From assembly GCA_011321815.1 (NCBI GenBank), contig DROS01000019.1, positions 4,118-68,117 on the forward strand: a stretch of DNA of 64,000 bases. Direction: 5' to 3'. Origin of the DNA: Gammaproteobacteria bacterium. Its GTDB lineage: Bacteria > Pseudomonadota > Gammaproteobacteria > SZUA-152. A model generated the notes under the pieces. That model saw nothing but the letters and a program-made list of their open reading frames with translations. It was not told the origin of the DNA and searched no databases. Positions 1 to 64,000 of this stretch are shown here, piece after piece; positions within the stretch are counted from its first letter, which is position 1; every line of letters begins with the position of its first letter. The position numbers were made by a program, and so were the translations under genes.

Positions 1-106
1 TCAGTGTTTATGAACGTTTTTTTTCTTTTTGGCGCCATGCTCATGTACCTTTGTTGTACCTGTTGCTGTTTAGTGGTGTGGTGCATGTGATTGCTGTGCA
101 TATGTA

Positions 107-1741
107 TTGAATGGCATGTTTTTACCAAGGATAATTTTTGTTGTCGGGGTAATGCTGTTTATCGCTGTACTGAACTACGTGCAGGCGGGAATGCTGGATT
201 CGATGGAGAAGGCGTTAATGCCGGGTGAACTTTCCGCAGCTCATGCCCGGTTTGAAAATAATTGCACAGATTGCCACAAATTATTCGGACAGGAACAACA
301 AAACCGCTTATGCCTGGATTGTCATGATCATAAAAATATCGCTGGAGATATTAAAAACGGAAGGGGATATCACGGGCGTATTCCTGATGTAAAAAACAAG
401 GAATGTCGTGTTTGTCATTCAGAACACAAAGGACGGCAGTATTCCATCGTGCTACTGGATAAACAGGCTTTTGACCATCGTTTAACCGATTTTCCCCTGC
501 GTGGACGACATGGTGATGCACCCTGTCAGGCTTGCCATAAAAACAATAAAAAAACCGGTAAAGCAAAACCTTATCACCAGGCGCCGAAACAATGTGTCAA
601 GTGTCACAAACCTGATGATGCGCATGATGGACGCCTGGGAAAACAGTGCGGTAGTTGCCATACACAAATGCGCTGGCAGAATTTTCGCTTTGATCATGCG
701 ACGACCAAGTTCAAGTTAAAAGGAAAACACAAAGGTGTGGAATGCCGTTTATGTCACCCGCAAGAACGTTACAGTGGTGTGCCCGGAAAATGTGTTGCCT
801 GTCACAAAGGTGATGATAAACACAAAGGGCGCTATGGTAAAAAATGTCAGGACTGTCACTCAGTATCTGGCTGGGGAAGCCAGAAATTTGATCACAACAA
901 GGATACGGACTATCCGCTGAAGGGGCGACACATGTCGGTGACCTGCCAGCAGTGCCATCGCAGCGAAGGCTTTAAAGTCTATGTGAAGGAAAACACGAAG
1001 AAGAAAAATAAAAAATCAACTACGGATTGTTATGCCTGTCACCGTTTACAGGACGAACACAAAGGGCAATACGGGCGTAAATGTCACGCTTGCCACACGG
1101 TGAAAGCCTGGAATAAATCTACGTTTGACCATAAAAAAACAGATTTCCCGCTGAAGGGAAAACATAAAAAAGTGGCCTGCGGTGATTGTCACCCGGGTGT
1201 GCTTTATGAAGAAAATTTAAAAACGGACTGTTTTTCCTGCCATCGACAGGACGATGTACATCATGAAAAACAGGGGAAAAAATGCCAGGAATGTCACAAT
1301 GAAGAAGGTTGGCGGCATAACGTTAATTTTGATCATGATTTGGTGAAATTCCCATTATTGGGTGCCCATGTAGCACTGGCATGCGAAGAGTGCCACGATT
1401 CCGGAAGTTTTAAGGACACCAAAGCATCGTGTTTAGCGTGTCATAAGGGCAATGATGTACACGAGCGCAGTCTGGGAGCGCAATGTGATGTGTGTCATTA
1501 CGTGGGCGACTGGAAGGCCTGGGAGTTTGATCATGATAAACAGACAGATTTTGAGCTGGAAGGTAAACACAAAGGCATTGTCTGTAAGGCCTGCCACCGG
1601 GAACCTGTGAAGAACGAGATGGATATGCCCAATGATTGTCAGGATTGCCATTTGCAGGATGACGCACATGACGGAGAGTTTGGGCGTCGCTGCCAGCGTT
1701 GCCACAATACGGAATCTTTCTCTGAAATAAATATGCGGTAA
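107..1741 (+). CDS. Secreted multihaem c-type cytochrome with 21 CXXCH motifs, built from repeated c7-like triads (FDH..CxxCH / CxxCH / DxHDGxxGxxCxxCH). It has an N-terminal signal-anchor helix. The true start may be the ATG at 116.
   Basis: I counted 21 CXXCH motifs in the translation. They fall into a periodic three-haem pattern with extra conserved His, like polymerised cytochrome c7. The N-terminus MFLPRIIFVVGVMLFIAVLNYVQA is hydrophobic. Coordinate 107 is a TTG and an ATG lies at 116. Confidence 0.85.
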   Translation: MNGMFLPRIIFVVGVMLFIAVLNYVQAGMLDSMEKALMPGELSAAHARFENNCTDCHKLFGQEQQNRLCLDCHDHKNIAGDIKNGRGYHGRIPDVKNKECRVCHSEHKGRQYSIVLLDKQAFDHRLTDFPLRGRHGDAPCQACHKNNKKTGKAKPYHQAPKQCVKCHKPDDAHDGRLGKQCGSCHTQMRWQNFRFDHATTKFKLKGKHKGVECRLCHPQERYSGVPGKCVACHKGDDKHKGRYGKKCQDCHSVSGWGSQKFDHNKDTDYPLKGRHMSVTCQQCHRSEGFKVYVKENTKKKNKKSTTDCYACHRLQDEHKGQYGRKCHACHTVKAWNKSTFDHKKTDFPLKGKHKKVACGDCHPGVLYEENLKTDCFSCHRQDDVHHEKQGKKCQECHNEEGWRHNVNFDHDLVKFPLLGAHVALACEECHDSGSFKDTKASCLACHKGNDVHERSLGAQCDVCHYVGDWKAWEFDHDKQTDFELEGKHKGIVCKACHREPVKNEMDMPNDCQDCHLQDDAHDGEFGRRCQRCHNTESFSEINMR

Positions 1742-1789
1742 TTACTTGCCTGGTTGATATGCAGAATTGGAAACATTAAAGGTGACGGG

Positions 1790-4048
1790 ATGAAAATCAG
1801 GAATTGTTTAACACAGCATGTGTTGCTGCTGGTTACTTTGTGGTTGCTATTGCCTGCATTGAGCATGGCTGCGCCAAAACAGGATTTTGACCATTTTGAG
1901 ACGGGCTTTCCCTTGTCCGGCCAGCATCAGACGGTGCCTTGCGCCGCCTGTCACTTGCGTGGAGTCTTCAAGGGAACGCCATTGACCTGCAACGGTTGCC
2001 ATAATGGTTCCATTGCACCCGGCAAGCCGGATCGGCATATCGCCAACACAGAGACTTGTGATGATTGTCATACCATCTTTGCCTGGCAGGCTGCGGCTAT
2101 GGATCATTCGTCTGTGACAGGTTCATGTACGCAATGCCACAATACCCGTTTGTCTGCGCAGCATATTCAAACCCGTGCCCAGTGTGATGAATGTCATGGC
2201 ACAGTGGGTTGGTTGCCTGCGAGATTTACGCATGATGCTGTATCGAAAAATTGCAGCAATTGCCATAATGGGATAACAGCAAAGGGAAAATCCGCGAACC
2301 ACATTCAGACAGCGGAGCAGTGTGATGGCTGTCATAACACTGTGGCCTGGTTACCCGCCCGCTTTGATCACGGAAGTGCGACGGGTTCATGCAGTAGTTG
2401 CCATAATGGAACGACGGCGACCGGGAAACACAGTGCTCATGTGACAACTTCAGGCGAGTGCGAACTTTGCCATGCGACGACAGCCTGGTTGCCTGCAACC
2501 TTTAATCACAGCTCATTCAGTGGCGCCTGCAACAGCTGTCATAACGGCGTGACGGCTACCGGTAAATCCGGCCGTCATTTACAAACCACATCTGATTGTG
2601 TTGATTGCCACAGCACCAATGCCTGGTTACCGGCAAATTTCTCACATGATGGCATTACGGGAACATGCAGTTCTTGCCATGACGGTGGTATTACGTCGGG
2701 TAAATCAAGTAATCATATTCAAACCACTGGCGAATGCGACGTGTGTCACAGCACGAATGCCTGGTTACCCACCCGCTTTGATCACGGCAGTGCGACGGGT
2801 TCATGCAGTAGTTGCCACAATGGAACGACGGCGACCGGGAAACACAGTGCTCATGTGACGACTTCAGGCGAGTGTGAACTTTGCCACAGCACGAATGCCT
2901 GGTTACCCGCCCGTTTTGATCACGGCAGCGCGACGGGTTCATGCAGCAGTTGCCATAATGGAACGACGGCGACCGGGAAACACAGCGCCCATGTGACGAC
3001 TTCAGGCGAGTGTGAACTTTGCCACAGCACGAGTGCCTGGTTACCCGCCCGCTTTGATCACGGCAGTGCGACGGGTTCATGCAGTAGTTGCCATAATGGA
3101 ACGACGGCGACCGGGAAACACAGTGCTCATGTGACAACTTCAGGCGAGTGTGAACTTTGCCACACGACGACAGCCTGGTTGCCCGCAACTTTTGATCACA
3201 ACTCGTTCAATGGCGCCTGCAACAGCTGCCACAACGGTGTGACGGCTACCGGTAAATCCGGCCGTCATTTACAAACTACATCTGATTGTGTTGATTGCCA
3301 CAGCACCAATGCCTGGTTACCGGCAAATTTCTCACATGATGGTATTACCGGAAGGTGCAGCTCTTGTCATGATGGTGGTGTTGCGCTGGGCAAATCCGGC
3401 ACTCACATTCAAACCACTGGTGAGTGTGATGTCTGTCATGGTACCAATGCCTGGTTGCCTGCCCGCTTTGATCATGGCAGTGCGACAGGTTCATGCAGTA
3501 GTTGCCATAATGGAACGACGGCGACCGGGAAACACAATAACCATGTGACGACTTCCGGGGAATGTGGAGTTTGTCATACAACAACGGCGTGGTTGCCTGC
3601 AATCTTCGATCATGATTCATCAAGCGGCCTTTGTAACAGTTGCCACAATGGAGTGACGGCAACGGGCAAGGCCGATAATCATTTCATTTCATCCAGGCAA
3701 TGTGACGAATGCCATACTACACAGAGCTGGACATCGGTACGCTATAACCATGTGGCGATCGGCTACCCAGGTGGCCATAATGGTTTGTCATGCAATGGAT
3801 GTCACAAAGGAAACAGCGAATCTTCAGTCTGGGAAAATCCTGGCTACAAACCTGATTGTGCAGGTTGCCATGCGGATGACTGGGAAAGTGATGAACATAA
3901 AAAAACGAAAAATCCACGCACCATTTTTTATACCATCAGTGAATTGCGTGATTGTTCATCATCATGTCATGAGTACACGGACAACACGTTCACGACTATT
4001 AAAAAGAGACGTAACAGAGAACATAGCCCGAATGGCGGAGATTTTTAA
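1790..4048 (+). CDS. Secreted giant multihaem c-type cytochrome with about 29 CXXCH plus one CX3CH. It is made of about 14 tandem 46-aa di-haem modules. The signal peptide is MKIRNCLTQHVLLLVTLWLLLPALSMA.
   Basis: The ORF track starts at a TTG at 1754. An ATG at 1790 is preceded by AGGTGA and followed by a classic Sec signal peptide. The translation is a string of modules WLPxxF[DNS]H-x5-CxxCHNGxTAxGKxxxH[IV]xTxxxCxxCHxTxA. Confidence 0.85.
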   Translation: MKIRNCLTQHVLLLVTLWLLLPALSMAAPKQDFDHFETGFPLSGQHQTVPCAACHLRGVFKGTPLTCNGCHNGSIAPGKPDRHIANTETCDDCHTIFAWQAAAMDHSSVTGSCTQCHNTRLSAQHIQTRAQCDECHGTVGWLPARFTHDAVSKNCSNCHNGITAKGKSANHIQTAEQCDGCHNTVAWLPARFDHGSATGSCSSCHNGTTATGKHSAHVTTSGECELCHATTAWLPATFNHSSFSGACNSCHNGVTATGKSGRHLQTTSDCVDCHSTNAWLPANFSHDGITGTCSSCHDGGITSGKSSNHIQTTGECDVCHSTNAWLPTRFDHGSATGSCSSCHNGTTATGKHSAHVTTSGECELCHSTNAWLPARFDHGSATGSCSSCHNGTTATGKHSAHVTTSGECELCHSTSAWLPARFDHGSATGSCSSCHNGTTATGKHSAHVTTSGECELCHTTTAWLPATFDHNSFNGACNSCHNGVTATGKSGRHLQTTSDCVDCHSTNAWLPANFSHDGITGRCSSCHDGGVALGKSGTHIQTTGECDVCHGTNAWLPARFDHGSATGSCSSCHNGTTATGKHNNHVTTSGECGVCHTTTAWLPAIFDHDSSSGLCNSCHNGVTATGKADNHFISSRQCDECHTTQSWTSVRYNHVAIGYPGGHNGLSCNGCHKGNSESSVWENPGYKPDCAGCHADDWESDEHKKTKNPRTIFYTISELRDCSSSCHEYTDNTFTTIKKRRNREHSPNGGDF
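2348..3727. repeat. Intragenic tandem array of ten 138-bp units, each encoding one 46-aa di-haem module. There are three variants, A, B and C. Units at 2762-2899, 2900-3037 and 3038-3175 are near-identical. The 414-bp block A-B-C at 2348-2761 is duplicated at 3038-3451.
   Basis: Direct reading of the sequence. The string tggttacccgcccgctttgatcacggcagtgcgacgggttcatgcagtagttgccataatggaacgacggcgaccgggaaacacagtgctcatgtgac recurs with only a few substitutions. Confidence 0.8.
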
Positions 4049-4079
4049 GCTTGTCCAAAACTGTAAAAAATAGAATGCA

Positions 4080-6170
4080 ATGAGAGGTTTTCGGTTTTGG
4101 TGTCAGGTGATGGGAGTATACTTCGCAGTATCTTCCCAGGTCTGGGCATTGCCAAATCAATCACTGGAAAGTATTGAATATCTGACTCATCAAGGGATGG
4201 CTGCGATAGAAATTGGTTTTGCCCAACCAGTGATTTACATGTCGAATTTTCCGCTGGAATCTGGTGCAACGCTACAAATTTTTATCGGGCCGCGCACTGC
4301 TGTGGATGTCGATGTGGATAAGCTTCCTTATACCCAGGCGATGCGCGCACCAGATTCCGGTGAGATACCGCTGCGGCAAGTGACATTCCATATTAACGAA
4401 GCCGGTGAAACCTCCATTGTTGTGGATTTTAAGCGGGTGGTGAATTTTACGATATCGGCTGGTCGTCGTTTTAACACGTTGATGATTGTTTTTCCGGAAT
4501 TGAGAATCACGCAGGCGGTACCGTTGAAAAAAGCACGTACTGTGGAGATAGTTGACAGCAAAGCTTTCAGGTTGCTGGTGTCGGGGCGCAAGGCTCTCAA
4601 GCAGCATAAAAACAAAATGGCTATTCGTATTTTTACCGGGATGCTGGAATTGCCCGAAAGCCCGGAACGACAGGAGGCAATGGAATTGTTGGGAGTGGCA
4701 CGGGAACGCAACCAGCAAAAGGCACATGCCAGGGCCATGTATCAGGAATACCTGAAGCAATACCCAAAGAGTGAAGGCGCGGCACGGGTCAAACAGCGGT
4801 TACAGGATTTATTGCATGCACAGTTAAAACCCCGGGCGAAACTGAAACCCATCAAGAAATCAAAGGACAGAAAAACTACTTCACGTATCTATGGCAGCTT
4901 TGCCCAGTATTATTATCATGGTGAAAATAGCGTTGAAAATGCCGGTAGCTCGGTGGATCAATCCTTGTTATTGAATCAATTGTCTGTTAATTGGCGTATT
5001 CGTAATGCCGACTATGATATTCGCAACTTTGTTTACACCAACCAGAGTTATGACTTTTCCAGTGAGACAGGTAAGGCAGTGACTCTGGAGACGGCGTATA
5101 GTCAATTTAAAAACAGCCGCTGGGGTTTTTCGGGTCGTGCTGGTCGGCAAACCGGCTCCGGCGGTGGCGTGTTGGGTAAGTTTGACGGATTACGCGCCAG
5201 TTATGATGCTACACGAAGAATCGCTGTGAATGCTGTGGCGGGCTATCCTGTCAATATCAGTGACAAACGCAGTATTCAATCACAAAAACCTTTTTGGGGA
5301 ATCGGCTTTGAATGGGATGGTGAGGGCAAAGGTGTTGATATCCTACCTTATTATATCCAACAGAAGGTAGATGGCATTATTGACCGTGAGGCTATTGGTA
5401 GCGAATTCAGATTTTTTCATGAACAAGGGAATTTTTACGGACTTATTGACTATGATATTCATTATGCGGACCTGAATATTTATCTTTTTCGTGGCCAATA
5501 TAATTGGCGAAAAAATACGATTTTTAACCTGAATCTTGATTATCGAAACAGCCCTTTATTGTTTACCTCTCATGCCTTGATTGGGCGTACGGATGTGTCG
5601 AGCATTGGTGAGTTACTGAATGTGCATAGTGAACGCAGTATTAATGAATTAGCAGAAAGCCGTGTGGGTGATTCAAGTACATTTTCATTGGGCGTGAGCC
5701 ATACCTTAAGTACACGTTATCAACTTAATGCAGACCTGACATTTGCCAGACAGAATTTTATCATCGACGGTGTCACGCCGGGCGTTTTAATCAGTGAGAA
5801 TGACCAGCAAATTTATTTTTCCGGTCAGCTTATTGCCAACAAATGGTTTAATGATCGTGATACCAGTGTGCTGGGTATGCGTCTCTCGCAGACCGGTAGC
5901 TATGATGAACTTTCGTTATCCGCCTCTAACCGGTTACTGTTGAACAATAAATGGAAATTCGACACCCGAATGCGCGTTGATTTACGTCAAGGTAATTCAG
6001 GTGAAGATTTAACCAGATACCGTCCTTCAGTGAAATGGAATTTCCGTCACAATCAGACGATGTATTACGAAACGGAAATTGGTGTGGAATGGTGGCGTTA
6101 TGGTGGCGATTCCAATAATCCTGATTTTCGACGGTTGTTTGCTAACGTAGGTTATCGCTGGGATTTTTGA
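4080..6170 (+). CDS. Outer-membrane beta-barrel protein of 696 aa. The N-terminal ~250 aa form a periplasmic, partly helical TPR-like region. The C-terminal part is a large beta-barrel ending in the beta-signal ...NVGYRWDF. It is a candidate porin or translocon partner of the two cytochromes.
   Basis: The signal peptide is MRGFRFWCQVMGVYFAVSSQVWA. The C-terminal 450 aa are rich in alternating aromatic/hydrophilic dyads and in Asn, Tyr and Gly. The protein ends in a terminal Phe with an x-Y-x-W-x-F pattern. The gene lies immediately downstream of the cytochromes, 32 nt away. Confidence 0.6.
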   Translation: MRGFRFWCQVMGVYFAVSSQVWALPNQSLESIEYLTHQGMAAIEIGFAQPVIYMSNFPLESGATLQIFIGPRTAVDVDVDKLPYTQAMRAPDSGEIPLRQVTFHINEAGETSIVVDFKRVVNFTISAGRRFNTLMIVFPELRITQAVPLKKARTVEIVDSKAFRLLVSGRKALKQHKNKMAIRIFTGMLELPESPERQEAMELLGVARERNQQKAHARAMYQEYLKQYPKSEGAARVKQRLQDLLHAQLKPRAKLKPIKKSKDRKTTSRIYGSFAQYYYHGENSVENAGSSVDQSLLLNQLSVNWRIRNADYDIRNFVYTNQSYDFSSETGKAVTLETAYSQFKNSRWGFSGRAGRQTGSGGGVLGKFDGLRASYDATRRIAVNAVAGYPVNISDKRSIQSQKPFWGIGFEWDGEGKGVDILPYYIQQKVDGIIDREAIGSEFRFFHEQGNFYGLIDYDIHYADLNIYLFRGQYNWRKNTIFNLNLDYRNSPLLFTSHALIGRTDVSSIGELLNVHSERSINELAESRVGDSSTFSLGVSHTLSTRYQLNADLTFARQNFIIDGVTPGVLISENDQQIYFSGQLIANKWFNDRDTSVLGMRLSQTGSYDELSLSASNRLLLNNKWKFDTRMRVDLRQGNSGEDLTRYRPSVKWNFRHNQTMYYETEIGVEWWRYGGDSNNPDFRRLFANVGYRWDF

Positions 6171-7143
6171 AGTGCCCGATATTTTTGAAACTTGCATTTA
6201 CTTGGAATATGGCGATATGACATTCAGTTTTGACGGATGGTTTGTTTTTCCCAATAGCCGGAATTCGTGAAGCGAGGTGGTAACCGGTGCCTGACTGTGA
6301 GCGGGAATGAAACCCACGAGTTCTTGACCATCACAGGTTTTTTCTGCCTGGATGATGATTCCTGGCGTTTCTTCATTGTTACTTTTGTTGATGTGTAATG
6401 CGTATTGTGGAATCTCTATTTCCAGTGGCGTGCTTAATGTCTCATTTCCTGACTTCAGCAAAAATGTAGCTTTTCCTTCCATGAGGTCTTGTTCTGTCGC
6501 CGTACGCCCGGTAACAAACTTGCAACTATTCAGGTCAGGCCATTTCATTTGTATTCTCTTTGTAGATAGGGATGTGCATGAAATAATTTTTGGGTTGTTT
6601 GGATACACTGTAGATTTTTTACCAAGGGCCAACAAGCGCTGAATACCACTATTGATATGGGGGTTTATGGCTGTGCGGTTCAGTATTTGGTTTTTTATCT
6701 TATATTTTTATGTCTTCAGATATTTCATGCGTTAAATGCCATTAGTGCTGGTAATACAGGCATTATTTTCAATTTTATGTTTCCCGTCATCCTTGGGGTT
6801 GACTTTCAGCACTTGTTGGTTAGTCAGGGTTATTGCTGGAATTGTTAGGGTGATTCCTGTTGGATTGTATTTGCTATTGCGTACTCTTTTTCATCATTTT
6901 TCACTTTAACCTAAATTAATCAGGTGAACGTGCATGAAATAATCTGTGCATTCCGCCTTGTCTTTTTATTCCTGGCCGAACGATTGAAACTGCTCGGCCA
7001 GTACAAAATCCAGCGTCATATTTGTTCAAATTATTCCGTGCATGCGCCTAAAGAGTGTACAGGGTCGGACGATAACGGATTTGCTGACGGTGCAGCTTTG
7101 CACTTTGGCAATTAATTTCAAAACGCTTTGAGGGGACAGATTT

Positions 7144-7338
7144 GTGAACAAACAGGAGTATGGTCGTGCGATTGGTTCGCACCTGGGAAAACCCATTTAT
7201 GAATCTTTTAAAGATCAGGGTGTGACGTATATTTTTGATCGGGTGGCGCAGTGTGATACGGAAGGTTGTCCACTGGACCAGGTCAAACCGGGTGAGTTGC
7301 TGGTGAATCCGGGTTTGATTTACAGACAGGCATCCTGA
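7144..7338 (+). CDS. Small hypothetical protein of 64 aa with a GTG start.
   Basis: The ORF has AGGGGA seven nt upstream and a hairpin downstream. I recognise no domain. Confidence 0.25.
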   Translation: MNKQEYGRAIGSHLGKPIYESFKDQGVTYIFDRVAQCDTEGCPLDQVKPGELLVNPGLIYRQAS

Positions 7339-7363
7339 TTTTAAAAAAACAACAACAATGAAA

Positions 7364-7399
7364 GGCCGGCCACGGTTTTTTCGTGGTCGGCGGCAGCTT
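7364..7399. terminator. Hairpin (ccggccacg / gtttttt / cgtggtcgg) between two convergent genes. It could act as a terminator in either direction.
   Basis: The inverted repeat is visible in the sequence. The T-run is weak, so the call is tentative. Confidence 0.3.
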
Positions 7400-7421
7400 T
7401 TCAATCAGGTTTTTTCGTGAT

Positions 7422-8078
7422 TTACTTGGCAAGTTGCATCAGTTGATTTGCTTTTTCTTTACTCAACCACTTCCAGGGTAACGGAATCAGTCCGGGTACC
7501 TGTCGGCAGTATTCCTCATAGACTTCTCCGTAATGCGCAACCAGTTTGCGTTCCTCCATATGTGAGCCGATCACAAAATAAGCGCTGATCAGGCTGTATA
7601 CAACCAGTTGGACAAGATGCAGGTCTTGCGTCCACAAAATAACCAAAAAAAAGGAATACCAGGGATGGCGCACAAAACGGTGCAGGGTAGAGATGTGCAG
7701 GGCGTCGGGGTCAGTGCTGTCTGTGTGCCGGTTGCGCCACTGGGTGATTCCCAGAAAGACTCCGTTATCGTAGGATTTCAGTGACCAGACAAAGCCAAGT
7801 ATGGCTGCAACCATTAACCCTTTCATCAACCAGCCTGCCAGTCCCGGCCATTGCCAGACCAATGGCCCCGGATTCTGGTGCATAAACCAGAGCAGGGGGA
7901 TCAGCAGGATCACCGCGAGAATATTATATGCAAGCCGATAGGCGGGCATTAATCCGGGCCATGTGTGCTGTACCCAACGTTTGAACCACAATGATGCCAG
8001 CAGGGAATGCAGTACAAAATAGGCGATGAAGCTAATCCCCAGAGGAACCAGGGACCAGAGGATGTCGTTATCTGTCAT
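7422..8078 (-). CDS. Integral-membrane methyltransferase of the ICMT/PEMT (isoprenylcysteine carboxyl / phospholipid methyltransferase) family.
   Basis: The protein has multiple transmembrane helices. Its C-terminal motif is RHPWYSFF...EE..L...YG..Y..Y...VP..IP, typical of this family. I placed the start at an internal Met (MTDNDILW); the ORF track extends to 8150. Confidence 0.55.
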   Translation of the reverse strand: MTDNDILWSLVPLGISFIAYFVLHSLLASLWFKRWVQHTWPGLMPAYRLAYNILAVILLIPLLWFMHQNPGPLVWQWPGLAGWLMKGLMVAAILGFVWSLKSYDNGVFLGITQWRNRHTDSTDPDALHISTLHRFVRHPWYSFFLVILWTQDLHLVQLVVYSLISAYFVIGSHMEERKLVAHYGEVYEEYCRQVPGLIPLPWKWLSKEKANQLMQLAK

Positions 8079-8304
8079 AAGTGTAGATATTTGATTTTTG
8101 TGAGCAATAGTCGATACTTGGCGTGGTCGCCGCTTCAGAATGACAAGCACATATACCTGTCGCGTTCGAAGTTTGGGCCTTTAGAGGGTGCCCTGTTTAT
8201 TTTCGTGCAGCTATGAAATGACGAGGGTATGCAATAAAGCCGAAATCTCAAATGCTACGGGTATAGTATACAAACAACAGCATAACAGTATAAAGGTGAA
8301 TACA

Positions 8305-8790
8305 ATGCGTCAAATGAAAACAGTTTTTTTGGTGGGCTTTTTGAGTATGCTTGCCGCAGGGCCGGTGTTGGCAGGTGATTTGTATTTTGGCGTCAAAACA
8401 GGCCCGATGATAGTAGACAGTTCAGTAATAAAAACTGATCCCACCAATGTCGGCGTGCTGATAGGCTATGAGCTGGGCGTGGTTTTGGGCGATCTGGCTG
8501 TGGAGGGTGAGATGACGACAAGCACGAGTGATGGTGAGTTCAAAGGTGGTTTTGGTAAATTTGATCTGGATACCATCGCAGCCTATTTGGCTTTCCGCTC
8601 GGCGGGCCCAATTTATTTTAAAGCCAAGGGTGGTTTTTTGCAGGTCGATGATGGTAGTGGTTCAGATACGGGAGTGTCATATGGTATCGGTGTCGGTTTG
8701 GGGATTGGTATCGCTCAAGTGGAGCTGGAATATACCCAGACTGCTGTTGATTCCGATCTTGCATTTGTGAGCGCAGGCGTGCAATTCTGA
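8305..8790 (+). CDS. Small outer-membrane beta-barrel protein of the OmpA-like transmembrane-domain / OmpW-opacity family.
   Basis: An ATG at 8305 follows AAAGGTGA. The signal peptide is MRQMKTVFLVGFLSMLAAGPVLA. The protein is Gly/Tyr-rich with alternating strands and ends ...SAGVQF. Confidence 0.6.
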   Translation: MRQMKTVFLVGFLSMLAAGPVLAGDLYFGVKTGPMIVDSSVIKTDPTNVGVLIGYELGVVLGDLAVEGEMTTSTSDGEFKGGFGKFDLDTIAAYLAFRSAGPIYFKAKGGFLQVDDGSGSDTGVSYGIGVGLGIGIAQVELEYTQTAVDSDLAFVSAGVQF

Positions 8791-8817
8791 CCGGCGGTAA
8801 ATATTTTGGTAGACCAA

Positions 8818-8849
8818 GCCCCCGGCAATTGCCGGGGGCTTTTGTTTTT
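8818..8849. terminator. Rho-independent terminator with stem gcccccggc-aatt-gccgggggc followed by TTTTGTTTTT. It sits between the OMP gene and the convergent lysR-type gene.
   Basis: A perfect 9-bp stem and a T-run are visible in the sequence. Confidence 0.65.
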
Positions 8850-9729
8850 ATGGGCTGCTTTTATTCATCGACTGAAGCGTGTCAATCATCGCACTTGCCG
8901 CATTCGACAGGGTGCGCGCCTGATGATATACAACCCCCAGTTGACGGACCAGCTTTATCCCGCGTATTTTCAATGCAAGCAGTTCTCCGTTCAGCATGCT
9001 GCGTGGTAACACCGACCAGCCCAGCCCCACTCCTACCATCATTTTGATGGTTTCAAGATAATTTGTGGTCATGCCTGCGCCGAGTTTTCCTCCTGCCTGG
9101 ACAACACTGCGCTCCAGTAATTGCCGGGTGTAAGTGCCTGGTGAGGGCAGGATTGCCGGGTGTGCTGCGAGCTGTTGAAAACCGAGCCTGGATTTTTTGG
9201 CCAAGGGGTGCTCGCGGGCCACAACAATGTCCAGCGGGTCCGGCCAGATGAGTTCGCTTTTTAAGTCCGCAAGTGGTTCCAGGGGCAGGGTGACAATGCC
9301 CAATTCGAGATCACCCGTTTGTACCGCCCGGCAGGCCGCTTCGGAATCCATAAACTGCAAATCCAATGCCACGTCAGGGTAGGTCTTGCTGAACCGCCGA
9401 AGCACGGGCGGTAAACGATGCAGGCCAATATGGTGGCTGGTGCCAATACTCAGTTGCCCGGCTACTGTGCCAGTGAGATTGGAAATCAGCCGGCGACTGT
9501 CTTCGATTTCATGCAGGATAGCTCTGGCGCGCGGCAGTAATGCACGCCCCGCTTCGGTAAGACTGACGCGACGGGCAATACGGTCAAACAGTGCTGCGCC
9601 CAGCTCGGCCTCTAAAGTCGCCACCCGTTTGCTGACCGCAGGCTGGGTAAGATAGAGCTGCTCGGCGGCAAGCGAAAAAGACTTCAGTTCCGCAGCAACA
9701 ATGAAGGTGTGCAGGTTGGCAGTGTCCAT
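8848..9729 (-). CDS. LysR-family transcriptional regulator, divergent from leuC.
   Basis: The N-terminal HTH is LHTFIVAAELKSFSLAAEQLYLTQPAVSKRVATLE, followed by a LysR substrate-binding domain. The ORF track starts at 9747. The second Met at 9729 gives a canonical LysR N-terminus. Confidence 0.85.
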   Translation of the reverse strand: MDTANLHTFIVAAELKSFSLAAEQLYLTQPAVSKRVATLEAELGAALFDRIARRVSLTEAGRALLPRARAILHEIEDSRRLISNLTGTVAGQLSIGTSHHIGLHRLPPVLRRFSKTYPDVALDLQFMDSEAACRAVQTGDLELGIVTLPLEPLADLKSELIWPDPLDIVVAREHPLAKKSRLGFQQLAAHPAILPSPGTYTRQLLERSVVQAGGKLGAGMTTNYLETIKMMVGVGLGWSVLPRSMLNGELLALKIRGIKLVRQLGVVYHQARTLSNAASAMIDTLQSMNKSSP

Positions 9730-9745
9730 GGGAATAGTTTTATCC

Positions 9746-9760
9746 ATTCCTTTATGGAAT
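9746..9760. promoter_or_regulatory. Perfect palindrome ATTCC-TTTAT-GGAAT matching the T-N11-A pattern. It is a candidate LysR-type autoregulatory / leuC control site.
   Basis: It lies in the lysR-leuC divergent spacer just upstream of the lysR start. LysR boxes typically have the form T-N11-A. Confidence 0.35.
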
Positions 9761-9870
9761 GCAAATCAATAAAAAACAGAATTGTTGTTATTTTCCGGCT
9801 GGGCTAGAATTTCCTCCGGCAGTATTGAACGAAGAACTGAAACAAAGCGGGAAGAACTGAGGAAAAAGCA

Positions 9871-11295
9871 ATGGCTGGCAAAACCCTTTACGACAAATTG
9901 TGGGACGCGCATGTAGTGCGTACTCAGGACGACGGTACCTGTCTGCTTTATATTGACCGGCATTTGGTACACGAGGTGACTTCGCCGCAAGCCTTTGAGG
10001 GGTTGCGTTTGGCGGGCCGCAAACCGTGGCGGGTGGATGCCAACCTTGCCACACCGGATCATAACGTACCCACCACACCACCGGAAAAGGGTGGGCGGGC
10101 GCAGGGTATCGTCGATCCTGTGGCGCGTTTGCAGGTGGAAACACTGGACAATAATTGCGATGAATTTGGCATTACCGAATTCAAAATGGATGACATCCGC
10201 CAGGGCATCGTGCACGTCATCAGCCCTGAACAGGGTGCAACGTTGCCGGGCATGACCCTGGTGTGTGGTGATTCGCATACCTCTACCCATGGTGCATTGG
10301 GTGCGCTGGCGCACGGTATTGGCACTTCCGAGGTGGAGCATGTATTGGCCACGCAATGCCTGATTCAGCGCAAGTCAAAAAACATGTTGGTGAGCATTGA
10401 TGGTGCGGTAGGCCCAGGTGTGACGGCCAAAGACATCGTACTGGCCATCATCGGCAGGATCGGCACCGCAGGTGGCACCGGTTATGCCATCGAATTTGGT
10501 GGTGAAGGTATTCGTGATCTTTCCATTGAGGGCCGCATGACCGTGTGCAACATGGCCATTGAAGGTGGTGCGCGTGCGGGCATGGTGGCCGTGGATCAAA
10601 AGACGATTGATTATGTGAAGGGGCGTCCCTATGCGCCGACAGGGGGATTATGGGAGGCAGCGGTGAGCGCATGGCATGAATTGCATTCGGATGACGACGC
10701 ACAGTTTGATCATGTGGTGCGTATTAATGGTGCGGATATTCAGCCGCAGATCACCTGGGGAACATCACCGGAAATGGTGGTTCCTGTGGATGGCCGGGTG
10801 CCTGATCCGGCACAGGAAAGTGATGCGGTAAAAGCGGATGGTATGCAGGCCGCGCTGGCTTACATGGGGCTGGAAGCCAATACGCCGATTAACGAAATCA
10901 GTATTGATAAAGCCTTCATCGGTTCCTGTACCAACTCGCGTATTGAAGATTTGCGTGCGGCAGCCATGGTCGCCAAAGGACGCAAGGTGGCGGACAACGT
11001 GAAGCTGGCCATGGTGGTGCCGGGTTCCGGCTTGGTGAAAGCACAAGCGGAAAAAGAAGGTCTTGATAAGATTTTTACCGATGCCGGTTTTGAATGGCGC
11101 GAGCCGGGTTGCTCCATGTGTCTGGCCATGAATGCCGACAGACTGGAACCGGGTGAGCGTTGTGCCTCCACCTCGAACCGAAACTTTGAAGGGCGGCAGG
11201 GGCAGGGGGGACGCACGCATCTGGTGAGCCCGGCCATGGCAGCAGCGGCAGCGGTTATGGGGCATTTTGTGGATGTAAGAGGACTTGATATTTAA
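9871..11295 (+). CDS. leuC: 3-isopropylmalate dehydratase large subunit.
   Basis: This is the aconitase-family LeuC. The N-terminus is [16 protein letters not shown], the protein is 474 aa, and leuD and leuB follow. Confidence 0.95.
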
Positions 11296-11393
11296 CGCAA
11301 AGGGCGCAGAAGCGCAAAGGACGCAAAGATTTTATTGTTTTAGAGTCTTTTCTTAGCGTACTTTGCGTCTTTGCGAGCTTGCGTTTCTAACGC
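11293..11393. repeat. Intergenic palindromic element, copy a (leuC-leuD spacer). The left arm is TAACGCAAAGGGCGCAGAAGCGCAAAGGACGCAAAG. The right arm is CTTTGCGTCTTTGCGAGCTTGCGTTTCTAACGC.
   Basis: The imperfect ~34-bp inverted arms are visible in the sequence. The element belongs to the same family as copies b and c. Confidence 0.6.
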
Positions 11394-11405
11394 GGAGTTT
11401 GAACA

Positions 11406-12041
11406 ATGGAAAAATTTTCGAAAATAACAGGCATCGTGGCACCCATGGATCGTTCCAACGTGGATACCGATGCCATTATTCCCAAACAGTTTTTGAAGTC
11501 CATCAAGCGTTCGGGGTTTGGTCCCAACCTGTTTGATGAGTGGCGCTATCTTGATCATGGTGAGCCGGGTATGGATAACAGTATTCGGCCATTGAACCCG
11601 GACTTTGTGCTCAACCAGCCGCGTTATCAGGGAGCGAGCATTTTATTGGCGCGAGAGAATTTTGGCTGTGGCTCCTCGCGCGAACATGCTCCTTGGGCAT
11701 TGCTTGATTACGGCTTTCGCGTCATCATCGCGCCTGGTTACGCGGACATTTTTTTCAACAACTGTTTCAAGAACGGTATTCTGCCCATTGTGCTTGATGC
11801 ACAGGTAGTGGACAGATTATTTCAGGCTGTGGCGGCTAACGAGGGCTATGCGTTAGGTGTTGACCTTGAAGCGCAGACCATCATCACGCCGGATGGCAAG
11901 AACATTACTTTTGATGTGGAAGAATTTCGTAAACATTGTTTGTTGAACGGGCTGGATGATATTGGGCTGACTTTGCAACATGTGAACGACATTCGTGCTT
12001 ATGAGGCACGGCGTAGTGCAGAAGCGCCGTGGTTGTTTTGA
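11406..12041 (+). CDS. leuD: 3-isopropylmalate dehydratase small subunit.
   Basis: The protein is 211 aa and matches the LeuD family. It sits between leuC and leuB. Confidence 0.95.
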
Positions 12042-12051
12042 AAAGAGTATA

Positions 12052-12144
12052 TAAACGCAGAGGATACGGGGGCGCAGAGACGCAAGGTTTTTTTGAATTG
12101 CTTTCTCTGTGCCTCCGTGTCTCTGCGGTCTCTGCGTTAAATAC
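12052..12144. repeat. Intergenic palindromic element, copy b (leuD-leuB spacer). It uses CGCAGAG / CTCTGCG arms in place of CGCAAAG / CTTTGCG. Its ends are TAAACGCAG... and ...TGCGTTAAATAC.
   Basis: Visible in the sequence. The arm substitutions are compensatory and preserve pairing. Confidence 0.6.
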
Positions 12145-12157
12145 TGGAGTTGGATAA

Positions 12158-13225
12158 ATGAAAAAGATTGCAATTTTACCTGGTGATGGTATCGGCCCCG
12201 AGATTGTTGCTGAAGCAGTAAAGGTGCTGGAGTGTTTGCGTGCCGATGGTCTTGATATCGAAATGAATGAAGCTCCTGTCGGTGGTGCCGGTTACGAAGC
12301 CAGCGGCAAGCCATTACCCGATGATACGCTGGCGCTGGCCAAAGAGGCCGATGCAATTCTGCTGGGCGCGGTGGGTGGTTATCAGTGGGAATCACTGGAC
12401 ATCAGTGTACGTCCAGAAAAAGGACTGCTGGGTTTGCGGTCAGAGCTGGAGCTGTTTTCCAACCTGCGTCCTGCAATTCTTTACAAACAGTTGGCCGATG
12501 CCTCCACACTGAAGCCGGAAGTGGTTGCCGGACTGGACATTATGATCGTACGTGAACTCACCGGCGGTATTTATTTTGGTCAACCGCGTGGTGTGCGTAC
12601 TCTCGATAACGGTGAGAGACAGGGTTTTAACACGCTGGTTTATTCCGAGTCCGAGATCGAACGCATCGGACGCTCTGCTTTTGATATCGCCATGAAACGC
12701 GGCAAAAAAATCTGTTCTGTGGACAAGGCCAATGTGTTGGAATGCACGGAACTGTGGCGTGACGTGATGGAACATGTGGCCAAAGACTATCCCGAAGTGG
12801 CGTTGTCACACATGTATGTGGACAACGCGGCAATGCAGCTGGTGCGCGCCCCCAAACAATTTGATGTGATGGTCACCACCAACATGTTTGGGGATATTCT
12901 TTCTGATTGCGCCGCCATGTTGACGGGGTCTATTGGTATGCTGCCCTCGGCCTCGTTGGATGCCAATGGCAAAGGTATGTATGAACCCATTCATGGTTCG
13001 GCTCCCGATATTGCCGGGCAGAACGTGGCTAATCCACTGGCGACGATTTTATCCGTGGCGATGATGCTACGTTATTCACTGAATGAAAGTGCGATGGCAG
13101 ACCGTATTGAAAAAGCCGTTGAAAGTGTGTTGGATCAGGGGTTGCGTACGGCAGATATTTACAGTGATGGCATGCAAAAAGTGAGCACCAGTGAAATGGG
13201 CGATGCAGTCGTATCGGCTTTATAA
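12158..13225 (+). CDS. leuB: 3-isopropylmalate dehydrogenase.
   Basis: The N-terminus [17 protein letters not shown] and a length of 355 aa fit LeuB. Confidence 0.95.
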
Positions 13226-13237
13226 AGCGCGATGTTG

Positions 13238-13330
13238 TAAACGCAAAGGACGCTGAGACGCAAAGAACACAAAGTTTTTTGTTCTTTTTCTTTGCGCCCT
13301 CTGCGCCTTTGCGAACTTTGCGTTAAATAC
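13238..13330. repeat. Intergenic palindromic element, copy c (leuB-asd spacer). Its ends are TAAACGCAAAGGACGCTGAGACGCAAAG and CTTTGCGCCCTCTGCGCCTTTGCGAACTTTGCGTTAAATAC.
   Basis: Visible in the sequence. It shares termini with copies a and b. Confidence 0.6.
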
Positions 13331-13360
13331 TCAATATCAAAAAAAGCAGGTAATGGAAAA

Positions 13361-14473
13361 ATGAAAAAAGTCGGATTAATCGGTTGGCGCGGCATGGTGG
13401 GTTCAGTGCTCATGCAACGTATGCGCGATGAGAAAGATTTTGACCTCATCGAGCCGGTGTTTTTTACCACGTCACAAACCGGACAACCAGGCCCGGACAT
13501 CGGTAAAGATGTACCGTTATTAAAGGATGCAAAATCCATTAATGAGCTGCAAGCAATGGATGTCATCATTACCTGTCAGGGCGGCGGTTATACTGAAGAT
13601 ATCTATCCGCAGTTACGCAAGGCGGGGTGGGGGGGGTACTGGATTGATGCCGCTTCTACGCTGCGCATGAAAGATGATGCCATTATTGTGCTTGATCCGG
13701 TGAATCTCGATGTTATCAAAAACGGCCTGGCCAACGGCACTAAAACCTTTGTCGGTGGCAACTGCACTGTAAGCCTGATGTTAATGGCCATTGGCGGGCT
13801 GTTTGAAAATGATCTGGTGGAATGGATTTCACCCATGACTTATCAGGCGGCTTCTGGTGCTGGCGCGCAGAACATGCGGGAACTGATCCGGCAGATGGGT
13901 GCGATCAATGATTCGGTCAAAGACCTTAACGAAGACCCTGCTGCCGTAATACTGGACATCGACAAAACACTGGCCGGTTTTTTGCGTTCTGACAACTACC
14001 CCAAAGACAACTGGGGAGTGCCGTTGGCGGGCAGTCTGATCCCCTGGCTGGACTCCCCGCTGGACAGTGGTCAGACCCGCGAGGAATGGAAAGCCGAGGT
14101 GGAGACCAACAAAATTCTTGGCCGTACTGATAACGTCATTCCCGTCGACGGTATCTGTGTGCGTATTGGCGCCATGCGTTGCCACAGCCAGGCATTGACC
14201 ATCAAATTGAAGAAAGATGCACCACTGGATGAAATTTATCATATGCTGGCACAGGCAAACGATTGGGTGAAAGTCGTACCCAATGATCGTGAGGCCACGG
14301 TGAAAGATCTGACTCCTGCCGCCGTTACCGGTACGTTGACAGTACCCGTGGGGCGGTTGCGCAAACTCACCATGGGTAATGATTATCTATCTGCCTTTAC
14401 GGTGGGCGATCAGTTGTTATGGGGTGCAGCGGAACCTTTACGTCGTATGTTGCGGCTGTTGTTGGCAACATGA
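13361..14473 (+). CDS. asd: Aspartate-semialdehyde dehydrogenase.
   Basis: The N-terminus [21 protein letters not shown] matches Asd, and the protein is about 371 aa from the ATG at 13361. The ORF track starts earlier, inside the repeat element. Confidence 0.9.
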
Positions 14474-14536
14474 AGGAACGCGCACGTTTCTTAGTAAACT
14501 CGATGTTAATGGCATAAATATTGGATCATAAAAATT

Positions 14537-15571
14537 GTGAGTAAAACGTTTAATGTGGCTGTAGTGGGCGCAACCGGTCTGGTGGGTGAGGCCCTTGTAT
14601 CATTTCTGGAGGAACGTGATTTTCCTGTAGGTGATTTTTTTCCATTGGCAAGCATGCGTACAGCCGGGAAAAAGGTGGCGCTGGGCGGTAAGTATCACAC
14701 CGTGAAGGATGTGGCGGATTTTGATTTTTCACAAGCTGATATTGTCGTGTTTTGCGCGAGTGATGAGGTTTCTGCGGAATATGTACCGCGCGCTACTGCG
14801 GCGGGTTGTATGGTGGTTGATACCTCCGCACAGTTTGTGGATGACGATGATGTGCCGCTGGTGATTCCTGAAGTGAATCCACAGGCAATTACTGGTTATG
14901 TTCATCGTAAGGGGCGGCGCAATATTATTTCCAGTCCTGACAGTTCAACAATACAAATGCTGGTTGCTCTCAAACCCATTTATGATGTTGTTGGCATTGA
15001 GCGTATAAATGTGGTTAGTTATCAGGCAGTGACAGCATCAGGCAAATCCGGGATGGATGAACTTGCCAGCCAGACAATTGCCCTGTTGAATATGCAGGAC
15101 GCTAAACGTAAAATGTTCCCGCAGCAGATTGCCTTTAATGTTTTACCGCAAGTCACGGTTGCTGAAGAAAATGGTTACTTGTCCTGCGAAATGGAAATGC
15201 TGCGGGCAACGCAAAAAATTCTTGCTGATGGTGACATTTTTATCAACCCGACTACGGTGCAGGCCCCCGTGTTTTTCGGCCACTCCCAGGCAGTGCATGT
15301 GGAGACTGGCGCAAAACTGGGTGTAGACGAGGCGCGGGATCTGTTACGACAGGCCCCAGGGGTGGAGCTGCTGGATGATGATGAGCCCGGCAATTCGCCC
15401 ACGGCTGTCACACATGCGGCGGGTGAGGACGCAGTATTTGTAGGTCGTGTCCGTGAAGATATTTCTCATCCTTGTGGTTTAAATTTGTGGGTAGTTGCCG
15501 ATAATGTGCGCAAAGGGGCGGCGCTGAATTGTGTGCAAATCCTTGAGCTGTTGGTAAAAGAGGGCTTGTAA
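14537..15571 (+). CDS. usg: Asd paralogue, an aspartate-semialdehyde dehydrogenase-like protein of the USG-1 family.
   Basis: It has the NAD-binding N-terminus VAVVGATGLVGEALV and a GTG start. It sits in the asd - usg - fimV - truA position seen in pseudomonads. Confidence 0.75.
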   Translation: MSKTFNVAVVGATGLVGEALVSFLEERDFPVGDFFPLASMRTAGKKVALGGKYHTVKDVADFDFSQADIVVFCASDEVSAEYVPRATAAGCMVVDTSAQFVDDDDVPLVIPEVNPQAITGYVHRKGRRNIISSPDSSTIQMLVALKPIYDVVGIERINVVSYQAVTASGKSGMDELASQTIALLNMQDAKRKMFPQQIAFNVLPQVTVAEENGYLSCEMEMLRATQKILADGDIFINPTTVQAPVFFGHSQAVHVETGAKLGVDEARDLLRQAPGVELLDDDEPGNSPTAVTHAAGEDAVFVGRVREDISHPCGLNLWVVADNVRKGAALNCVQILELLVKEGL

Positions 15572-15708
15572 GCTATAGTTGCTTCTGATTCTTTGCTCTA
15601 ATTGCCTAATATTTCTAAACAATTCCTATAGGTTGCCGATGCTGTAGTGGGTTTCCTAGATATGGGGAATCAGCAGGCAGGCTGAATAACTAAAAAACGG
15701 GAGTAACT

Positions 15709-18291
15709 ATGAGTAAGCTATCGGCACCGGATACGCTATTTGCACCGGCAAAACGATTGGCACCGGCCATGGCCATTTTGGCAATAATGATGTTGATTCC
15801 AGCACTGGGACACGCGCTGGGGCTGGGTAACATTGTGATGAAGTCGGCACTCAACCAGCCTCTGGATGCGCAGATAGAGCTGCTGTCAGTACAGAAAGGC
15901 GATCTGAACAATCTGACAGTCAAGCTGGGTTCAGTGGAAGATTTTCAACGTGTTGGCGCTGACCGTGCTTTCTTTCTTACCAATATCAATTTCGAGGTCG
16001 TCAGCCGTAAAAATGGTACGGCCTATGTTCGGTTGACGACCACCAAAACTGTTACCGAACCGTTCCTGGATTTTGTGGTTGAGGCCCGCTGGCCGCGCGG
16101 CCGTATTCTGCGTGAATTTACTGTGCTGGTAGACCCGCCGGTATTATCGGATGAAGCCCCTGCCCCAGTACAGCAGGCCGCCGTTGCGGCCCCGGCACAA
16201 CAGGCAGCACCTGCCCGGGCCACACGTCCTGCACCGATTCGTTCCCGTGCAACAATGGCTCCGGTTTCCCATCAGCCCGGTGAGCTGACCTACGGCCCGG
16301 TGCAGTACAACGATACCCTTTATGAAATCGCCCACCAGATGCGCCCCAGTGGCGTCACTGTTGATCAGATGATGCTGGCGCTGGTGCGGAGCAATCCCAA
16401 TGCCTTTTATGGTGGCAATGTGAACCAGCTTAAGGCGGGTTATGTGTTGCGCGTTGACGATATTAATGAGTTATCTGCATTTTCGGCTGCTGAGGCGAAT
16501 GCAGAAGTCAATCGCCAGCATAGTGAATGGCGGGCGCGTAAGAGCGGCAAACTGGTGCGCCAGGCCGATGCAGTGACCGGAGGACGGGTTTCCCGTGGCG
16601 AAGGTACTGGCGCCGGCAGAGCTGGGGATCAGGCCAGTCTCAAGCTGGTTGCCCCTGGTTCCAAGGGCGCGGGCAGTGGCGCGGGCGATGAAGACGTGGA
16701 TCAACTGCGTGAGGACTTGTTGCTGGCCGCCGAGGCGCTGGACGCCAATCGCCAGGAGACGGATGAATTAAAAGCCCGCCTGGCGGAAATGGAAGAGCAA
16801 TTAGAGGCCATGCAACGACTCATCACGCTCAAAGATGATGAAATGAGGTTGTTGCAAGCGCAGGCAGGTATAGAGCCTGAGCCGGTTGAAGCGGAAGTGC
16901 CGGCTGCGGATGCTGCAACGGAAGAAGAACCGGCGGCGGAGGTTCTGGGCGAAGAAGGCGCAGAAGCAGAAGGTGCAGAAGCAGAAACGGAAGTAATTGC
17001 CGAAGAGGAGAAGGCCGCTGCACCCGCACCTGCGGCACCCGTAGCAGAGCCGGGGCTGCTGGATGACCCCATAGTATTGTACGGGGGGCTTGGTGTGTTG
17101 CTGCTCCTGATTATTGCCGCAGTGATCCAACGTCGCCGCAAGATGCAGGATGGCTTTGAGGAAAGCATTCTGAATGTGGGAGACGCGGACGGTAACGCGG
17201 GCGCAACGACAGAATCCATGAATGGCGGTGAAAGCTCCATGGTCAGTGATTTTGCCATGAGTGAAATGAGCGGCATGAGTGGTATCGAGACCGATGCGGC
17301 TGATGTTGATCCTATCTCGGAAGCCGATGTTTATCTGGCCTACGGCCGTCATCAGCAGGCTGAAGATATTCTCAGAGAGGCATTGGAAAAAGAGCCGGAC
17401 CGCCATGAGATCAAACTGAAAATGCTGGAGGTGTTTTTTGCCGCCAAGGATCGTGAATCCTTCGAACAACAGGCACAGGAATTACATGATGCGTTGGGTG
17501 ATGAGTCTGATCCTATGTGGGCCAAGGTTGTCACTATGGGGACGCAATTGTGTCCGGGCAGCGATTTGTTTGGTGGTGATTCCGCTGAAGCGTTAAAAGA
17601 AGACCTGGAAGAAGACGCAGGTACTGGTGATGATGATTTGCTGGACTTCGATTTTGATATTGATGCCGACAATATTGACACCGGTACTGCCACAGGTGAT
17701 GCAGCAACCGATGAAATGTTTGCGGAGCTGGAAGCGGCCACTGGTAGTGATGCCGTTGTAGAAGAGTCACCCGTTGCGACTAATGACGACAACAGCCTCG
17801 ATTTTGATATGGACATGGGCTCTGATGCCGCGGAAACAACAAAAGCTGCGCCAGCAGAGGGGGGTGATAACACCGCTCCTGATGACAACAGCCTGGATTT
17901 TGACGTTTCCTCCCTGGACTTCAACCTGGATGCCGATACTGATGCTGACGGTGAGACGACGGCTACAGCACCAGTGGATGATGATGGCAGCCTGGACTTT
18001 GATCTTGGGGACATTGACGAAACTGTTGTTGATGAAGCTGTCGTTGCAGAAGACTCGATCAGTGGTGTAGAAACTGATGGTGGAATCGAAAATGTAGATG
18101 AGCTTGGCGGCGAGTTAAGCGATGATGTTTTCGGTGAAGTCGATGAAATTGGCACCAAGCTGGATCTGGCCAAAGCTTATGTAGACATGGGGGACGCTGA
18201 TGGTGCACGCAGCATCCTCGAAGAAGTCATGGAAGAAGGGGATGGCACACAGAAGAAACAGGCTGAGGAATTGCTGTCGCAGATTGCCTGA
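15709..18291 (+). CDS. fimV: FimV/HubP-like polar scaffold protein with a LysM domain, a transmembrane segment, a highly acidic repeat region and the FimV C-terminal motif.
   Basis: The LysM segment is YNDTLYEIAHQM...GYVLRV. There are DDNSLDFD acidic repeats. The C-terminus is DLAKAYVDMGDADGARSILEEV. Confidence 0.85.
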   Translation: MSKLSAPDTLFAPAKRLAPAMAILAIMMLIPALGHALGLGNIVMKSALNQPLDAQIELLSVQKGDLNNLTVKLGSVEDFQRVGADRAFFLTNINFEVVSRKNGTAYVRLTTTKTVTEPFLDFVVEARWPRGRILREFTVLVDPPVLSDEAPAPVQQAAVAAPAQQAAPARATRPAPIRSRATMAPVSHQPGELTYGPVQYNDTLYEIAHQMRPSGVTVDQMMLALVRSNPNAFYGGNVNQLKAGYVLRVDDINELSAFSAAEANAEVNRQHSEWRARKSGKLVRQADAVTGGRVSRGEGTGAGRAGDQASLKLVAPGSKGAGSGAGDEDVDQLREDLLLAAEALDANRQETDELKARLAEMEEQLEAMQRLITLKDDEMRLLQAQAGIEPEPVEAEVPAADAATEEEPAAEVLGEEGAEAEGAEAETEVIAEEEKAAAPAPAAPVAEPGLLDDPIVLYGGLGVLLLLIIAAVIQRRRKMQDGFEESILNVGDADGNAGATTESMNGGESSMVSDFAMSEMSGMSGIETDAADVDPISEADVYLAYGRHQQAEDILREALEKEPDRHEIKLKMLEVFFAAKDRESFEQQAQELHDALGDESDPMWAKVVTMGTQLCPGSDLFGGDSAEALKEDLEEDAGTGDDDLLDFDFDIDADNIDTGTATGDAATDEMFAELEAATGSDAVVEESPVATNDDNSLDFDMDMGSDAAETTKAAPAEGGDNTAPDDNSLDFDVSSLDFNLDADTDADGETTATAPVDDDGSLDFDLGDIDETVVDEAVVAEDSISGVETDGGIENVDELGGELSDDVFGEVDEIGTKLDLAKAYVDMGDADGARSILEEVMEEGDGTQKKQAEELLSQIA

Positions 18292-18315
18292 ACCTGAATC
18301 GGGTAATCATAAAAA

Positions 18316-18346
18316 GGCGCAGACCGGCAGGTCTGCGCCTTTTTTG
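18316..18346 (+). terminator. Rho-independent terminator after fimV, with stem ggcgcagacc-ggca-ggtctgcgcc followed by TTTTTTG.
   Basis: A perfect 10-bp stem and a T-run are visible in the sequence. Confidence 0.75.
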
Positions 18347-18601
18347 TGCAGCGCGAGTACTTGCAGGATTCAGATTGAAATGTGAATCAAGGACTGAAAA
18401 TGCTCCAGCCAAAAACCGGAAAAACCAACACAGAGGCGCGAAGGTGCGAAGGATGCCATGTTTTTTTAAGGCTAAATTCCAAAAAGTCTTTTAGATTCGG
18501 TGCCATAGGCGTTCGCAGTAGATTCAACTGCGGTTTTTAGGTTTAAGTTTAGCTGGGGGAGTTTCACATTCAGCGTTTGATTCATATTAAAATACATCCC
18601 C

Positions 18602-19354
18602 ATGCATGCCGTCATCAAAATTGTCTGTTTTTTGATCTTTGGCACCGCTATGGCAATAGGCACTAAACCGCTGCTGCTGGCGGGGTTTGTGCTGGTGGTA
18701 TTGCTGTATGTATCCGAGCTTGTCCGTGGTGTGCCCACTCAGCTACATAATGCGTTGAAGATGCTCAAACGCCTGCGCTGGCTGTTTTTGTCGATTCTCG
18801 TGGTTTACCTGTTTTTTACGCCGGGAATATTGTTGTTACCTGATGTGTTATGGGGACCAACCCAGGAGGGTTTGGTGCAGGGGCTGTTACGTATTGCCGT
18901 GCTGGTGTTGATTGTTGCGGCGGTGAATGTGTTGATTGGGAGTACCGGGCAGGCTGAATTTTTATCCGCAGTGAGCTGGTGTTTACAACCGCTGTCATGG
19001 CTGGGTTTGTCCCACGAGCGACTGGCCGTGCGTATTTCGCTGACACTGGCGACGGTGGGCGTGTTGCGCGCAGCCTACCAGCATGAAGTGCGCGAAGAAA
19101 CTTCCGAAGCCGTTGCAGCTAAGTCTGTAGCGCCTCTGGCTTCAGAAGCAGAACCTTCTGAACCAAAGCTGATGGCCATTGCCAAAACTGCCCACCGCCT
19201 GTTTGCCAAAGTGATTGATGATGCGGAGCAGGCATCCTTGCAGGCCATCACTTTGCCTGAACAGTCGCGCCCGCCTTTGGTGCAGTGGGCTATCCCTGTA
19301 TTGCTGACGCTGTTGCTGCTGGCGGTAAAAATCATCATGACGGACGTAGGATAA
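18602..19354 (+). CDS. Hypothetical polytopic membrane protein of 250 aa, inserted between fimV and truA.
   Basis: It has four to five hydrophobic helices and no recognisable motif. Confidence 0.45.
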   Translation: MHAVIKIVCFLIFGTAMAIGTKPLLLAGFVLVVLLYVSELVRGVPTQLHNALKMLKRLRWLFLSILVVYLFFTPGILLLPDVLWGPTQEGLVQGLLRIAVLVLIVAAVNVLIGSTGQAEFLSAVSWCLQPLSWLGLSHERLAVRISLTLATVGVLRAAYQHEVREETSEAVAAKSVAPLASEAEPSEPKLMAIAKTAHRLFAKVIDDAEQASLQAITLPEQSRPPLVQWAIPVLLTLLLLAVKIIMTDVG

Positions 19355-19358
19355 AACG

Positions 19359-20141
19359 ATGCGCATTGCCATGGGTATCGAATACGACGGCAGTCATTTT
19401 TGCGGCTGGCAAGCCCAGAAGCAGGATGTGCCGACGGTGCAGGGCGTGCTGGAAGCGGGTTTGTCCCAGGTTGCTGACGCAGAGATAAAAGTGGTCTGTG
19501 CAGGCCGTACCGATGCGGGGGTGCATGCCTGTGGCCAGGTGATTCATTTTGAAACCAGCGCCGAGCGCAGTGAACGCTCCTGGGTGTACGGCGCCAATGC
19601 CAATATCGACAAGACGATTTCTGTGCAGTGGGCCAGACCGGTCGCCGGGGATTTTCACGCACGCTTTGGCGCCGTGCGCCGACGTTATCGCTATGTGATC
19701 GTCAATCGCGAAGTGCGCCCCACCTTTGCCGCCAAACGGGTAGCGTGGGATCATCGAGATCTGGATGAACAACGCATGCAACAGGCTGCACGACATTTGC
19801 TGGGTGAACACGACTTTAATGCCTATCGCGCTGTGGCCTGTCAGGCGCACAGTTCGGTGCGCACCCTGTATCAACTGGATGTGCAGCGCCAGGAAGACCT
19901 GATCATTATCGACCTCGAAGCCAATGCCTTTCTTCAGCATATGGTGCGTAATATCGCAGGGGTGTTGATGGCCATCGGTGCAGGCGAACAAACGGTGGAC
20001 TGGAGCCGGGAAGTGCTGGAGACCCGTGACCGCACCCAAGGTGGTGTGACCGCGCCGCCATACGGGCTTTATTTCATGAGCGTGGAATATCCGCCCGAGT
20101 TTGCTATTCCGCAGGTTTCACCGACCCGGTTGGTCTGGTAA
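19359..20141 (+). CDS. truA: tRNA pseudouridine(38-40) synthase.
   Basis: The N-terminus MRIAMGIEYDGSHFCGWQ matches the TruA family. Confidence 0.9.
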   Translation: MRIAMGIEYDGSHFCGWQAQKQDVPTVQGVLEAGLSQVADAEIKVVCAGRTDAGVHACGQVIHFETSAERSERSWVYGANANIDKTISVQWARPVAGDFHARFGAVRRRYRYVIVNREVRPTFAAKRVAWDHRDLDEQRMQQAARHLLGEHDFNAYRAVACQAHSSVRTLYQLDVQRQEDLIIIDLEANAFLQHMVRNIAGVLMAIGAGEQTVDWSREVLETRDRTQGGVTAPPYGLYFMSVEYPPEFAIPQVSPTRLVW

Positions 20142-20180
20142 TCTGCGCGATTCCTTCATCGTAATCAGTTTTCGTTACTT

Positions 20181-20810
20181 ATGGCCACTCGCATCAAAAT
20201 ATGCGGCATCACCCGCCCGGAAGACGCGCAACAGGCCGCGAAGTTGGGTGTTGATGCCATTGGTTTGGTATTTTATGGCCCCAGTCCACGTAATGTTGAT
20301 ATGCAGCAAGCCTGTGCTGTGGTGAATGCCCTGCCGCCATTTATTACCCCGGTGGGCCTGTTTGTGAATGCGACGGCGGACGAAGTCCAAGGCGTACTGG
20401 ATCGGGTCAATCTGGATTTGTTGCAGTTTCATGGTGATGAATCGCCTGAGTTTTGTGCCTGTTTCAATCGACCGTACATCAAGGCAATCCGCATGCGTGA
20501 GGATGTGGATTTGCAGATCGAGGCTGACCGGCATGCGCAAGCCCGGGGACTGTTGCTGGATGCTTATCATCCGGCCTTACCGGGAGGGACCGGAGAGTCA
20601 TTTGAATGGGCGCGGGTGCCGGGCGATTTGCCGGCATCAGTGATCCTCGCCGGAGGCCTGGATGCCGGTAATGTGAGTGAGGCCATTCGAACCGTGCAGC
20701 CATATGCTGTGGACGTGAGCGGTGGTGTTGAGGCGGAGAAAGGTGTCAAGGACTGGGGTAAAATGGCGGACTTTGTTGCCGCAGTGCGGATTGCCGACGC
20801 ATCGAATTAA
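20181..20810 (+). CDS. trpF: Phosphoribosylanthranilate isomerase.
   Basis: The N-terminus [11 protein letters not shown] and a length of 209 aa fit TrpF. Confidence 0.9.
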
Positions 20811-20893
20811 GGACCGTGCGCGTGCCTGAATGGGTATGTTTGCTCAAGGCCGGTGTAATAAATGCAAAGAACGCAAAGAAAAAATTATTTTGT

Positions 20894-22153
20894 ATGAAAT
20901 ACGAATCAAAGGTAGCGAATGTGTCACAGCCAGAGAATATGAAAGTGGGAGATAAACTCATCGGTCAGGCGCCGGATGATCGCGGTCATTTTGGTATTTA
21001 CGGCGGTAAATTCGTCGCCGAAACCCTGATGGTGCCGTTACAGGAATTGCAGGATGCCTATGAACAATACCTCACTGATCCCGACTTCATCGCTGAGCTG
21101 GATGCCGATTTACAAAACTATGTAGGCCGTCCCTCACCGTTGTATCTGGCCGAAGGCTGGACCCGTTACCTCGGCGGTGCGCAGATTTATCTCAAACGCG
21201 AAGACCTCAATCACACCGGTGCGCACAAGGTGAACAACACCATCGGCCAGGCACTGCTGGCCAAACGTTTGGGCAAAACCCGCATTATTGCCGAGACCGG
21301 TGCAGGCCAGCACGGTGTTGCCACAGCCACTGTTGCTGCGCGGCTGGGATTGAAATGCGTGATCTACATGGGCGCAGTAGACATCGCCCGACAGGCCATC
21401 AATGTTTATCGCATGAAGCTACTGGGTGCAGAAGTGGTGTCTGTAGACTCCGGCTCGAAGACACTCAAAGACGCGCTCAACGAAGCCATGCGGGACTGGG
21501 TGACCAATATCGATGATACTTTTTATATCATCGGCACTGTTGCAGGGCCGCACCCGTATCCGGCCATGGTGCGTGATTTTCAGGCCATTATTGGTCGTGA
21601 GGCACGGCAGCAGATTCAGCAGCAGGCCGGACGATTGCCGGATGCACTGATCGCTTGCGTGGGAGGGGGCTCCAATGCCATTGGTTTGTTTTATCCCTTT
21701 CTGGATGACAAGGAAGTGACTATCCATGGTGTCGAAGCGGCGGGTGACGGGCTGGACTCCGGCCGGCATGCCGCGCCACTGTGTGCCGGCCGCCCCGGTG
21801 TGCTGCATGGCAATCGGACCTATTTGATGGAAGATGACGATGGTCAGATCATCGAAACGCATTCCGTATCCGCCGGGCTGGATTACCCCGGGGTTGGCCC
21901 CGAGCATGCCTGGTTAAAAGACATTGGTCGTGCCGAGTACGTGGCTATCAACGATGATGAAGCCCTGCAAGCCTTTCACGACCTGACCCGTATCGAAGGT
22001 ATTATTCCTGCACTGGAGTCCAGCCATGCGCTGGCCTATGCCACCAAACTGGCACCCACCATGGACAAGGATCAAATTATTATCGTCAATCTTTCCGGTC
22101 GGGGTGACAAAGATATTCATACCGTGGCAGCGCTGGAAGGCATTGAGGTTTGA
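20894..22153 (+). CDS. trpB: Tryptophan synthase beta chain. The start is uncertain, either 20894 or 20939.
   Basis: A PLP-enzyme motif is present (HTGAHKVNN). The ORF track start at 20816 overlaps a repeat half-element. Confidence 0.9.
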
Positions 22154-22320
22154 ATTTGATTTTAAGTAATTACCCAGCCTGTTTTTTTAGAAGTGTGTAA
22201 CACTATCAGGCTGAGTGTTATAAACGCAAAGCCAGCGGATTACAAAATAACTTCTTGATTTGTATTTAAAAATTCAGACGGAGTTACGACTTTATAGTCA
22301 TTTATTTGATTGGGAAAAAC

Positions 22321-23124
22321 ATGAGCCGTATCAAAAACTGTTTCGACAAACTAAAAACGAAAAACCGCAAAGCACTCATTCCCTACGTGACAGCAGGCGA
22401 CCCTGACCCCGGCATCACCGTACCGCTGATGCACGCCATGGTTAGCGCTGGTGCGGACATTATCGAACTGGGTGTGCCATTTTCCGACCCCATGGCTGAC
22501 GGCCCGGTGATCCAACGCGCCGCCGAACGGGCCTTGGCACACCACGTCAGCCTGCGCGATGTGTTGGCCATGGTGGCCGAATTTCGCCAGCAGGATAACG
22601 CCACGCCCGTGGTACTCATGGGTTACCTCAACCCGGTGGAGGTGATGGGGTACGCAGTCTTTGCCGAAGCCGCCATACAGGCTGGCGTCGATGGCGTGCT
22701 TACCGTTGATTTGCCGCCCGAAGAAGCCGACGAATTGGTGGCTGCACTCAAATCACAACAACTCGACCCCATTTTCCTGCTGGCGCCCACCTCGGACGAC
22801 GAACGCATCAAGCTCATTTGCGCAGCCGCCAGCGGCTACGTTTATTACGTCGCAGTGAAAGGCGTCACTGGTGCAGGCAATCTCGATGTACGGGCGGTAG
22901 CGGACAAGCTGGCGCAGATTCGCAAACACACTGATTTGCCAGTGGGTGTCGGTTTTGGTATCAAGGATGCTGAATCAGCCGCCGCCATTGCCGCTGTAGC
23001 CGATGCTGTCGTGGCAGGCAGCGCCCTGGTGCAAAAAATAGAGCAGGCCGCTGCTCAACACGATAGAATCAAAACGGAAATTGCCGGGTTGCTGATGCAG
23101 ATGCGGGCGGGAATGGATGTATAA
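22321..23124 (+). CDS. trpA: Tryptophan synthase alpha chain.
   Basis: The N-terminus [12 protein letters not shown]...[11 protein letters not shown] fits TrpA. The gene follows trpB. Confidence 0.9.
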
Positions 23125-23213
23125 AAACCGTTAGATAAAATAAAAACGTACATGGCATTTTTGTACAAATTGTCCATGTACGCTCCTGACTGAATATAGA
23201 GTGTAAAAACACG

Positions 23214-24074
23214 ATGAGCTGGCTAAAAAAACTAATCCCGTCAAGAATCAGCACCCAAAGCGGCCAGAAAAAAGCTGTGCCGGAAGGTATCTGGGCCAAA
23301 TGTACAGCGTGCAGCGCAGTATTGTATCGCGCAGAACTGGAACGCAACCTGGATGTTTGTCCCAAGTGCGACCATCATATGCGCATAGGCGCGCGTCGTC
23401 GTCTGGACATTTTTCTCGATGAAGAACCGCGCGAGGAAATCGGCGCAGAAGTCGTGCCGGTTGACGCACTTAAATTTAAAGACGTTAAAAAATATAAAGA
23501 CCGCCTGACCCAGGCACAAAAAGCCACAGGAGAGACAGATGCCCTGGTGAGTATGATGGGGCAGGTACAGGGAGTGCCGCTGGTGGCAACGGCCTTCGAA
23601 TTCAAATTCATGGGCGGTTCCATGGGCTCAGTGGTGGGCGAGCGTTTTGTGCGTGCGGTGAATACCTCCCTGGAGCACAACATTCCGCTGGTGTGTTTCT
23701 CCGCCAGCGGTGGCGCACGCATGCAGGAAGCACTGTTTTCGCTGATGCAAATGGCCAAGACCAGCGCAGCCCTGGCGAAACTCAGTAAACAGGGTATTCC
23801 GTTTGTGTCCGTGCTGACTGATCCCACCATGGGCGGGGTATCGGCCAGTCTGGCCATGCTGGGTGATGTACATATTGCCGAGCCCAAAGCGCTGATTGGT
23901 TTTGCCGGACCGAAGGTCATTGAGCAGACCGTGCGCCAAACCCTGCCGGAAGGTTTTCAACGCAGCGAGTTTTTACAGGAAAAAGGCGCGGTGGACATGG
24001 TGATTGACCGACGCGACCTGCGCGACCGTATTGCCAATTTATTGGCCATCTTAACGGGACAGCCAGCGCCTTAA
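23214..24074 (+). CDS. accD: Acetyl-CoA carboxylase carboxyltransferase beta subunit.
   Basis: An N-terminal Zn ribbon is present (CTACSAVLY...CPKCDHH), followed by a carboxyltransferase domain. Confidence 0.9.
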
Positions 24075-24149
24075 AAACAGACGTCAGGAAAACCACGGCC
24101 CAGAATCAGTCTTTACTGTTTGTTATATTTACAACCCAAACAATAAATC

Positions 24150-24455
24150 ATGACCACCGCCTCAGCCCGCGCGATCCCCGACGGCATCGACTACCATTTT
24201 GCGAAAGAATCACAGACTGTTGACGCACTGATAAACTCGCTTTACGCCAGCCCTTCCAAGCTGGCTGTTGAGCACGTCAAGGCGATTAACAGCCATCTGA
24301 AAGCCGGACAGGTTCAGGCCGGACAGCTGATGATTGTCACACCCCGAACAGCCAACAATGCAGCCGTTTCGAGGCAGATCACGAAGCGTGTACCATTGGT
24401 GCGGATTTGTCGTGTGGCAAGACCACTGCGGGTGATGTTGGAAAAAACGCGGTGA
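24150..24455 (+). CDS. Hypothetical protein of 101 aa at the edge of an AT-rich insertion.
   Basis: Only the ORF supports this call. I recognise no domain. Confidence 0.25.
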   Translation: MTTASARAIPDGIDYHFAKESQTVDALINSLYASPSKLAVEHVKAINSHLKAGQVQAGQLMIVTPRTANNAAVSRQITKRVPLVRICRVARPLRVMLEKTR

Positions 24456-25009
24456 AAGAGTGTATGACACAATCTGTCAGTGTCATCTGATGGAAATGCC
24501 AGAGTTAATACTTACCGTTATTTTTTTGGGCGTGATAACAGGAATTTTAATGATTGTGCTGCTGTTTTATATTGGCCGCACCTGCATTAAAGAAATTGAC
24601 TATGAACTTTTTATCTACTAACGACATTTACCATCCTTAGCGGATTATTCTTACCCAAGCAAAGGACCGGATAGCGATTATATTATTGTTAAGTCCTGGC
24701 GAAATTTCGGTACGGAGAAATTGTCAGTCAGCCAGTCTTTTTATAATTTACCGGTAAAACGAATTAACAAGACAGTAAACATATTGACGAAGGTCGGTGC
24801 GTTTAATGTGGCGTGGTTGTATGGCTGTCGTTTTGATGGTGAAACACCCCGATTAAAGCATAAGTGGGAATCGCATTATTTCGTGCAAGTTCTTTAGAAG
24901 CTTTCGTATTGTTTTCTGGTTTGCATGAAGCGATATGTCTATACGGTATGGGTGAATTCTTCTAGAATGCAGCTTTTAGCTTGGCTGGGCAATTTTTTGG
25001 TGCTGAACG

Positions 25010-27136
25010 ATGACTAAAATAACTGATAACAGACAATCCCCTACCAATATGGATGCCCACAAAAAAACCTCAGATTGTGATTCGTTGTTGAAACTCTGGA
25101 ATTTGCGCATTCTGACCCGGTTGAATGTATTCAACCGGTTTTTTGATCGTTATGGTGGTCTGCATGACCCGGAAACGATGCATGTTTTGGGTTTGTCAGC
25201 GTTTTTACATGACGAAAATGTTGGTAAAAAAGACATATTTTCCAATCTGTCCAATACATTAAAATCACTGGAAAGTGATACGCTGACCTCTCCCCAGGAT
25301 GTTTTTTCCGTCAATATTTCAGTTCTTCAAAAATCGTTAAATCTGACACAGTGTGAGATCGATATATTGCGGTTTGTCATCGTATCGGGTTCGTCTGCGG
25401 GGTTTAATATGGTGGTCGAGACGCTTGGGGAAATGAGCAATGAACAAATCAGGAACAGCCTGTCGATAATCCTGAATGTTCCCCGCAATGAGATTGATAA
25501 TGCCATGCGCACCAATGGTACATTGATATCTTCGGGCTTGTTGCGCATCAATACCAGTGGCCACTATATGCATTCATTGCAGCAGTGCTTTGATGTCCCA
25601 CACAGTATCAAATATGCCTTGACTCAGGAGCAGAATAATCCCGGGGCAATATTACAATGTTTTTTTAAAATGGTGGATCAGTCGCACCTGTCAATTGAAG
25701 ACTTCCCTCACTTAACAGCCGATATTGATCTATTGACATGCTATTTACAGTCAGCTGAAAAGAAAAACATTCAGGGGATTAACGTATTGATATACGGTGA
25801 ACCCGGCACAGGTAAAACCGAGCTGGTGAAAACCTTAAGCCAGTACTGCGGGTTTGAGTTATACGAAATCACCATGCAGGATATGGAAGGTAATCCCATT
25901 GATGGAAAAGACCGTTTTGCTGCTTATCAGCTGACTCAGAAAATGTTGGCCAATAAAGAAAAATCAGCCATTTTGTTTGATGAAATAGAAGATGCTTTTC
26001 CTGATGTGAATTTCAGCCCGTTTGGTCATGTGACACGCCCTGATTTCAAAAAAGCCTGGGTGCATCAATTGTTGGAGGAAAATTCAATCCCTGCATTCTG
26101 GTTGTGTAACAGTGTGGTGCAATTGGATGATTCGGTGTTACGTCGTTTTGATTTTGTTCTGAATTTACGTTCTCCCACACGTAATATCCGCCGGCGTATT
26201 CTCGACAAATACCTCGGTCACCTGAATTTGAGTGAAGCATGGTTGGCGCAAATGGCGGAACATGAGCATTTGGTGCCGGCACATGCTGAGAGCGCCGCTA
26301 AAATTGCAGCTCATCTGAATGATGGAAACACAAAGGCGCTGGAGAAAAACCTGGAAAGGATTATTGGTAATAAACTACAAGTTCTGGGATTATCCCGTAA
26401 GCCCCGCACGGTTATCAGTCGTGAAACCCGCTATAGCCTTGAGTACCTGAATCCAGACCAGGATCTGGAGGCGTTAACCAGGGGGTTGCAACAAAATCAC
26501 CAGGCACGTATTTGTCTGTATGGTGCACCAGGTACCGGAAAAACAGCTTTTGCACATTATGTTGCGGAACAGCTGGACAAACCCTTGCTTAAAAAACAGG
26601 CTTCGGACATTCTCAGCAAATGGGTGGGGGAAGCAGAACAAAATATCGCTGCCATGTTTGATGAGGCTGAGGCTGACGACATGGTGTTGCTTGTTGATGA
26701 AGTGGATAGTTTTCTGCTGGATCGCGGTTCCTCTCAGAACTCATGGGAGATCACCCAGGTTAATGAATTATTGGTTCAAATGGAAAGCTTCAATGGCGTG
26801 TTTATTGCCTCTACAAATTTACTGAATCTTGTGGATGCTGCATCGTTACGCCGTTTCGATCTGAAGATAAAATTTGACTGCATGAAGCCCCAGCAGGCGT
26901 GGGCGCTGTTTCTGCAAATATTGGAAGAGCATGGCTGTACCGTTGAGGATGAAATGAAGCACTGGAAAACAGCGCTGGCGCGGTTCGATAATCTTACGCC
27001 TGGGGATTTTGCGACAGTCGTGCGCCAGTCCCGAAGCCTGAATAAAGCGATTCACCCGCGTTATTTATTGAATGCGCTGGAAAAGGAATGCAGGGCCAAG
27101 CCGGGCGCCGGAAAATCTATCGGGTTTATGGGTTGA
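25010..27136 (+). CDS. Tandem AAA+ ATPase of 708 aa with two classical AAA modules (GEPGTGKT...ILFDEIED...RRFD, then GAPGTGKT...LLVDEVD...STN...RRFD). An N-terminal domain of ~240 aa has unknown function.
   Basis: Walker A, Walker B, sensor-1 and RRFD motifs can be read twice in the translation. The gene lies in an AT-rich insertion between accD and folC. Confidence 0.75.
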   Translation: MTKITDNRQSPTNMDAHKKTSDCDSLLKLWNLRILTRLNVFNRFFDRYGGLHDPETMHVLGLSAFLHDENVGKKDIFSNLSNTLKSLESDTLTSPQDVFSVNISVLQKSLNLTQCEIDILRFVIVSGSSAGFNMVVETLGEMSNEQIRNSLSIILNVPRNEIDNAMRTNGTLISSGLLRINTSGHYMHSLQQCFDVPHSIKYALTQEQNNPGAILQCFFKMVDQSHLSIEDFPHLTADIDLLTCYLQSAEKKNIQGINVLIYGEPGTGKTELVKTLSQYCGFELYEITMQDMEGNPIDGKDRFAAYQLTQKMLANKEKSAILFDEIEDAFPDVNFSPFGHVTRPDFKKAWVHQLLEENSIPAFWLCNSVVQLDDSVLRRFDFVLNLRSPTRNIRRRILDKYLGHLNLSEAWLAQMAEHEHLVPAHAESAAKIAAHLNDGNTKALEKNLERIIGNKLQVLGLSRKPRTVISRETRYSLEYLNPDQDLEALTRGLQQNHQARICLYGAPGTGKTAFAHYVAEQLDKPLLKKQASDILSKWVGEAEQNIAAMFDEAEADDMVLLVDEVDSFLLDRGSSQNSWEITQVNELLVQMESFNGVFIASTNLLNLVDAASLRRFDLKIKFDCMKPQQAWALFLQILEEHGCTVEDEMKHWKTALARFDNLTPGDFATVVRQSRSLNKAIHPRYLLNALEKECRAKPGAGKSIGFMG

Positions 27137-27157
27137 CAATCTGTGTTTTACGTTTAG

Positions 27158-28459
27158 ATGCGCTTTAATACCCTTAAAGACTGGTTGACGTGGCAGGAGA
27201 CGCTGCACCCCGTAGAAATTGATCTTGGGCTGGAACGGGCAAGTGCTGTGCTGACGCGGCTGAAACTTAGCCAGCCTGGTTTTACATTGATTACAGTGGC
27301 TGGAACCAATGGCAAAGGCTCCAGTGTGGCGATGCTGGAAGCTGTTTTACTTGCTGCCGGTTACCGTGTCGGCAGTTACACCTCGCCACATTTGTTGCGT
27401 TACAACGAGCGCATCAAACTTGCGGGCAAACCGGTAGATGATGCCACGCTGTGCGCGTCTTTCGAGCGTATTGATCAGGCCCGTGCAGATGTCCGTTTGA
27501 CCTACTTTGAATTTGGCACCCTTGCTGCTATTGATATTCTGCACCGTGCCGGGGTGGATGTGGCTATCCTCGAAGTGGGGCTGGGTGGACGGCTGGATGC
27601 GGTGAATATACTGGATGCCGATGTGGCATTGATCACCGCCATTGGCGTGGATCATGTGGATTGGCTGGGCGGTGACCGCGAGACCATTGCCCGTGAAAAG
27701 GCGGGCATTTTGCGTGCCGGCCAGCCAGCCGTATGTGCTGATCCGCTACCGCCGGCATCGCTGTTGTCGGTGGCGGAGTCGCTGGGGACATTGTTATCGC
27801 TGTTGGGGAAGGACTTTTTTCTTGAAAGGTTTGTCGAAAGGTCTGGTGGGCAAAAGGTTGACGGCTGGCGCTGGCGCAACTCACAGCACCGTTTTGAGAA
27901 TTTACCTCTGCCCGCTTTGCCAGGTGACTTTCAGTTGAACAATGCAGCGGGTGTACTGGCGGTATTATCATGCCTGAGAGCGGACTTCCCTGTGGATGCT
28001 GCGGCTATTGCGCGAGGTTTGCGATCAGTGTCGCTGCCAGGGCGCTTTCAAATTATACCGGGTATGCCGTTGCAGATTTTTGATGTGGCCCATAATGCTC
28101 AAAGTGCGCAGGCACTCGCCAATAATCTGCTGTGTCAGGATTGCCAGGGCCGCACATTTGCCGTGCTGGGTATGTTGGCGGACAAGGATATCGATGCCGT
28201 GGTAGAACAGCTATGCTCTGTAGTGGACCATTGGTATCTGGCGCCCTTGCCAGTACCCCGTGCGGCCCCGGTGGGGCAGTTACAGGCTGCGTTGCTGGCC
28301 AGGCCAACGGAAACCGCAACCCGCAGTGTTTCAATAGACATTTTTAATGATGTTGCCGCGGCCTATCAGGCAGCACTGGCGGCCGGTGCGGCAGAGGATC
28401 GTATTGTTGTGACTGGATCGTTTTATACAGTGGCGGCGGTGCTGGGCGAGGCAGTATAA
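27158..28459 (+). CDS. folC: Bifunctional folylpolyglutamate synthase / dihydrofolate synthase.
   Basis: The P-loop reads ITVAGTNGKGSS, placing it in the Mur-ligase family. It lies in the accD-folC-dedD-cvpA-purF order. Confidence 0.9.
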   Translation: MRFNTLKDWLTWQETLHPVEIDLGLERASAVLTRLKLSQPGFTLITVAGTNGKGSSVAMLEAVLLAAGYRVGSYTSPHLLRYNERIKLAGKPVDDATLCASFERIDQARADVRLTYFEFGTLAAIDILHRAGVDVAILEVGLGGRLDAVNILDADVALITAIGVDHVDWLGGDRETIAREKAGILRAGQPAVCADPLPPASLLSVAESLGTLLSLLGKDFFLERFVERSGGQKVDGWRWRNSQHRFENLPLPALPGDFQLNNAAGVLAVLSCLRADFPVDAAAIARGLRSVSLPGRFQIIPGMPLQIFDVAHNAQSAQALANNLLCQDCQGRTFAVLGMLADKDIDAVVEQLCSVVDHWYLAPLPVPRAAPVGQLQAALLARPTETATRSVSIDIFNDVAAAYQAALAAGAAEDRIVVTGSFYTVAAVLGEAV

Positions 28460-28488
28460 TCACGCTTCATTGGGTACCGAGGCATTTT

Positions 28489-29130
28489 GTGAATATTCAA
28501 CTCAAGCAGCGATTAGTGGGTGCGGTGGTGCTGGTAGCGCTGGCGGTGATTTTTATCCCCATGTTGTTGCCGGGCAAGGGTAACCTTGGCGGTGGTATTG
28601 ACGGCAGCAATATTCCCCCTGAACCGGATTTTCGGTTCCCGCCTGTACCTGCTGCCCCCAAAGCGCCACCGGTGGCGGCGGTGCCTGTGGTGCCCCTGGG
28701 GGATAGTGATGATGTTGAGCCTCCCGCCATATCTGACAAATCTGCCCCGGTGGAAAAAACGGCGGGCCAATCTCCGCCAAAACCTCCGGTAAACGCTGTA
28801 GTGAAAACGCCGGCGAAGCCGCCGGCAAAACCGGTTTCATCGCCCGCAACAAAGGCTGCACCGGCCAAGGTCAAGCCTGTTGAATCCGGGCAGGTGAGTG
28901 GCTGGGTGGTACAGGTGGGCAGTTTCTCGGCACGTAACAATGCCCGGGCATTACGCGACAAGTTGCGCAAACAGGGATATGCCAGTTTTGTGGAACCGGT
29001 TCAGGGCGCGTCTGGCCGCGTATATCGGGTACGTGTAGGACCGGAACTCAGCAAGGCGGCAGCCGACAAGCTACGCCAGCGCCTGGCCAAAAAGCCAGGC
29101 TTGCAGGGATTGGTACAGGCCTACCCTTGA
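28489..29130 (+). CDS. dedD: DedD-like SPOR-domain cell-division protein with a GTG start.
   Basis: It has an N-terminal TM segment, a Pro/Ala-rich linker and a C-terminal SPOR domain (GWVVQVGSFSARNNARALRDKLRKQGY...YRVRVGP). Confidence 0.7.
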   Translation: MNIQLKQRLVGAVVLVALAVIFIPMLLPGKGNLGGGIDGSNIPPEPDFRFPPVPAAPKAPPVAAVPVVPLGDSDDVEPPAISDKSAPVEKTAGQSPPKPPVNAVVKTPAKPPAKPVSSPATKAAPAKVKPVESGQVSGWVVQVGSFSARNNARALRDKLRKQGYASFVEPVQGASGRVYRVRVGPELSKAAADKLRQRLAKKPGLQGLVQAYP

Positions 29131-29146
29131 GGAACCTGGTGCAATT

Positions 29147-29638
29147 ATGATTTGGGTCGACATAGTTATTCCCGGCGTCATCATCATCTCCGCGTTGTTT
29201 AGCCTGATGCGGGGGTTTGTGCGGGAGGCGCTGTCACTGTTGGGTTGGCTGGCCGCTTTTTGGATTGCGTTGACATTTGCCAGGGATTTTGCCGATTTAT
29301 TGCTGACCGGTATTTCTGCCCCCTCAGTGCGCATGGTGGTGTCATTCACCATCCTGTTTGTAGTGACACTGGTGATTGCCGCACTGGTCAATCGTCTGGC
29401 GGGCTCGTTGGTGGCGAAGACGGGGCTGACCAGCACAGATCGCATGATCGGCATGATTTTTGGTGTTGCCCGTGGCGTGGTGGTGGTGGCAGTGCTGGTG
29501 TTGCTGGCAAGCATGACGACCATTCCCCAGGACCCCTGGTGGCGGGAATCGGCACTGATTGATGTGTTTCACAAACTGGCGCTGTGGTTACGGTACACCG
29601 TAGCGCCGGAACTGACGAGTAATGTTATCCCTGGCTGA
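29147..29638 (+). CDS. cvpA: Colicin V production membrane protein.
   Basis: The four-TM CvpA family lies immediately upstream of purF. Confidence 0.85.
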   Translation: MIWVDIVIPGVIIISALFSLMRGFVREALSLLGWLAAFWIALTFARDFADLLLTGISAPSVRMVVSFTILFVVTLVIAALVNRLAGSLVAKTGLTSTDRMIGMIFGVARGVVVVAVLVLLASMTTIPQDPWWRESALIDVFHKLALWLRYTVAPELTSNVIPG

Positions 29639-29689
29639 TCCGGGCAAACAGGATCAGCAAATAATGAAAGCTTTGATGAGGTATTTTGC

Positions 29690-31201
29690 ATGTGCGGCAT
29701 AATCGGCATCGTTGGAACGGAAAACGTTAACCAGAATCTGTATGATGGATTAACGGTTTTACAGCACCGGGGGCAGGATGCGGCGGGCATTGTCACTTGC
29801 GACAAACGGCGTTTGTATCTGCGCAAGGATAACGGTCTGGTGCGTGATGTGTTTCGCACCCGGCACATGCGGGGGTTGCAAGGCAGCATGGGCATCGGCC
29901 ATGTGCGTTATCCTACGGCGGGCTGTTTTTCCTCTGCCGAGGCACAACCGTTTTATGTCAATTCACCGTTTGGTATTTCGCTGGCGCACAACGGTAATCT
30001 CACCAATGCTGCCGAGCTGAAACGCGACCTGTTCCGCGCTGATCGCCGGCATATCAATACCGATTCCGATTCCGAAGTGCTGCTCAACGTGTTTGCTCAT
30101 GAGCTGCAACACGAGGGCAAACTGACCTTGGATGCCAACGATATTTTTGAGGCAGTGGCCGCTGTGCACCGTCGTTGCAAGGGAGCGTATGCGGTGGTGG
30201 CGATGATTACCGGTTACGGTATTGTCGGTTTTCGTGACCCGCATGGTATCCGTCCCGTGGTGTTCGGTAAACGTGAAACATCACGTGGTGATGAGTATGT
30301 CATTGCCTCGGAAAGTGTTGCCGTGGATGCACTGGGTTTTGATTTGATGCGTGACATCGCGCCGGGAGAGGCGGTATTTGTTGATGTCAATGGCAAGATC
30401 AGTACGCGGCAATGTGCGAAAAAACCTGAAACCAGCCCCTGTATTTTTGAGCATGTATATTTTGCGCGGCCGGACTCCATCATTGATGGTATCTCTGTTT
30501 ACAAAGCGCGTCTGCGCATGGGTGAGACTCTGGCGAAGAAAATTTTACGGGTCTACCCGCAGCATGATATCGACGTGGTTATTCCGATTCCCGATACCAG
30601 CCGCACCTCGGCATTGCAGCTGTCTTATCAGCTGGGCACGGTATACCGTGAAGGATTTATCAAAAACCGGTACATCGGTCGTACGTTTATCATGCCAGGG
30701 CAAAAACAACGCAAAAAATCTGTGCGGCAAAAACTCAATGCCATTGAGCTGGAGTTTAAGGGTAAAAATGTATTATTGGTGGATGACTCCATTGTGCGTG
30801 GCACCACCTCAAAACAGATTATTCAAATGGCACGGGAAGCCGGCGCCAACAAGGTGTATTTTGCCTCGGCGGCGCCACCCGTGCGTTTCCCCAATGTGTA
30901 TGGTATCGACATGCCATCGGTGAATGAGCTGGTGGGGCATAACCGGGATGACAAACAGATTGCCGCAGTCATTGGTGCCGACTGGCTGGTTTACCAGGAC
31001 CTGAAAGACTTGATCGAAGCCACCCGCCATGGCAACCCGGCGGTGAAAGGTTTTGACACCTCGGTGTTTGATGGTGAATATATCACGGGGGATGTAACCC
31101 AAGACTATCTGGATTTTATCGAAGGCAAGCGCAGTGATGGCGCGCGTGAGAATACAGATGACGATGATAATGCAGTGATCGAATTACATAATACCGCTTA
31201 G
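29690..31201 (+). CDS. purF: Amidophosphoribosyltransferase.
   Basis: The N-terminus is MCGIIGIVG, indicating an Ntn-hydrolase with a PRTase domain. Confidence 0.95.
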
Positions 31202-31330
31202 CCGCAAAGGGCAATAGAGAAAAACTTGACGGAGTGGGCTGGTTTTACTAGTCTGCAATCTAACGCGCCGATTTGAGATCAGCTTGCGGGCGCGAAATAA
31301 ATACGGCTAAAGCGAGGTGATGAGTTTAAT

Positions 31331-31365
31331 AACCTGCTTTGGCAATGGCTGAGCAGGTTTTTTTA
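31331..31365 (+). terminator. Rho-independent terminator downstream of purF, with stem cctgcttt...agcagg followed by TTTTTTT.
   Basis: Visible in the sequence. Confidence 0.55.
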
Positions 31366-31418
31366 TGCCTGCATATAAATACCTGTTTGAAAATACAAGA
31401 GAAAATGCGAGGCAAACA

Positions 31419-32603
31419 ATGTCACACGATAATGGAGAACACTACGGGTTCGATACCTTGGCCGTACGGGCCGGGCATGAGCGTACTAACGAAGGTGAAC
31501 AGGGTGAAGCCATTTTTACCACTTCCAGTTATGTGTACAACAGTGCGGCACAAGCCGCAGCACGGTTTTCGGGTGACGAGCCAGGTAACATCTATTCGCG
31601 CTTTACCAATCCCACCGTACAGACCTTTGAAAAACGTCTGGCCGCACTGGAAGGTGGAGAACGTTGCGTGGCCACGGCATCCGGTATGGGCGCTATTCTG
31701 ACGACCTGTCTGGGTTTATTGAAGGCGGGTGACCATATTGTTTCATCACGCGCTATTTTTGGTTCTACAGTCGTGTTGTTTAACAACATTCTGGCACGGT
31801 TTGGCGTGGAAACCTCTTATGTGTCGTTGACAGATCTATCCGCGTGGGAGGCGGCCATACGCCCCGAAACCAAATTCCTGTTTTTGGAAACCCCCTCAAA
31901 CCCGATGACAGAAATTGCCGATATCCAGGCGTTGGCAGACCTGGCTCATGCCCATGGCTGTCAGCTGGTGGTGGATAATTGTTTTTGCACACCCGCGTTA
32001 CAAAAACCGCTGGCACTGGGTGCGGATATTGTTATCCATTCAGCCACCAAGTATCTGGATGGTCAGGGGCGTTGTATTGGTGGCGCCATTGTCGGTACTG
32101 AGGAGTGTGTGAGTGGGGATATCCACGGTGTAGTGCGTACCGGTGGCACTTGCATGAGCCCGTTTAATGCCTGGGTGTTTTTAAAGGGACTGGAAACGTT
32201 ACGCATCCGCATGGAGGCACACAGCCGTAATGCACAGATATTGGCGGAATGGCTGGAGCAACAGCCGGCTGTTGCCCGGGTGAATTACCCCGGCCTGGCA
32301 TCACATCCCCAGCACGAACTGGCTGCGCAGCAACAAAATGGTTTTGGCGGCGTATTGTCTTTTGTCGTGAAAGGTGGCCAGAAGGCAGCGTGGCGCGTTA
32401 TTGATAACACCCGTCTGATCTCAATCACTGCAAATTTGGGTGACACCAAGAGCACGATTACTCACCCGGCCACCACCACGCATGGTCGTATTACCCCGGA
32501 ACTGCGTGCTGAAGCTGGCATTGGTGATGGGCTGGTGCGTATAGCGGTAGGTCTGGAGGAAATCGAGGATATCCAGGCAGACCTGGAACACGGTTTGAGG
32601 TAA
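31419..32603 (+). CDS. metZ: O-succinylhomoserine sulfhydrylase / cystathionine gamma-synthase-family PLP enzyme.
   Basis: This is the Cys/Met-metabolism PLP family (SATKYLDGQG). The ATG at 31419 is internal to the ORF-track ORF. Confidence 0.8.
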   Translation: MSHDNGEHYGFDTLAVRAGHERTNEGEQGEAIFTTSSYVYNSAAQAAARFSGDEPGNIYSRFTNPTVQTFEKRLAALEGGERCVATASGMGAILTTCLGLLKAGDHIVSSRAIFGSTVVLFNNILARFGVETSYVSLTDLSAWEAAIRPETKFLFLETPSNPMTEIADIQALADLAHAHGCQLVVDNCFCTPALQKPLALGADIVIHSATKYLDGQGRCIGGAIVGTEECVSGDIHGVVRTGGTCMSPFNAWVFLKGLETLRIRMEAHSRNAQILAEWLEQQPAVARVNYPGLASHPQHELAAQQQNGFGGVLSFVVKGGQKAAWRVIDNTRLISITANLGDTKSTITHPATTTHGRITPELRAEAGIGDGLVRIAVGLEEIEDIQADLEHGLR

Positions 32604-32630
32604 GGAACCGCATTGTTAACAGAACACTGG

Positions 32631-33851
32631 CTAATGCGTAGTAATGCGTGATTTGATTGCCTGCGCCATATCTGTATTGCCAATCTCTTTGTACAGTGTA
32701 GCGAGTTCAGTTAAAACGATATCTAATACAGGCTGTGTTTCACTTTTTCCATCATCGAGTATTTCGGCGGCTTTTTTATACAAGGGCAAAGCCTGCGCAA
32801 AAAGCGCGATTTTCCGCTGTGTGGTATCTGCCAGGGCGGCAGAATTATTATTGGTTGGTATGATATTGGACTCGAAAGATGTCTGATCCTGCTCTTCGAT
32901 ACGTGCCTGGGCGTGATAAATATTGGCCAGGGTATACATCAGCAATGCCAATTGCGGGTCTGATGAGCCCAGTATATGTTGCGCAATATTCAAGGCTTCT
33001 TCATAGGCATGGCTGGCAGGGCTGTATTCACCTTGTTCGAGATAGCTTGTGCCCAGACTGATGAGTGTCTGGGCAACCTCTTCATGTTGGACGCCAAAAA
33101 CAGATTTTTTGAAAACAAGCATACGTTGCAGGATGTTTATGGCTTTGTTGTGTTTTCCTTGTGCACGGTAAATGCCACTCAGATTGCTGAGTGCATTGCC
33201 GACATAAGGATGTGTAGGCCCCACACTTGCCGACCATAAGCTGATTGCCTGCTGGTAAAAAGTTGCTGCCTGTTCATATTTATGTTGGCTTTCGTACAGC
33301 ACCGCCAGATTGTAAGTTGATTGTGCAATTGCGGGATCATCTGCATGGAAGGCATTTTTGCGAATATTCAAGGCCTGTTGATGATACTTTTCAGATAGCT
33401 CGGGGCGTTGTAATTCAAAATAAACATTGCCGAGATTTGTCATGATCACCGCAAGATCGGGGTGATTTTGGCTGAGTTGCTCTTCAAGTATACGCAATGC
33501 TTCCTGTAAACGGTCTTCCGCTTTGTGCAGGTGTCCTAATGTTTGGTTGATAATGCCGAGTTTTAATAATGCATCAGCAGTATTTACATCATTTGGGCCA
33601 AAGTTCTTGTTGGCAATATCGTGAGCACGCTGGGCGGCAAAAAGCGCATTCTGGTAATCACCTTCTTCATAATAACGGATGAAATAGCTGGTCAGGTCGA
33701 TCCAAATGGTTTCAGCCAGCTCTGTTGTTTCATGGAAAGAACGAATGTTTGTTTCTTGTTCTGTTGTTGAATTAAGTGTCGGGTTGACAGAAGCAAAGAG
33801 AATGCCTGGTGCAAGCAGAAAAAAAATAAAATAAAATGTACACTGTTTCAT
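32631..33851 (-). CDS. Secreted tetratricopeptide-repeat protein.
   Basis: The signal peptide is MKQCTFYFIFFLLAPGILFASV. Repeated TPR units follow (A..Y..A..Y..G..). Confidence 0.7.
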   Translation of the reverse strand: MKQCTFYFIFFLLAPGILFASVNPTLNSTTEQETNIRSFHETTELAETIWIDLTSYFIRYYEEGDYQNALFAAQRAHDIANKNFGPNDVNTADALLKLGIINQTLGHLHKAEDRLQEALRILEEQLSQNHPDLAVIMTNLGNVYFELQRPELSEKYHQQALNIRKNAFHADDPAIAQSTYNLAVLYESQHKYEQAATFYQQAISLWSASVGPTHPYVGNALSNLSGIYRAQGKHNKAINILQRMLVFKKSVFGVQHEEVAQTLISLGTSYLEQGEYSPASHAYEEALNIAQHILGSSDPQLALLMYTLANIYHAQARIEEQDQTSFESNIIPTNNNSAALADTTQRKIALFAQALPLYKKAAEILDDGKSETQPVLDIVLTELATLYKEIGNTDMAQAIKSRITTH

Positions 33852-34301
33852 CCGCAGGTGAATGAGAGCCGGGCGTGCATATTTTTCCCAAGGGTTATAC
33901 ATTTTACTGTGCCTTTGTATCCCGGGTATAACATGTTTCGTGATTGTTAATCCGGTCAGTTTGAACGATGCCGTAAAAATGCATCGCTTATCCTGCATAT
34001 CGGCCAACGCAAGGAGCGCTTTAGCACAGCCTCTATGGCGAATGGTTGAGAGAGCGCATTAACTTTTTGATAAGGAACGTGCACGTTTCTAATACACATC
34101 ATTTCGCCTCGCCATGAAGAAAATATGGTGCACACTTATAACCTCAATCCCAAACGCTGCGGGTATATGTGGCCACTTTTAAAGCGGGAAATTATTTTTT
34201 CTGTTTATCAACAGGATAGGATGGCTATTCAGCAGGTGACAAAAATCAGGCAGGCATCTGTGTTTTGAGGTTCAATGTTCTGCGGTAGATTACGAGGTCG
34301 T

Positions 34302-37300
34302 TTATTGCGGCTTACCCGTTTCAGTGGATATTTTTTGAAGTTTGGCAAGGCTGGTTTCTGTGCGCAGCACGAGACCGTTGGCATTCTGTTGTTTGGCAAT
34401 GGCCAGGGATTCATTGAAATATTGTTCTGCAAGGCTGTGATTGTCAGCGCCGTTTTCCATGGCAAAATCACCCTTGATACGCAGTAGCTCCGCAGTAAAA
34501 AACCCCTCGCCAGTAAAAGCCGTTTCGCGCAGCGCAGACTCGATAGTCAGACGGGCTTTATCGGTTTTTCCTGCATCACGCAAAAGCTCTGCCAGAAGGG
34601 CCTGAAAATAAGAGCGGGCGAGTCGGTTACCGGATTTTTCGTAATCGCGCAGCGCTTGTTGAAACCGTTCACAAATACTGTCGGCCGGTTGTTCTGTTGA
34701 TTCCGCCCAAGCCTTCAGCATACGGCCTGTCGCTGCCCAGAATGAAAAACCATAGGTTTCACTCAGTGCTATTTGTGCATCAGCATAGCGGTAAGTCGCT
34801 TTATGGTCACCACAAAGCTGGGACAGGGTACCCATGAAATGCAGGGCATAGGCCTGACTGAATGGGTGTGCAAGGCGTTTGGCCAAATCCAGCGCGGCCT
34901 GGCCGCGCGTCAGTGCCTGGTCTGTTTTCCCAAGCAACCATAAAACGCATGCAGCATTGGCAAGAGAAGCCACCTGTGCATTCTGGCTATAGGCCACCAG
35001 TGTTGCCTGTGGGTGAGCCTGCCCGGTTTGCGGTTCGATGTGACGTTCAAGATTTTCCAATGCCTCGGAAAAATTACCTTTCCAAAAAAGCGTGGTGCCT
35101 ATGGCGCGTTTTGCTTCCAGTAAAAACTCCGGAATGTTGGATTGTGCAGCATATTGCTGTAGCTCATCGGCAAGCTTGTGTGCTTTTTCCAGCTCTGCGC
35201 GGACAATATAAAATTCCCACAAGCCACATAATACGGGAAACACAATACTGGTGTCCGTGATGTTTTGGCACAGGCTGTAAGCACGGGCATAGGCTTTTTC
35301 CACCTCGGGTGCGGCATAGCCTTTGCTCATCATGCTGGCCAGCCCCAGGGTGGTTTGCAAGGCCAGCTCGTGCCTATTTAACCCGGGTGATTCGGGCATT
35401 TTTTTAATCAGGGCGAGGCCCTTTTTGAGATGTTCGATGGCTTCAATATTGGCAGAGTGTTGAATCGCGGAATTGCCTGCGGATAACCAGTAATACAATG
35501 CATCTCCATTGTTTCCGGCTTCAGTATAATGATGGGCAAGAATCTCCGGGTTATCGGTAACAAGCTGTGGGAATTTTTCCTTGATAAGTGTGGAAATACG
35601 TTGGTGGTATTTTTGACGGGTACGCTTTAATAATGATTGATAAGCGGCTTCCCGTACCAGGGCATGCTGAAAGCGGTAATGTGCTTTGGGTGGCTTGCCG
35701 TTCTGGACAAATAATTCGGCATTGATAAGCCGGCTCATACTGGATTGCAGGTTGGGCTCACTTTGCAAAGCAGCGGCGAGCAATAGTTCGTAGGTGAATT
35801 CACGTCCCAGTGTGGCGCTTAATTGTGCCAGCTCTTTGTCATCACCGAGGTTGTCCAGGCGTGACATGAGCGAATCCTGTAGTGTGCTGGGGATTTCCAG
35901 TTGGGACATATGGTGTCCAAGCTCAAAATGATCCTCTTTTTCCACCAGCAGCGAAGACCGTAGCACGGCATTGGTCAGTTCCTCGACAAAAAAGGGAATG
36001 CCGTCTGTTTTGTTGGTGATTTCGGCAAACACTTCCAAGGGGAGCGTTTTCCCCCGGCATAGCTGCCTGATCATACTGCCTGATTGTTTTTGGGTAAGGC
36101 GATTGAGCGTAATCTGTGTCAGGCAGGTGCGATTTTTCCAGGGGGGAGCGAAGTCGTTGCGGAAGGTGATAAGGGTAAAAATGTTGCTTAGCCCAGGCTG
36201 ATCAACGAGTAATGACAACAGCTCAATAGTGGAAGGGTCTATCCATTGCAAATCCTCCACGACCAGCAACACAAAACGTTGTTGGGCGACAGCCTGTAAA
36301 ATATCAATGAGCACATCAAAGGTTTGCTGCTTTTTTTGCTGCGGAGTGGAGTTTGTTCCGGCAGCGTCGGCAATTGTTTTTCCTGGAAGGGAAATTGATA
36401 ACAGTTCAGCTAAAACAGGGGTAACTGTTTTGGGTTCCATACCCAGAGTAGCGATGGTTTTTTCGATACGCGAAATCTGTTTTTGCGGGGGATCATCTTC
36501 GGTCAGGCCGATAATGCGCCTTGCCATGTCCATAATGGGATAAAGAAAGCTGTTTTTATAGTAGAGGGCGCCATAGCAATCCAGAAAAAGACAATTTTCA
36601 TTTTCCACTTTTTCGCAAACCATCTGCACCATGCGTGTTTTTCCCAGTCCGGGTTCACCGCTGAGCAGAACAACCTGCCCAACCCCTTTGCGTGCCTGAT
36701 TGAGTCTTTCTATTAACAGACCGGTTTCCTGATCCCGTCCGATAAGCATGGCATGGGCAGGGCGTTTGGTTTTGATAAATCGGTTTTTGTTGCCACGGAT
36801 CTGTTGTACGTGAAAAAGGTTGAAAGGGTGGGAGAAGCCTTTCAACATGTGGGTACCCAGTGTTTGACATTCAAAACGCTGACCTAATAACTGATGTGTG
36901 CTGCCACTGATCACCACCGTGTTTTCACTGGCGTAGCCCTGAAGTCGTGCAGCAATATTGGGCGTTTCGCCCAAGGCCATTGAACGTGTGTCGCCACCGC
37001 CGATTTCACCGATAACCACCAGGCCGGTGTGAATGCCAATACGGACGGCAAGTTGTATGTCACCGCTTTGTTGTGTGGAGTAAACCTGTTTCGGGACATG
37101 TTTGACCATTTCCAGCGCGGCGAAGGTGGCGCGCTGTGCATCGTCTTCATGTGCGTGGGGGTAACCAAAATAAACCAGTATCCCATCACCGAGGTATTGC
37201 GCAACATAACCACCATAATCATTGACAATGTCATTGCAGGTGTTGCGGTAGTCGCGCATGATATCGCGCAGTTCTTCCGGGTCAATGCGCTCAGAAAGCG

Positions 37301-37562
37301 CAGAGGAATCGACGATGTCGCAAAACAATACGGTGAGTTGGCGACGTTCTGCATCTTGCTGCCTGAGTGTCTGTGTTGATGTAGTGTGATGATGGTCAGT
37401 CTTTTGTGTTTTGCTCAGGCGGGTGGCACATTGTCCACAGAACTCGAAATCAAATGGATTGCTAAAGCTGCAATTGGGACAAATGGTATTCAGCGGCGTG
37501 GCGCACTGCCCACAAAAGTGCATACCCTCTGGATTATTGAACCCACATTTTTCGCAGAGCAT
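34302..37562 (-). CDS. Multidomain signalling protein. It has an N-terminal double zinc ribbon, a class III adenylate/guanylate cyclase domain, a STAND/NB-ARC-like AAA ATPase and C-terminal TPR repeats.
   Basis: The zinc ribbon reads CEKCGFNNPEGMHFCGQC...CPNCSF...CGQC. The cyclase motifs are LTVLFCDIVDSSALSE and RIGIHTGLVVIGEIG. The P-loop is LLSGEPGLGKTRM. A long TPR region follows. An internal ATG at 37562 has an AGGAAA RBS. Confidence 0.8.
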   Translation of the reverse strand: MLCEKCGFNNPEGMHFCGQCATPLNTICPNCSFSNPFDFEFCGQCATRLSKTQKTDHHHTTSTQTLRQQDAERRQLTVLFCDIVDSSALSERIDPEELRDIMRDYRNTCNDIVNDYGGYVAQYLGDGILVYFGYPHAHEDDAQRATFAALEMVKHVPKQVYSTQQSGDIQLAVRIGIHTGLVVIGEIGGGDTRSMALGETPNIAARLQGYASENTVVISGSTHQLLGQRFECQTLGTHMLKGFSHPFNLFHVQQIRGNKNRFIKTKRPAHAMLIGRDQETGLLIERLNQARKGVGQVVLLSGEPGLGKTRMVQMVCEKVENENCLFLDCYGALYYKNSFLYPIMDMARRIIGLTEDDPPQKQISRIEKTIATLGMEPKTVTPVLAELLSISLPGKTIADAAGTNSTPQQKKQQTFDVLIDILQAVAQQRFVLLVVEDLQWIDPSTIELLSLLVDQPGLSNIFTLITFRNDFAPPWKNRTCLTQITLNRLTQKQSGSMIRQLCRGKTLPLEVFAEITNKTDGIPFFVEELTNAVLRSSLLVEKEDHFELGHHMSQLEIPSTLQDSLMSRLDNLGDDKELAQLSATLGREFTYELLLAAALQSEPNLQSSMSRLINAELFVQNGKPPKAHYRFQHALVREAAYQSLLKRTRQKYHQRISTLIKEKFPQLVTDNPEILAHHYTEAGNNGDALYYWLSAGNSAIQHSANIEAIEHLKKGLALIKKMPESPGLNRHELALQTTLGLASMMSKGYAAPEVEKAYARAYSLCQNITDTSIVFPVLCGLWEFYIVRAELEKAHKLADELQQYAAQSNIPEFLLEAKRAIGTTLFWKGNFSEALENLERHIEPQTGQAHPQATLVAYSQNAQVASLANAACVLWLLGKTDQALTRGQAALDLAKRLAHPFSQAYALHFMGTLSQLCGDHKATYRYADAQIALSETYGFSFWAATGRMLKAWAESTEQPADSICERFQQALRDYEKSGNRLARSYFQALLAELLRDAGKTDKARLTIESALRETAFTGEGFFTAELLRIKGDFAMENGADNHSLAEQYFNESLAIAKQQNANGLVLRTETSLAKLQKISTETGKPQ

Positions 37563-37661
37563 GGCAGAATTTTCCTGGTTTGCCGGTATATGCGGAAGGA
37601 GGATACCCATCCCCTCTGTGTTCAGCAAGGCGAGTGGATAAAGAATAAAACAGGAGAAAAC

Positions 37662-38897
37662 ATGAGTTTGGCCCGTAAGCACCTTTTACAAATTTATCAA
37701 GCCGCATTAGCGGCCGTACAGGGGGGCGATTGCACGCAACGGGCGTTGTCGGGCTATGATCCGGGTGGGCCGGTTGCGGTGATTGCCATGGGCAAGGCAG
37801 CGTCGAGCATGATGCAGGGTGCAATGGTGATACTGGGGGACGCTTTTGATGAAGGGCTGTTGATCACCAAGGAAGGGCATTGTGATACGTCGCTACAAGG
37901 CATAGAAAATATCCGGTGCCTGGAATCAGCACACCCTGTGCCGGATCAACGCAGTTTGTATGCCGGCCAAACCCTGTTGGAATTTATAGCTGCACAATCG
38001 GTGCAACATGATTTTATCTTTTTGATTTCCGGTGGTACCTCTTCGCTGGTGGAGATATTGCCGGATGGGTTATGTCTGGAGGATTTGCGTAAAGTAAACC
38101 AATGGTTGCTAGGTAGTGGTTTGAATATCACCGCGATGAATTGTGTGCGCAAATCGCTGTCGTGTATCAAGGGGGGACGCCTGGCGCAGCGGCTTGTGGG
38201 ACGTCACGTAAACTGCCTGATGATTTCCGATGTGCCGGATAATTCACCGCACGTGATTGGCTCGGGTTTTTTGAGCCCGGATAACAGTGACAGATCACAA
38301 CCTGACGATATACCGGAGTGGATTAAAAAATTGCCCAAGGCCCCACCTGCGCCTTTGTTGGGCGATACTTGTTTCGATACGATTGATGTGCGTGTCATTG
38401 CAAAACTTGAAGATGCTATGCAGGCCGCAAAAAAAGAGGCAGTGGCTTTGGGGTATGAGGTTTATTTACATGAGGCGTTAATCACAGGTGATGCACAGCT
38501 TGCAGGGCAGCAGTTGGCCCATGCCTTGTGCAATGGCGAATCCGGTTTGCATATCTGGGGCGGGGAAACAACAGTGTGTTTGCCAGACAACCCTGGATAT
38601 GGTGGCCGCAATCAGCAGTTAGCATTGGCAGCCGCAGTAGAATTGAGCGGCATGGAAGAATGTTATTTTTTAGCCGCAGGCACTGATGGTAGTGATGGGC
38701 CGACAGAAGCTGCCGGTGCTTTGGTGGGCGGGGATACTCTTCAACGCGGGGCACAGGCCGGGTTTGATGTGCAACAAGCACTGGCCGCGGCAAATGCGGG
38801 TGGGTTCTTGCAGGCCAGCGATGACTTGGTCATCACCGGGCCCACAGGCACCAATGTGATGGATTTGATTCTGGCCATCAAATTGCCGACGGCATGA
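37662..38897 (+). CDS. Glycerate kinase of the MOFRL / glycerate-2-kinase (TtuD-like) family.
   Basis: The motif DFIFLISGGTSSLVE is present. The ATG at 37662 is preceded by AGGAGA. The ORF-track ORF extends upstream, antisense to the neighbouring gene. Confidence 0.75.
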   Translation: MSLARKHLLQIYQAALAAVQGGDCTQRALSGYDPGGPVAVIAMGKAASSMMQGAMVILGDAFDEGLLITKEGHCDTSLQGIENIRCLESAHPVPDQRSLYAGQTLLEFIAAQSVQHDFIFLISGGTSSLVEILPDGLCLEDLRKVNQWLLGSGLNITAMNCVRKSLSCIKGGRLAQRLVGRHVNCLMISDVPDNSPHVIGSGFLSPDNSDRSQPDDIPEWIKKLPKAPPAPLLGDTCFDTIDVRVIAKLEDAMQAAKKEAVALGYEVYLHEALITGDAQLAGQQLAHALCNGESGLHIWGGETTVCLPDNPGYGGRNQQLALAAAVELSGMEECYFLAAGTDGSDGPTEAAGALVGGDTLQRGAQAGFDVQQALAAANAGGFLQASDDLVITGPTGTNVMDLILAIKLPTA

Positions 38898-38912
38898 GTT
38901 CAGCAGAAAATA

Positions 38913-39869
38913 ATGACTGATATCGTATTGCCTTATGGACATCCTGTGGTGCGCGATCTCGCCTGGGTGATGGCCTCCCCCGGTTTATTGCAGGCGGCTC
39001 CGGAAGGGCAGGCCTTGGTGACAGATGACTGGTGTCGGCATGTTTACACAACACATGAAAATCATCTGCGCCAGCTGGATGAAAATCCTGCGCCTTTGTT
39101 AGATGCATTATCGAAATGTAAAAGTCATCGTCTGGGTATCTATTTTGAGTGCCTTTTACATTACTGGTTGAAAACTGTTTTATGCGTGCAACAATTGAAA
39201 CATAATGTCCCCGTTTTCCAATTGCAGGAAACGGGCGGCAAGCGTACTCTGGGAGAGTTTGATTTTTTATTTCGGGCGGCTGAACAAAAATCGGTGCAAC
39301 ACTGGGAGGCCACGGTAAAATTCTATTTGCAAAAAACAGACGATAACGGTCAGTCTTACTGGGTTGGGCCGGGTAACCGGGATCGTTTTGATATAAAGCT
39401 GGATCGTTTGTTTCGGCATCAACTTAAGTTGCCAGATTTTCCTGAAGCGCAAGCGTGTTTGATGCGTATGGGGGCAGGACCGGCCCGGTCCGCTGCCTTT
39501 ATCAAGGGTTATCTGTTTTACCCACTTGATGAAACCGGAGCGTTTTTTCCGGAACAGGTTGATGCCGTTACGCTGGCGCCCTACGGGCTGTCTGCCAGTC
39601 ATCACAAAGGCTGGTGGCTGCACTGGAAAAAAATGCCAGTGCCCGTCACAACGGTTGACCCACGTTGGGTGGTTTTGCCCAAACTTCGCTGGTTGTCGCC
39701 GGTGTGTCATGAACCAGCGGAAGCAACGTTGATGGATATAAATGCGTTGATGGAACATTGTGAAACACACTTCCGTTACCAGGACAGCCCGTTGCTGGTG
39801 GCGGAGTTAAGTTGGCAATCCCCCGTCTGGCTGGAGGTGTCACGCGGGTTTGTATTGGCATCTAGCTGA
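38913..39869 (+). CDS. DUF1853-like hypothetical protein with a possible PD-(D/E)xK-type core (GEFDFLF...HWEATVKFY).
   Basis: The translation has a D...E.K arrangement. The family assignment is from memory. Confidence 0.45.
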   Translation: MTDIVLPYGHPVVRDLAWVMASPGLLQAAPEGQALVTDDWCRHVYTTHENHLRQLDENPAPLLDALSKCKSHRLGIYFECLLHYWLKTVLCVQQLKHNVPVFQLQETGGKRTLGEFDFLFRAAEQKSVQHWEATVKFYLQKTDDNGQSYWVGPGNRDRFDIKLDRLFRHQLKLPDFPEAQACLMRMGAGPARSAAFIKGYLFYPLDETGAFFPEQVDAVTLAPYGLSASHHKGWWLHWKKMPVPVTTVDPRWVVLPKLRWLSPVCHEPAEATLMDINALMEHCETHFRYQDSPLLVAELSWQSPVWLEVSRGFVLASS

Positions 39870-40072
39870 AATATTTAAAGAAAATTGACTATTTTCCGAT
39901 AGTTTTAAACGAATGCGTGATGTGTTTCACAAAAACAGTGTGTATCCAGTCACGGGGGCGTGTGCTTGAGTAGACGACACACATACTGTGGCCAGGAGTG
40001 CGTGGTAAACAATGTGGCAGGGGACCGAAATCACGAGTTACCCGCCTGGAATTATGCAACAGGGGGCAGAAA

Positions 40073-40258
40073 ATGAAGTTTTTATCCAGATTGGACCCGA
40101 TGACGGTGTTACTGTTGGTCGTGATATTTGGCGTGGTGATCACCATGTCGGCCCAGGTTGCGAGCCAACCGCCAGCCAGCAAAGCAACAACAGCACAGGT
40201 TATACCGGCTGACCCGGCAGATCAGGCAGCCGCCAAAAATCACCCGGGCGAATCCTGA
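40073..40258 (+). CDS. Small secreted or membrane protein of 61 aa.
   Basis: The ATG follows AGGGGG. The sequence MKFLSRLDPMTVLLLVVIFGVVITMSA is hydrophobic and is followed by a Pro/Ala/Gln-rich tail. Confidence 0.3.
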   Translation: MKFLSRLDPMTVLLLVVIFGVVITMSAQVASQPPASKATTAQVIPADPADQAAAKNHPGES

Positions 40259-40978
40259 TTACCTGTTTGAACGGGTTGCAATTAATGGTTGCAGCCAACG
40301 TCGATAGAGCGCATCCGCTGCGTTGTGCAGTTGCTTGACGCGGTTCCCAAGGTTTTCCATTATTTCGTTTTGGCTTTGTACGCTCGTTGCAGGGTCTGTG
40401 AGTTCATCTTTATAAAGCGTGGTCCACTCGCGCACCATGGCCCCGGTCATTTCAATATGGCATTGCAGCGCCAGGGTGTTACCGATTACAAATCCCTGAT
40501 GGGCGCACAACTCACTGCGGAGAATCGCTGTTGCGCCATCTGGCACGGAAAAAGTTTCGCCATGCCAATGAAACAGCATGCTGTTATCAATGAAGTTCTG
40601 TAACCAGTCATCAGTGTGCGGGCCGGGAATTTTCTGCGCGGGCAACCAGCCAATTTCTTTTACCGGGTTTGCTGTAATGCTGCCACCCAATGCCTTGCTA
40701 ATGAGTTGTCCGCCCAGACAATGTCCGAGCACGGGTAAATTGGCATCGACCGCTTTTTGTATGAGCGCCAGCTCCTGCGGAATCCATTCAATGTCATCAT
40801 TAACGCTCATGGGGCCACCCATGAAAACCAAAGCACTGACATCATCGACCTGTGTCGGGGGTGTCTCTCCGGCATCAATGCGCACCAGCTCAAAAGGGAT
40901 GTTATAGTTTTCCAGCAAAGTGGCAAAATAACCGGGGCCTTCACAGGCAATATGAACAAAGATGCGTATGGGTTTCAT
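40259..40978 (-). CDS. Class I glutamine amidotransferase-like protein.
   Basis: The catalytic Cys lies in the HCLGGQL context. The fold is GATase1. Confidence 0.8.
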   Translation of the reverse strand: MKPIRIFVHIACEGPGYFATLLENYNIPFELVRIDAGETPPTQVDDVSALVFMGGPMSVNDDIEWIPQELALIQKAVDANLPVLGHCLGGQLISKALGGSITANPVKEIGWLPAQKIPGPHTDDWLQNFIDNSMLFHWHGETFSVPDGATAILRSELCAHQGFVIGNTLALQCHIEMTGAMVREWTTLYKDELTDPATSVQSQNEIMENLGNRVKQLHNAADALYRRWLQPLIATRSNR

Positions 40979-41675
40979 GATAGATAAACGACCTGAGTGG
41001 GGTATTCAGATTGTGGGCATATGGCTACTGATGACTTTGTCAGCCTTTGCTGGTGTGGCAGAACCGCAGGATGAGCGCAAACCCGCACGCCAAATTGTAT
41101 TGCAAGGCATTCTTGGCAGCAAGGCCTTGTTGCTGGTGGATGGTCAGCGACAAATGATGTCGGTCAAAGATGCAGCAAAGCAGGGCGTGCGTGTACTGCG
41201 TATTGCGGAGGAGCAGGTGGATGTTGAAGTCGATGGCAAGCGTCGTCGTTTGCGCCTGGGGGGCAGTCGCTCAGTGACGGGCAGATACAAAGTGCGCCAA
41301 AATGCTGAGGTGATTATTTCCAAAAACAATCATGGCATGTATTCCACAGTGGGCAGTATCAATGGTTTACCGGTTTCGTTTTTGGTGGATACAGGGGCCA
41401 CCTCCGTTGCCATGAGTGCGCAACATGCCAAACGGCTGGCCATTGATTTTCGGATGACCGGCGAACCGACGTTTGTGGGGACTGCGTCGGGAGTGAGTAA
41501 AGCGTATCGGGTTACATTGGACAAGGTGACTGTTGGAGGCATCACCCAGCACAATGTGAAAGCGGTGGTTATTGATGGTAATTACCCGATGCAGGTTCTG
41601 TTGGGAATGTCATTTTTGGGGCAACTGGAAATTCAGCGTGATGGCAACCTCATGCGCTTGAAAAAGAAATTTTAA
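40962..41675 (+). CDS. Retropepsin-like (clan AA) aspartic protease with an N-terminal TM segment.
   Basis: The motif is FLVDTGATSVAMS (D-T-G-A). An N-terminal hydrophobic helix is present. The start may be at 40977. Confidence 0.7.
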   Translation: MRMGFMIDKRPEWGIQIVGIWLLMTLSAFAGVAEPQDERKPARQIVLQGILGSKALLLVDGQRQMMSVKDAAKQGVRVLRIAEEQVDVEVDGKRRRLRLGGSRSVTGRYKVRQNAEVIISKNNHGMYSTVGSINGLPVSFLVDTGATSVAMSAQHAKRLAIDFRMTGEPTFVGTASGVSKAYRVTLDKVTVGGITQHNVKAVVIDGNYPMQVLLGMSFLGQLEIQRDGNLMRLKKKF

Positions 41676-41676
41676 G

Positions 41677-42468
41677 CTATGTTGTCATGTTCTTTTCAAT
41701 TAATGCGTAGGCTGAATGATTATGAATGGACTCAAAGTTTTCTGATTCCACTATGTAGGCGGTAATGCGTGAATCCTGGTTTATATGCGCGGCGATATCA
41801 CGCACCATGTCTTCCACAAATTTCGGGTTGTCGTAGGCGCGCTCGGTAACGTATTTCTCATCCGGGCGTTTTAACAGGCCGTACAGTTCGCAGGAGGCAA
41901 TGGATTCCACGGCGTCAATGATGTCTTCAATCCAGACAAATTCTCGTGTTCTGATGGTGACGGTAACGTGTGAACGTTGATTGTGCGCGCCACGGTCAGA
42001 AATTTTCTTTGAGCAGGGGCACAGGCTGGTGACCGGTACGACGACTTTGAGTGTGGTTTCATGCTGGCTACCGCTGCTGGCACCCAAAAAAGTCACATCG
42101 TAATCCAGCAGGCTTTGCACGCCGGATACCGGTGCTGTTTTGTTGACGAAGTAGGGGAAGTTCATTTCGATGTGGCCGGATTCGGCTTCCAGGCGTTCGG
42201 TCATTTCCGCCAGCATGTCTTCGAAAGATTCCACTGAAATTTCGCGTTCGTGCTGGTTGAGTATTTCCACAAAACGTGACATGTGTGTGCCTTTGAAATT
42301 GTGCGGCAGATTCACGTACATGTTGAAGTTGGCGATGGTGTGTTGTTCGCCGCCGGAGCGATCACGAATCCGCACAGGGTGACGGATGTCTTTGATGCCT
42401 ACTTTGTTAATCGGCAGATGACGGGTGTCTTCTGAGTTTTGCACGTCAGCGATAGGGAGAGTGGTCAC
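41677..42468 (-). CDS. folE2: GTP cyclohydrolase I type 2 (FolE2/MptA family).
   Basis: The N-terminus ...[19 protein letters not shown] and a length of 263 aa fit FolE2. The start is a GTG. Confidence 0.85.
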
Positions 42469-42514
42469 AATCTGTTCCTTTGTTTATCAATGTTGGGGGC
42501 GGGTTTCGCTTTCG

Positions 42515-42895
42515 TTACTCTTCTTCATACCGCACACAGGCGCGCTCGGTTTCCCACAGGGTAATGGCTTTGACACGAATCCGCTTATCGTTAAGTGCCG
42601 CCGACAGGCCGCTAAAAATAAACGCGGCGATGTTTTCTGCGGTGGGATTGATTTTGTCAAAGGGTTTAATTTCATTGAGGTAACGATGGTCAAGCACGCC
42701 GGTTAATTCGCGCACCTGCCGGCGTATTGCTTTGAAATCAATGGCCATGCCCACGTTGTCCAACTGGCTGGCTTCCACTTCGGCCTCTACTTTCCAGTTA
42801 TGTCCGTGCATGCGTGAGCAGGCACCGGGGTAATCGCGCAGGGTGTGGGCGGAGGCAAAATCGCTGATAACTTTGAGAGTGTACTTCGCAGGCAT
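42515..42895 (-). CDS. queD: 6-carboxy-5,6,7,8-tetrahydropterin synthase / 6-pyruvoyl-tetrahydropterin synthase family.
   Basis: The motif CSRMHGHNWKVE (Cx3HGH) and a length of 126 aa fit QueD. Confidence 0.85.
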   Translation of the reverse strand: MPAKYTLKVISDFASAHTLRDYPGACSRMHGHNWKVEAEVEASQLDNVGMAIDFKAIRRQVRELTGVLDHRYLNEIKPFDKINPTAENIAAFIFSGLSAALNDKRIRVKAITLWETERACVRYEEE

Positions 42896-42973
42896 GGGTT
42901 CGGTGAGGGCTGGTGTGAGTGATGGGGTGTTTTTAAATAAAAAGCGTAAACAAAATATAAGTTGAGTAAAATA

Positions 42974-44908
42974 CTAAGTTATCGCGCATTGTTTGGCAAC
43001 AGGGGGTTGCGCATTGGCGTGTGCGAGTACGTTGGCAATGGCGGTTTCGATGCCTTTGGCATCCAGGCCGCATTGGCCAAGCAATGCGCTGTGCTCACCG
43101 TGTTCGACAAAACGGTCTGGCAGTCCCAGGTTGTGTATGGCCACTGTGACACCATGGGCGGCCAGGCATTCGTTTACGCCACTGCCGGCGCCGCCGGCCA
43201 CGACATTTTCTTCCACGGTGATAATCAATGTGTGTTGTTCGGCCATTTCCAGTATCAGGTTTTCGTCCAGGGGTTTGACAAAGCGCATGTTGATCACAGT
43301 GGCTCCCAGTGCCTCTCCGGCCGAAACCGCCGGGGCCACCATGCTGCCAAAGGCGAGGATGGCTATGCGGGTGCCGCTGAGCCGTACTTCGGCTTTGCCC
43401 ACTGGCAGGGTTTCAAGGTCTTGTGCGGGTTGTCTGCCAGGGCCGAAGCCGCGTGGATAACGCACGGCGCTGGGGCCGTTGTGCTGGTAGCCGGTGCTGA
43501 GCATTTGGCGGCATTCGGTCTCGTCTGCCGGCGCCATCACCATCAGATTGGGCACGCAGCGCAGGTAACTGAGATCGAAGCTGCCTGCATGGGTGGGGCC
43601 GTCGGCGCCTACCAGCCCGGCGCGGTCGATGGCGAACATGACGGGCAGATTCTGGATGGCAACGTCATGGATCAGCTGATCATAGGCGCGCTGTAAAAAG
43701 GTGGAATAAATGGCGACCACCGGCTTGAGGCCATCGCAGGCCATGCCGGCGGCCAGGGTGACCGCGTGCTGTTCGGCAATACCCACGTCAAAATACTGTG
43801 CGGGATATTGTTCGGAAAAGGCCACCATGCCGGAGCCTTCGCGCATGGCAGGGGTGATGCCCATGAGCTTTTTGTCTTGCGCGGCCATATCACAGAGCCA
43901 GTCGCCAAACACCTGTGTGTAAGTGGGGCCGACTTTTTTGTTGGCAGAGGCGTTGCCTGTGGTAAGTGATTCACCTGTGTCCGGGTCGTAGCTGCCCACT
44001 CCGTGGAAGGCGCAGGGGTCTTCTTCCGCAGGGGTGAAACCCTTGCCTTTTTTGGTGACGATGTGCAGGAACTGGGGGCCATCGAGGGATTTGAGGTTGC
44101 CCAGGGTTTTTACCAGGGAGTCTATGTCGTGGCCGTCGATGGGGCCGATGTAATTGAAACCCAGTTCTTCAAACAGCGTGCCGGGGATCACCATGCCTTT
44201 GGCATGTTCCTCGACACGCTGGGCCAATTCCCACATGTTGGGAATCTGGCTTAATACCTTTTTTGAGCCTGCGCGGGCGGTGAGGTAAAGCTTGCCGGAG
44301 AGGATACGCGCCAGATAGTTGGACAGTCCGCCTACGTTGGGTGAGATGGACATGTCGTTGTCGTTAAGGATTACCAGCAGGTTGGCATCCAGTGAACCGG
44401 CGTGGTTCAGTGCTTCAAAGGCCATGCCCGCTGTCATGGCGCCATCGCCGATGATGGCGACCACTTTTTTGTCGGCTTCGTCTTCATCAGCGGACTGTTG
44501 CGCAGCGATGGCCATGCCCAGCGCGGCGCTGATGGAGGTGCTGGAATGGCCTACGCCGAAGGTGTCATAAGGGCTTTCGCTGCGTTTGGGAAAACCGGCT
44601 ATACCATTCTGTTGACGTATGCTGCGCATTTGATCACGGCGACCGGTGAGGATCTTGTGCGGGTAACTTTGGTGGCCCACGTCCCATACCAGTTTGTCTT
44701 GCGGAGTGTTGAAGACGTAATGCAGGGCGACGGTGAGTTCCACGGTGCCCAGGCCGGAGGAGAGGTGCCCTCCGGTCTGGCCTACGGTTTGAATCAGAAA
44801 GGCGCGCAGTTCGTCAGCCAGTTCTTCGAGCTGGTTGGCGTCCAGTGAGCGGACGTCGTCGGGGTTGTTGATGCTCTCCAGCAGTGGAAAAGCGTGTGTT
44901 TTGGGCAT
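42974..44908 (-). CDS. dxs: 1-deoxy-D-xylulose-5-phosphate synthase.
   Basis: A TPP-binding motif ([18 protein letters not shown]) and a transketolase-like domain are present. The xseB-ispA-dxs operon order fits. The start is an internal ATG at 44908. Confidence 0.95.
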
Positions 44909-45023
44909 GGGCTGTGTTGCAATTTTTTCGCAGAGCGGGACTGCCCACCGTTTCAGACTATGAATGGTGTGCAATGGTGGGGGGTGCCCATCCTGCGAGT
45001 TTTAAAAAAGGGAGGTGATTATA

Positions 45024-45920
45024 TCAGCTTTGCCGGTGAATGATGTAGCCGGCGATATCGCGCAGTGGTTGAGCAGCCTCACCCCAGTGGGACAGGCTGT
45101 GGAGGGCTTCCTGATGCAGTTCATCAGCGTGGCGTTTGGCTTCGGCCATGCCCAGCAAGGCGGGATAGGTGGCTTTATGGCGGGCTTCGTCAGACCCCTG
45201 GGGTTTGCCCAGAGTTTGTGTGTCACCTTCTATGTCGAGGATATCATCGCGGATCTGAAAGGCCAGCCCCATGCACTTGGCGAAGTGGTCGAGTTTTTCC
45301 CGTTGCACATCTTCTATATCAGGCTGGCTCAATGCGCCCAGTTGGACGCTGGCGCGGATCAGCGCTCCGGTTTTGTGAATGTGCATGTTTTCCAGTTCGA
45401 TGAAGCTCATGGTTTGGCCTGCACCTTCGGCGGCGAGATCCATGGCCTGACCTCCTGCCATGCCCCGTGAACCGCTGGCCAGGGCCAGGGTTTCCACCAT
45501 TTTCAGGCGAAGTCTGGCATCGTCTACCATGCCCGGGTCGTGGGCGAGAATGTAGAACGCCAGGGATTGCAAAGCATCGCCAGTGAGGATCGCTGTGGCT
45601 TCGTCAAACCGGATGTGGCAGGTGGGCTTGCCGCGGCGCAGTTCGTCGTTGTCCATGGCGGGCAGGTCGTCATGAATCAGTGAATAGACGTGAATCAGTT
45701 CCAACGCACAGGCCGGGCCATCCAGGGTGGCGGGGGTAACGCCGAGCATTTGTCCAGTAAGGTATACCAGTAACGGGCGTATCCGCTTGCCGCCATCGAG
45801 GCTGGCGTAACGCATGGCTTCGTGCAGTAATGCCGGGTTTACGCTCGTGGCGGGCAGCCAGTGTTGTAGCGCCTTTTCAGTGCGGGCTTGACAGGTATCG
45901 AGCAGGGGAGTCAGTGACAT
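45024..45920 (-). CDS. ispA: Farnesyl-diphosphate synthase (geranyltranstransferase).
   Basis: The DDxxD motifs are LIHDDLPAMDND and FQIRDDILD. Confidence 0.9.
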   Translation of the reverse strand: MSLTPLLDTCQARTEKALQHWLPATSVNPALLHEAMRYASLDGGKRIRPLLVYLTGQMLGVTPATLDGPACALELIHVYSLIHDDLPAMDNDELRRGKPTCHIRFDEATAILTGDALQSLAFYILAHDPGMVDDARLRLKMVETLALASGSRGMAGGQAMDLAAEGAGQTMSFIELENMHIHKTGALIRASVQLGALSQPDIEDVQREKLDHFAKCMGLAFQIRDDILDIEGDTQTLGKPQGSDEARHKATYPALLGMAEAKRHADELHQEALHSLSHWGEAAQPLRDIAGYIIHRQS

Positions 45921-45976
45921 GGGGCTGGAGCAGGTAAAAGGGCAAGGCGTAAAGAGGAAAGAGGAGTGGATGGCAT

Positions 45977-46213
45977 CTATTCCCCCCCGCTCTTGAAATC
46001 TTCCGGCTCACCGTCTTTTTTCAGCAGAATTTCCACTTTTTGTTCTGCTTCGGCCAGTGCGGTCTGGCAGCTGCGGGTGAGTTCGATGCCGCGTTCAAAG
46101 TCTTTCAACGAATCTTCCAGTGAGGATTCGCCATTTTCCATGCGCTCCACCAGGGTTTCGAGTTCTTTCAGTGCTGTTTCAAAATCCGGTGTTTTTTGCT
46201 TTTTTGGGGCCAT
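45977..46213 (-). CDS. xseB: Exodeoxyribonuclease VII small subunit.
   Basis: It is a 78-aa helical protein, [16 protein letters not shown], located upstream of ispA. Confidence 0.85.
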
Positions 46214-46386
46214 ATGTTTTTCCGTTTTTTACGGGTGGCCGGTACGTTAACGCAGGGTCTCCGGCCGGGTCAATTCTGCCTGGGTTAAATGTGATGAAAA
46301 AAACGGTTTTTCAGTTTGGTTTCAGCTTGAGGGCGTAGCTTATCTGTCAACAAGGGCAACATCGACAAACGGACAGGAGAACGGAG

Positions 46387-47019
46387 ATGAATACTTCCAT
46401 TACAAAATTTGAGCACAATGCCACCAGCGTTCAGCAGGTTCAGCCGAAAATGCTCAAGGTGTGGGACCCGTTGGTGCGCATATTTCATTGGTCATTGGTG
46501 AGCGCCTTTTTTATCGCTTATTTCACCGAGGATGATTTGCTGGATCTGCACGTTTATGCCGGTTATCTGATTGGTGGGTTGTTGGTTTTCCGCTTGATCT
46601 GGGGTTTCGTGGGTAGCCGCCATGCGCGGTTTTCTGATTTTGTGAAACGCCCCCGCGAAGTGTGGGCTTACCTGAAATCCATTATCGCCCAGCATCCACG
46701 ACGCTATCTGGGACACAACCCTGCCGGTGGCGCCATGGTGATTGCTTTGCTGTCATCGTTGGTGCTGGTGACGATAAGCGGTATCGCCCTTTATGGCGCA
46801 GATGAATCTGCCGGACCATTGGCTGCCAGTCTGACCGGGATGAGTGAATTTTGGATTGGTGTGTTGGAAGACGTGCATGAGTTTTTTGCCAACGCCACGT
46901 TGACACTGGTGTTCTTCCATGTGCTGGGTGTGTTGATAGCGAGTTTTCAGCACAAGGAAAATCTTGTGAAGTCCATGGTGGATGGCCGTAAATCGGCTGA
47001 CGAAGAAGGTGTGGCATGA
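46387..47019 (+). CDS. Cytochrome b561-family membrane dihaem b-type cytochrome.
   Basis: It has four TM helices with conserved His (IFHWSL..., FFHVLGV). It is the first gene of a six-gene module. Confidence 0.8.
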   Translation: MNTSITKFEHNATSVQQVQPKMLKVWDPLVRIFHWSLVSAFFIAYFTEDDLLDLHVYAGYLIGGLLVFRLIWGFVGSRHARFSDFVKRPREVWAYLKSIIAQHPRRYLGHNPAGGAMVIALLSSLVLVTISGIALYGADESAGPLAASLTGMSEFWIGVLEDVHEFFANATLTLVFFHVLGVLIASFQHKENLVKSMVDGRKSADEEGVA

Positions 47020-47429
47020 AAACGGGGTGTGAAGTATTGCGCAAGGGTTTGCTCATTTTGTCTGTCACCGTGCCACTGGCCGGCCAGGCGTCTGTGGTGG
47101 ATGAGCGGCAGGCCGCCTATCGGGCCAGTGGGGCAGGGCCATTCAGTGCGCAAAAAGGCGGGCAGTTATGGCAGCGGGAAGTGGTGAGCACGAAAGACGG
47201 TCGTGCCCGCAGTTGTACCACGTGTCATGGCAATGATTTGCGCAGCACTGGCAAACACACCAAAACCGGCAAGGTCATCGAGCCGCTTAGTCCGGCAGTC
47301 AATGCTGAACGTCTGAGCAGCGCCAAAAAAATCCGCAAATGGTTTAAACGTAATTGCAAATGGACCTGGGGGCGTGAATGCACGCCGCAGGAAAAAGGCG
47401 ATCTGTTGAGCTTTATTCGTCATCAATAA
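47016..47429 (+). CDS. DUF1924-type periplasmic monohaem c-type cytochrome.
   Basis: It has a signal peptide and a single CTTCHG motif. Its start overlaps the upstream stop (ATGA). Confidence 0.65.
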   Translation: MKTGCEVLRKGLLILSVTVPLAGQASVVDERQAAYRASGAGPFSAQKGGQLWQREVVSTKDGRARSCTTCHGNDLRSTGKHTKTGKVIEPLSPAVNAERLSSAKKIRKWFKRNCKWTWGRECTPQEKGDLLSFIRHQ

Positions 47430-47453
47430 TGTTGAAATGCAAAGGTCATTATC

Positions 47454-48035
47454 ATGAATAACAGTAAAAACAAAACCTGGAGTATTGTATTGAGCATGGG
47501 TCTCGTATTGGGGCTCATCGGTGTCAGCGGGCTGGTGCTCAGTGATGACGATGATGAGTACGAAGGCAACGGCCGATGGCGTCAGTCCCGACTGGATGTG
47601 GCGCCGGTGAACAATGCCTTTTATAAAGAAGAGTGTGGTTCCTGTCATTTTCCCTATCAGCCAGGTCTGTTACCAGCCCGTTCCTGGCAAAAGTTGATGG
47701 GTGGATTAGAAGATCATTTTTCTGAAAATGCGGAACTGGATGCTGCTGACGCCCGGCAACTCACGGCCTATCTCACAGCAAACGCGGCAGATACGTCTAA
47801 CTACAAGCGGTCGCGGGGTATCAGCCGTTCATTGGCTAAAGATGATGTTCCATTGCGCATCAGTACCACACGTTATTTCAAGCGCAAGCATCACGAGCTT
47901 TCTGCACGCATGGTGAAAAACAATCCCGAGGTGCGTTCATTCAGTAATTGCCAGCTTTGTCATACACGAGCGGCGCAAGGCGCCTATAATGAACATCAGG
48001 TGAAAGTGCCGGGTTATGCCGGATGGGATGATTGA
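47454..48035 (+). CDS. Dihaem cytochrome c (DHC family).
   Basis: It has a signal peptide and two CXXCH motifs (CGSCHF, CQLCHT). Confidence 0.7.
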   Translation: MNNSKNKTWSIVLSMGLVLGLIGVSGLVLSDDDDEYEGNGRWRQSRLDVAPVNNAFYKEECGSCHFPYQPGLLPARSWQKLMGGLEDHFSENAELDAADARQLTAYLTANAADTSNYKRSRGISRSLAKDDVPLRISTTRYFKRKHHELSARMVKNNPEVRSFSNCQLCHTRAAQGAYNEHQVKVPGYAGWDD

Positions 48036-48197
48036 GCCTGCTTGTTTCGAGGTTGTGGTAAAAATGAGCCCGGTGCACACAGGATATGTGCTGGTGTTAA
48101 CGCAGAGGTACAGAGGACACGGAGAAAGTCATTTGAGTAATGCCTGTTATTACCGTAGGTTTAACGGATTAACTCAAACTGTAAAGAAGGTGTTTGG

Positions 48198-48500
48198 ATG
48201 AGGCGTCTATCAATTGTGTTGCTGTTGTTGTCCGGCCTGTTTGTGTTGACACCCGGATTGAGCGACGAAGATCACCAGCAGGCCCGGCGCTTGAAAGAGC
48301 TGGGTGAGATTTTGCCACTGGAGCAGATTATTGAGATCGCCAGGGCAAAACAACCTGGCCGGGTGATTGAAGTTGAATTGAAAAATAAAAGTGGGCGTCA
48401 TGTTTACGAGGTGGAGTTGTTGGATATGCGCGGTGGCGTCTGGGAACTCTATTTTGATGCGGCAACCGGTGAACTGATTAAACGTGAGCAGGAGGATTGA
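48198..48500 (+). CDS. Secreted PepSY-domain protein.
   Basis: It has a signal peptide and a ~60-aa PepSY-like fold. It lies upstream of and overlaps the response-regulator gene. Confidence 0.6.
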   Translation: MRRLSIVLLLLSGLFVLTPGLSDEDHQQARRLKELGEILPLEQIIEIARAKQPGRVIEVELKNKSGRHVYEVELLDMRGGVWELYFDAATGELIKREQED

Positions 48501-49177
48501 TGAGACTATTGCTGGTTGAAGATGACGAATCCCTGGCCGCAGGTCTCAAACAGGATTTGTCCCGTGCCGGTTTTGCCGTGGACGTAGCGCATGATGGCAT
48601 TGATGGGGAATTTATGGGTAATGAGGTGGATTATGATGCGGTGATTCTTGATCTGGGTCTGCCCAAAAAGCCGGGGCTTGATGTATTGGCCGATTGGCGC
48701 AAACAACAAAATACGGTGCCAGTGATTGTGCTTACCGCGCGGGATGCCTGGAATGAACGAGTCGATGGATTGCGCGCCGGTGCCGATGATTATCTGGGTA
48801 AGCCTTTTCATGTGGAAGAATTGTTGGCCCGTATTGATGCCATGATTCGCCGTCGTGATGGGCGTGCCGGTGGCTCACTGGAAATAGCGGGCCTGGTGCT
48901 GGACGAGGAGCGTCAACAGGTGACGGATGCCACAGGCACCCGCCATCCATTGACGGGCACAGAATTTCGCTTACTGCGCTATTTCATGAACCATCCCGAT
49001 AAGGTGTTATCCAAAAATAAACTCACAGAACATGTTTACGAAGATGATGCGGATCGTGACAGTAATGTCATTGAGGTTTATGTGCGGCGTCTGCGCGATA
49101 AACTGGGCAATGAACAGATTCGTACCCAGCGTGGGCAGGGTTATGTTTTTACCGGTAATAATAGGGGCAGCATTTGA
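48497..49177 (+). CDS. OmpR-family response regulator with a REC domain and a winged-helix domain.
   Basis: The REC region reads LLVEDDESL...DAVILDLGLP. The C-terminus is ...IRTQRGQGYVF. Confidence 0.9.
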   Translation: MMRLLLVEDDESLAAGLKQDLSRAGFAVDVAHDGIDGEFMGNEVDYDAVILDLGLPKKPGLDVLADWRKQQNTVPVIVLTARDAWNERVDGLRAGADDYLGKPFHVEELLARIDAMIRRRDGRAGGSLEIAGLVLDEERQQVTDATGTRHPLTGTEFRLLRYFMNHPDKVLSKNKLTEHVYEDDADRDSNVIEVYVRRLRDKLGNEQIRTQRGQGYVFTGNNRGSI

Positions 49178-50523
49178 ATTCAGTACAACAACGTTTGCAG
49201 CTGGGGCTGATCGCCAACATAGTGCTGTTGATGTTGTTGTTATGGTGGCTGGTGGCTGGCGCTATTGAAAAATTTGGAGAGGAGTTTGTGCAATCCCGGC
49301 TGGAGCATGATGCTGATCGTTTATTATCGGCCTTGCAGGTGGATGAAAGCGGTGTGTTGCAGCTAACGCCGGATCGTATGACAAACCTCTACAAGCAACC
49401 CTTTTCCGGCCATTATTTTGTGGTGTTGAATGATAACAAAACACTTTATTCCCGTTCATTGTGGGATGAGTCCCTGGCTGTATCACGTTTGCCCAAAGGC
49501 GTGGTGCGTCAATGGAATACGCAGGGTCCGCTGGGGCAGACATTGTTGGTATGGGCGGGTGGATTTCAGAAGCAGGGACAGCGTTTCACACTTGCTGTTG
49601 CAGAGGACTTGACGCCATTGTCAGAAAGTCTGGTGCGGTTCAATTGGTATTTTGCCGGCCTGTCGTTACTGACATTGATGTTGCTGCTGGGTGTACAGCA
49701 TTACGTTGTACGCCGATCCTTTCGACCGTTAGAGCATATTTTGTACGAGATTAAAAACCTGCAACAGGGTGCAGTGGGTGAATTGAGTGAGGATGTGCCC
49801 GCTGAGGTGCGACCGTTGGTGCGCGAAGTTAATCATCTGTTGCGCCTGCTGGGTGAAAGGCTGCAACGTTCACGCAATGCCCTGGGCAATCTGGCTCATG
49901 CCCTTAAAGGCCCATTAAGCCTGCTGACCCGGCTTGGGCAACAGGAAAGCATGCGTGCATTGCCCGACTTGTCGGCCAGTCTGAAACAACAGACCGATAA
50001 CATCCGTCAGCTTATGGACCGTGAACTGAAACGTGCCCGGCTCATGGGGCAGGGTGCGCCGGGTGTGCGTTTTGCGCCACAGGAAGAAATGCCAGTACTG
50101 GTGGATGTATTGCAACGCATGTTTACTGCGGTGGACGGACAGAAAAAATCCCTGGATATCCATTGGCAGGCACCGGATGTGGTTTTTGTTTTTGATCGTG
50201 ACGACATGCTGGAATTGATCGGCAATTTGCTGGATAACGCCTGCAAGTGGGCAAAACATCAAGTGCGCTGTGAATTGCGGGGTGACGAATACCATTTACA
50301 GTTAGCGGTGGAAGATGATGGCCCGGGATGCAGCGATGAGGAAATCAAACAATTGACGGCGCGAGGGGTGCGCATTGATGAAGCGGCACCCGGTCATGGG
50401 TTGGGTTTGGCGATTGTGCGTGATGTGGTGGAGATTTATGGCGGTACGTTAACGCTGGGGCGGTCTTCGACGCTGGGTGGGTTGCGGGTTTCCGTGTGTC
50501 TGGAAAAGCACACAGCGAAGTAA
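49174..50523 (+). CDS. Sensor histidine kinase with two TM segments and a periplasmic loop, followed by HAMP, HisKA and HATPase domains.
   Basis: H-box, N, G1 and G2 motifs are present. It is translationally coupled to the regulator gene. Confidence 0.85.
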   Translation: MNSVQQRLQLGLIANIVLLMLLLWWLVAGAIEKFGEEFVQSRLEHDADRLLSALQVDESGVLQLTPDRMTNLYKQPFSGHYFVVLNDNKTLYSRSLWDESLAVSRLPKGVVRQWNTQGPLGQTLLVWAGGFQKQGQRFTLAVAEDLTPLSESLVRFNWYFAGLSLLTLMLLLGVQHYVVRRSFRPLEHILYEIKNLQQGAVGELSEDVPAEVRPLVREVNHLLRLLGERLQRSRNALGNLAHALKGPLSLLTRLGQQESMRALPDLSASLKQQTDNIRQLMDRELKRARLMGQGAPGVRFAPQEEMPVLVDVLQRMFTAVDGQKKSLDIHWQAPDVVFVFDRDDMLELIGNLLDNACKWAKHQVRCELRGDEYHLQLAVEDDGPGCSDEEIKQLTARGVRIDEAAPGHGLGLAIVRDVVEIYGGTLTLGRSSTLGGLRVSVCLEKHTAK

Positions 50524-50559
50524 ATGGCCTGGGGTAAATGGCAGTGGTTCGGGTTTGAC

Positions 50560-51714
50560 CTAACCCGCTGCTGCTTCACCGGTGCTATCGCGGTACATGC
50601 AAGCACCACTGCCATTACGTTTTGCGGTGTACATGGCAGCATCGGCACGGCCAATCAAGGTGTCAACATCGGTACCATGGTCTGGATAAAGCGTGATGCC
50701 AATGCTTGCACCAACGTTGATTTTTTCACCATTGCTATCCATGACAATGGGTTCCACGAAGGCAGACATTATTTTTTCCAGGACAATTTCGGGTGATTCC
50801 CGGGCAACGGTTGGCAGAACAAAGGCAAATTCATCGCCACCAAGCCGGGCGACGGTATCGCTGTCCCGCAAGGTTTTCTGGATGCGGTCTGCCACGGTTT
50901 TGAGCACATAATCCCCGGACAAATGGCCCCGTTGATCATTGATTTCCTTGAACCCGTTGAGATCCATCATTGCCACTGCAAACTGGGTTCTGTTGCGTGT
51001 GGCCAGTTTGATGGCCTGCTCCAGCCGGTCATGGAACAGGATGCGATTGGGTAAACCGGTGAGCGCGTCATGCAGAGCAGCATGTTTGAGCTGGTCATTG
51101 GTGTTGGCCAGCTCGGCATTCTTTGTTTCCAGCTCTGTTAATAATTCCTTCAGTTGCAGAGTGCGTTGCTGTACCTCTTTTTCCAGGTTTTTGACATAGT
51201 TTCTGGCCTGTTCGCCCAGGTTCCATTTTTTCACCAGGCTTAACGCCATTTGTTGCACGGCGATGGCATCGAACGGTTTGCGCAGGAACAGCAGCTTGTC
51301 GCTGCTGCCCAGTTTTTCGACGATGTCATCCCAGGTGTAATCAGAATAAGCGGTGCATAACACCATTTCGATATAAGGGTGCTTGAGCCAGATGCGGCTA
51401 ATGGTTTCGATGCCATCCCAACCGGGTGGCATGCGCACATCCATAAAAATCAGTGCATAGGGCTGTCCCTCCTGTGCAGCTTTGTCCACCATGGCCAGGG
51501 CCTCCTGGCCTTGTAATGCAGAATCAACTTTATATTTGAGAATGTCGTCCAGGGTTTCGTTTTTGGGTGAATCCTCGGCATCGCCAAATAATTCGGCTTC
51601 CAGGTCATCCAGTGCGGCGTGGTCTTCATTTTCTTCATGGACCAAAACCTTACGAAAGTCCTCATGGATGGATTCATTGTCGTCAACAATCAAAATGCGT
51701 GTGTTGTGTTCCAT
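50560..51714 (-). CDS. Response regulator with a REC domain, a coiled coil and a GGDEF diguanylate cyclase domain.
   Basis: The N-terminal REC reads ILIVDDNE...FMDVRMP. A RLGGDEFAF motif is present. Confidence 0.85.
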   Translation of the reverse strand: MEHNTRILIVDDNESIHEDFRKVLVHEENEDHAALDDLEAELFGDAEDSPKNETLDDILKYKVDSALQGQEALAMVDKAAQEGQPYALIFMDVRMPPGWDGIETISRIWLKHPYIEMVLCTAYSDYTWDDIVEKLGSSDKLLFLRKPFDAIAVQQMALSLVKKWNLGEQARNYVKNLEKEVQQRTLQLKELLTELETKNAELANTNDQLKHAALHDALTGLPNRILFHDRLEQAIKLATRNRTQFAVAMMDLNGFKEINDQRGHLSGDYVLKTVADRIQKTLRDSDTVARLGGDEFAFVLPTVARESPEIVLEKIMSAFVEPIVMDSNGEKINVGASIGITLYPDHGTDVDTLIGRADAAMYTAKRNGSGACMYRDSTGEAAAG

Positions 51715-51741
51715 TATGACCTCTTGGAAATGCCTTTGTGT

Positions 51742-54249
51742 TTAAGCGGCTTTGTTTATAGGTAAGGTAACGGTAAAACAGGCGCCTTTCTGAATACCTT
51801 CGCTGTCAACTTTTAGCGCCCCTTTCATTTCGGTCATGGCATTGGCGCAGGTATGCAGGCCAAAGCCGTGCCCGGTTTCCTTTGTGGTAAAGCCATGATT
51901 AAATATTTTTGTGAGCTGTTCTTCGTTTATTCCACAACCATTGTCTTTTATTTTCAGGTAAACGGCAGTGTCGTTGGCCATGCCGGTTTCAATTTTCAGC
52001 TCTTTGGGACGATTGAACTGGTCATTGTCGCTCATGGCTTCTTTGGCATTTTTGATCAGGTTGGTGATGACTTGCAGCAGCTTGGATTTTTGTCCGATAC
52101 ATGTCGGGGTGTTGGCAAATTGTGTATCCAGTTTGACCCCCCATTTTTTGAGTGAGGCATTCTGGATTTTCAAGGCATCTTCCACCAGTTCCGGCAGGTT
52201 GAGTTTTTCGTTGTGGAAACCGGATTTGGCATAGGTTTGCTGAGTGCTGATGACTTCTTTCATCATCGTGGTTTTGGCAATCAGTTCTTTGGATTCTTTT
52301 TGGATGCTGTTGATTTCAGCACTCAGCACCTTGCCCATTTTGATGAAATATTCGGGCAGTTTTTTACCGCGCGCATCCTGGGTGAGAAAATTTTCCATGT
52401 CATCATGGTTTTCCAACAGCATGTCACTGGCCTTTAACAGACCGGTGACCTTGCTGTTGCCCGAGATACGATGAATTTCTTCACCGGCCAGATTGACGCT
52501 GTTGAGAATATTGCCAATGTTGTGCAACACGCCAGTGGCCATGTCGGCCATACCGGATTTGTGTGCGGCGTCCACCAGCTGGTTTTGAACATCAGCGAGT
52601 TTCGTTTCGGTCTGCTTGCGGGAGGTGATGTCACGCACAATGCAGACAAGCAAGTGTTTGGAGCCCAGGTTCATACGGGATACCACAAACTCCATGGGAA
52701 ACGTGGAACCATCGGAACGCACCCCACGATATTCTTTGGGCTGATGGTTATTGCCTGTTTTGGTCCGGCCAGCCGATTGTACTTCTATGCCGATAAACCC
52801 GGGGGCGTCTTCCGAATCGTGTTCGTCGATGAGCAGGACGCTGTTGATGCCAATGGAATCTTTTTCTTTCATGGCAAAAATATGTTCTGCCGCCGGGTTC
52901 ATGGATTCTATCCGGCCATCTTCGTTGAGTACCAGAATACCTTCGCCAATGTTATCGAGAATGGCGCGGATTTTGGTTTCGCTTTGTTCGAGGTCTCTGG
53001 TGCGGTCCTGAACGCGGGTTTCCAATTCATCCAGCATCTTTTGTTCGTTCATCGCAGCTTCGCGCAGATGATCCACCATGATGTTGAACGAGGCACCCAG
53101 CTGCCCGATTTCGTCCTTACTGGTTATCATTACCTCGGCGTTGAGATCACCTTCGGCCACCCGGCCCGCCGCGCTCATCAGGCGCCGGATCGGTGGCACT
53201 ATGCTGCGGGTGAAGTTGATCGCCAGCAGTGTGCCGGTGAGTAGCGTGAGAGTCATGAGAATAATGGCCGAGATGCGAATTTGGTACAGCGCGCCGGTTA
53301 ATTCCTCGGCATTGTCGAATGCGGCATCAAGCAGTCTGTCCGCAGTACCCTCGAAAATGGTTTGCAATTGATCTGTGACGGGTTGTACTTGGGTGCGCAG
53401 CATGTGAGTGTCAGCCCGCCAGGCGCCAGTTTCAAATATTTCCAATACTGCCGGAAGCCTTGCAAGATAAATGGCACGTGCTTCATTCATCTCTTCTATT
53501 TCCCCGAAACCGATGTTGACCTCCAGCTGGTTCAGTTTTTCCATCAGGGTGTTGATGTGTTCGTTGAAATTATTAAAGTTAATCAGGACTTCCTTGTTCT
53601 GGGTCGTAATGTAGAGATTGAATACTCCCATCATCCTCACCCAGTTGTAACGCAGCTCTTGCAGAATGAGCAAAGCCTGGGCAGTCTGAGGATCATTGGG
53701 ATTGATGTCGTCGCTGGTCAGCAGAATATTAATGTCGCCCAGAAAACGGATAGCCTGTGGGTTCAGTGTTTCCCCCGCCAGCAGTAGGCCACGGTTGTTT
53801 TGGTGATTGTCATACAGCGTGAACAGTTCTTTTGCATGCGCACGAAATTGCTGAAGCAGACCCTGGGAGGTTTCCAGTGTACTGTCGAGTCCCAGGGTCT
53901 GGAAAATATCATGCTGACGGGCGCCATCCAGGTGGTCGGCGATATTATCGGTAATCCGTTTGAATTCTGCCTTGCGCTCCGGTTCGCCTGTTAACAGGTA
54001 ACCGTTTAACAAGGCAATGGCTTGATTAAGGTTTTGTGACAGGCGCTGAAAATAATTGGCAGCGGGTTGGCGTTTTTCGAGCGCGGATGCTGCGGTGTAT
54101 TTGACGCTGTCGAGTTTAAACAGGGTAATGCCCATACCTACCGCCATGATCAGGATCAAACCACTGAAGCCGATGCCAATTTTCAGGCGGAGACTCCAAT
54201 TACGGGGGTGCGCGCCGGCAGTAGTGGATGATGTGTCTGGAGGGCTCAT
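51742..54249 (-). CDS. Membrane sensor histidine kinase with a ~290-aa periplasmic domain, followed by HAMP, PAS and kinase core. It has no receiver domain and is co-operonic with the REC-GGDEF gene.
   Basis: It has two TM segments. The HAMP region reads EGDLNAEV...IGQLG. A PAS domain is present. The H-box is ATGVLHNIGNILNSV. The C-terminus is a GHGFGL HATPase. Confidence 0.85.
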   Translation of the reverse strand: MSPPDTSSTTAGAHPRNWSLRLKIGIGFSGLILIMAVGMGITLFKLDSVKYTAASALEKRQPAANYFQRLSQNLNQAIALLNGYLLTGEPERKAEFKRITDNIADHLDGARQHDIFQTLGLDSTLETSQGLLQQFRAHAKELFTLYDNHQNNRGLLLAGETLNPQAIRFLGDINILLTSDDINPNDPQTAQALLILQELRYNWVRMMGVFNLYITTQNKEVLINFNNFNEHINTLMEKLNQLEVNIGFGEIEEMNEARAIYLARLPAVLEIFETGAWRADTHMLRTQVQPVTDQLQTIFEGTADRLLDAAFDNAEELTGALYQIRISAIILMTLTLLTGTLLAINFTRSIVPPIRRLMSAAGRVAEGDLNAEVMITSKDEIGQLGASFNIMVDHLREAAMNEQKMLDELETRVQDRTRDLEQSETKIRAILDNIGEGILVLNEDGRIESMNPAAEHIFAMKEKDSIGINSVLLIDEHDSEDAPGFIGIEVQSAGRTKTGNNHQPKEYRGVRSDGSTFPMEFVVSRMNLGSKHLLVCIVRDITSRKQTETKLADVQNQLVDAAHKSGMADMATGVLHNIGNILNSVNLAGEEIHRISGNSKVTGLLKASDMLLENHDDMENFLTQDARGKKLPEYFIKMGKVLSAEINSIQKESKELIAKTTMMKEVISTQQTYAKSGFHNEKLNLPELVEDALKIQNASLKKWGVKLDTQFANTPTCIGQKSKLLQVITNLIKNAKEAMSDNDQFNRPKELKIETGMANDTAVYLKIKDNGCGINEEQLTKIFNHGFTTKETGHGFGLHTCANAMTEMKGALKVDSEGIQKGACFTVTLPINKAA

Positions 54250-54373
54250 GTGTTTGTGCTAATGGGGGGTTGCATCCGGGCCTGTTGAATCTAACTACTT
54301 CAATCTTATGTTGATATCGGCAACCCTCGGATGGTCTTTAGTGATCCCGGGTGGTAAAAAATATCACCTGTGA

Positions 54374-56350
<1,977 letters not shown>

Positions 56351-56372
56351 TAGCCTCAGATCGAACGGTTAT

Positions 56373-56401
56373 GTAGGTTGGGGTGAGGAACGAACCCCAA
56401 C
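56373..56401. repeat. REP-type palindromic unit, the left flank of the RAYT gene: GTAGGTTGGGGTGAGGAACGAACCCCAAC.
   Basis: It forms an inverted pair, with one mismatch, with 56983-57011. Confidence 0.65.
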
Positions 56402-56441
56402 AAGGCAATGTTCCGCATAACCCATCAGAGAGGATAAAGAA

Positions 56442-56975
56442 TTGCAATATCGACGGACTGATATCGCGGGTGGAACCTATTTTTTCACCGTAAATTTGGC
56501 AGAACGGAAACGCACATTATTGATCGATCAGGTAAACGTATTACGTAAGGCGATTAAGAAGGTCAAACAAAAACATCCATTTGTCATTGATGCCATGGTT
56601 GTGCTTCCTGATCATTTACATATGTTATGGACTTTGCCGCAGGGGGATCATGATTACCCGACACGCTTAATGTTGATTAAGGCAGGTTTTTCTCGATTGA
56701 TTGAAAAGGGCGAGTATCGTAATGCCAGTCGGCAGGCAAAAGGCGAGCGAGGAATTTGGCAACGACGATATTGGGAGCACCTGATTCGGGATGAGCGGGA
56801 TTACGCCAATCATGTGGATTACATTCATTATAATCCGGTGAAGCATGGGCATGTGGAACAGGCGTCAACCTGGCAGTATTCGAGTATTCATCGTTACATC
56901 CGGGCTGGGTTGATAGAGCGAGATTGGGGTGGAGGCAAGGGTGTGCCCGAAAGTGGCGGATTTGGTGAGCGATGA
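56442..56975 (+). mobile_element. REP-associated tyrosine transposase (RAYT; IS200/IS605 TnpA-like).
   Basis: The HUH motif is PDHLHML, the catalytic Tyr region is YIHYNPVKHG, and the protein is ~177 aa. It is flanked by inverted REP sequences and inserted between parE and parC. Confidence 0.8.
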
Positions 56976-56982
56976 TGAATCT

Positions 56983-57011
56983 GTTGGGGTTCGTACCTCA
57001 CCCCAACCTAC
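56983..57011. repeat. REP-type palindromic unit, the right flank of the RAYT gene: GTTGGGGTTCGTACCTCACCCCAACCTAC.
   Basis: It is the reverse complement of the left-flank REP unit. Confidence 0.65.
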
Positions 57012-57294
57012 GGGCTGGATAACGCTTATTGTGCCGATGTAATGCTTATTGTTGAGCAGAGTGATTTTGAGGTGGGAAATCCCGTTTCAAAAACCGGATG
57101 CAAAGGAAGTGTTTTGCCAAAGCCAAGTATTTATTTTCACAAAAGTAATAAGAAAGAATTGTCGAGAAAGGAAGAAATTGAGCTTCTTGAATATAATATA
57201 AATCGTATGAGAGATTCATATAATTTCAAATACAACAAACCAGCAAAAGAAGAACAATAGTGTGCAGCTGCATGCTCAAACAAAAGACCAAACA

Positions 57295-59568
57295 ATGACA
57301 GAAACAACCGAACTAAACTATGAAGGCGTAGAACAACAACCTCTCAGTGCCTTCACTGAGAACGCCTATCTCAATTACTCCATGTACGTGATTATGGACC
57401 GCGCCCTGCCGCATATTGGCGATGGCCTGAAACCTGTGCAACGGCGCATCGTTTACGCCATGTCTGAGCTGGGTTTGAAGGCGGGTGCGAAGTACAAAAA
57501 ATCTGCGCGTACTGTGGGTGACGTATTGGGTAAGTTCCATCCTCACGGTGACTCGGCTTGTTACGAGGCCATGGTGTTGATGGCGCAGCCGTTTTCTTAT
57601 CGGTATCCGCTGGTGGATGGGCAGGGCAACTGGGGTGCGCCGGATGACCCCAAATCGTTCGCAGCAATGCGTTACACGGAGTCGCGGCTGGCGAAGTATT
57701 CGGCGTTGTTGCTCAGCGAGGTGGGGCTGGGTACGGTGGATTGGGTGCCGAATTTCGATGCGACCTTGGAAGAGCCGTCGGTATTACCGGCGCGGGTACC
57801 GAATCTGTTGCTGAATGGTACCACCGGTATTGCCGTGGGCATGGCGACGGATATCCCGCCACACAATCTGCGTGAGGTGGTGAATGCCTGTGTGCATCTG
57901 CTGGATGCCCCCAAGGCCACGGTGGCGGAATTGTGTGAGCATGTGCAGGGGCCGGATTATCCCACCGATGCAGAGATCATCACCCCGCGCAATGAACTGA
58001 TTGCCATGTACGAGAAGGGCGGTGGCTCGGTGCGTATGCGTGCGGTGTGGGAGAAGGAGGATGGTGCAGTGGTGGTGACGGCGCTGCCACATCAGGTTTC
58101 CGGCAATAAAGTACTGGAACAGATCGCGGCGCAGATGAATGCAAAGAAGTTGCCTATGGTGGAGGATTTACGGGATGAATCCGATCATGAAAATCCCACG
58201 CGTTTGGTGATTGTGCCGCGTTCCAATCGCATTGATCTTAATGAGCTGATGGCGCATTTGTTTGCGACCACGGATCTTGAGCGCACCTACCGCGTTAACA
58301 TGAACATCATCGGCCTTGATGGCAGGCCGCAGGTGAAGGACCTGCGTACCTTGCTCAAGGAGTGGCTGGTATTTCGTACCGATACAGTACGCCGTCGGCT
58401 GGAATATCGTCTGGAAAAAGTGAAACGCCGTTTGCATCTGTTGGATGGCTTGCTGATCGCGTTTCTCAATCTTGATGAAGTGATTCGCATTGTCCGCACC
58501 GAGGATGAACCCAAGGCGGTATTGATAAAGCGTTTCAAACTCACTGACGAGCAAGCCGAGTATATTCTTGATACCAAACTGCGTCAGTTGGCACGTCTGG
58601 AAGAAATGAAAATCCGTGCCGAGCAGGAGGAATTGGCGGCGGAGCGTGACAAACTGGAAAAAACACTGGGCTCGAAAGCACGTTTGAAAACATTGGTGCG
58701 CAAGGAGTTGATTGCCGATGCAGAAGAATATGGCGATGAGCGGCGTTCTCCCATTGTTGAACGTGGTGCGGCGCAGGCGCTGGATGAAACGGCACTGATC
58801 AGTGCTGAGCCGATCACTATTGTATTGTCCGAGAAGGGCTGGATTCGGGCGGCCAAAGGCCATGAAGTGGATGCCAGCGGTCTTAATTACAAGGCTGGTG
58901 ATGGTTTTAAAGCGGCGGCTTATGGACGCAGTAACCAGCAGGCGGTGTTTTTGGATGCCAGCGGGCGTTCGTACTCCATTGCTGCGCATACTTTGCCTTC
59001 GGCACGCGGACAGGGTGAGCCGCTTACCGGTCGTGTGACGCCGCCGGATGCGGCCGGTTTTGTTGATGTACTTGCAGGCAAGGGCAGTGATCTGTATTTG
59101 CTGGCCAGTGATGCGGGGTATGGTTTTGTCACCCGACTGGAAAATATGTACGCCAAAAATAAATCAGGCAAGGCGTTGTTGAAACTGCCCAAGGGTGCGC
59201 AGGTATTGCGGGCCTGTGCAGTCAACGATGTGGCCAGTGATCGTATTGTGGCGGTAACTACCGAGGGACGTATGTTAATCGTTGCTCTGCGAGAGTTGCC
59301 GGAAATGGCCAAAGGAAAAGGCAATAAGATTATAGGCATTCCTCCTGCGCGGGTTGCGAGCCGTGAAGAATATGTGGTGGGGGTGGCGGTTATTTCTGTG
59401 GGTGATAGTTTGACAATTTATTCCGGTAAACGTCATTTGACACTTAAACCCAAGGACATCGAACACTACGAGGGTGAGCGTGGCCGCCGTGGTTCCAAGT
59501 TGCCACGTGGTTTCCAGCGGGTGGACAACATTTCTGCCAGTCGTTCAGCAAATACTGGAAGTGGGTGA
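57295..59568 (+). CDS. parC: DNA topoisomerase IV subunit A.
   Basis: The N-terminus ...[20 protein letters not shown] has the active Tyr region. It is ~757 aa from the ATG at 57295. Confidence 0.9.
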
Positions 59569-59581
59569 TTGAAAAACAGTT

Positions 59582-61447
59582 ATGACAATTGATTTACTGC
59601 GATGGTGGGACCGCTTGCCTTATGTGGGTGCAAAGGGCGAAGTGGTAGCGCCGCGTGTTATTCCATTAAAACTGGATGTGCCGGTGATGCGTGTGCGCCA
59701 TCGGCATACGCAGGAGAAACTACAGCCACCGCCGGACAGCTGGAAAGAGCTGAACAAGTATCCCACAGAATTGTTGCGCGAAATTGATCGTTATTTACAG
59801 CGCGTCAATACAGAGAAAATGCGTAACAGTAAGCGTATGGCCTGGATCGGCCATGCTTTACAGTATGCCTGCCCGGCCATGCGAAAAATCTATTCCGAAC
59901 ATTACAAGTCCGAGGCGTTGCCGGAATCACATGACCGGCGCGAAGGGCTGGTGGCTGCTGCTAATGTGTGCAGCCAGTTGGCTGTGGGTTATAAACGCCA
60001 ACTGAATGAGGATTTTGCTTTACCCGATATCCGCTATGCCCGGGTGCGCCCCCGGGTGCGCCATTATGCCTTGCGCGTTTTGGAGTTATTGCGCATGGAA
60101 CAGCGTTTGCGTGCCATGCGCTATCAAAATTTATCGGAAAAAAACTGGCAGGACTGCAATCAGGTATTTTTTGCGCTTTCTCAGTGTGAGGATGTTGACG
60201 AACAACAGTTATCGCTAAACTGTTTGCAGGTGTTGCTGGATAGTTCCGCCAATGAGGGGGTGCGCCGGGCTCCGGCGATGACGTCATTAAGCCAGGTTTA
60301 CCTTTATATTCAGTTTAATGGTTTGTTTAACATCAATGCTTTGTTATGCCAGAAGTTGCATGTGGTGGATGCGCAAATTGCGAGTATCATCGACTCGATT
60401 ACTGTGATTCCGGATCATGGAAAAGAGTTGGGGCACGGAAAATTACTGGTTTATCATGGGCAGGATTGTCCGCCGTATTTTAAGCGCCAGGATGAGGTGC
60501 AACGGAAAAAACAGCTGGCATGGTTAGCTGCGCGTGGCGAATTCTCCGCGGGCGAGGCACTTTCATCAGAATATAAACTGAGAGCTTTCATCATTGATGT
60601 TGCGCCGTTGGATGCGATGTTGATGAAAGAGCACCAGAAATTTCTGGTACGGTTTGAGTCGCAGGATTTCATTGAGGATGTAAAAGCAAAAGGGGCAAAA
60701 AATAAATACAATACCGTTGCCGATCAGGATGATTTGGCCAATTTGTTGACCATTGACGCCATGTGTGATGGTTTGCAACTGAAGCAGCGCAAAGAAGAAA
60801 GAGAATATATTCTTGGCCAGAAAGTATTGTATGTGTACAACGGATTTATGTCGGTTTACAAATTGCTGGTGGATATGGCCACAGAAAAAGAGAATGAGAA
60901 TCCTGATCTGGCAATTGATAATGATTTGCGTGATGCTTTGGCCGGGCGTTCGGCATTGATCGCTGCTGATTTGCAGGATAATGAATTTGGTCAGTGGTTT
61001 GTGGTCGACAGAAGTGAAGGTGGGGTTCACATTAAAACACGCGAGAGTGAATTTACTACGGCTTTGTTTATTGGCCAGTTGGTGGCGTTTGCCTATTCGC
61101 GCGAAGGGCTTGCCAAACCGACGCTGGGTTATGTGGTGCGTCTGCGCCGGAATGTTCGTAAAGAAATTGAAGTGACTGTTCGCATTTTGTCGAAAGCAGC
61201 CGTGGCCACGGCCGTGCAAAGTGAGTTTTTGATTAAAAATGACATGGCCTTACCTGCCATTGTGCTCGAAGGTGATGCTACAGTCGGGCGGCGCTTGATG
61301 TTACACCACAGTCACCGCCTGTCATCGGGCACCTTGGTAAAGACTGAACTGGATCAGCAGAAAACAGAAATTGTTTCCGGGATGCTGAAAATTCAGCGAG
61401 AGTTTGTCATTTATTCGCTGGAGCCCCCAGATGGTGTGTCTGTTTAA
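59582..61447 (+). CDS. Hypothetical protein of 621 aa with unknown function.
   Basis: I recognise no motifs. It is tightly linked to parC, with a 13-nt gap, and convergent with an EAL-domain gene. Confidence 0.55.
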   Translation: MTIDLLRWWDRLPYVGAKGEVVAPRVIPLKLDVPVMRVRHRHTQEKLQPPPDSWKELNKYPTELLREIDRYLQRVNTEKMRNSKRMAWIGHALQYACPAMRKIYSEHYKSEALPESHDRREGLVAAANVCSQLAVGYKRQLNEDFALPDIRYARVRPRVRHYALRVLELLRMEQRLRAMRYQNLSEKNWQDCNQVFFALSQCEDVDEQQLSLNCLQVLLDSSANEGVRRAPAMTSLSQVYLYIQFNGLFNINALLCQKLHVVDAQIASIIDSITVIPDHGKELGHGKLLVYHGQDCPPYFKRQDEVQRKKQLAWLAARGEFSAGEALSSEYKLRAFIIDVAPLDAMLMKEHQKFLVRFESQDFIEDVKAKGAKNKYNTVADQDDLANLLTIDAMCDGLQLKQRKEEREYILGQKVLYVYNGFMSVYKLLVDMATEKENENPDLAIDNDLRDALAGRSALIAADLQDNEFGQWFVVDRSEGGVHIKTRESEFTTALFIGQLVAFAYSREGLAKPTLGYVVRLRRNVRKEIEVTVRILSKAAVATAVQSEFLIKNDMALPAIVLEGDATVGRRLMLHHSHRLSSGTLVKTELDQQKTEIVSGMLKIQREFVIYSLEPPDGVSV

Positions 61448-63522
61448 TCATTGCTGGAAAAATCATAATTCAGCGATGTTTCCGGTTGTTGTAAATAAAA
61501 CCCCTGGATAAAGTTTACGCCATGCTGCCATAACACCGCCAGACAGGCAGGGTCCTGCACATGCTCGGCAATGGTCAGTATATTGTTGGCACGTCCGGCT
61601 TCGGCAACCTGCTGAATGATTTTCTGACTTTCTTCACTGGCTGCATTGTTGATGTGGCCACCATCAATTTTCAGGTATTTCAGCCTCAGGTGTTTCAGGT
61701 AGGCAAGATCATCTGATTCTTTGCCGGCATGGTCCAGCGCCATGTTGCAATGTAGCTGCCGGAGTCCATCAGAGAAGGTTTTCGCGGCCTTGATATTTTC
61801 CATGGCAGTTTGTTCGCTGATTTCAAATACCAGACTGTCGCCGTGTAAACGTGCGGCTTGCAATAATTTGCTGATCCACACCAGCAGGCTGGGGTCGCGC
61901 AATGAATCGGCAGATATTTTGATGAAGAACTGAATCTCTTTGCCGATTTTACGTTTGTCCAAAATGGCTTTGGCGGCATTTTTGATCACCCATTTATCAA
62001 TTTCTTTCATGAGCCCTTCCTGCTCGGCGGCTTTAAGAAAGTCGCCGGGCATAATGATGGAGTTATCCTGATCTTTTAAGCGCAGCAAAACTTCATAGCG
62101 TTCGCCGGGTTCGGCATGCAGACTGACAATGGGCTGATATTGCAGCATGAAACGATTGTTTTTAAGAGCGAGTTCCAGCAGCGTGATAATACGTTTGTCG
62201 GCTTCCAGGCTGGCCAGGGCGTCTTCTTCGGAAAATATATGTACCTGATCGCCACCTTTTTCTTTGGCGGCATTGCAAGCTATTTCTGTTTGGGTAATGG
62301 CTTTTTTTGCATCACTTGTGGTTTCGGTAATGGTTGAGAGGCCAATGCTGAAGGTCGTGGTGACAGCCTTTTCCTCTACCTCAAATATTTTTTCAGACAG
62401 CCCTTCGCATAATTTTTTTGCCAGACTTTCAGCCTGTTTTTGTCGTTGGCCGGAAAGAATGACGGAAAAAATGGTGCCGGCATAACGGGCAATGTGAATA
62501 TTGTCTTCGGGGAGAATCTCCTGAATATATTGGGCAATGTCAGACAATACCAGGTCACTTTCAGCGATGCCAAGCGTGTCTTTGATGTTTTTGAAGTTGT
62601 CAGGCTCGATGTACAGCAGCGCAAATTTTTCTTCGCTTTTGCTGGCGCTGTTAATGGCATCCTGTACCTGCTCCATGAAATATTGGCTGTTGTACAGCCC
62701 GGTCAGCAAATCCTGTTGGCGCAGTTGCTCTATTTCCTTCTCCAACTCTTTGTTATCACTCTTGCGGTGAATCATCACCTGGGTGCAGGCTTCACCATCA
62801 ATGCTTGCGCGTGAAAACTCCATGGTGGCGGCAAATACTTCACCATCTTCACGCACGGCCTGATATTCGAGTGCGCCTTCCGGTGGCTGATTGTTGTTGA
62901 TGCCGCGCAATACGTCTTTGAAGCTTTGTTGTTCGTCCGGGGTGATGAGATCCATGATGGGTATGCTTCTCAGGTCTTCTATATCCTCATAACCAAAAAT
63001 ATCCTGATAGCTTTGGTTGGCATAGATGTGCATGCCTTCATGAATGTAAGCGATGGGGTCACGAGAGCTGTCAATCAACACACGGTTACGCTTCTCGCTT
63101 TCGTTATAGAGACTTTTGCAGCGGCGATGTTCACGACGCTCGCGGAGATTACTTATCTCCCTTTCTATGATCAGCAGTAAATGTTCCTGCCCGCCATTGG
63201 AAACAACATTGGCGGCGCCGGCCTTCAGCAGTTCAATGGTGGTGGCAGTGTCAAGTTCTCGGCCAAAAACAATGCCGGGAATATCATTGCCGCTTTTTTT
63301 GACGATGGAAAGCGCTTGCATGACAGGGGCCGTGTCGGCCTGCTGGGCGGCGAGCAGCAGATCCCAGGGTTGGCCTTCCAGTGCTTCTTGCAGGTCTTCG
63401 GTATCTTCGATGTGTTTGTAACGAATGGCGTAACCCGCATTTCTTAATGCACTGGCCAGCGCTTCTGCCTCGTTGGCAGACTCTTCCAGAATGAGAGGGC
63501 GGATGACATTTCCATTATCCAA
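61444..63522 (-). CDS. Signal-transduction protein with a degenerate REC, a PAS domain, a GGDEF domain with a degenerate signature (RYAGTIF) and an EAL c-di-GMP phosphodiesterase domain.
   Basis: The EAL motif is ...YEVLLRL. An inactive GGDEF signature is present. The TTG start at 63522 follows AGGAG. Confidence 0.8.
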   Translation of the reverse strand: MDNGNVIRPLILEESANEAEALASALRNAGYAIRYKHIEDTEDLQEALEGQPWDLLLAAQQADTAPVMQALSIVKKSGNDIPGIVFGRELDTATTIELLKAGAANVVSNGGQEHLLLIIEREISNLRERREHRRCKSLYNESEKRNRVLIDSSRDPIAYIHEGMHIYANQSYQDIFGYEDIEDLRSIPIMDLITPDEQQSFKDVLRGINNNQPPEGALEYQAVREDGEVFAATMEFSRASIDGEACTQVMIHRKSDNKELEKEIEQLRQQDLLTGLYNSQYFMEQVQDAINSASKSEEKFALLYIEPDNFKNIKDTLGIAESDLVLSDIAQYIQEILPEDNIHIARYAGTIFSVILSGQRQKQAESLAKKLCEGLSEKIFEVEEKAVTTTFSIGLSTITETTSDAKKAITQTEIACNAAKEKGGDQVHIFSEEDALASLEADKRIITLLELALKNNRFMLQYQPIVSLHAEPGERYEVLLRLKDQDNSIIMPGDFLKAAEQEGLMKEIDKWVIKNAAKAILDKRKIGKEIQFFIKISADSLRDPSLLVWISKLLQAARLHGDSLVFEISEQTAMENIKAAKTFSDGLRQLHCNMALDHAGKESDDLAYLKHLRLKYLKIDGGHINNAASEESQKIIQQVAEAGRANNILTIAEHVQDPACLAVLWQHGVNFIQGFYLQQPETSLNYDFSSND

Positions 63523-63609
63523 AAGCGGCTCCTAAAATGATGAGTGTTATCGGGGTGGCAGAATGAACCCGGGGTATTTGGGGCCGGGTCATAATGTGAA
63601 AAAACGTTG

Positions 63610-64000
63610 TCAGATCAGTGTCCATACGGTGTCGAATTCATCATCTGTTTCAGCATTGATTGATGGTTTTGTCGTTTCCTGGACATTTTCGAGTACGGTA
63701 AATTCAAACTGAGAGAATACACCAGTGGATTCCAGTTGTTTAGTAAGTTTAATGAGTGTGCGACGCCCATGGACGTTGGCAATCAATTGGTCATCGGTTT
63801 GGTGCCAGGCATGTGTAATCAATGTGGCCGGCTGGTCAATACCTGATAAGCGGGGTAATACCAGGCTGCGTTGGTATTTTTCCACGGCGTTATTTTTGGC
63901 AATACTGGATAGTGCGACGGCGTCGGCACAGGGGGCCAGTTTCTGAATACCAAGCTCAAGCCCGTTTTTCCAGTTTTTTATGCGGCGGATAATACCAATA
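63610..64000 (-). CDS. 3' part of a gene that runs off the window edge. The product is a hypothetical protein, and the N-terminus lies outside the window.
   Basis: The reading frame is open from 64000 down to the stop at 63610. Confidence 0.35.
   Translation of the reverse strand, partial: IGIIRRIKNWKNGLELGIQKLAPCADAVALSSIAKNNAVEKYQRSLVLPRLSGIDQPATLITHAWHQTDDQLIANVHGRRTLIKLTKQLESTGVFSQFEFTVLENVQETTKPSINAETDDEFDTVWTLI

Follow-up and report, generated by a model that had tools for sequence, protein, structure and literature searches.

A Cdc48-like tandem AAA+ ATPase of a large accessory family in an old islet between accD and folC

How AAA+ unfoldases work in proteolysis and disaggregation is understood; the roles of the IetA, DolB, Cap6/TRIP13, and CoCoNuT ATPases in conflict systems are mostly unexplained. 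Cdc48/p97/VAT, Rix7/NVL, and Drg1/AFG2 share with the protein described here a tandem D1–D2 arrangement, two intact nucleotide sites, and an aromatic pore loop in D2. Among conflict systems, IetA is a AAA antitoxin of IetS (PMC13069673), and in type III-A CoCoNuT, a defense locus, a SpoVK-type tandem AAA protein lies beside a bacteriocin-like glycine-zipper protein (Bell et al. 2024, PMC11090510). Here, we compare these systems with a tandem ATPase locus found in a 64-kb stretch of DNA, referred to below as the window.

The gene order at the locus is trpB, trpA, accD (23214–24074), the insert, folC (27158–28459), a dedD-like SPOR gene, cvpA, and purF. An earlier note on this DNA had proposed an AT-rich insertion of ~3 kb between the normally adjacent accD and folC, and this was borne out: the GC content of the insert is 0.444 compared with 0.55 for its flanks, and over 500-nt segments it stays at 0.38–0.48 across 24250–27249 and at 0.53–0.60 on either side. 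In two related lineages, L099 (folC 74% identical) and L100 (69%), accD is followed directly by folC after gaps of 168 and 290 nt, respectively, with otherwise identical synteny; the ~3 kb is therefore a true insertion. At 2.2 SD below the mean of 3-kb segments, it is the second-lowest GC stretch of the window. The compositional signal is mixed: besides the low GC, the tetranucleotide profile of the insert falls outside the most deviant segments and the ATPase gene ranks 35th of 40 genes by RSCU distance, with a GC3 of 0.477 (sixth lowest of the 40). Because the synonymous codon usage of this gene is ordinary, the AT-richness lies largely in amino acid composition.

The boundaries differ in sharpness. 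At the left junction, intergenic DNA past the accD stop codon (24075–24149, + strand, as are all features below), alignment of occupied and empty sites shows similarity for only ~30 nt, leaving an ill-defined edge at ~24100. The right edge is the ATPase stop codon, in keeping with the coordinates of the note. Between this codon and the folC start lies a 21-nt spacer (27137–27157), which is 18 nt long in every other occupied locus and is homologous to the ~20 nt preceding folC at empty sites. Searches for direct or inverted repeats at the islet boundaries returned short, chance-level matches only and no att-like pair. No tRNA was found in the 64-kb window, no integrase or transposase ORF in the islet, and no Rfam match at the E-value threshold across 22–29 kb. 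Scans for sigma-70 promoters and terminators gave no more matches than shuffled sequence. The leader upstream of the ATPase start, a presumed promoter/RBS region of ~110 nt (24900–25009), is conserved, with nine loci aligned and 85% identity to L010 to L013 across 107 nt, and has a small hairpin and a T-run immediately before the ATPase ATG. The ATPase gene has the same orientation as folC and ends 21 nt upstream of it, and the two are probably co-transcribed.

The 708-aa ORF at 25010–27136 contains two PF00004 modules (Pfam, E = 4.9e-41). It divides into an N-domain (aa 1–245; 25010–25744), D1 with its helical lid (~aa 246–477; 25745–26440) supported by Pfam AAA/AAA_5 matches, invariant columns, and the AF2 model, and D2 with its lid and tail (~aa 478–708; 26441–27136) supported by PF00004 on aa 501–623 and by conservation. 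D1 has Walker A GEPGTGKT, Walker B ILFDEIED, and LRRFD. D2 has Walker A GAPGTGKT, a SKWVGE pore loop, Walker B LLVDEVDS, LRRFD, and the lid motif LTPGDFATV, and is followed by an invariant C-terminal IGF tail that is disordered in the model. In 35 diverse homologues, the invariant residues of D1 are G263, G266, G268, K269, D324, E325, N367, R378, and R379, and those of D2 are G505/G508/G510/K511, D563/E564, and R614/R615. The description of two complete classical AAA modules thus stood for the Walker A/B and RRF motifs of both and failed for D1 in one respect, the absence of a canonical aromatic pore loop. No TM segment was predicted in the protein. The full-length AF2 model (pLDDT 81.9) has two alpha/beta cores with lids and aligns with Cdc48, p97, Rix7, NVL, and Drg1 over 530–590 columns (Foldseek E ~1e-18). 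Among PDB sequences, Cdc48/VAT match best (E = 1e-28), with a phmmer alignment confined to D2. We class the 708-aa protein as a type II classical AAA+ ATPase of the tandem, Cdc48-like kind.

Several features set it apart from Cdc48-type unfoldases. Identity to them is only 16–20%, there is no pore loop in D1, the region of the arginine finger has the short RRF form, the protein ends in an IGF tail rather than HbYX, and the gene is a patchy bacterial accessory gene. The N-domain of Cdc48 is a double-psi barrel plus beta-clam (CDC48_N), whereas the N-domain here is all-helical (AF2 pLDDT 80.6, pTM 0.73), with residues 1–22 disordered. As the note had supposed of some 240 residues, the N-domain could not be assigned: the N-terminal ~245 aa had no Pfam match, PDB sequences gave nothing below E = 0.07, and Foldseek returned no match at E < 1 in the PDB and none at E < 0.2 among the viral structures of BFVD. 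It is presumed to be a domain that recognizes a substrate or adaptor. A profile of this domain retrieved 1,587 clusters (50% identity) at E ≤ 1e-10, always at the N-terminus of proteins of ~700 aa, and 2,373 clusters at E ≤ 1e-3. The ATPase family, with at least 559 loci in species-representative genomes from many phyla, is large, unnamed, patchy, and accessory.

We then compared the ATPase with models of described defense systems. None of the PADLOC and NCBIfam defense models claims it, matches to IetA, DolB, and TRIP13 being partial. IetA (IetAS/Gao_Iet) gives the top profile match in both PADLOC (140 bits, restricted to aa 496–674 within D2) and NCBIfam. IetA shares the SpoVK-like RRF-type AAA module and likewise occurs in mobile or defense contexts. 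It has a single AAA module in ~370 aa, and the N-domain and D1 of our ATPase are unrelated to it. Identity as IetA was rejected, as the match to the NCBIfam model IteA_antiphage (119.8 bits) falls far under the 510-bit cut-off and covers D2 only, and no IetS subtilase was found in the islet or in ~90 related loci. Compared by description, the type III-A CoCoNuT ATPase is a Cdc48-like tandem AAA protein next to a glycine-zipper gene, as at this locus, although CoCoNuT ATPases keep Walker motifs in the C-terminal module only and carry C-terminal LRR and beta-barrel fusions (PMC11090510). No McrBC/CoCoNuT gene is present at this locus. Two other candidates were dropped: a Pvc15-like ATPase of eCIS/PVC, since sheath, tube, or baseplate genes did not come to notice near the ~90 ATPase loci examined, and T6SS ClpV, as no Clp/Hsp100 family was prominent among the Pfam matches of the ATPase, with AAA_2 below its cut-off.

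Next, we examined the DNA between accD and the ATPase, where a 101-aa ORF and a 43-aa TM peptide had been proposed as genes. By tblastn, both are fragments of genes, as is a third ORF of 58 aa. The 101-aa ORF (24150–24455) is a pseudogene of a glycine-zipper effector-like protein of ~341 aa, the length of intact family members. The true N-terminus lies at 24156–24374 and matches residues 16–86 of a 300-aa protein of L018 (71% identity, E = 2e-26); it is followed by an internal deletion and a frameshift, and then, in a different frame at 24380–24445, by a fragment of the toxin C-terminus (EACTIGADLSCGKTTAG; 82% identity, E = 1e-7). The 43-aa peptide (24490–24621) is the truncated N-terminal half of an immunity-like partner of ~96–120 aa with two predicted TM segments, matching a 96-aa protein of L019 at E = 1e-8; intact partners always lie immediately 3′ of the effector. 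The third fragment (24640–24897, with the 58-aa ORF at 24721–24897) is the C-terminal remnant of a gene for a four-TM membrane protein of 430–436 aa, with 75% identity to residues 354–426 of the 430-aa protein of L020 (E = 5e-28). Three relatives (L019, L020, and L098) carry that gene intact, immediately before the ATPase. NCBIfam and Pfam gave no match for the effector, its partner, the 430-aa membrane protein, or the 398-aa neighbor of P0020, and a search of plasmids with the membrane protein gave none either.

Intact effector and partner pairs (341 aa + 118–120 aa) also occur away from the ATPase: between uvrB and glgP, next to a T6SS cluster, and in two more places. One such pair shares an assembly with L020, and one intact effector relative adjoins tssM/L/K/J. 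The C-terminal 305 aa of a PAAR-domain protein from Yersinia proved homologous to the effector (30% identity, E = 5e-37), and this homology to PAAR-fused proteins suggests T6SS delivery. In Yersinia pseudotuberculosis, the PAAR-fused T6SS effector WP_011988534 (p_153kb) resembles the family also in its glycine-zipper C-terminus and is likewise directly trailed by a small TM partner (128 aa); unlike it, the family at this locus lacks a PAAR N-terminus and, in the window, is fragmented. Judged by these matches, the small ORFs are the wreckage of a putative T6SS-type glycine-zipper effector/immunity pair, pseudogenes with no intact frames in this genome, and both should be labeled as pseudogene fragments in annotation.

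To place the insertion in time, we turned to the relatives. At least seven related MAG lineages carry the ATPase between accD and folC, the occupied junctions being L010 to L020 and L098. The dS of the ATPase gene to its relatives is 0.61–0.97, compared with 0.5–1.0 for the flanking genes, and its dN/dS is 0.06–0.11, comparable to trpA and purF; the ATPase has therefore been retained for a long time, and it is under purifying selection. Its GC content is 0.43–0.47 in all relatives, against 0.54–0.56 for the flanks. A second-site copy at mltB nests within the accD–folC clade and keeps the last ~40 nt of the ATPase leader. Homology between the effector cassettes at the accD and mltB sites was not significant (BLAST E = 0.23), architecture alone being shared. 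The insertion is old, fixed within the clade, and vertically stable. Of the horizontally acquired islet that had been suggested, the empty sites bear out the insertion, while a dS equal to that of the flanks, fixation in the clade, and the absence of mobility genes and repeats contradict a recent acquisition. The note had listed two findings that would speak against an islet, order-wide conservation of the ATPase gene at this locus and an N-domain matching a housekeeping adaptor; the gene is conserved here in the clade and not order-wide, and the N-domain matches no such adaptor, so that about half of that case was found.

Distant homologues are scattered over chromosomes and plasmids. At 23 of the 68 distant loci (34%, a raw count), a Pfam-confirmed WYL-WCX regulator is encoded no more than 3 kb away, running divergently upstream or co-directionally downstream of the ATPase homologue with a median spacing of 84 nt, and DUF2779 is a neighbor in nine of the 68. 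WYL-linked loci are often also near DUF2779, SNF2+PLD, Sir2, RtcB, or BREX genes, and plasmid loci adjoin BREX-2, Sir2, DSP phosphatase, RtcB, PLD, and SNF2 genes; type I MTase and DpdF are, qualitatively, further neighbors. The proposal of a defense or stress component thus gained support from the neighborhoods of homologues and none from the PADLOC or NCBIfam models. These conflict-type neighborhoods belong to homologues of 35–40% identity. In relatives of 40–54% identity, the ATPase gene stands alone as an insert, at numerous unrelated points of the chromosome, and neither these relatives nor the clade itself have WYL or defense neighbors, the gene sitting among housekeeping genes. The likeness to WYL (BrxR/CapW-type)-regulated defense genes is accordingly one of distant homologues, whereas the window and close relatives have no WYL gene. 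The adjacency is also ambiguous because WYL regulators are themselves frequent in defense islands, and part of it may stem from neighboring systems such as SNF2+PLD rather than from the ATPase. The effector cassette was found at none of the 68 distant loci, and no protease or toxin partner among ~90 ATPase loci, with no peptidase among recurrent neighbor families. ARG-centered anti-ADP-ribosylation systems share WYL, phosphatase, Sir2, and macro neighbors, and the ATPase is not among their listed components (PMC9503650); we treat this link as a lead only. In a phage collection, one full-length homologue was present, on an unverified “Bacteriophage sp.” contig with SNF2, PLD, WYL, Sir2, and AddB-like neighbors. 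It was not counted as evidence of phage origin because these neighbors resemble a bacterial defense island.

Taken together, we read the locus as an old, vertically inherited islet in which a Cdc48-like ATPase would act as a conflict or stress protein remodeler and the rest has eroded, and we give this reading as a whole an even chance. The segment, an ancient composite islet, would stem from a single insertion at the accD–folC junction in the ancestor of an uncultured Gammaproteobacteria clade and have passed vertically since. The DNA from accD to the ATPase, an eroded orphan effector/immunity pair plus a membrane-protein gene, encodes nothing functional here, making the soluble type II (D1–D2) classical AAA+ ATPase the sole functional gene of the insert. 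By homology, this protein should be hexameric and a Cdc48/p97-like ATP-driven unfoldase or remodeler, in which the motor for threading would be D2, which carries the KWVG pore loop; the D1 ring would bind nucleotide and serve in assembly or regulation, and the family-specific helical N-domain would choose the substrate or adaptor. Given the WYL-WCX pairing and the defense or conflict neighborhoods elsewhere, its most likely role would be that of a protein remodeler linked to stress or infection and engaged in conflicts with phages or other mobile elements, the regulator being absent in this clade. A defense or stress function is plausible, drawn from the neighborhoods of the 35–40%-identical homologues and not from this locus.

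The ATPase might instead be a domesticated cellular chaperone, serving protein quality control or helping a host complex to assemble or come apart, retained for its present service to the cell and possibly driving folC expression too, with no conflict role. The ATPase has a dN/dS like trpA and purF with a dS equal to the flanks, its RSCU is ordinary, mobility genes are absent, the spacer to the essential folC is fixed at 18–21 nt in all occupied loci, and the gene is intact while the adjoining cassette decays. Long vertical retention, housekeeping-like constraint, and ordinary codon usage are also expected of such a chaperone and count against the defense reading. We nonetheless consider a chaperone of this kind rather unlikely: the junction is empty in the next-closest lineages, a copy has relocated to mltB, the low GC persists in all relatives, and elsewhere the family is patchy, plasmid-borne, and WYL-linked.

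The adjoining cassette suggests a different role, in which the ATPase partners the glycine-zipper cassette and the 430-aa membrane protein, either loading, exporting, or extracting a membrane toxin or providing an IetA-like ATP-driven immunity or antitoxin function; in that case, a single survivor of a dead system would remain in the window. ATPase and glycine-zipper effector/immunity arrays do adjoin at two independent sites (array upstream at accD–folC and downstream at mltB, where the likeness is one of architecture), an intact membrane-protein gene immediately precedes that of the ATPase in L019, L020, and L098, and there are precedents in the type III-A CoCoNuT pairing of a SpoVK-type AAA protein with a glycine-zipper protein (PMC11090510) and in IetA as antitoxin of IetS (PMC13069673). 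Yet intact pairs exist without the ATPase (uvrB–glgP, beside the T6SS cluster, and two more loci), homology of the effector to PAAR-fused proteins suggests T6SS delivery, the cassette is absent from all 68 distant loci, and constraint on the ATPase is strong where the cassette is dead, all of which makes this partnership improbable. It is very improbable that the ATPase is instead a solitary selfish, addiction-type gene, or an antitoxin-like orphan whose two-gene module has been lost, persisting by its position before folC and not by host benefit. An antitoxin ATPase, IetA, is its best profile match, it is a lone insert at many unrelated positions in the 40–54%-identical relatives, and the tight junction with the essential folC could shield it from deletion; hitch-hiking on position, however, would explain neither a dN/dS of 0.06–0.11 across 708 codons nor the family-wide invariance of both ATP sites, and none of ~90 loci has a protease or toxin partner.

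Returning to the conflict or stress remodeler, a more specific version is one we advance only tentatively, as doubtful: the family may act in immunity or conflict as an unrecognized one-protein effector under WYL control. Such a Cdc48-like unfoldase would use its N-domain to recognize a target, either a protein of an invader or a host protein that has been damaged or modified, and would dismantle it; the window copy would be regulator-less and captured in the accD–folC operon. The family delimited here keeps to one architecture, its N-domain has no structural match, and WYL regulators recur as its partners. It is covered by no defense database or curated family and is therefore a testable candidate, for which the plasmid homologues in cultured Pantoea, Pseudomonas luteola, Methylomonas, and Rhodoferax are tractable. 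The locus itself illustrates how an accessory gene can be long fixed in a housekeeping operon while the effector/immunity cargo adjoining it erodes.

ORF calling placed trpB (20816-22153), trpA (22306-23124), accD (23214-24074), the 708-aa ATPase gene (25010-27136), and folC (27158-28459) in this order on the forward strand, with accD and folC also supported by Pfam; a SPOR/dedD-like gene, cvpA, and purF follow 3' of folC on the same strand. GC content in 500-nt windows was 0.38-0.48 over 24250-27249 versus 0.53-0.60 in either flank. The GC profile and ORF calls thus show that the AT-rich stretch of about 3 kb described in the earlier note is real and was accurately placed. The whole insert, at GC 0.444, fell 2.2 SD under the mean of 3-kb windows; in the 64 kb, only the 3.8-7.8 kb stretch (GC 0.43) was lower. 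Low GC was a feature of the ATPase gene in every relative (0.43-0.47, flanks 0.54-0.56). Its synonymous codon usage was nevertheless ordinary (RSCU distance rank 35 of 40 genes; GC3 of 0.477, sixth lowest). ORF inspection gave no integrase or transposase gene, a repeat search gave no terminal repeats at the islet boundaries, and a tRNA search gave none in the window.

Elsewhere in the window, the 3.8-7.8 kb stretch holds a pair of multihaem c-type cytochrome genes (Cytochrome_C7/c3), of which the second encodes an MtrC/MtrF-like domain, followed by a 696-aa ORF without Pfam match; this region (107-6170) may be an extracellular electron-transfer cluster. On the reverse strand (32631-37682), a 1126-aa protein combining a double zinc ribbon, adenylate/guanylate cyclase, AAA_16/STAND, and TPR adjoins a 458-aa TPR protein, a pair kept in relatives downstream of purF/metZ.

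We clustered ORFs from about 100 loci for comparison with the window's spacer between accD and the ATPase gene. Close relatives carried intact genes at the position of the window's small ORFs, including a cassette of a glycine-zipper protein (the effector) and a small TM partner. One locus (L018) has a 300-aa protein 3' of accD; another (L019) reads effector C-terminus, 118-aa TM protein, orphan effector C-terminus, 96-aa TM protein, 436-aa membrane protein, ATPase; two more (L020 and L098) retain only a 430-aa membrane protein and the ATPase. By tblastn, the window's spacer mapped onto these genes as an effector N-terminus remnant (24156-24374; 71% identity, E 2e-26), an effector C-terminus piece in another frame (24380-24445), the first half of the partner (24490-24621), and the C-terminal ~73 residues of the membrane protein (24640-24858; 75% identity, E 5e-28). 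This identifies the 101-aa ORF and possible 43-aa TM peptide of the earlier note, together with a 58-aa ORF, as pseudogene fragments. Deletions differ in other relatives (L014, L010, and L015): each lineage is losing the cassette independently, whereas the ATPase remains intact.

To find empty and filled accD-folC junctions, we used folC homologues of graded identity. Two related lineages had accD directly followed by folC, with gaps of 168 nt (L099; folC 74% identical) and 290 nt (L100; folC 69% identical) in otherwise the same synteny (fimV, truA, trpF, trpB, trpA, accD, folC, dedD, cvpA, purF). All closer lineages examined had accD, a variable spacer, the ATPase gene, and folC (L010-13, L014, L015-17, L018-20, and L098). 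The spacer from ATPase stop to folC, 21 nt in the window and 18 nt in all other occupied loci, is homologous to DNA immediately 5' of folC at the empty sites; the insert therefore ends at the ATPase stop codon. In Nei-Gojobori comparisons with seven relatives, the ATPase gene had dN/dS of 0.06-0.11, demonstrating strong purifying selection, and dS of 0.61-0.97. As flanking trpA, accD, folC, cvpA, and purF had dS of 0.5-1.0, the ATPase gene was co-inherited with its flanks throughout the divergence of these lineages. The proposal of an acquired islet thus holds as to insertion but not as to recency: the islet is ancient and fixed. Several close relatives also carry a second variable two-gene insert without Pfam match between trpA and accD (L014 1929-3140, 212 + 174 aa; L015 3673-4580, 141 + 161 aa; L098 860-1999, 190 + 166 aa), absent from the window, where this gap is 90 nt.

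The ATPase gene can still move. An 86%-identical homologue (P0008) that nests within the accD-folC clade by neighbour-joining lies at a different site, mreBCD-pbp2-rodA-[mltB remnant]-ATPase-...-mltB-rlpA-dacA. The empty junction L100 and one mltB-site contig come from the same metagenome, and we infer that they represent one organism. At this site in L001-L003 (5673-10300), a 100-aa mltB remnant, comprising the first 12 and last ~85 aa of a divergent mltB allele, lies ahead of the ATPase; behind it come genes for a LysM protein, a Gly-rich TM protein of 220 aa, another TM protein of 159 aa, and an orphan C-terminus/TM pair, then intact mltB; arrival by recombination that brought foreign flanks is suggested.

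The tandem-AAA protein with an unassigned N-domain also stood up to examination. Pfam detected two PF00004 modules (D1 and D2). Across 35 aligned homologues, the most distant at 35% identity, both Walker A and both Walker B motifs are conserved, as are the sensor-1 Asn, the RRF arginine pair of each module, the LTPGDFATV lid motif, and a C-terminal IGF. Of the two modules, only D2 has a classical pore loop (SKWVGE), and no TM segment was predicted. Only D2 aligned to PDB sequences by phmmer (best Cdc48/VAT, E 1e-28). The whole-chain AF2 model (pLDDT 81.9) matched Cdc48, p97, Rix7, NVL, and Drg1 over 530-590 columns (E ~1e-18, 16-20% identity), which makes its architecture type II AAA+. For the first 245 residues, the model is a confident all-helical domain (pLDDT 80.6, pTM 0.73) with no match in Pfam even at E 10, none in PDB sequences, and nothing significant by Foldseek against PDB and BFVD. 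Its profile matched 2,373 50%-identity clusters at E<=1e-3 (1,587 at E<=1e-10), always N-terminally in full-length proteins of ~690-720 aa, so N-domain and tandem AAA core form one fixed architecture. Source names for its members go no further than "AAA family ATPase" or "SpoVK/Ycf46/Vps4 family". The protein is a predicted type II AAA+ unfoldase carrying a novel N-domain, from a large, unnamed family.

The ATPase is not covered by any known defence family. The best defence-database match was IetA, through D2 only (140 bits); the NCBIfam IteA model scored 119.8 against a cut-off of 510, and no IetS protease occurs at the locus, ruling out an IetA assignment. The earlier defence-islet reading is partly supported, in that an islet exists and the wider family has conflict-type surroundings.

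Scanning species-representative genomes confirmed at least 559 family loci, those listed spanning Gamma-, Beta-, Delta-, and Zetaproteobacteria, Campylobacterota, Myxococcota, Nitrospirae, a cyanobacterium, a chlamydia, and a Bacteroidota genome. In relatives of 40-54% identity, the gene is found on its own, its position varying and its neighbours being unrelated housekeeping genes. Of the more distant loci, 68 had usable flanks; a WYL(-WCX) regulator lay no more than 3 kb away in 23 of these, and a DUF2779 Cas4-like/RNase H-like protein was present in nine. The regulator was mostly divergent upstream or co-directional just downstream (median gap 84 nt). Annotated plasmids of cultured bacteria gave BREX-2 PglZ/BrxD ... 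WYL-ATPase-Sir2-DUF4804-phosphatase-...-MoxR (Sphaerotilus), ATPase-RtcB ... PD-(D/E)XK-HTH-WYL (Methylomonas), ATPase-WYL-hyp-hyp-SNF2 (Pantoea), and macro ... ATPase-DUF2779-WYL-hyp-PLD-helicase (Rhodoferax). In the flanks, PADLOC matched a type I methylase, DpdF, PsyrT, and PDC-S26, among others. Such neighbourhoods are suggestive of a defence link and do not amount to a statistical enrichment. At least six loci place SNF2, PLD, and a ~404-441-aa protein beside the ATPase (+DUF2779) and WYL, which may constitute one larger, undescribed multi-gene system; these include L041, L046, L052, L107 (Pantoea pPAT9B03), L108 (MT835507), and L109 (Rhodoferax plasmid). L108 (MT835507.1, "UNVERIFIED: Bacteriophage sp."), with SNF2, PLD, WYL, Sir2, and an AddB-like nuclease around the homologue, looks more like a bacterial or plasmid defence island than phage DNA. 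Some genomes have two family members (L041 and L050; L077 and L097), side by side in L041 (810 and 673 aa) and on separate contigs in deltaproteobacterial MAG JACRCX01.

The effector family is small (38 matches, typically 341 aa) and has no Pfam match; its C-terminus is a glycine zipper. Intact effectors with a 118-120-aa partner occur without the ATPase in four places: between uvrB and glgP (same assembly as L020), and adjoining tssM/tssL/tssK/tssJ/FHA, a TPS-domain protein, and a giant protein. The C-terminal 305 aa of a Yersinia pseudotuberculosis p_153kb PAAR-domain protein, itself followed by a 128-aa partner, align with effector residues 34-340 (30% identity, E 5e-37). We read the cassette as a putative orphan T6SS-type membrane-targeting effector/immunity pair, presumably T6SS-delivered. 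Distant homologues (26% identity, E 2e-9 to 3e-11), each with a 128-aa partner and with no annotation beyond hypothetical protein, occur on 69 Vibrio plasmid records, many from shrimp isolates (V. parahaemolyticus plasmids of 60-73 kb, e.g., NZ_CP114199.1 53945-55291).

Could the ATPase serve this cassette and the membrane protein? Similarly built cassettes lie beside it at two sites (homology between them not significant by BLAST), and there are precedents in a tandem AAA protein beside a Gly-zipper protein in type III-A CoCoNuT (PMC11090510) and in the antitoxin ATPase IetA (PMC13069673); however, cassettes and ATPases each exist without the other, and PAAR homology implies T6SS delivery, making such a partnership improbable. 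A domesticated cellular chaperone would account for the ordinary codon usage and for a gene kept so long under such tight constraint, but is rather unlikely given sister lineages with empty sites, relocation to the mltB site, and a patchy family. That the gene is selfish, or an orphaned antitoxin-like gene, seems very improbable, as dN/dS <0.11 over 708 codons is hard to square with it.

Being patchy, plasmid-borne, and WYL-linked, the family points to a conflict- or stress-induced role. By homology, the ATPase would form a hexameric ring in which ATP drives threading or remodelling of protein substrates through D2, with D1 serving assembly or regulation and the N-domain conferring selectivity; speculatively, a partner could dock on the IGF tail, which is invariant and disordered. 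WYL factors of the BrxR/CapW type respond to ssDNA or to signals derived from nucleotides, and relieve repression of defence genes (PMC9122601, PMC11662680). The window's clade has no WYL regulator; since a conserved ~110-nt leader precedes the ATPase gene and folC lies 21 nt 3', the gene probably has a promoter of its own, with transcription continuing into folC. The locus is mainly of interest as an entry point to a large uncharacterised ATPase family.
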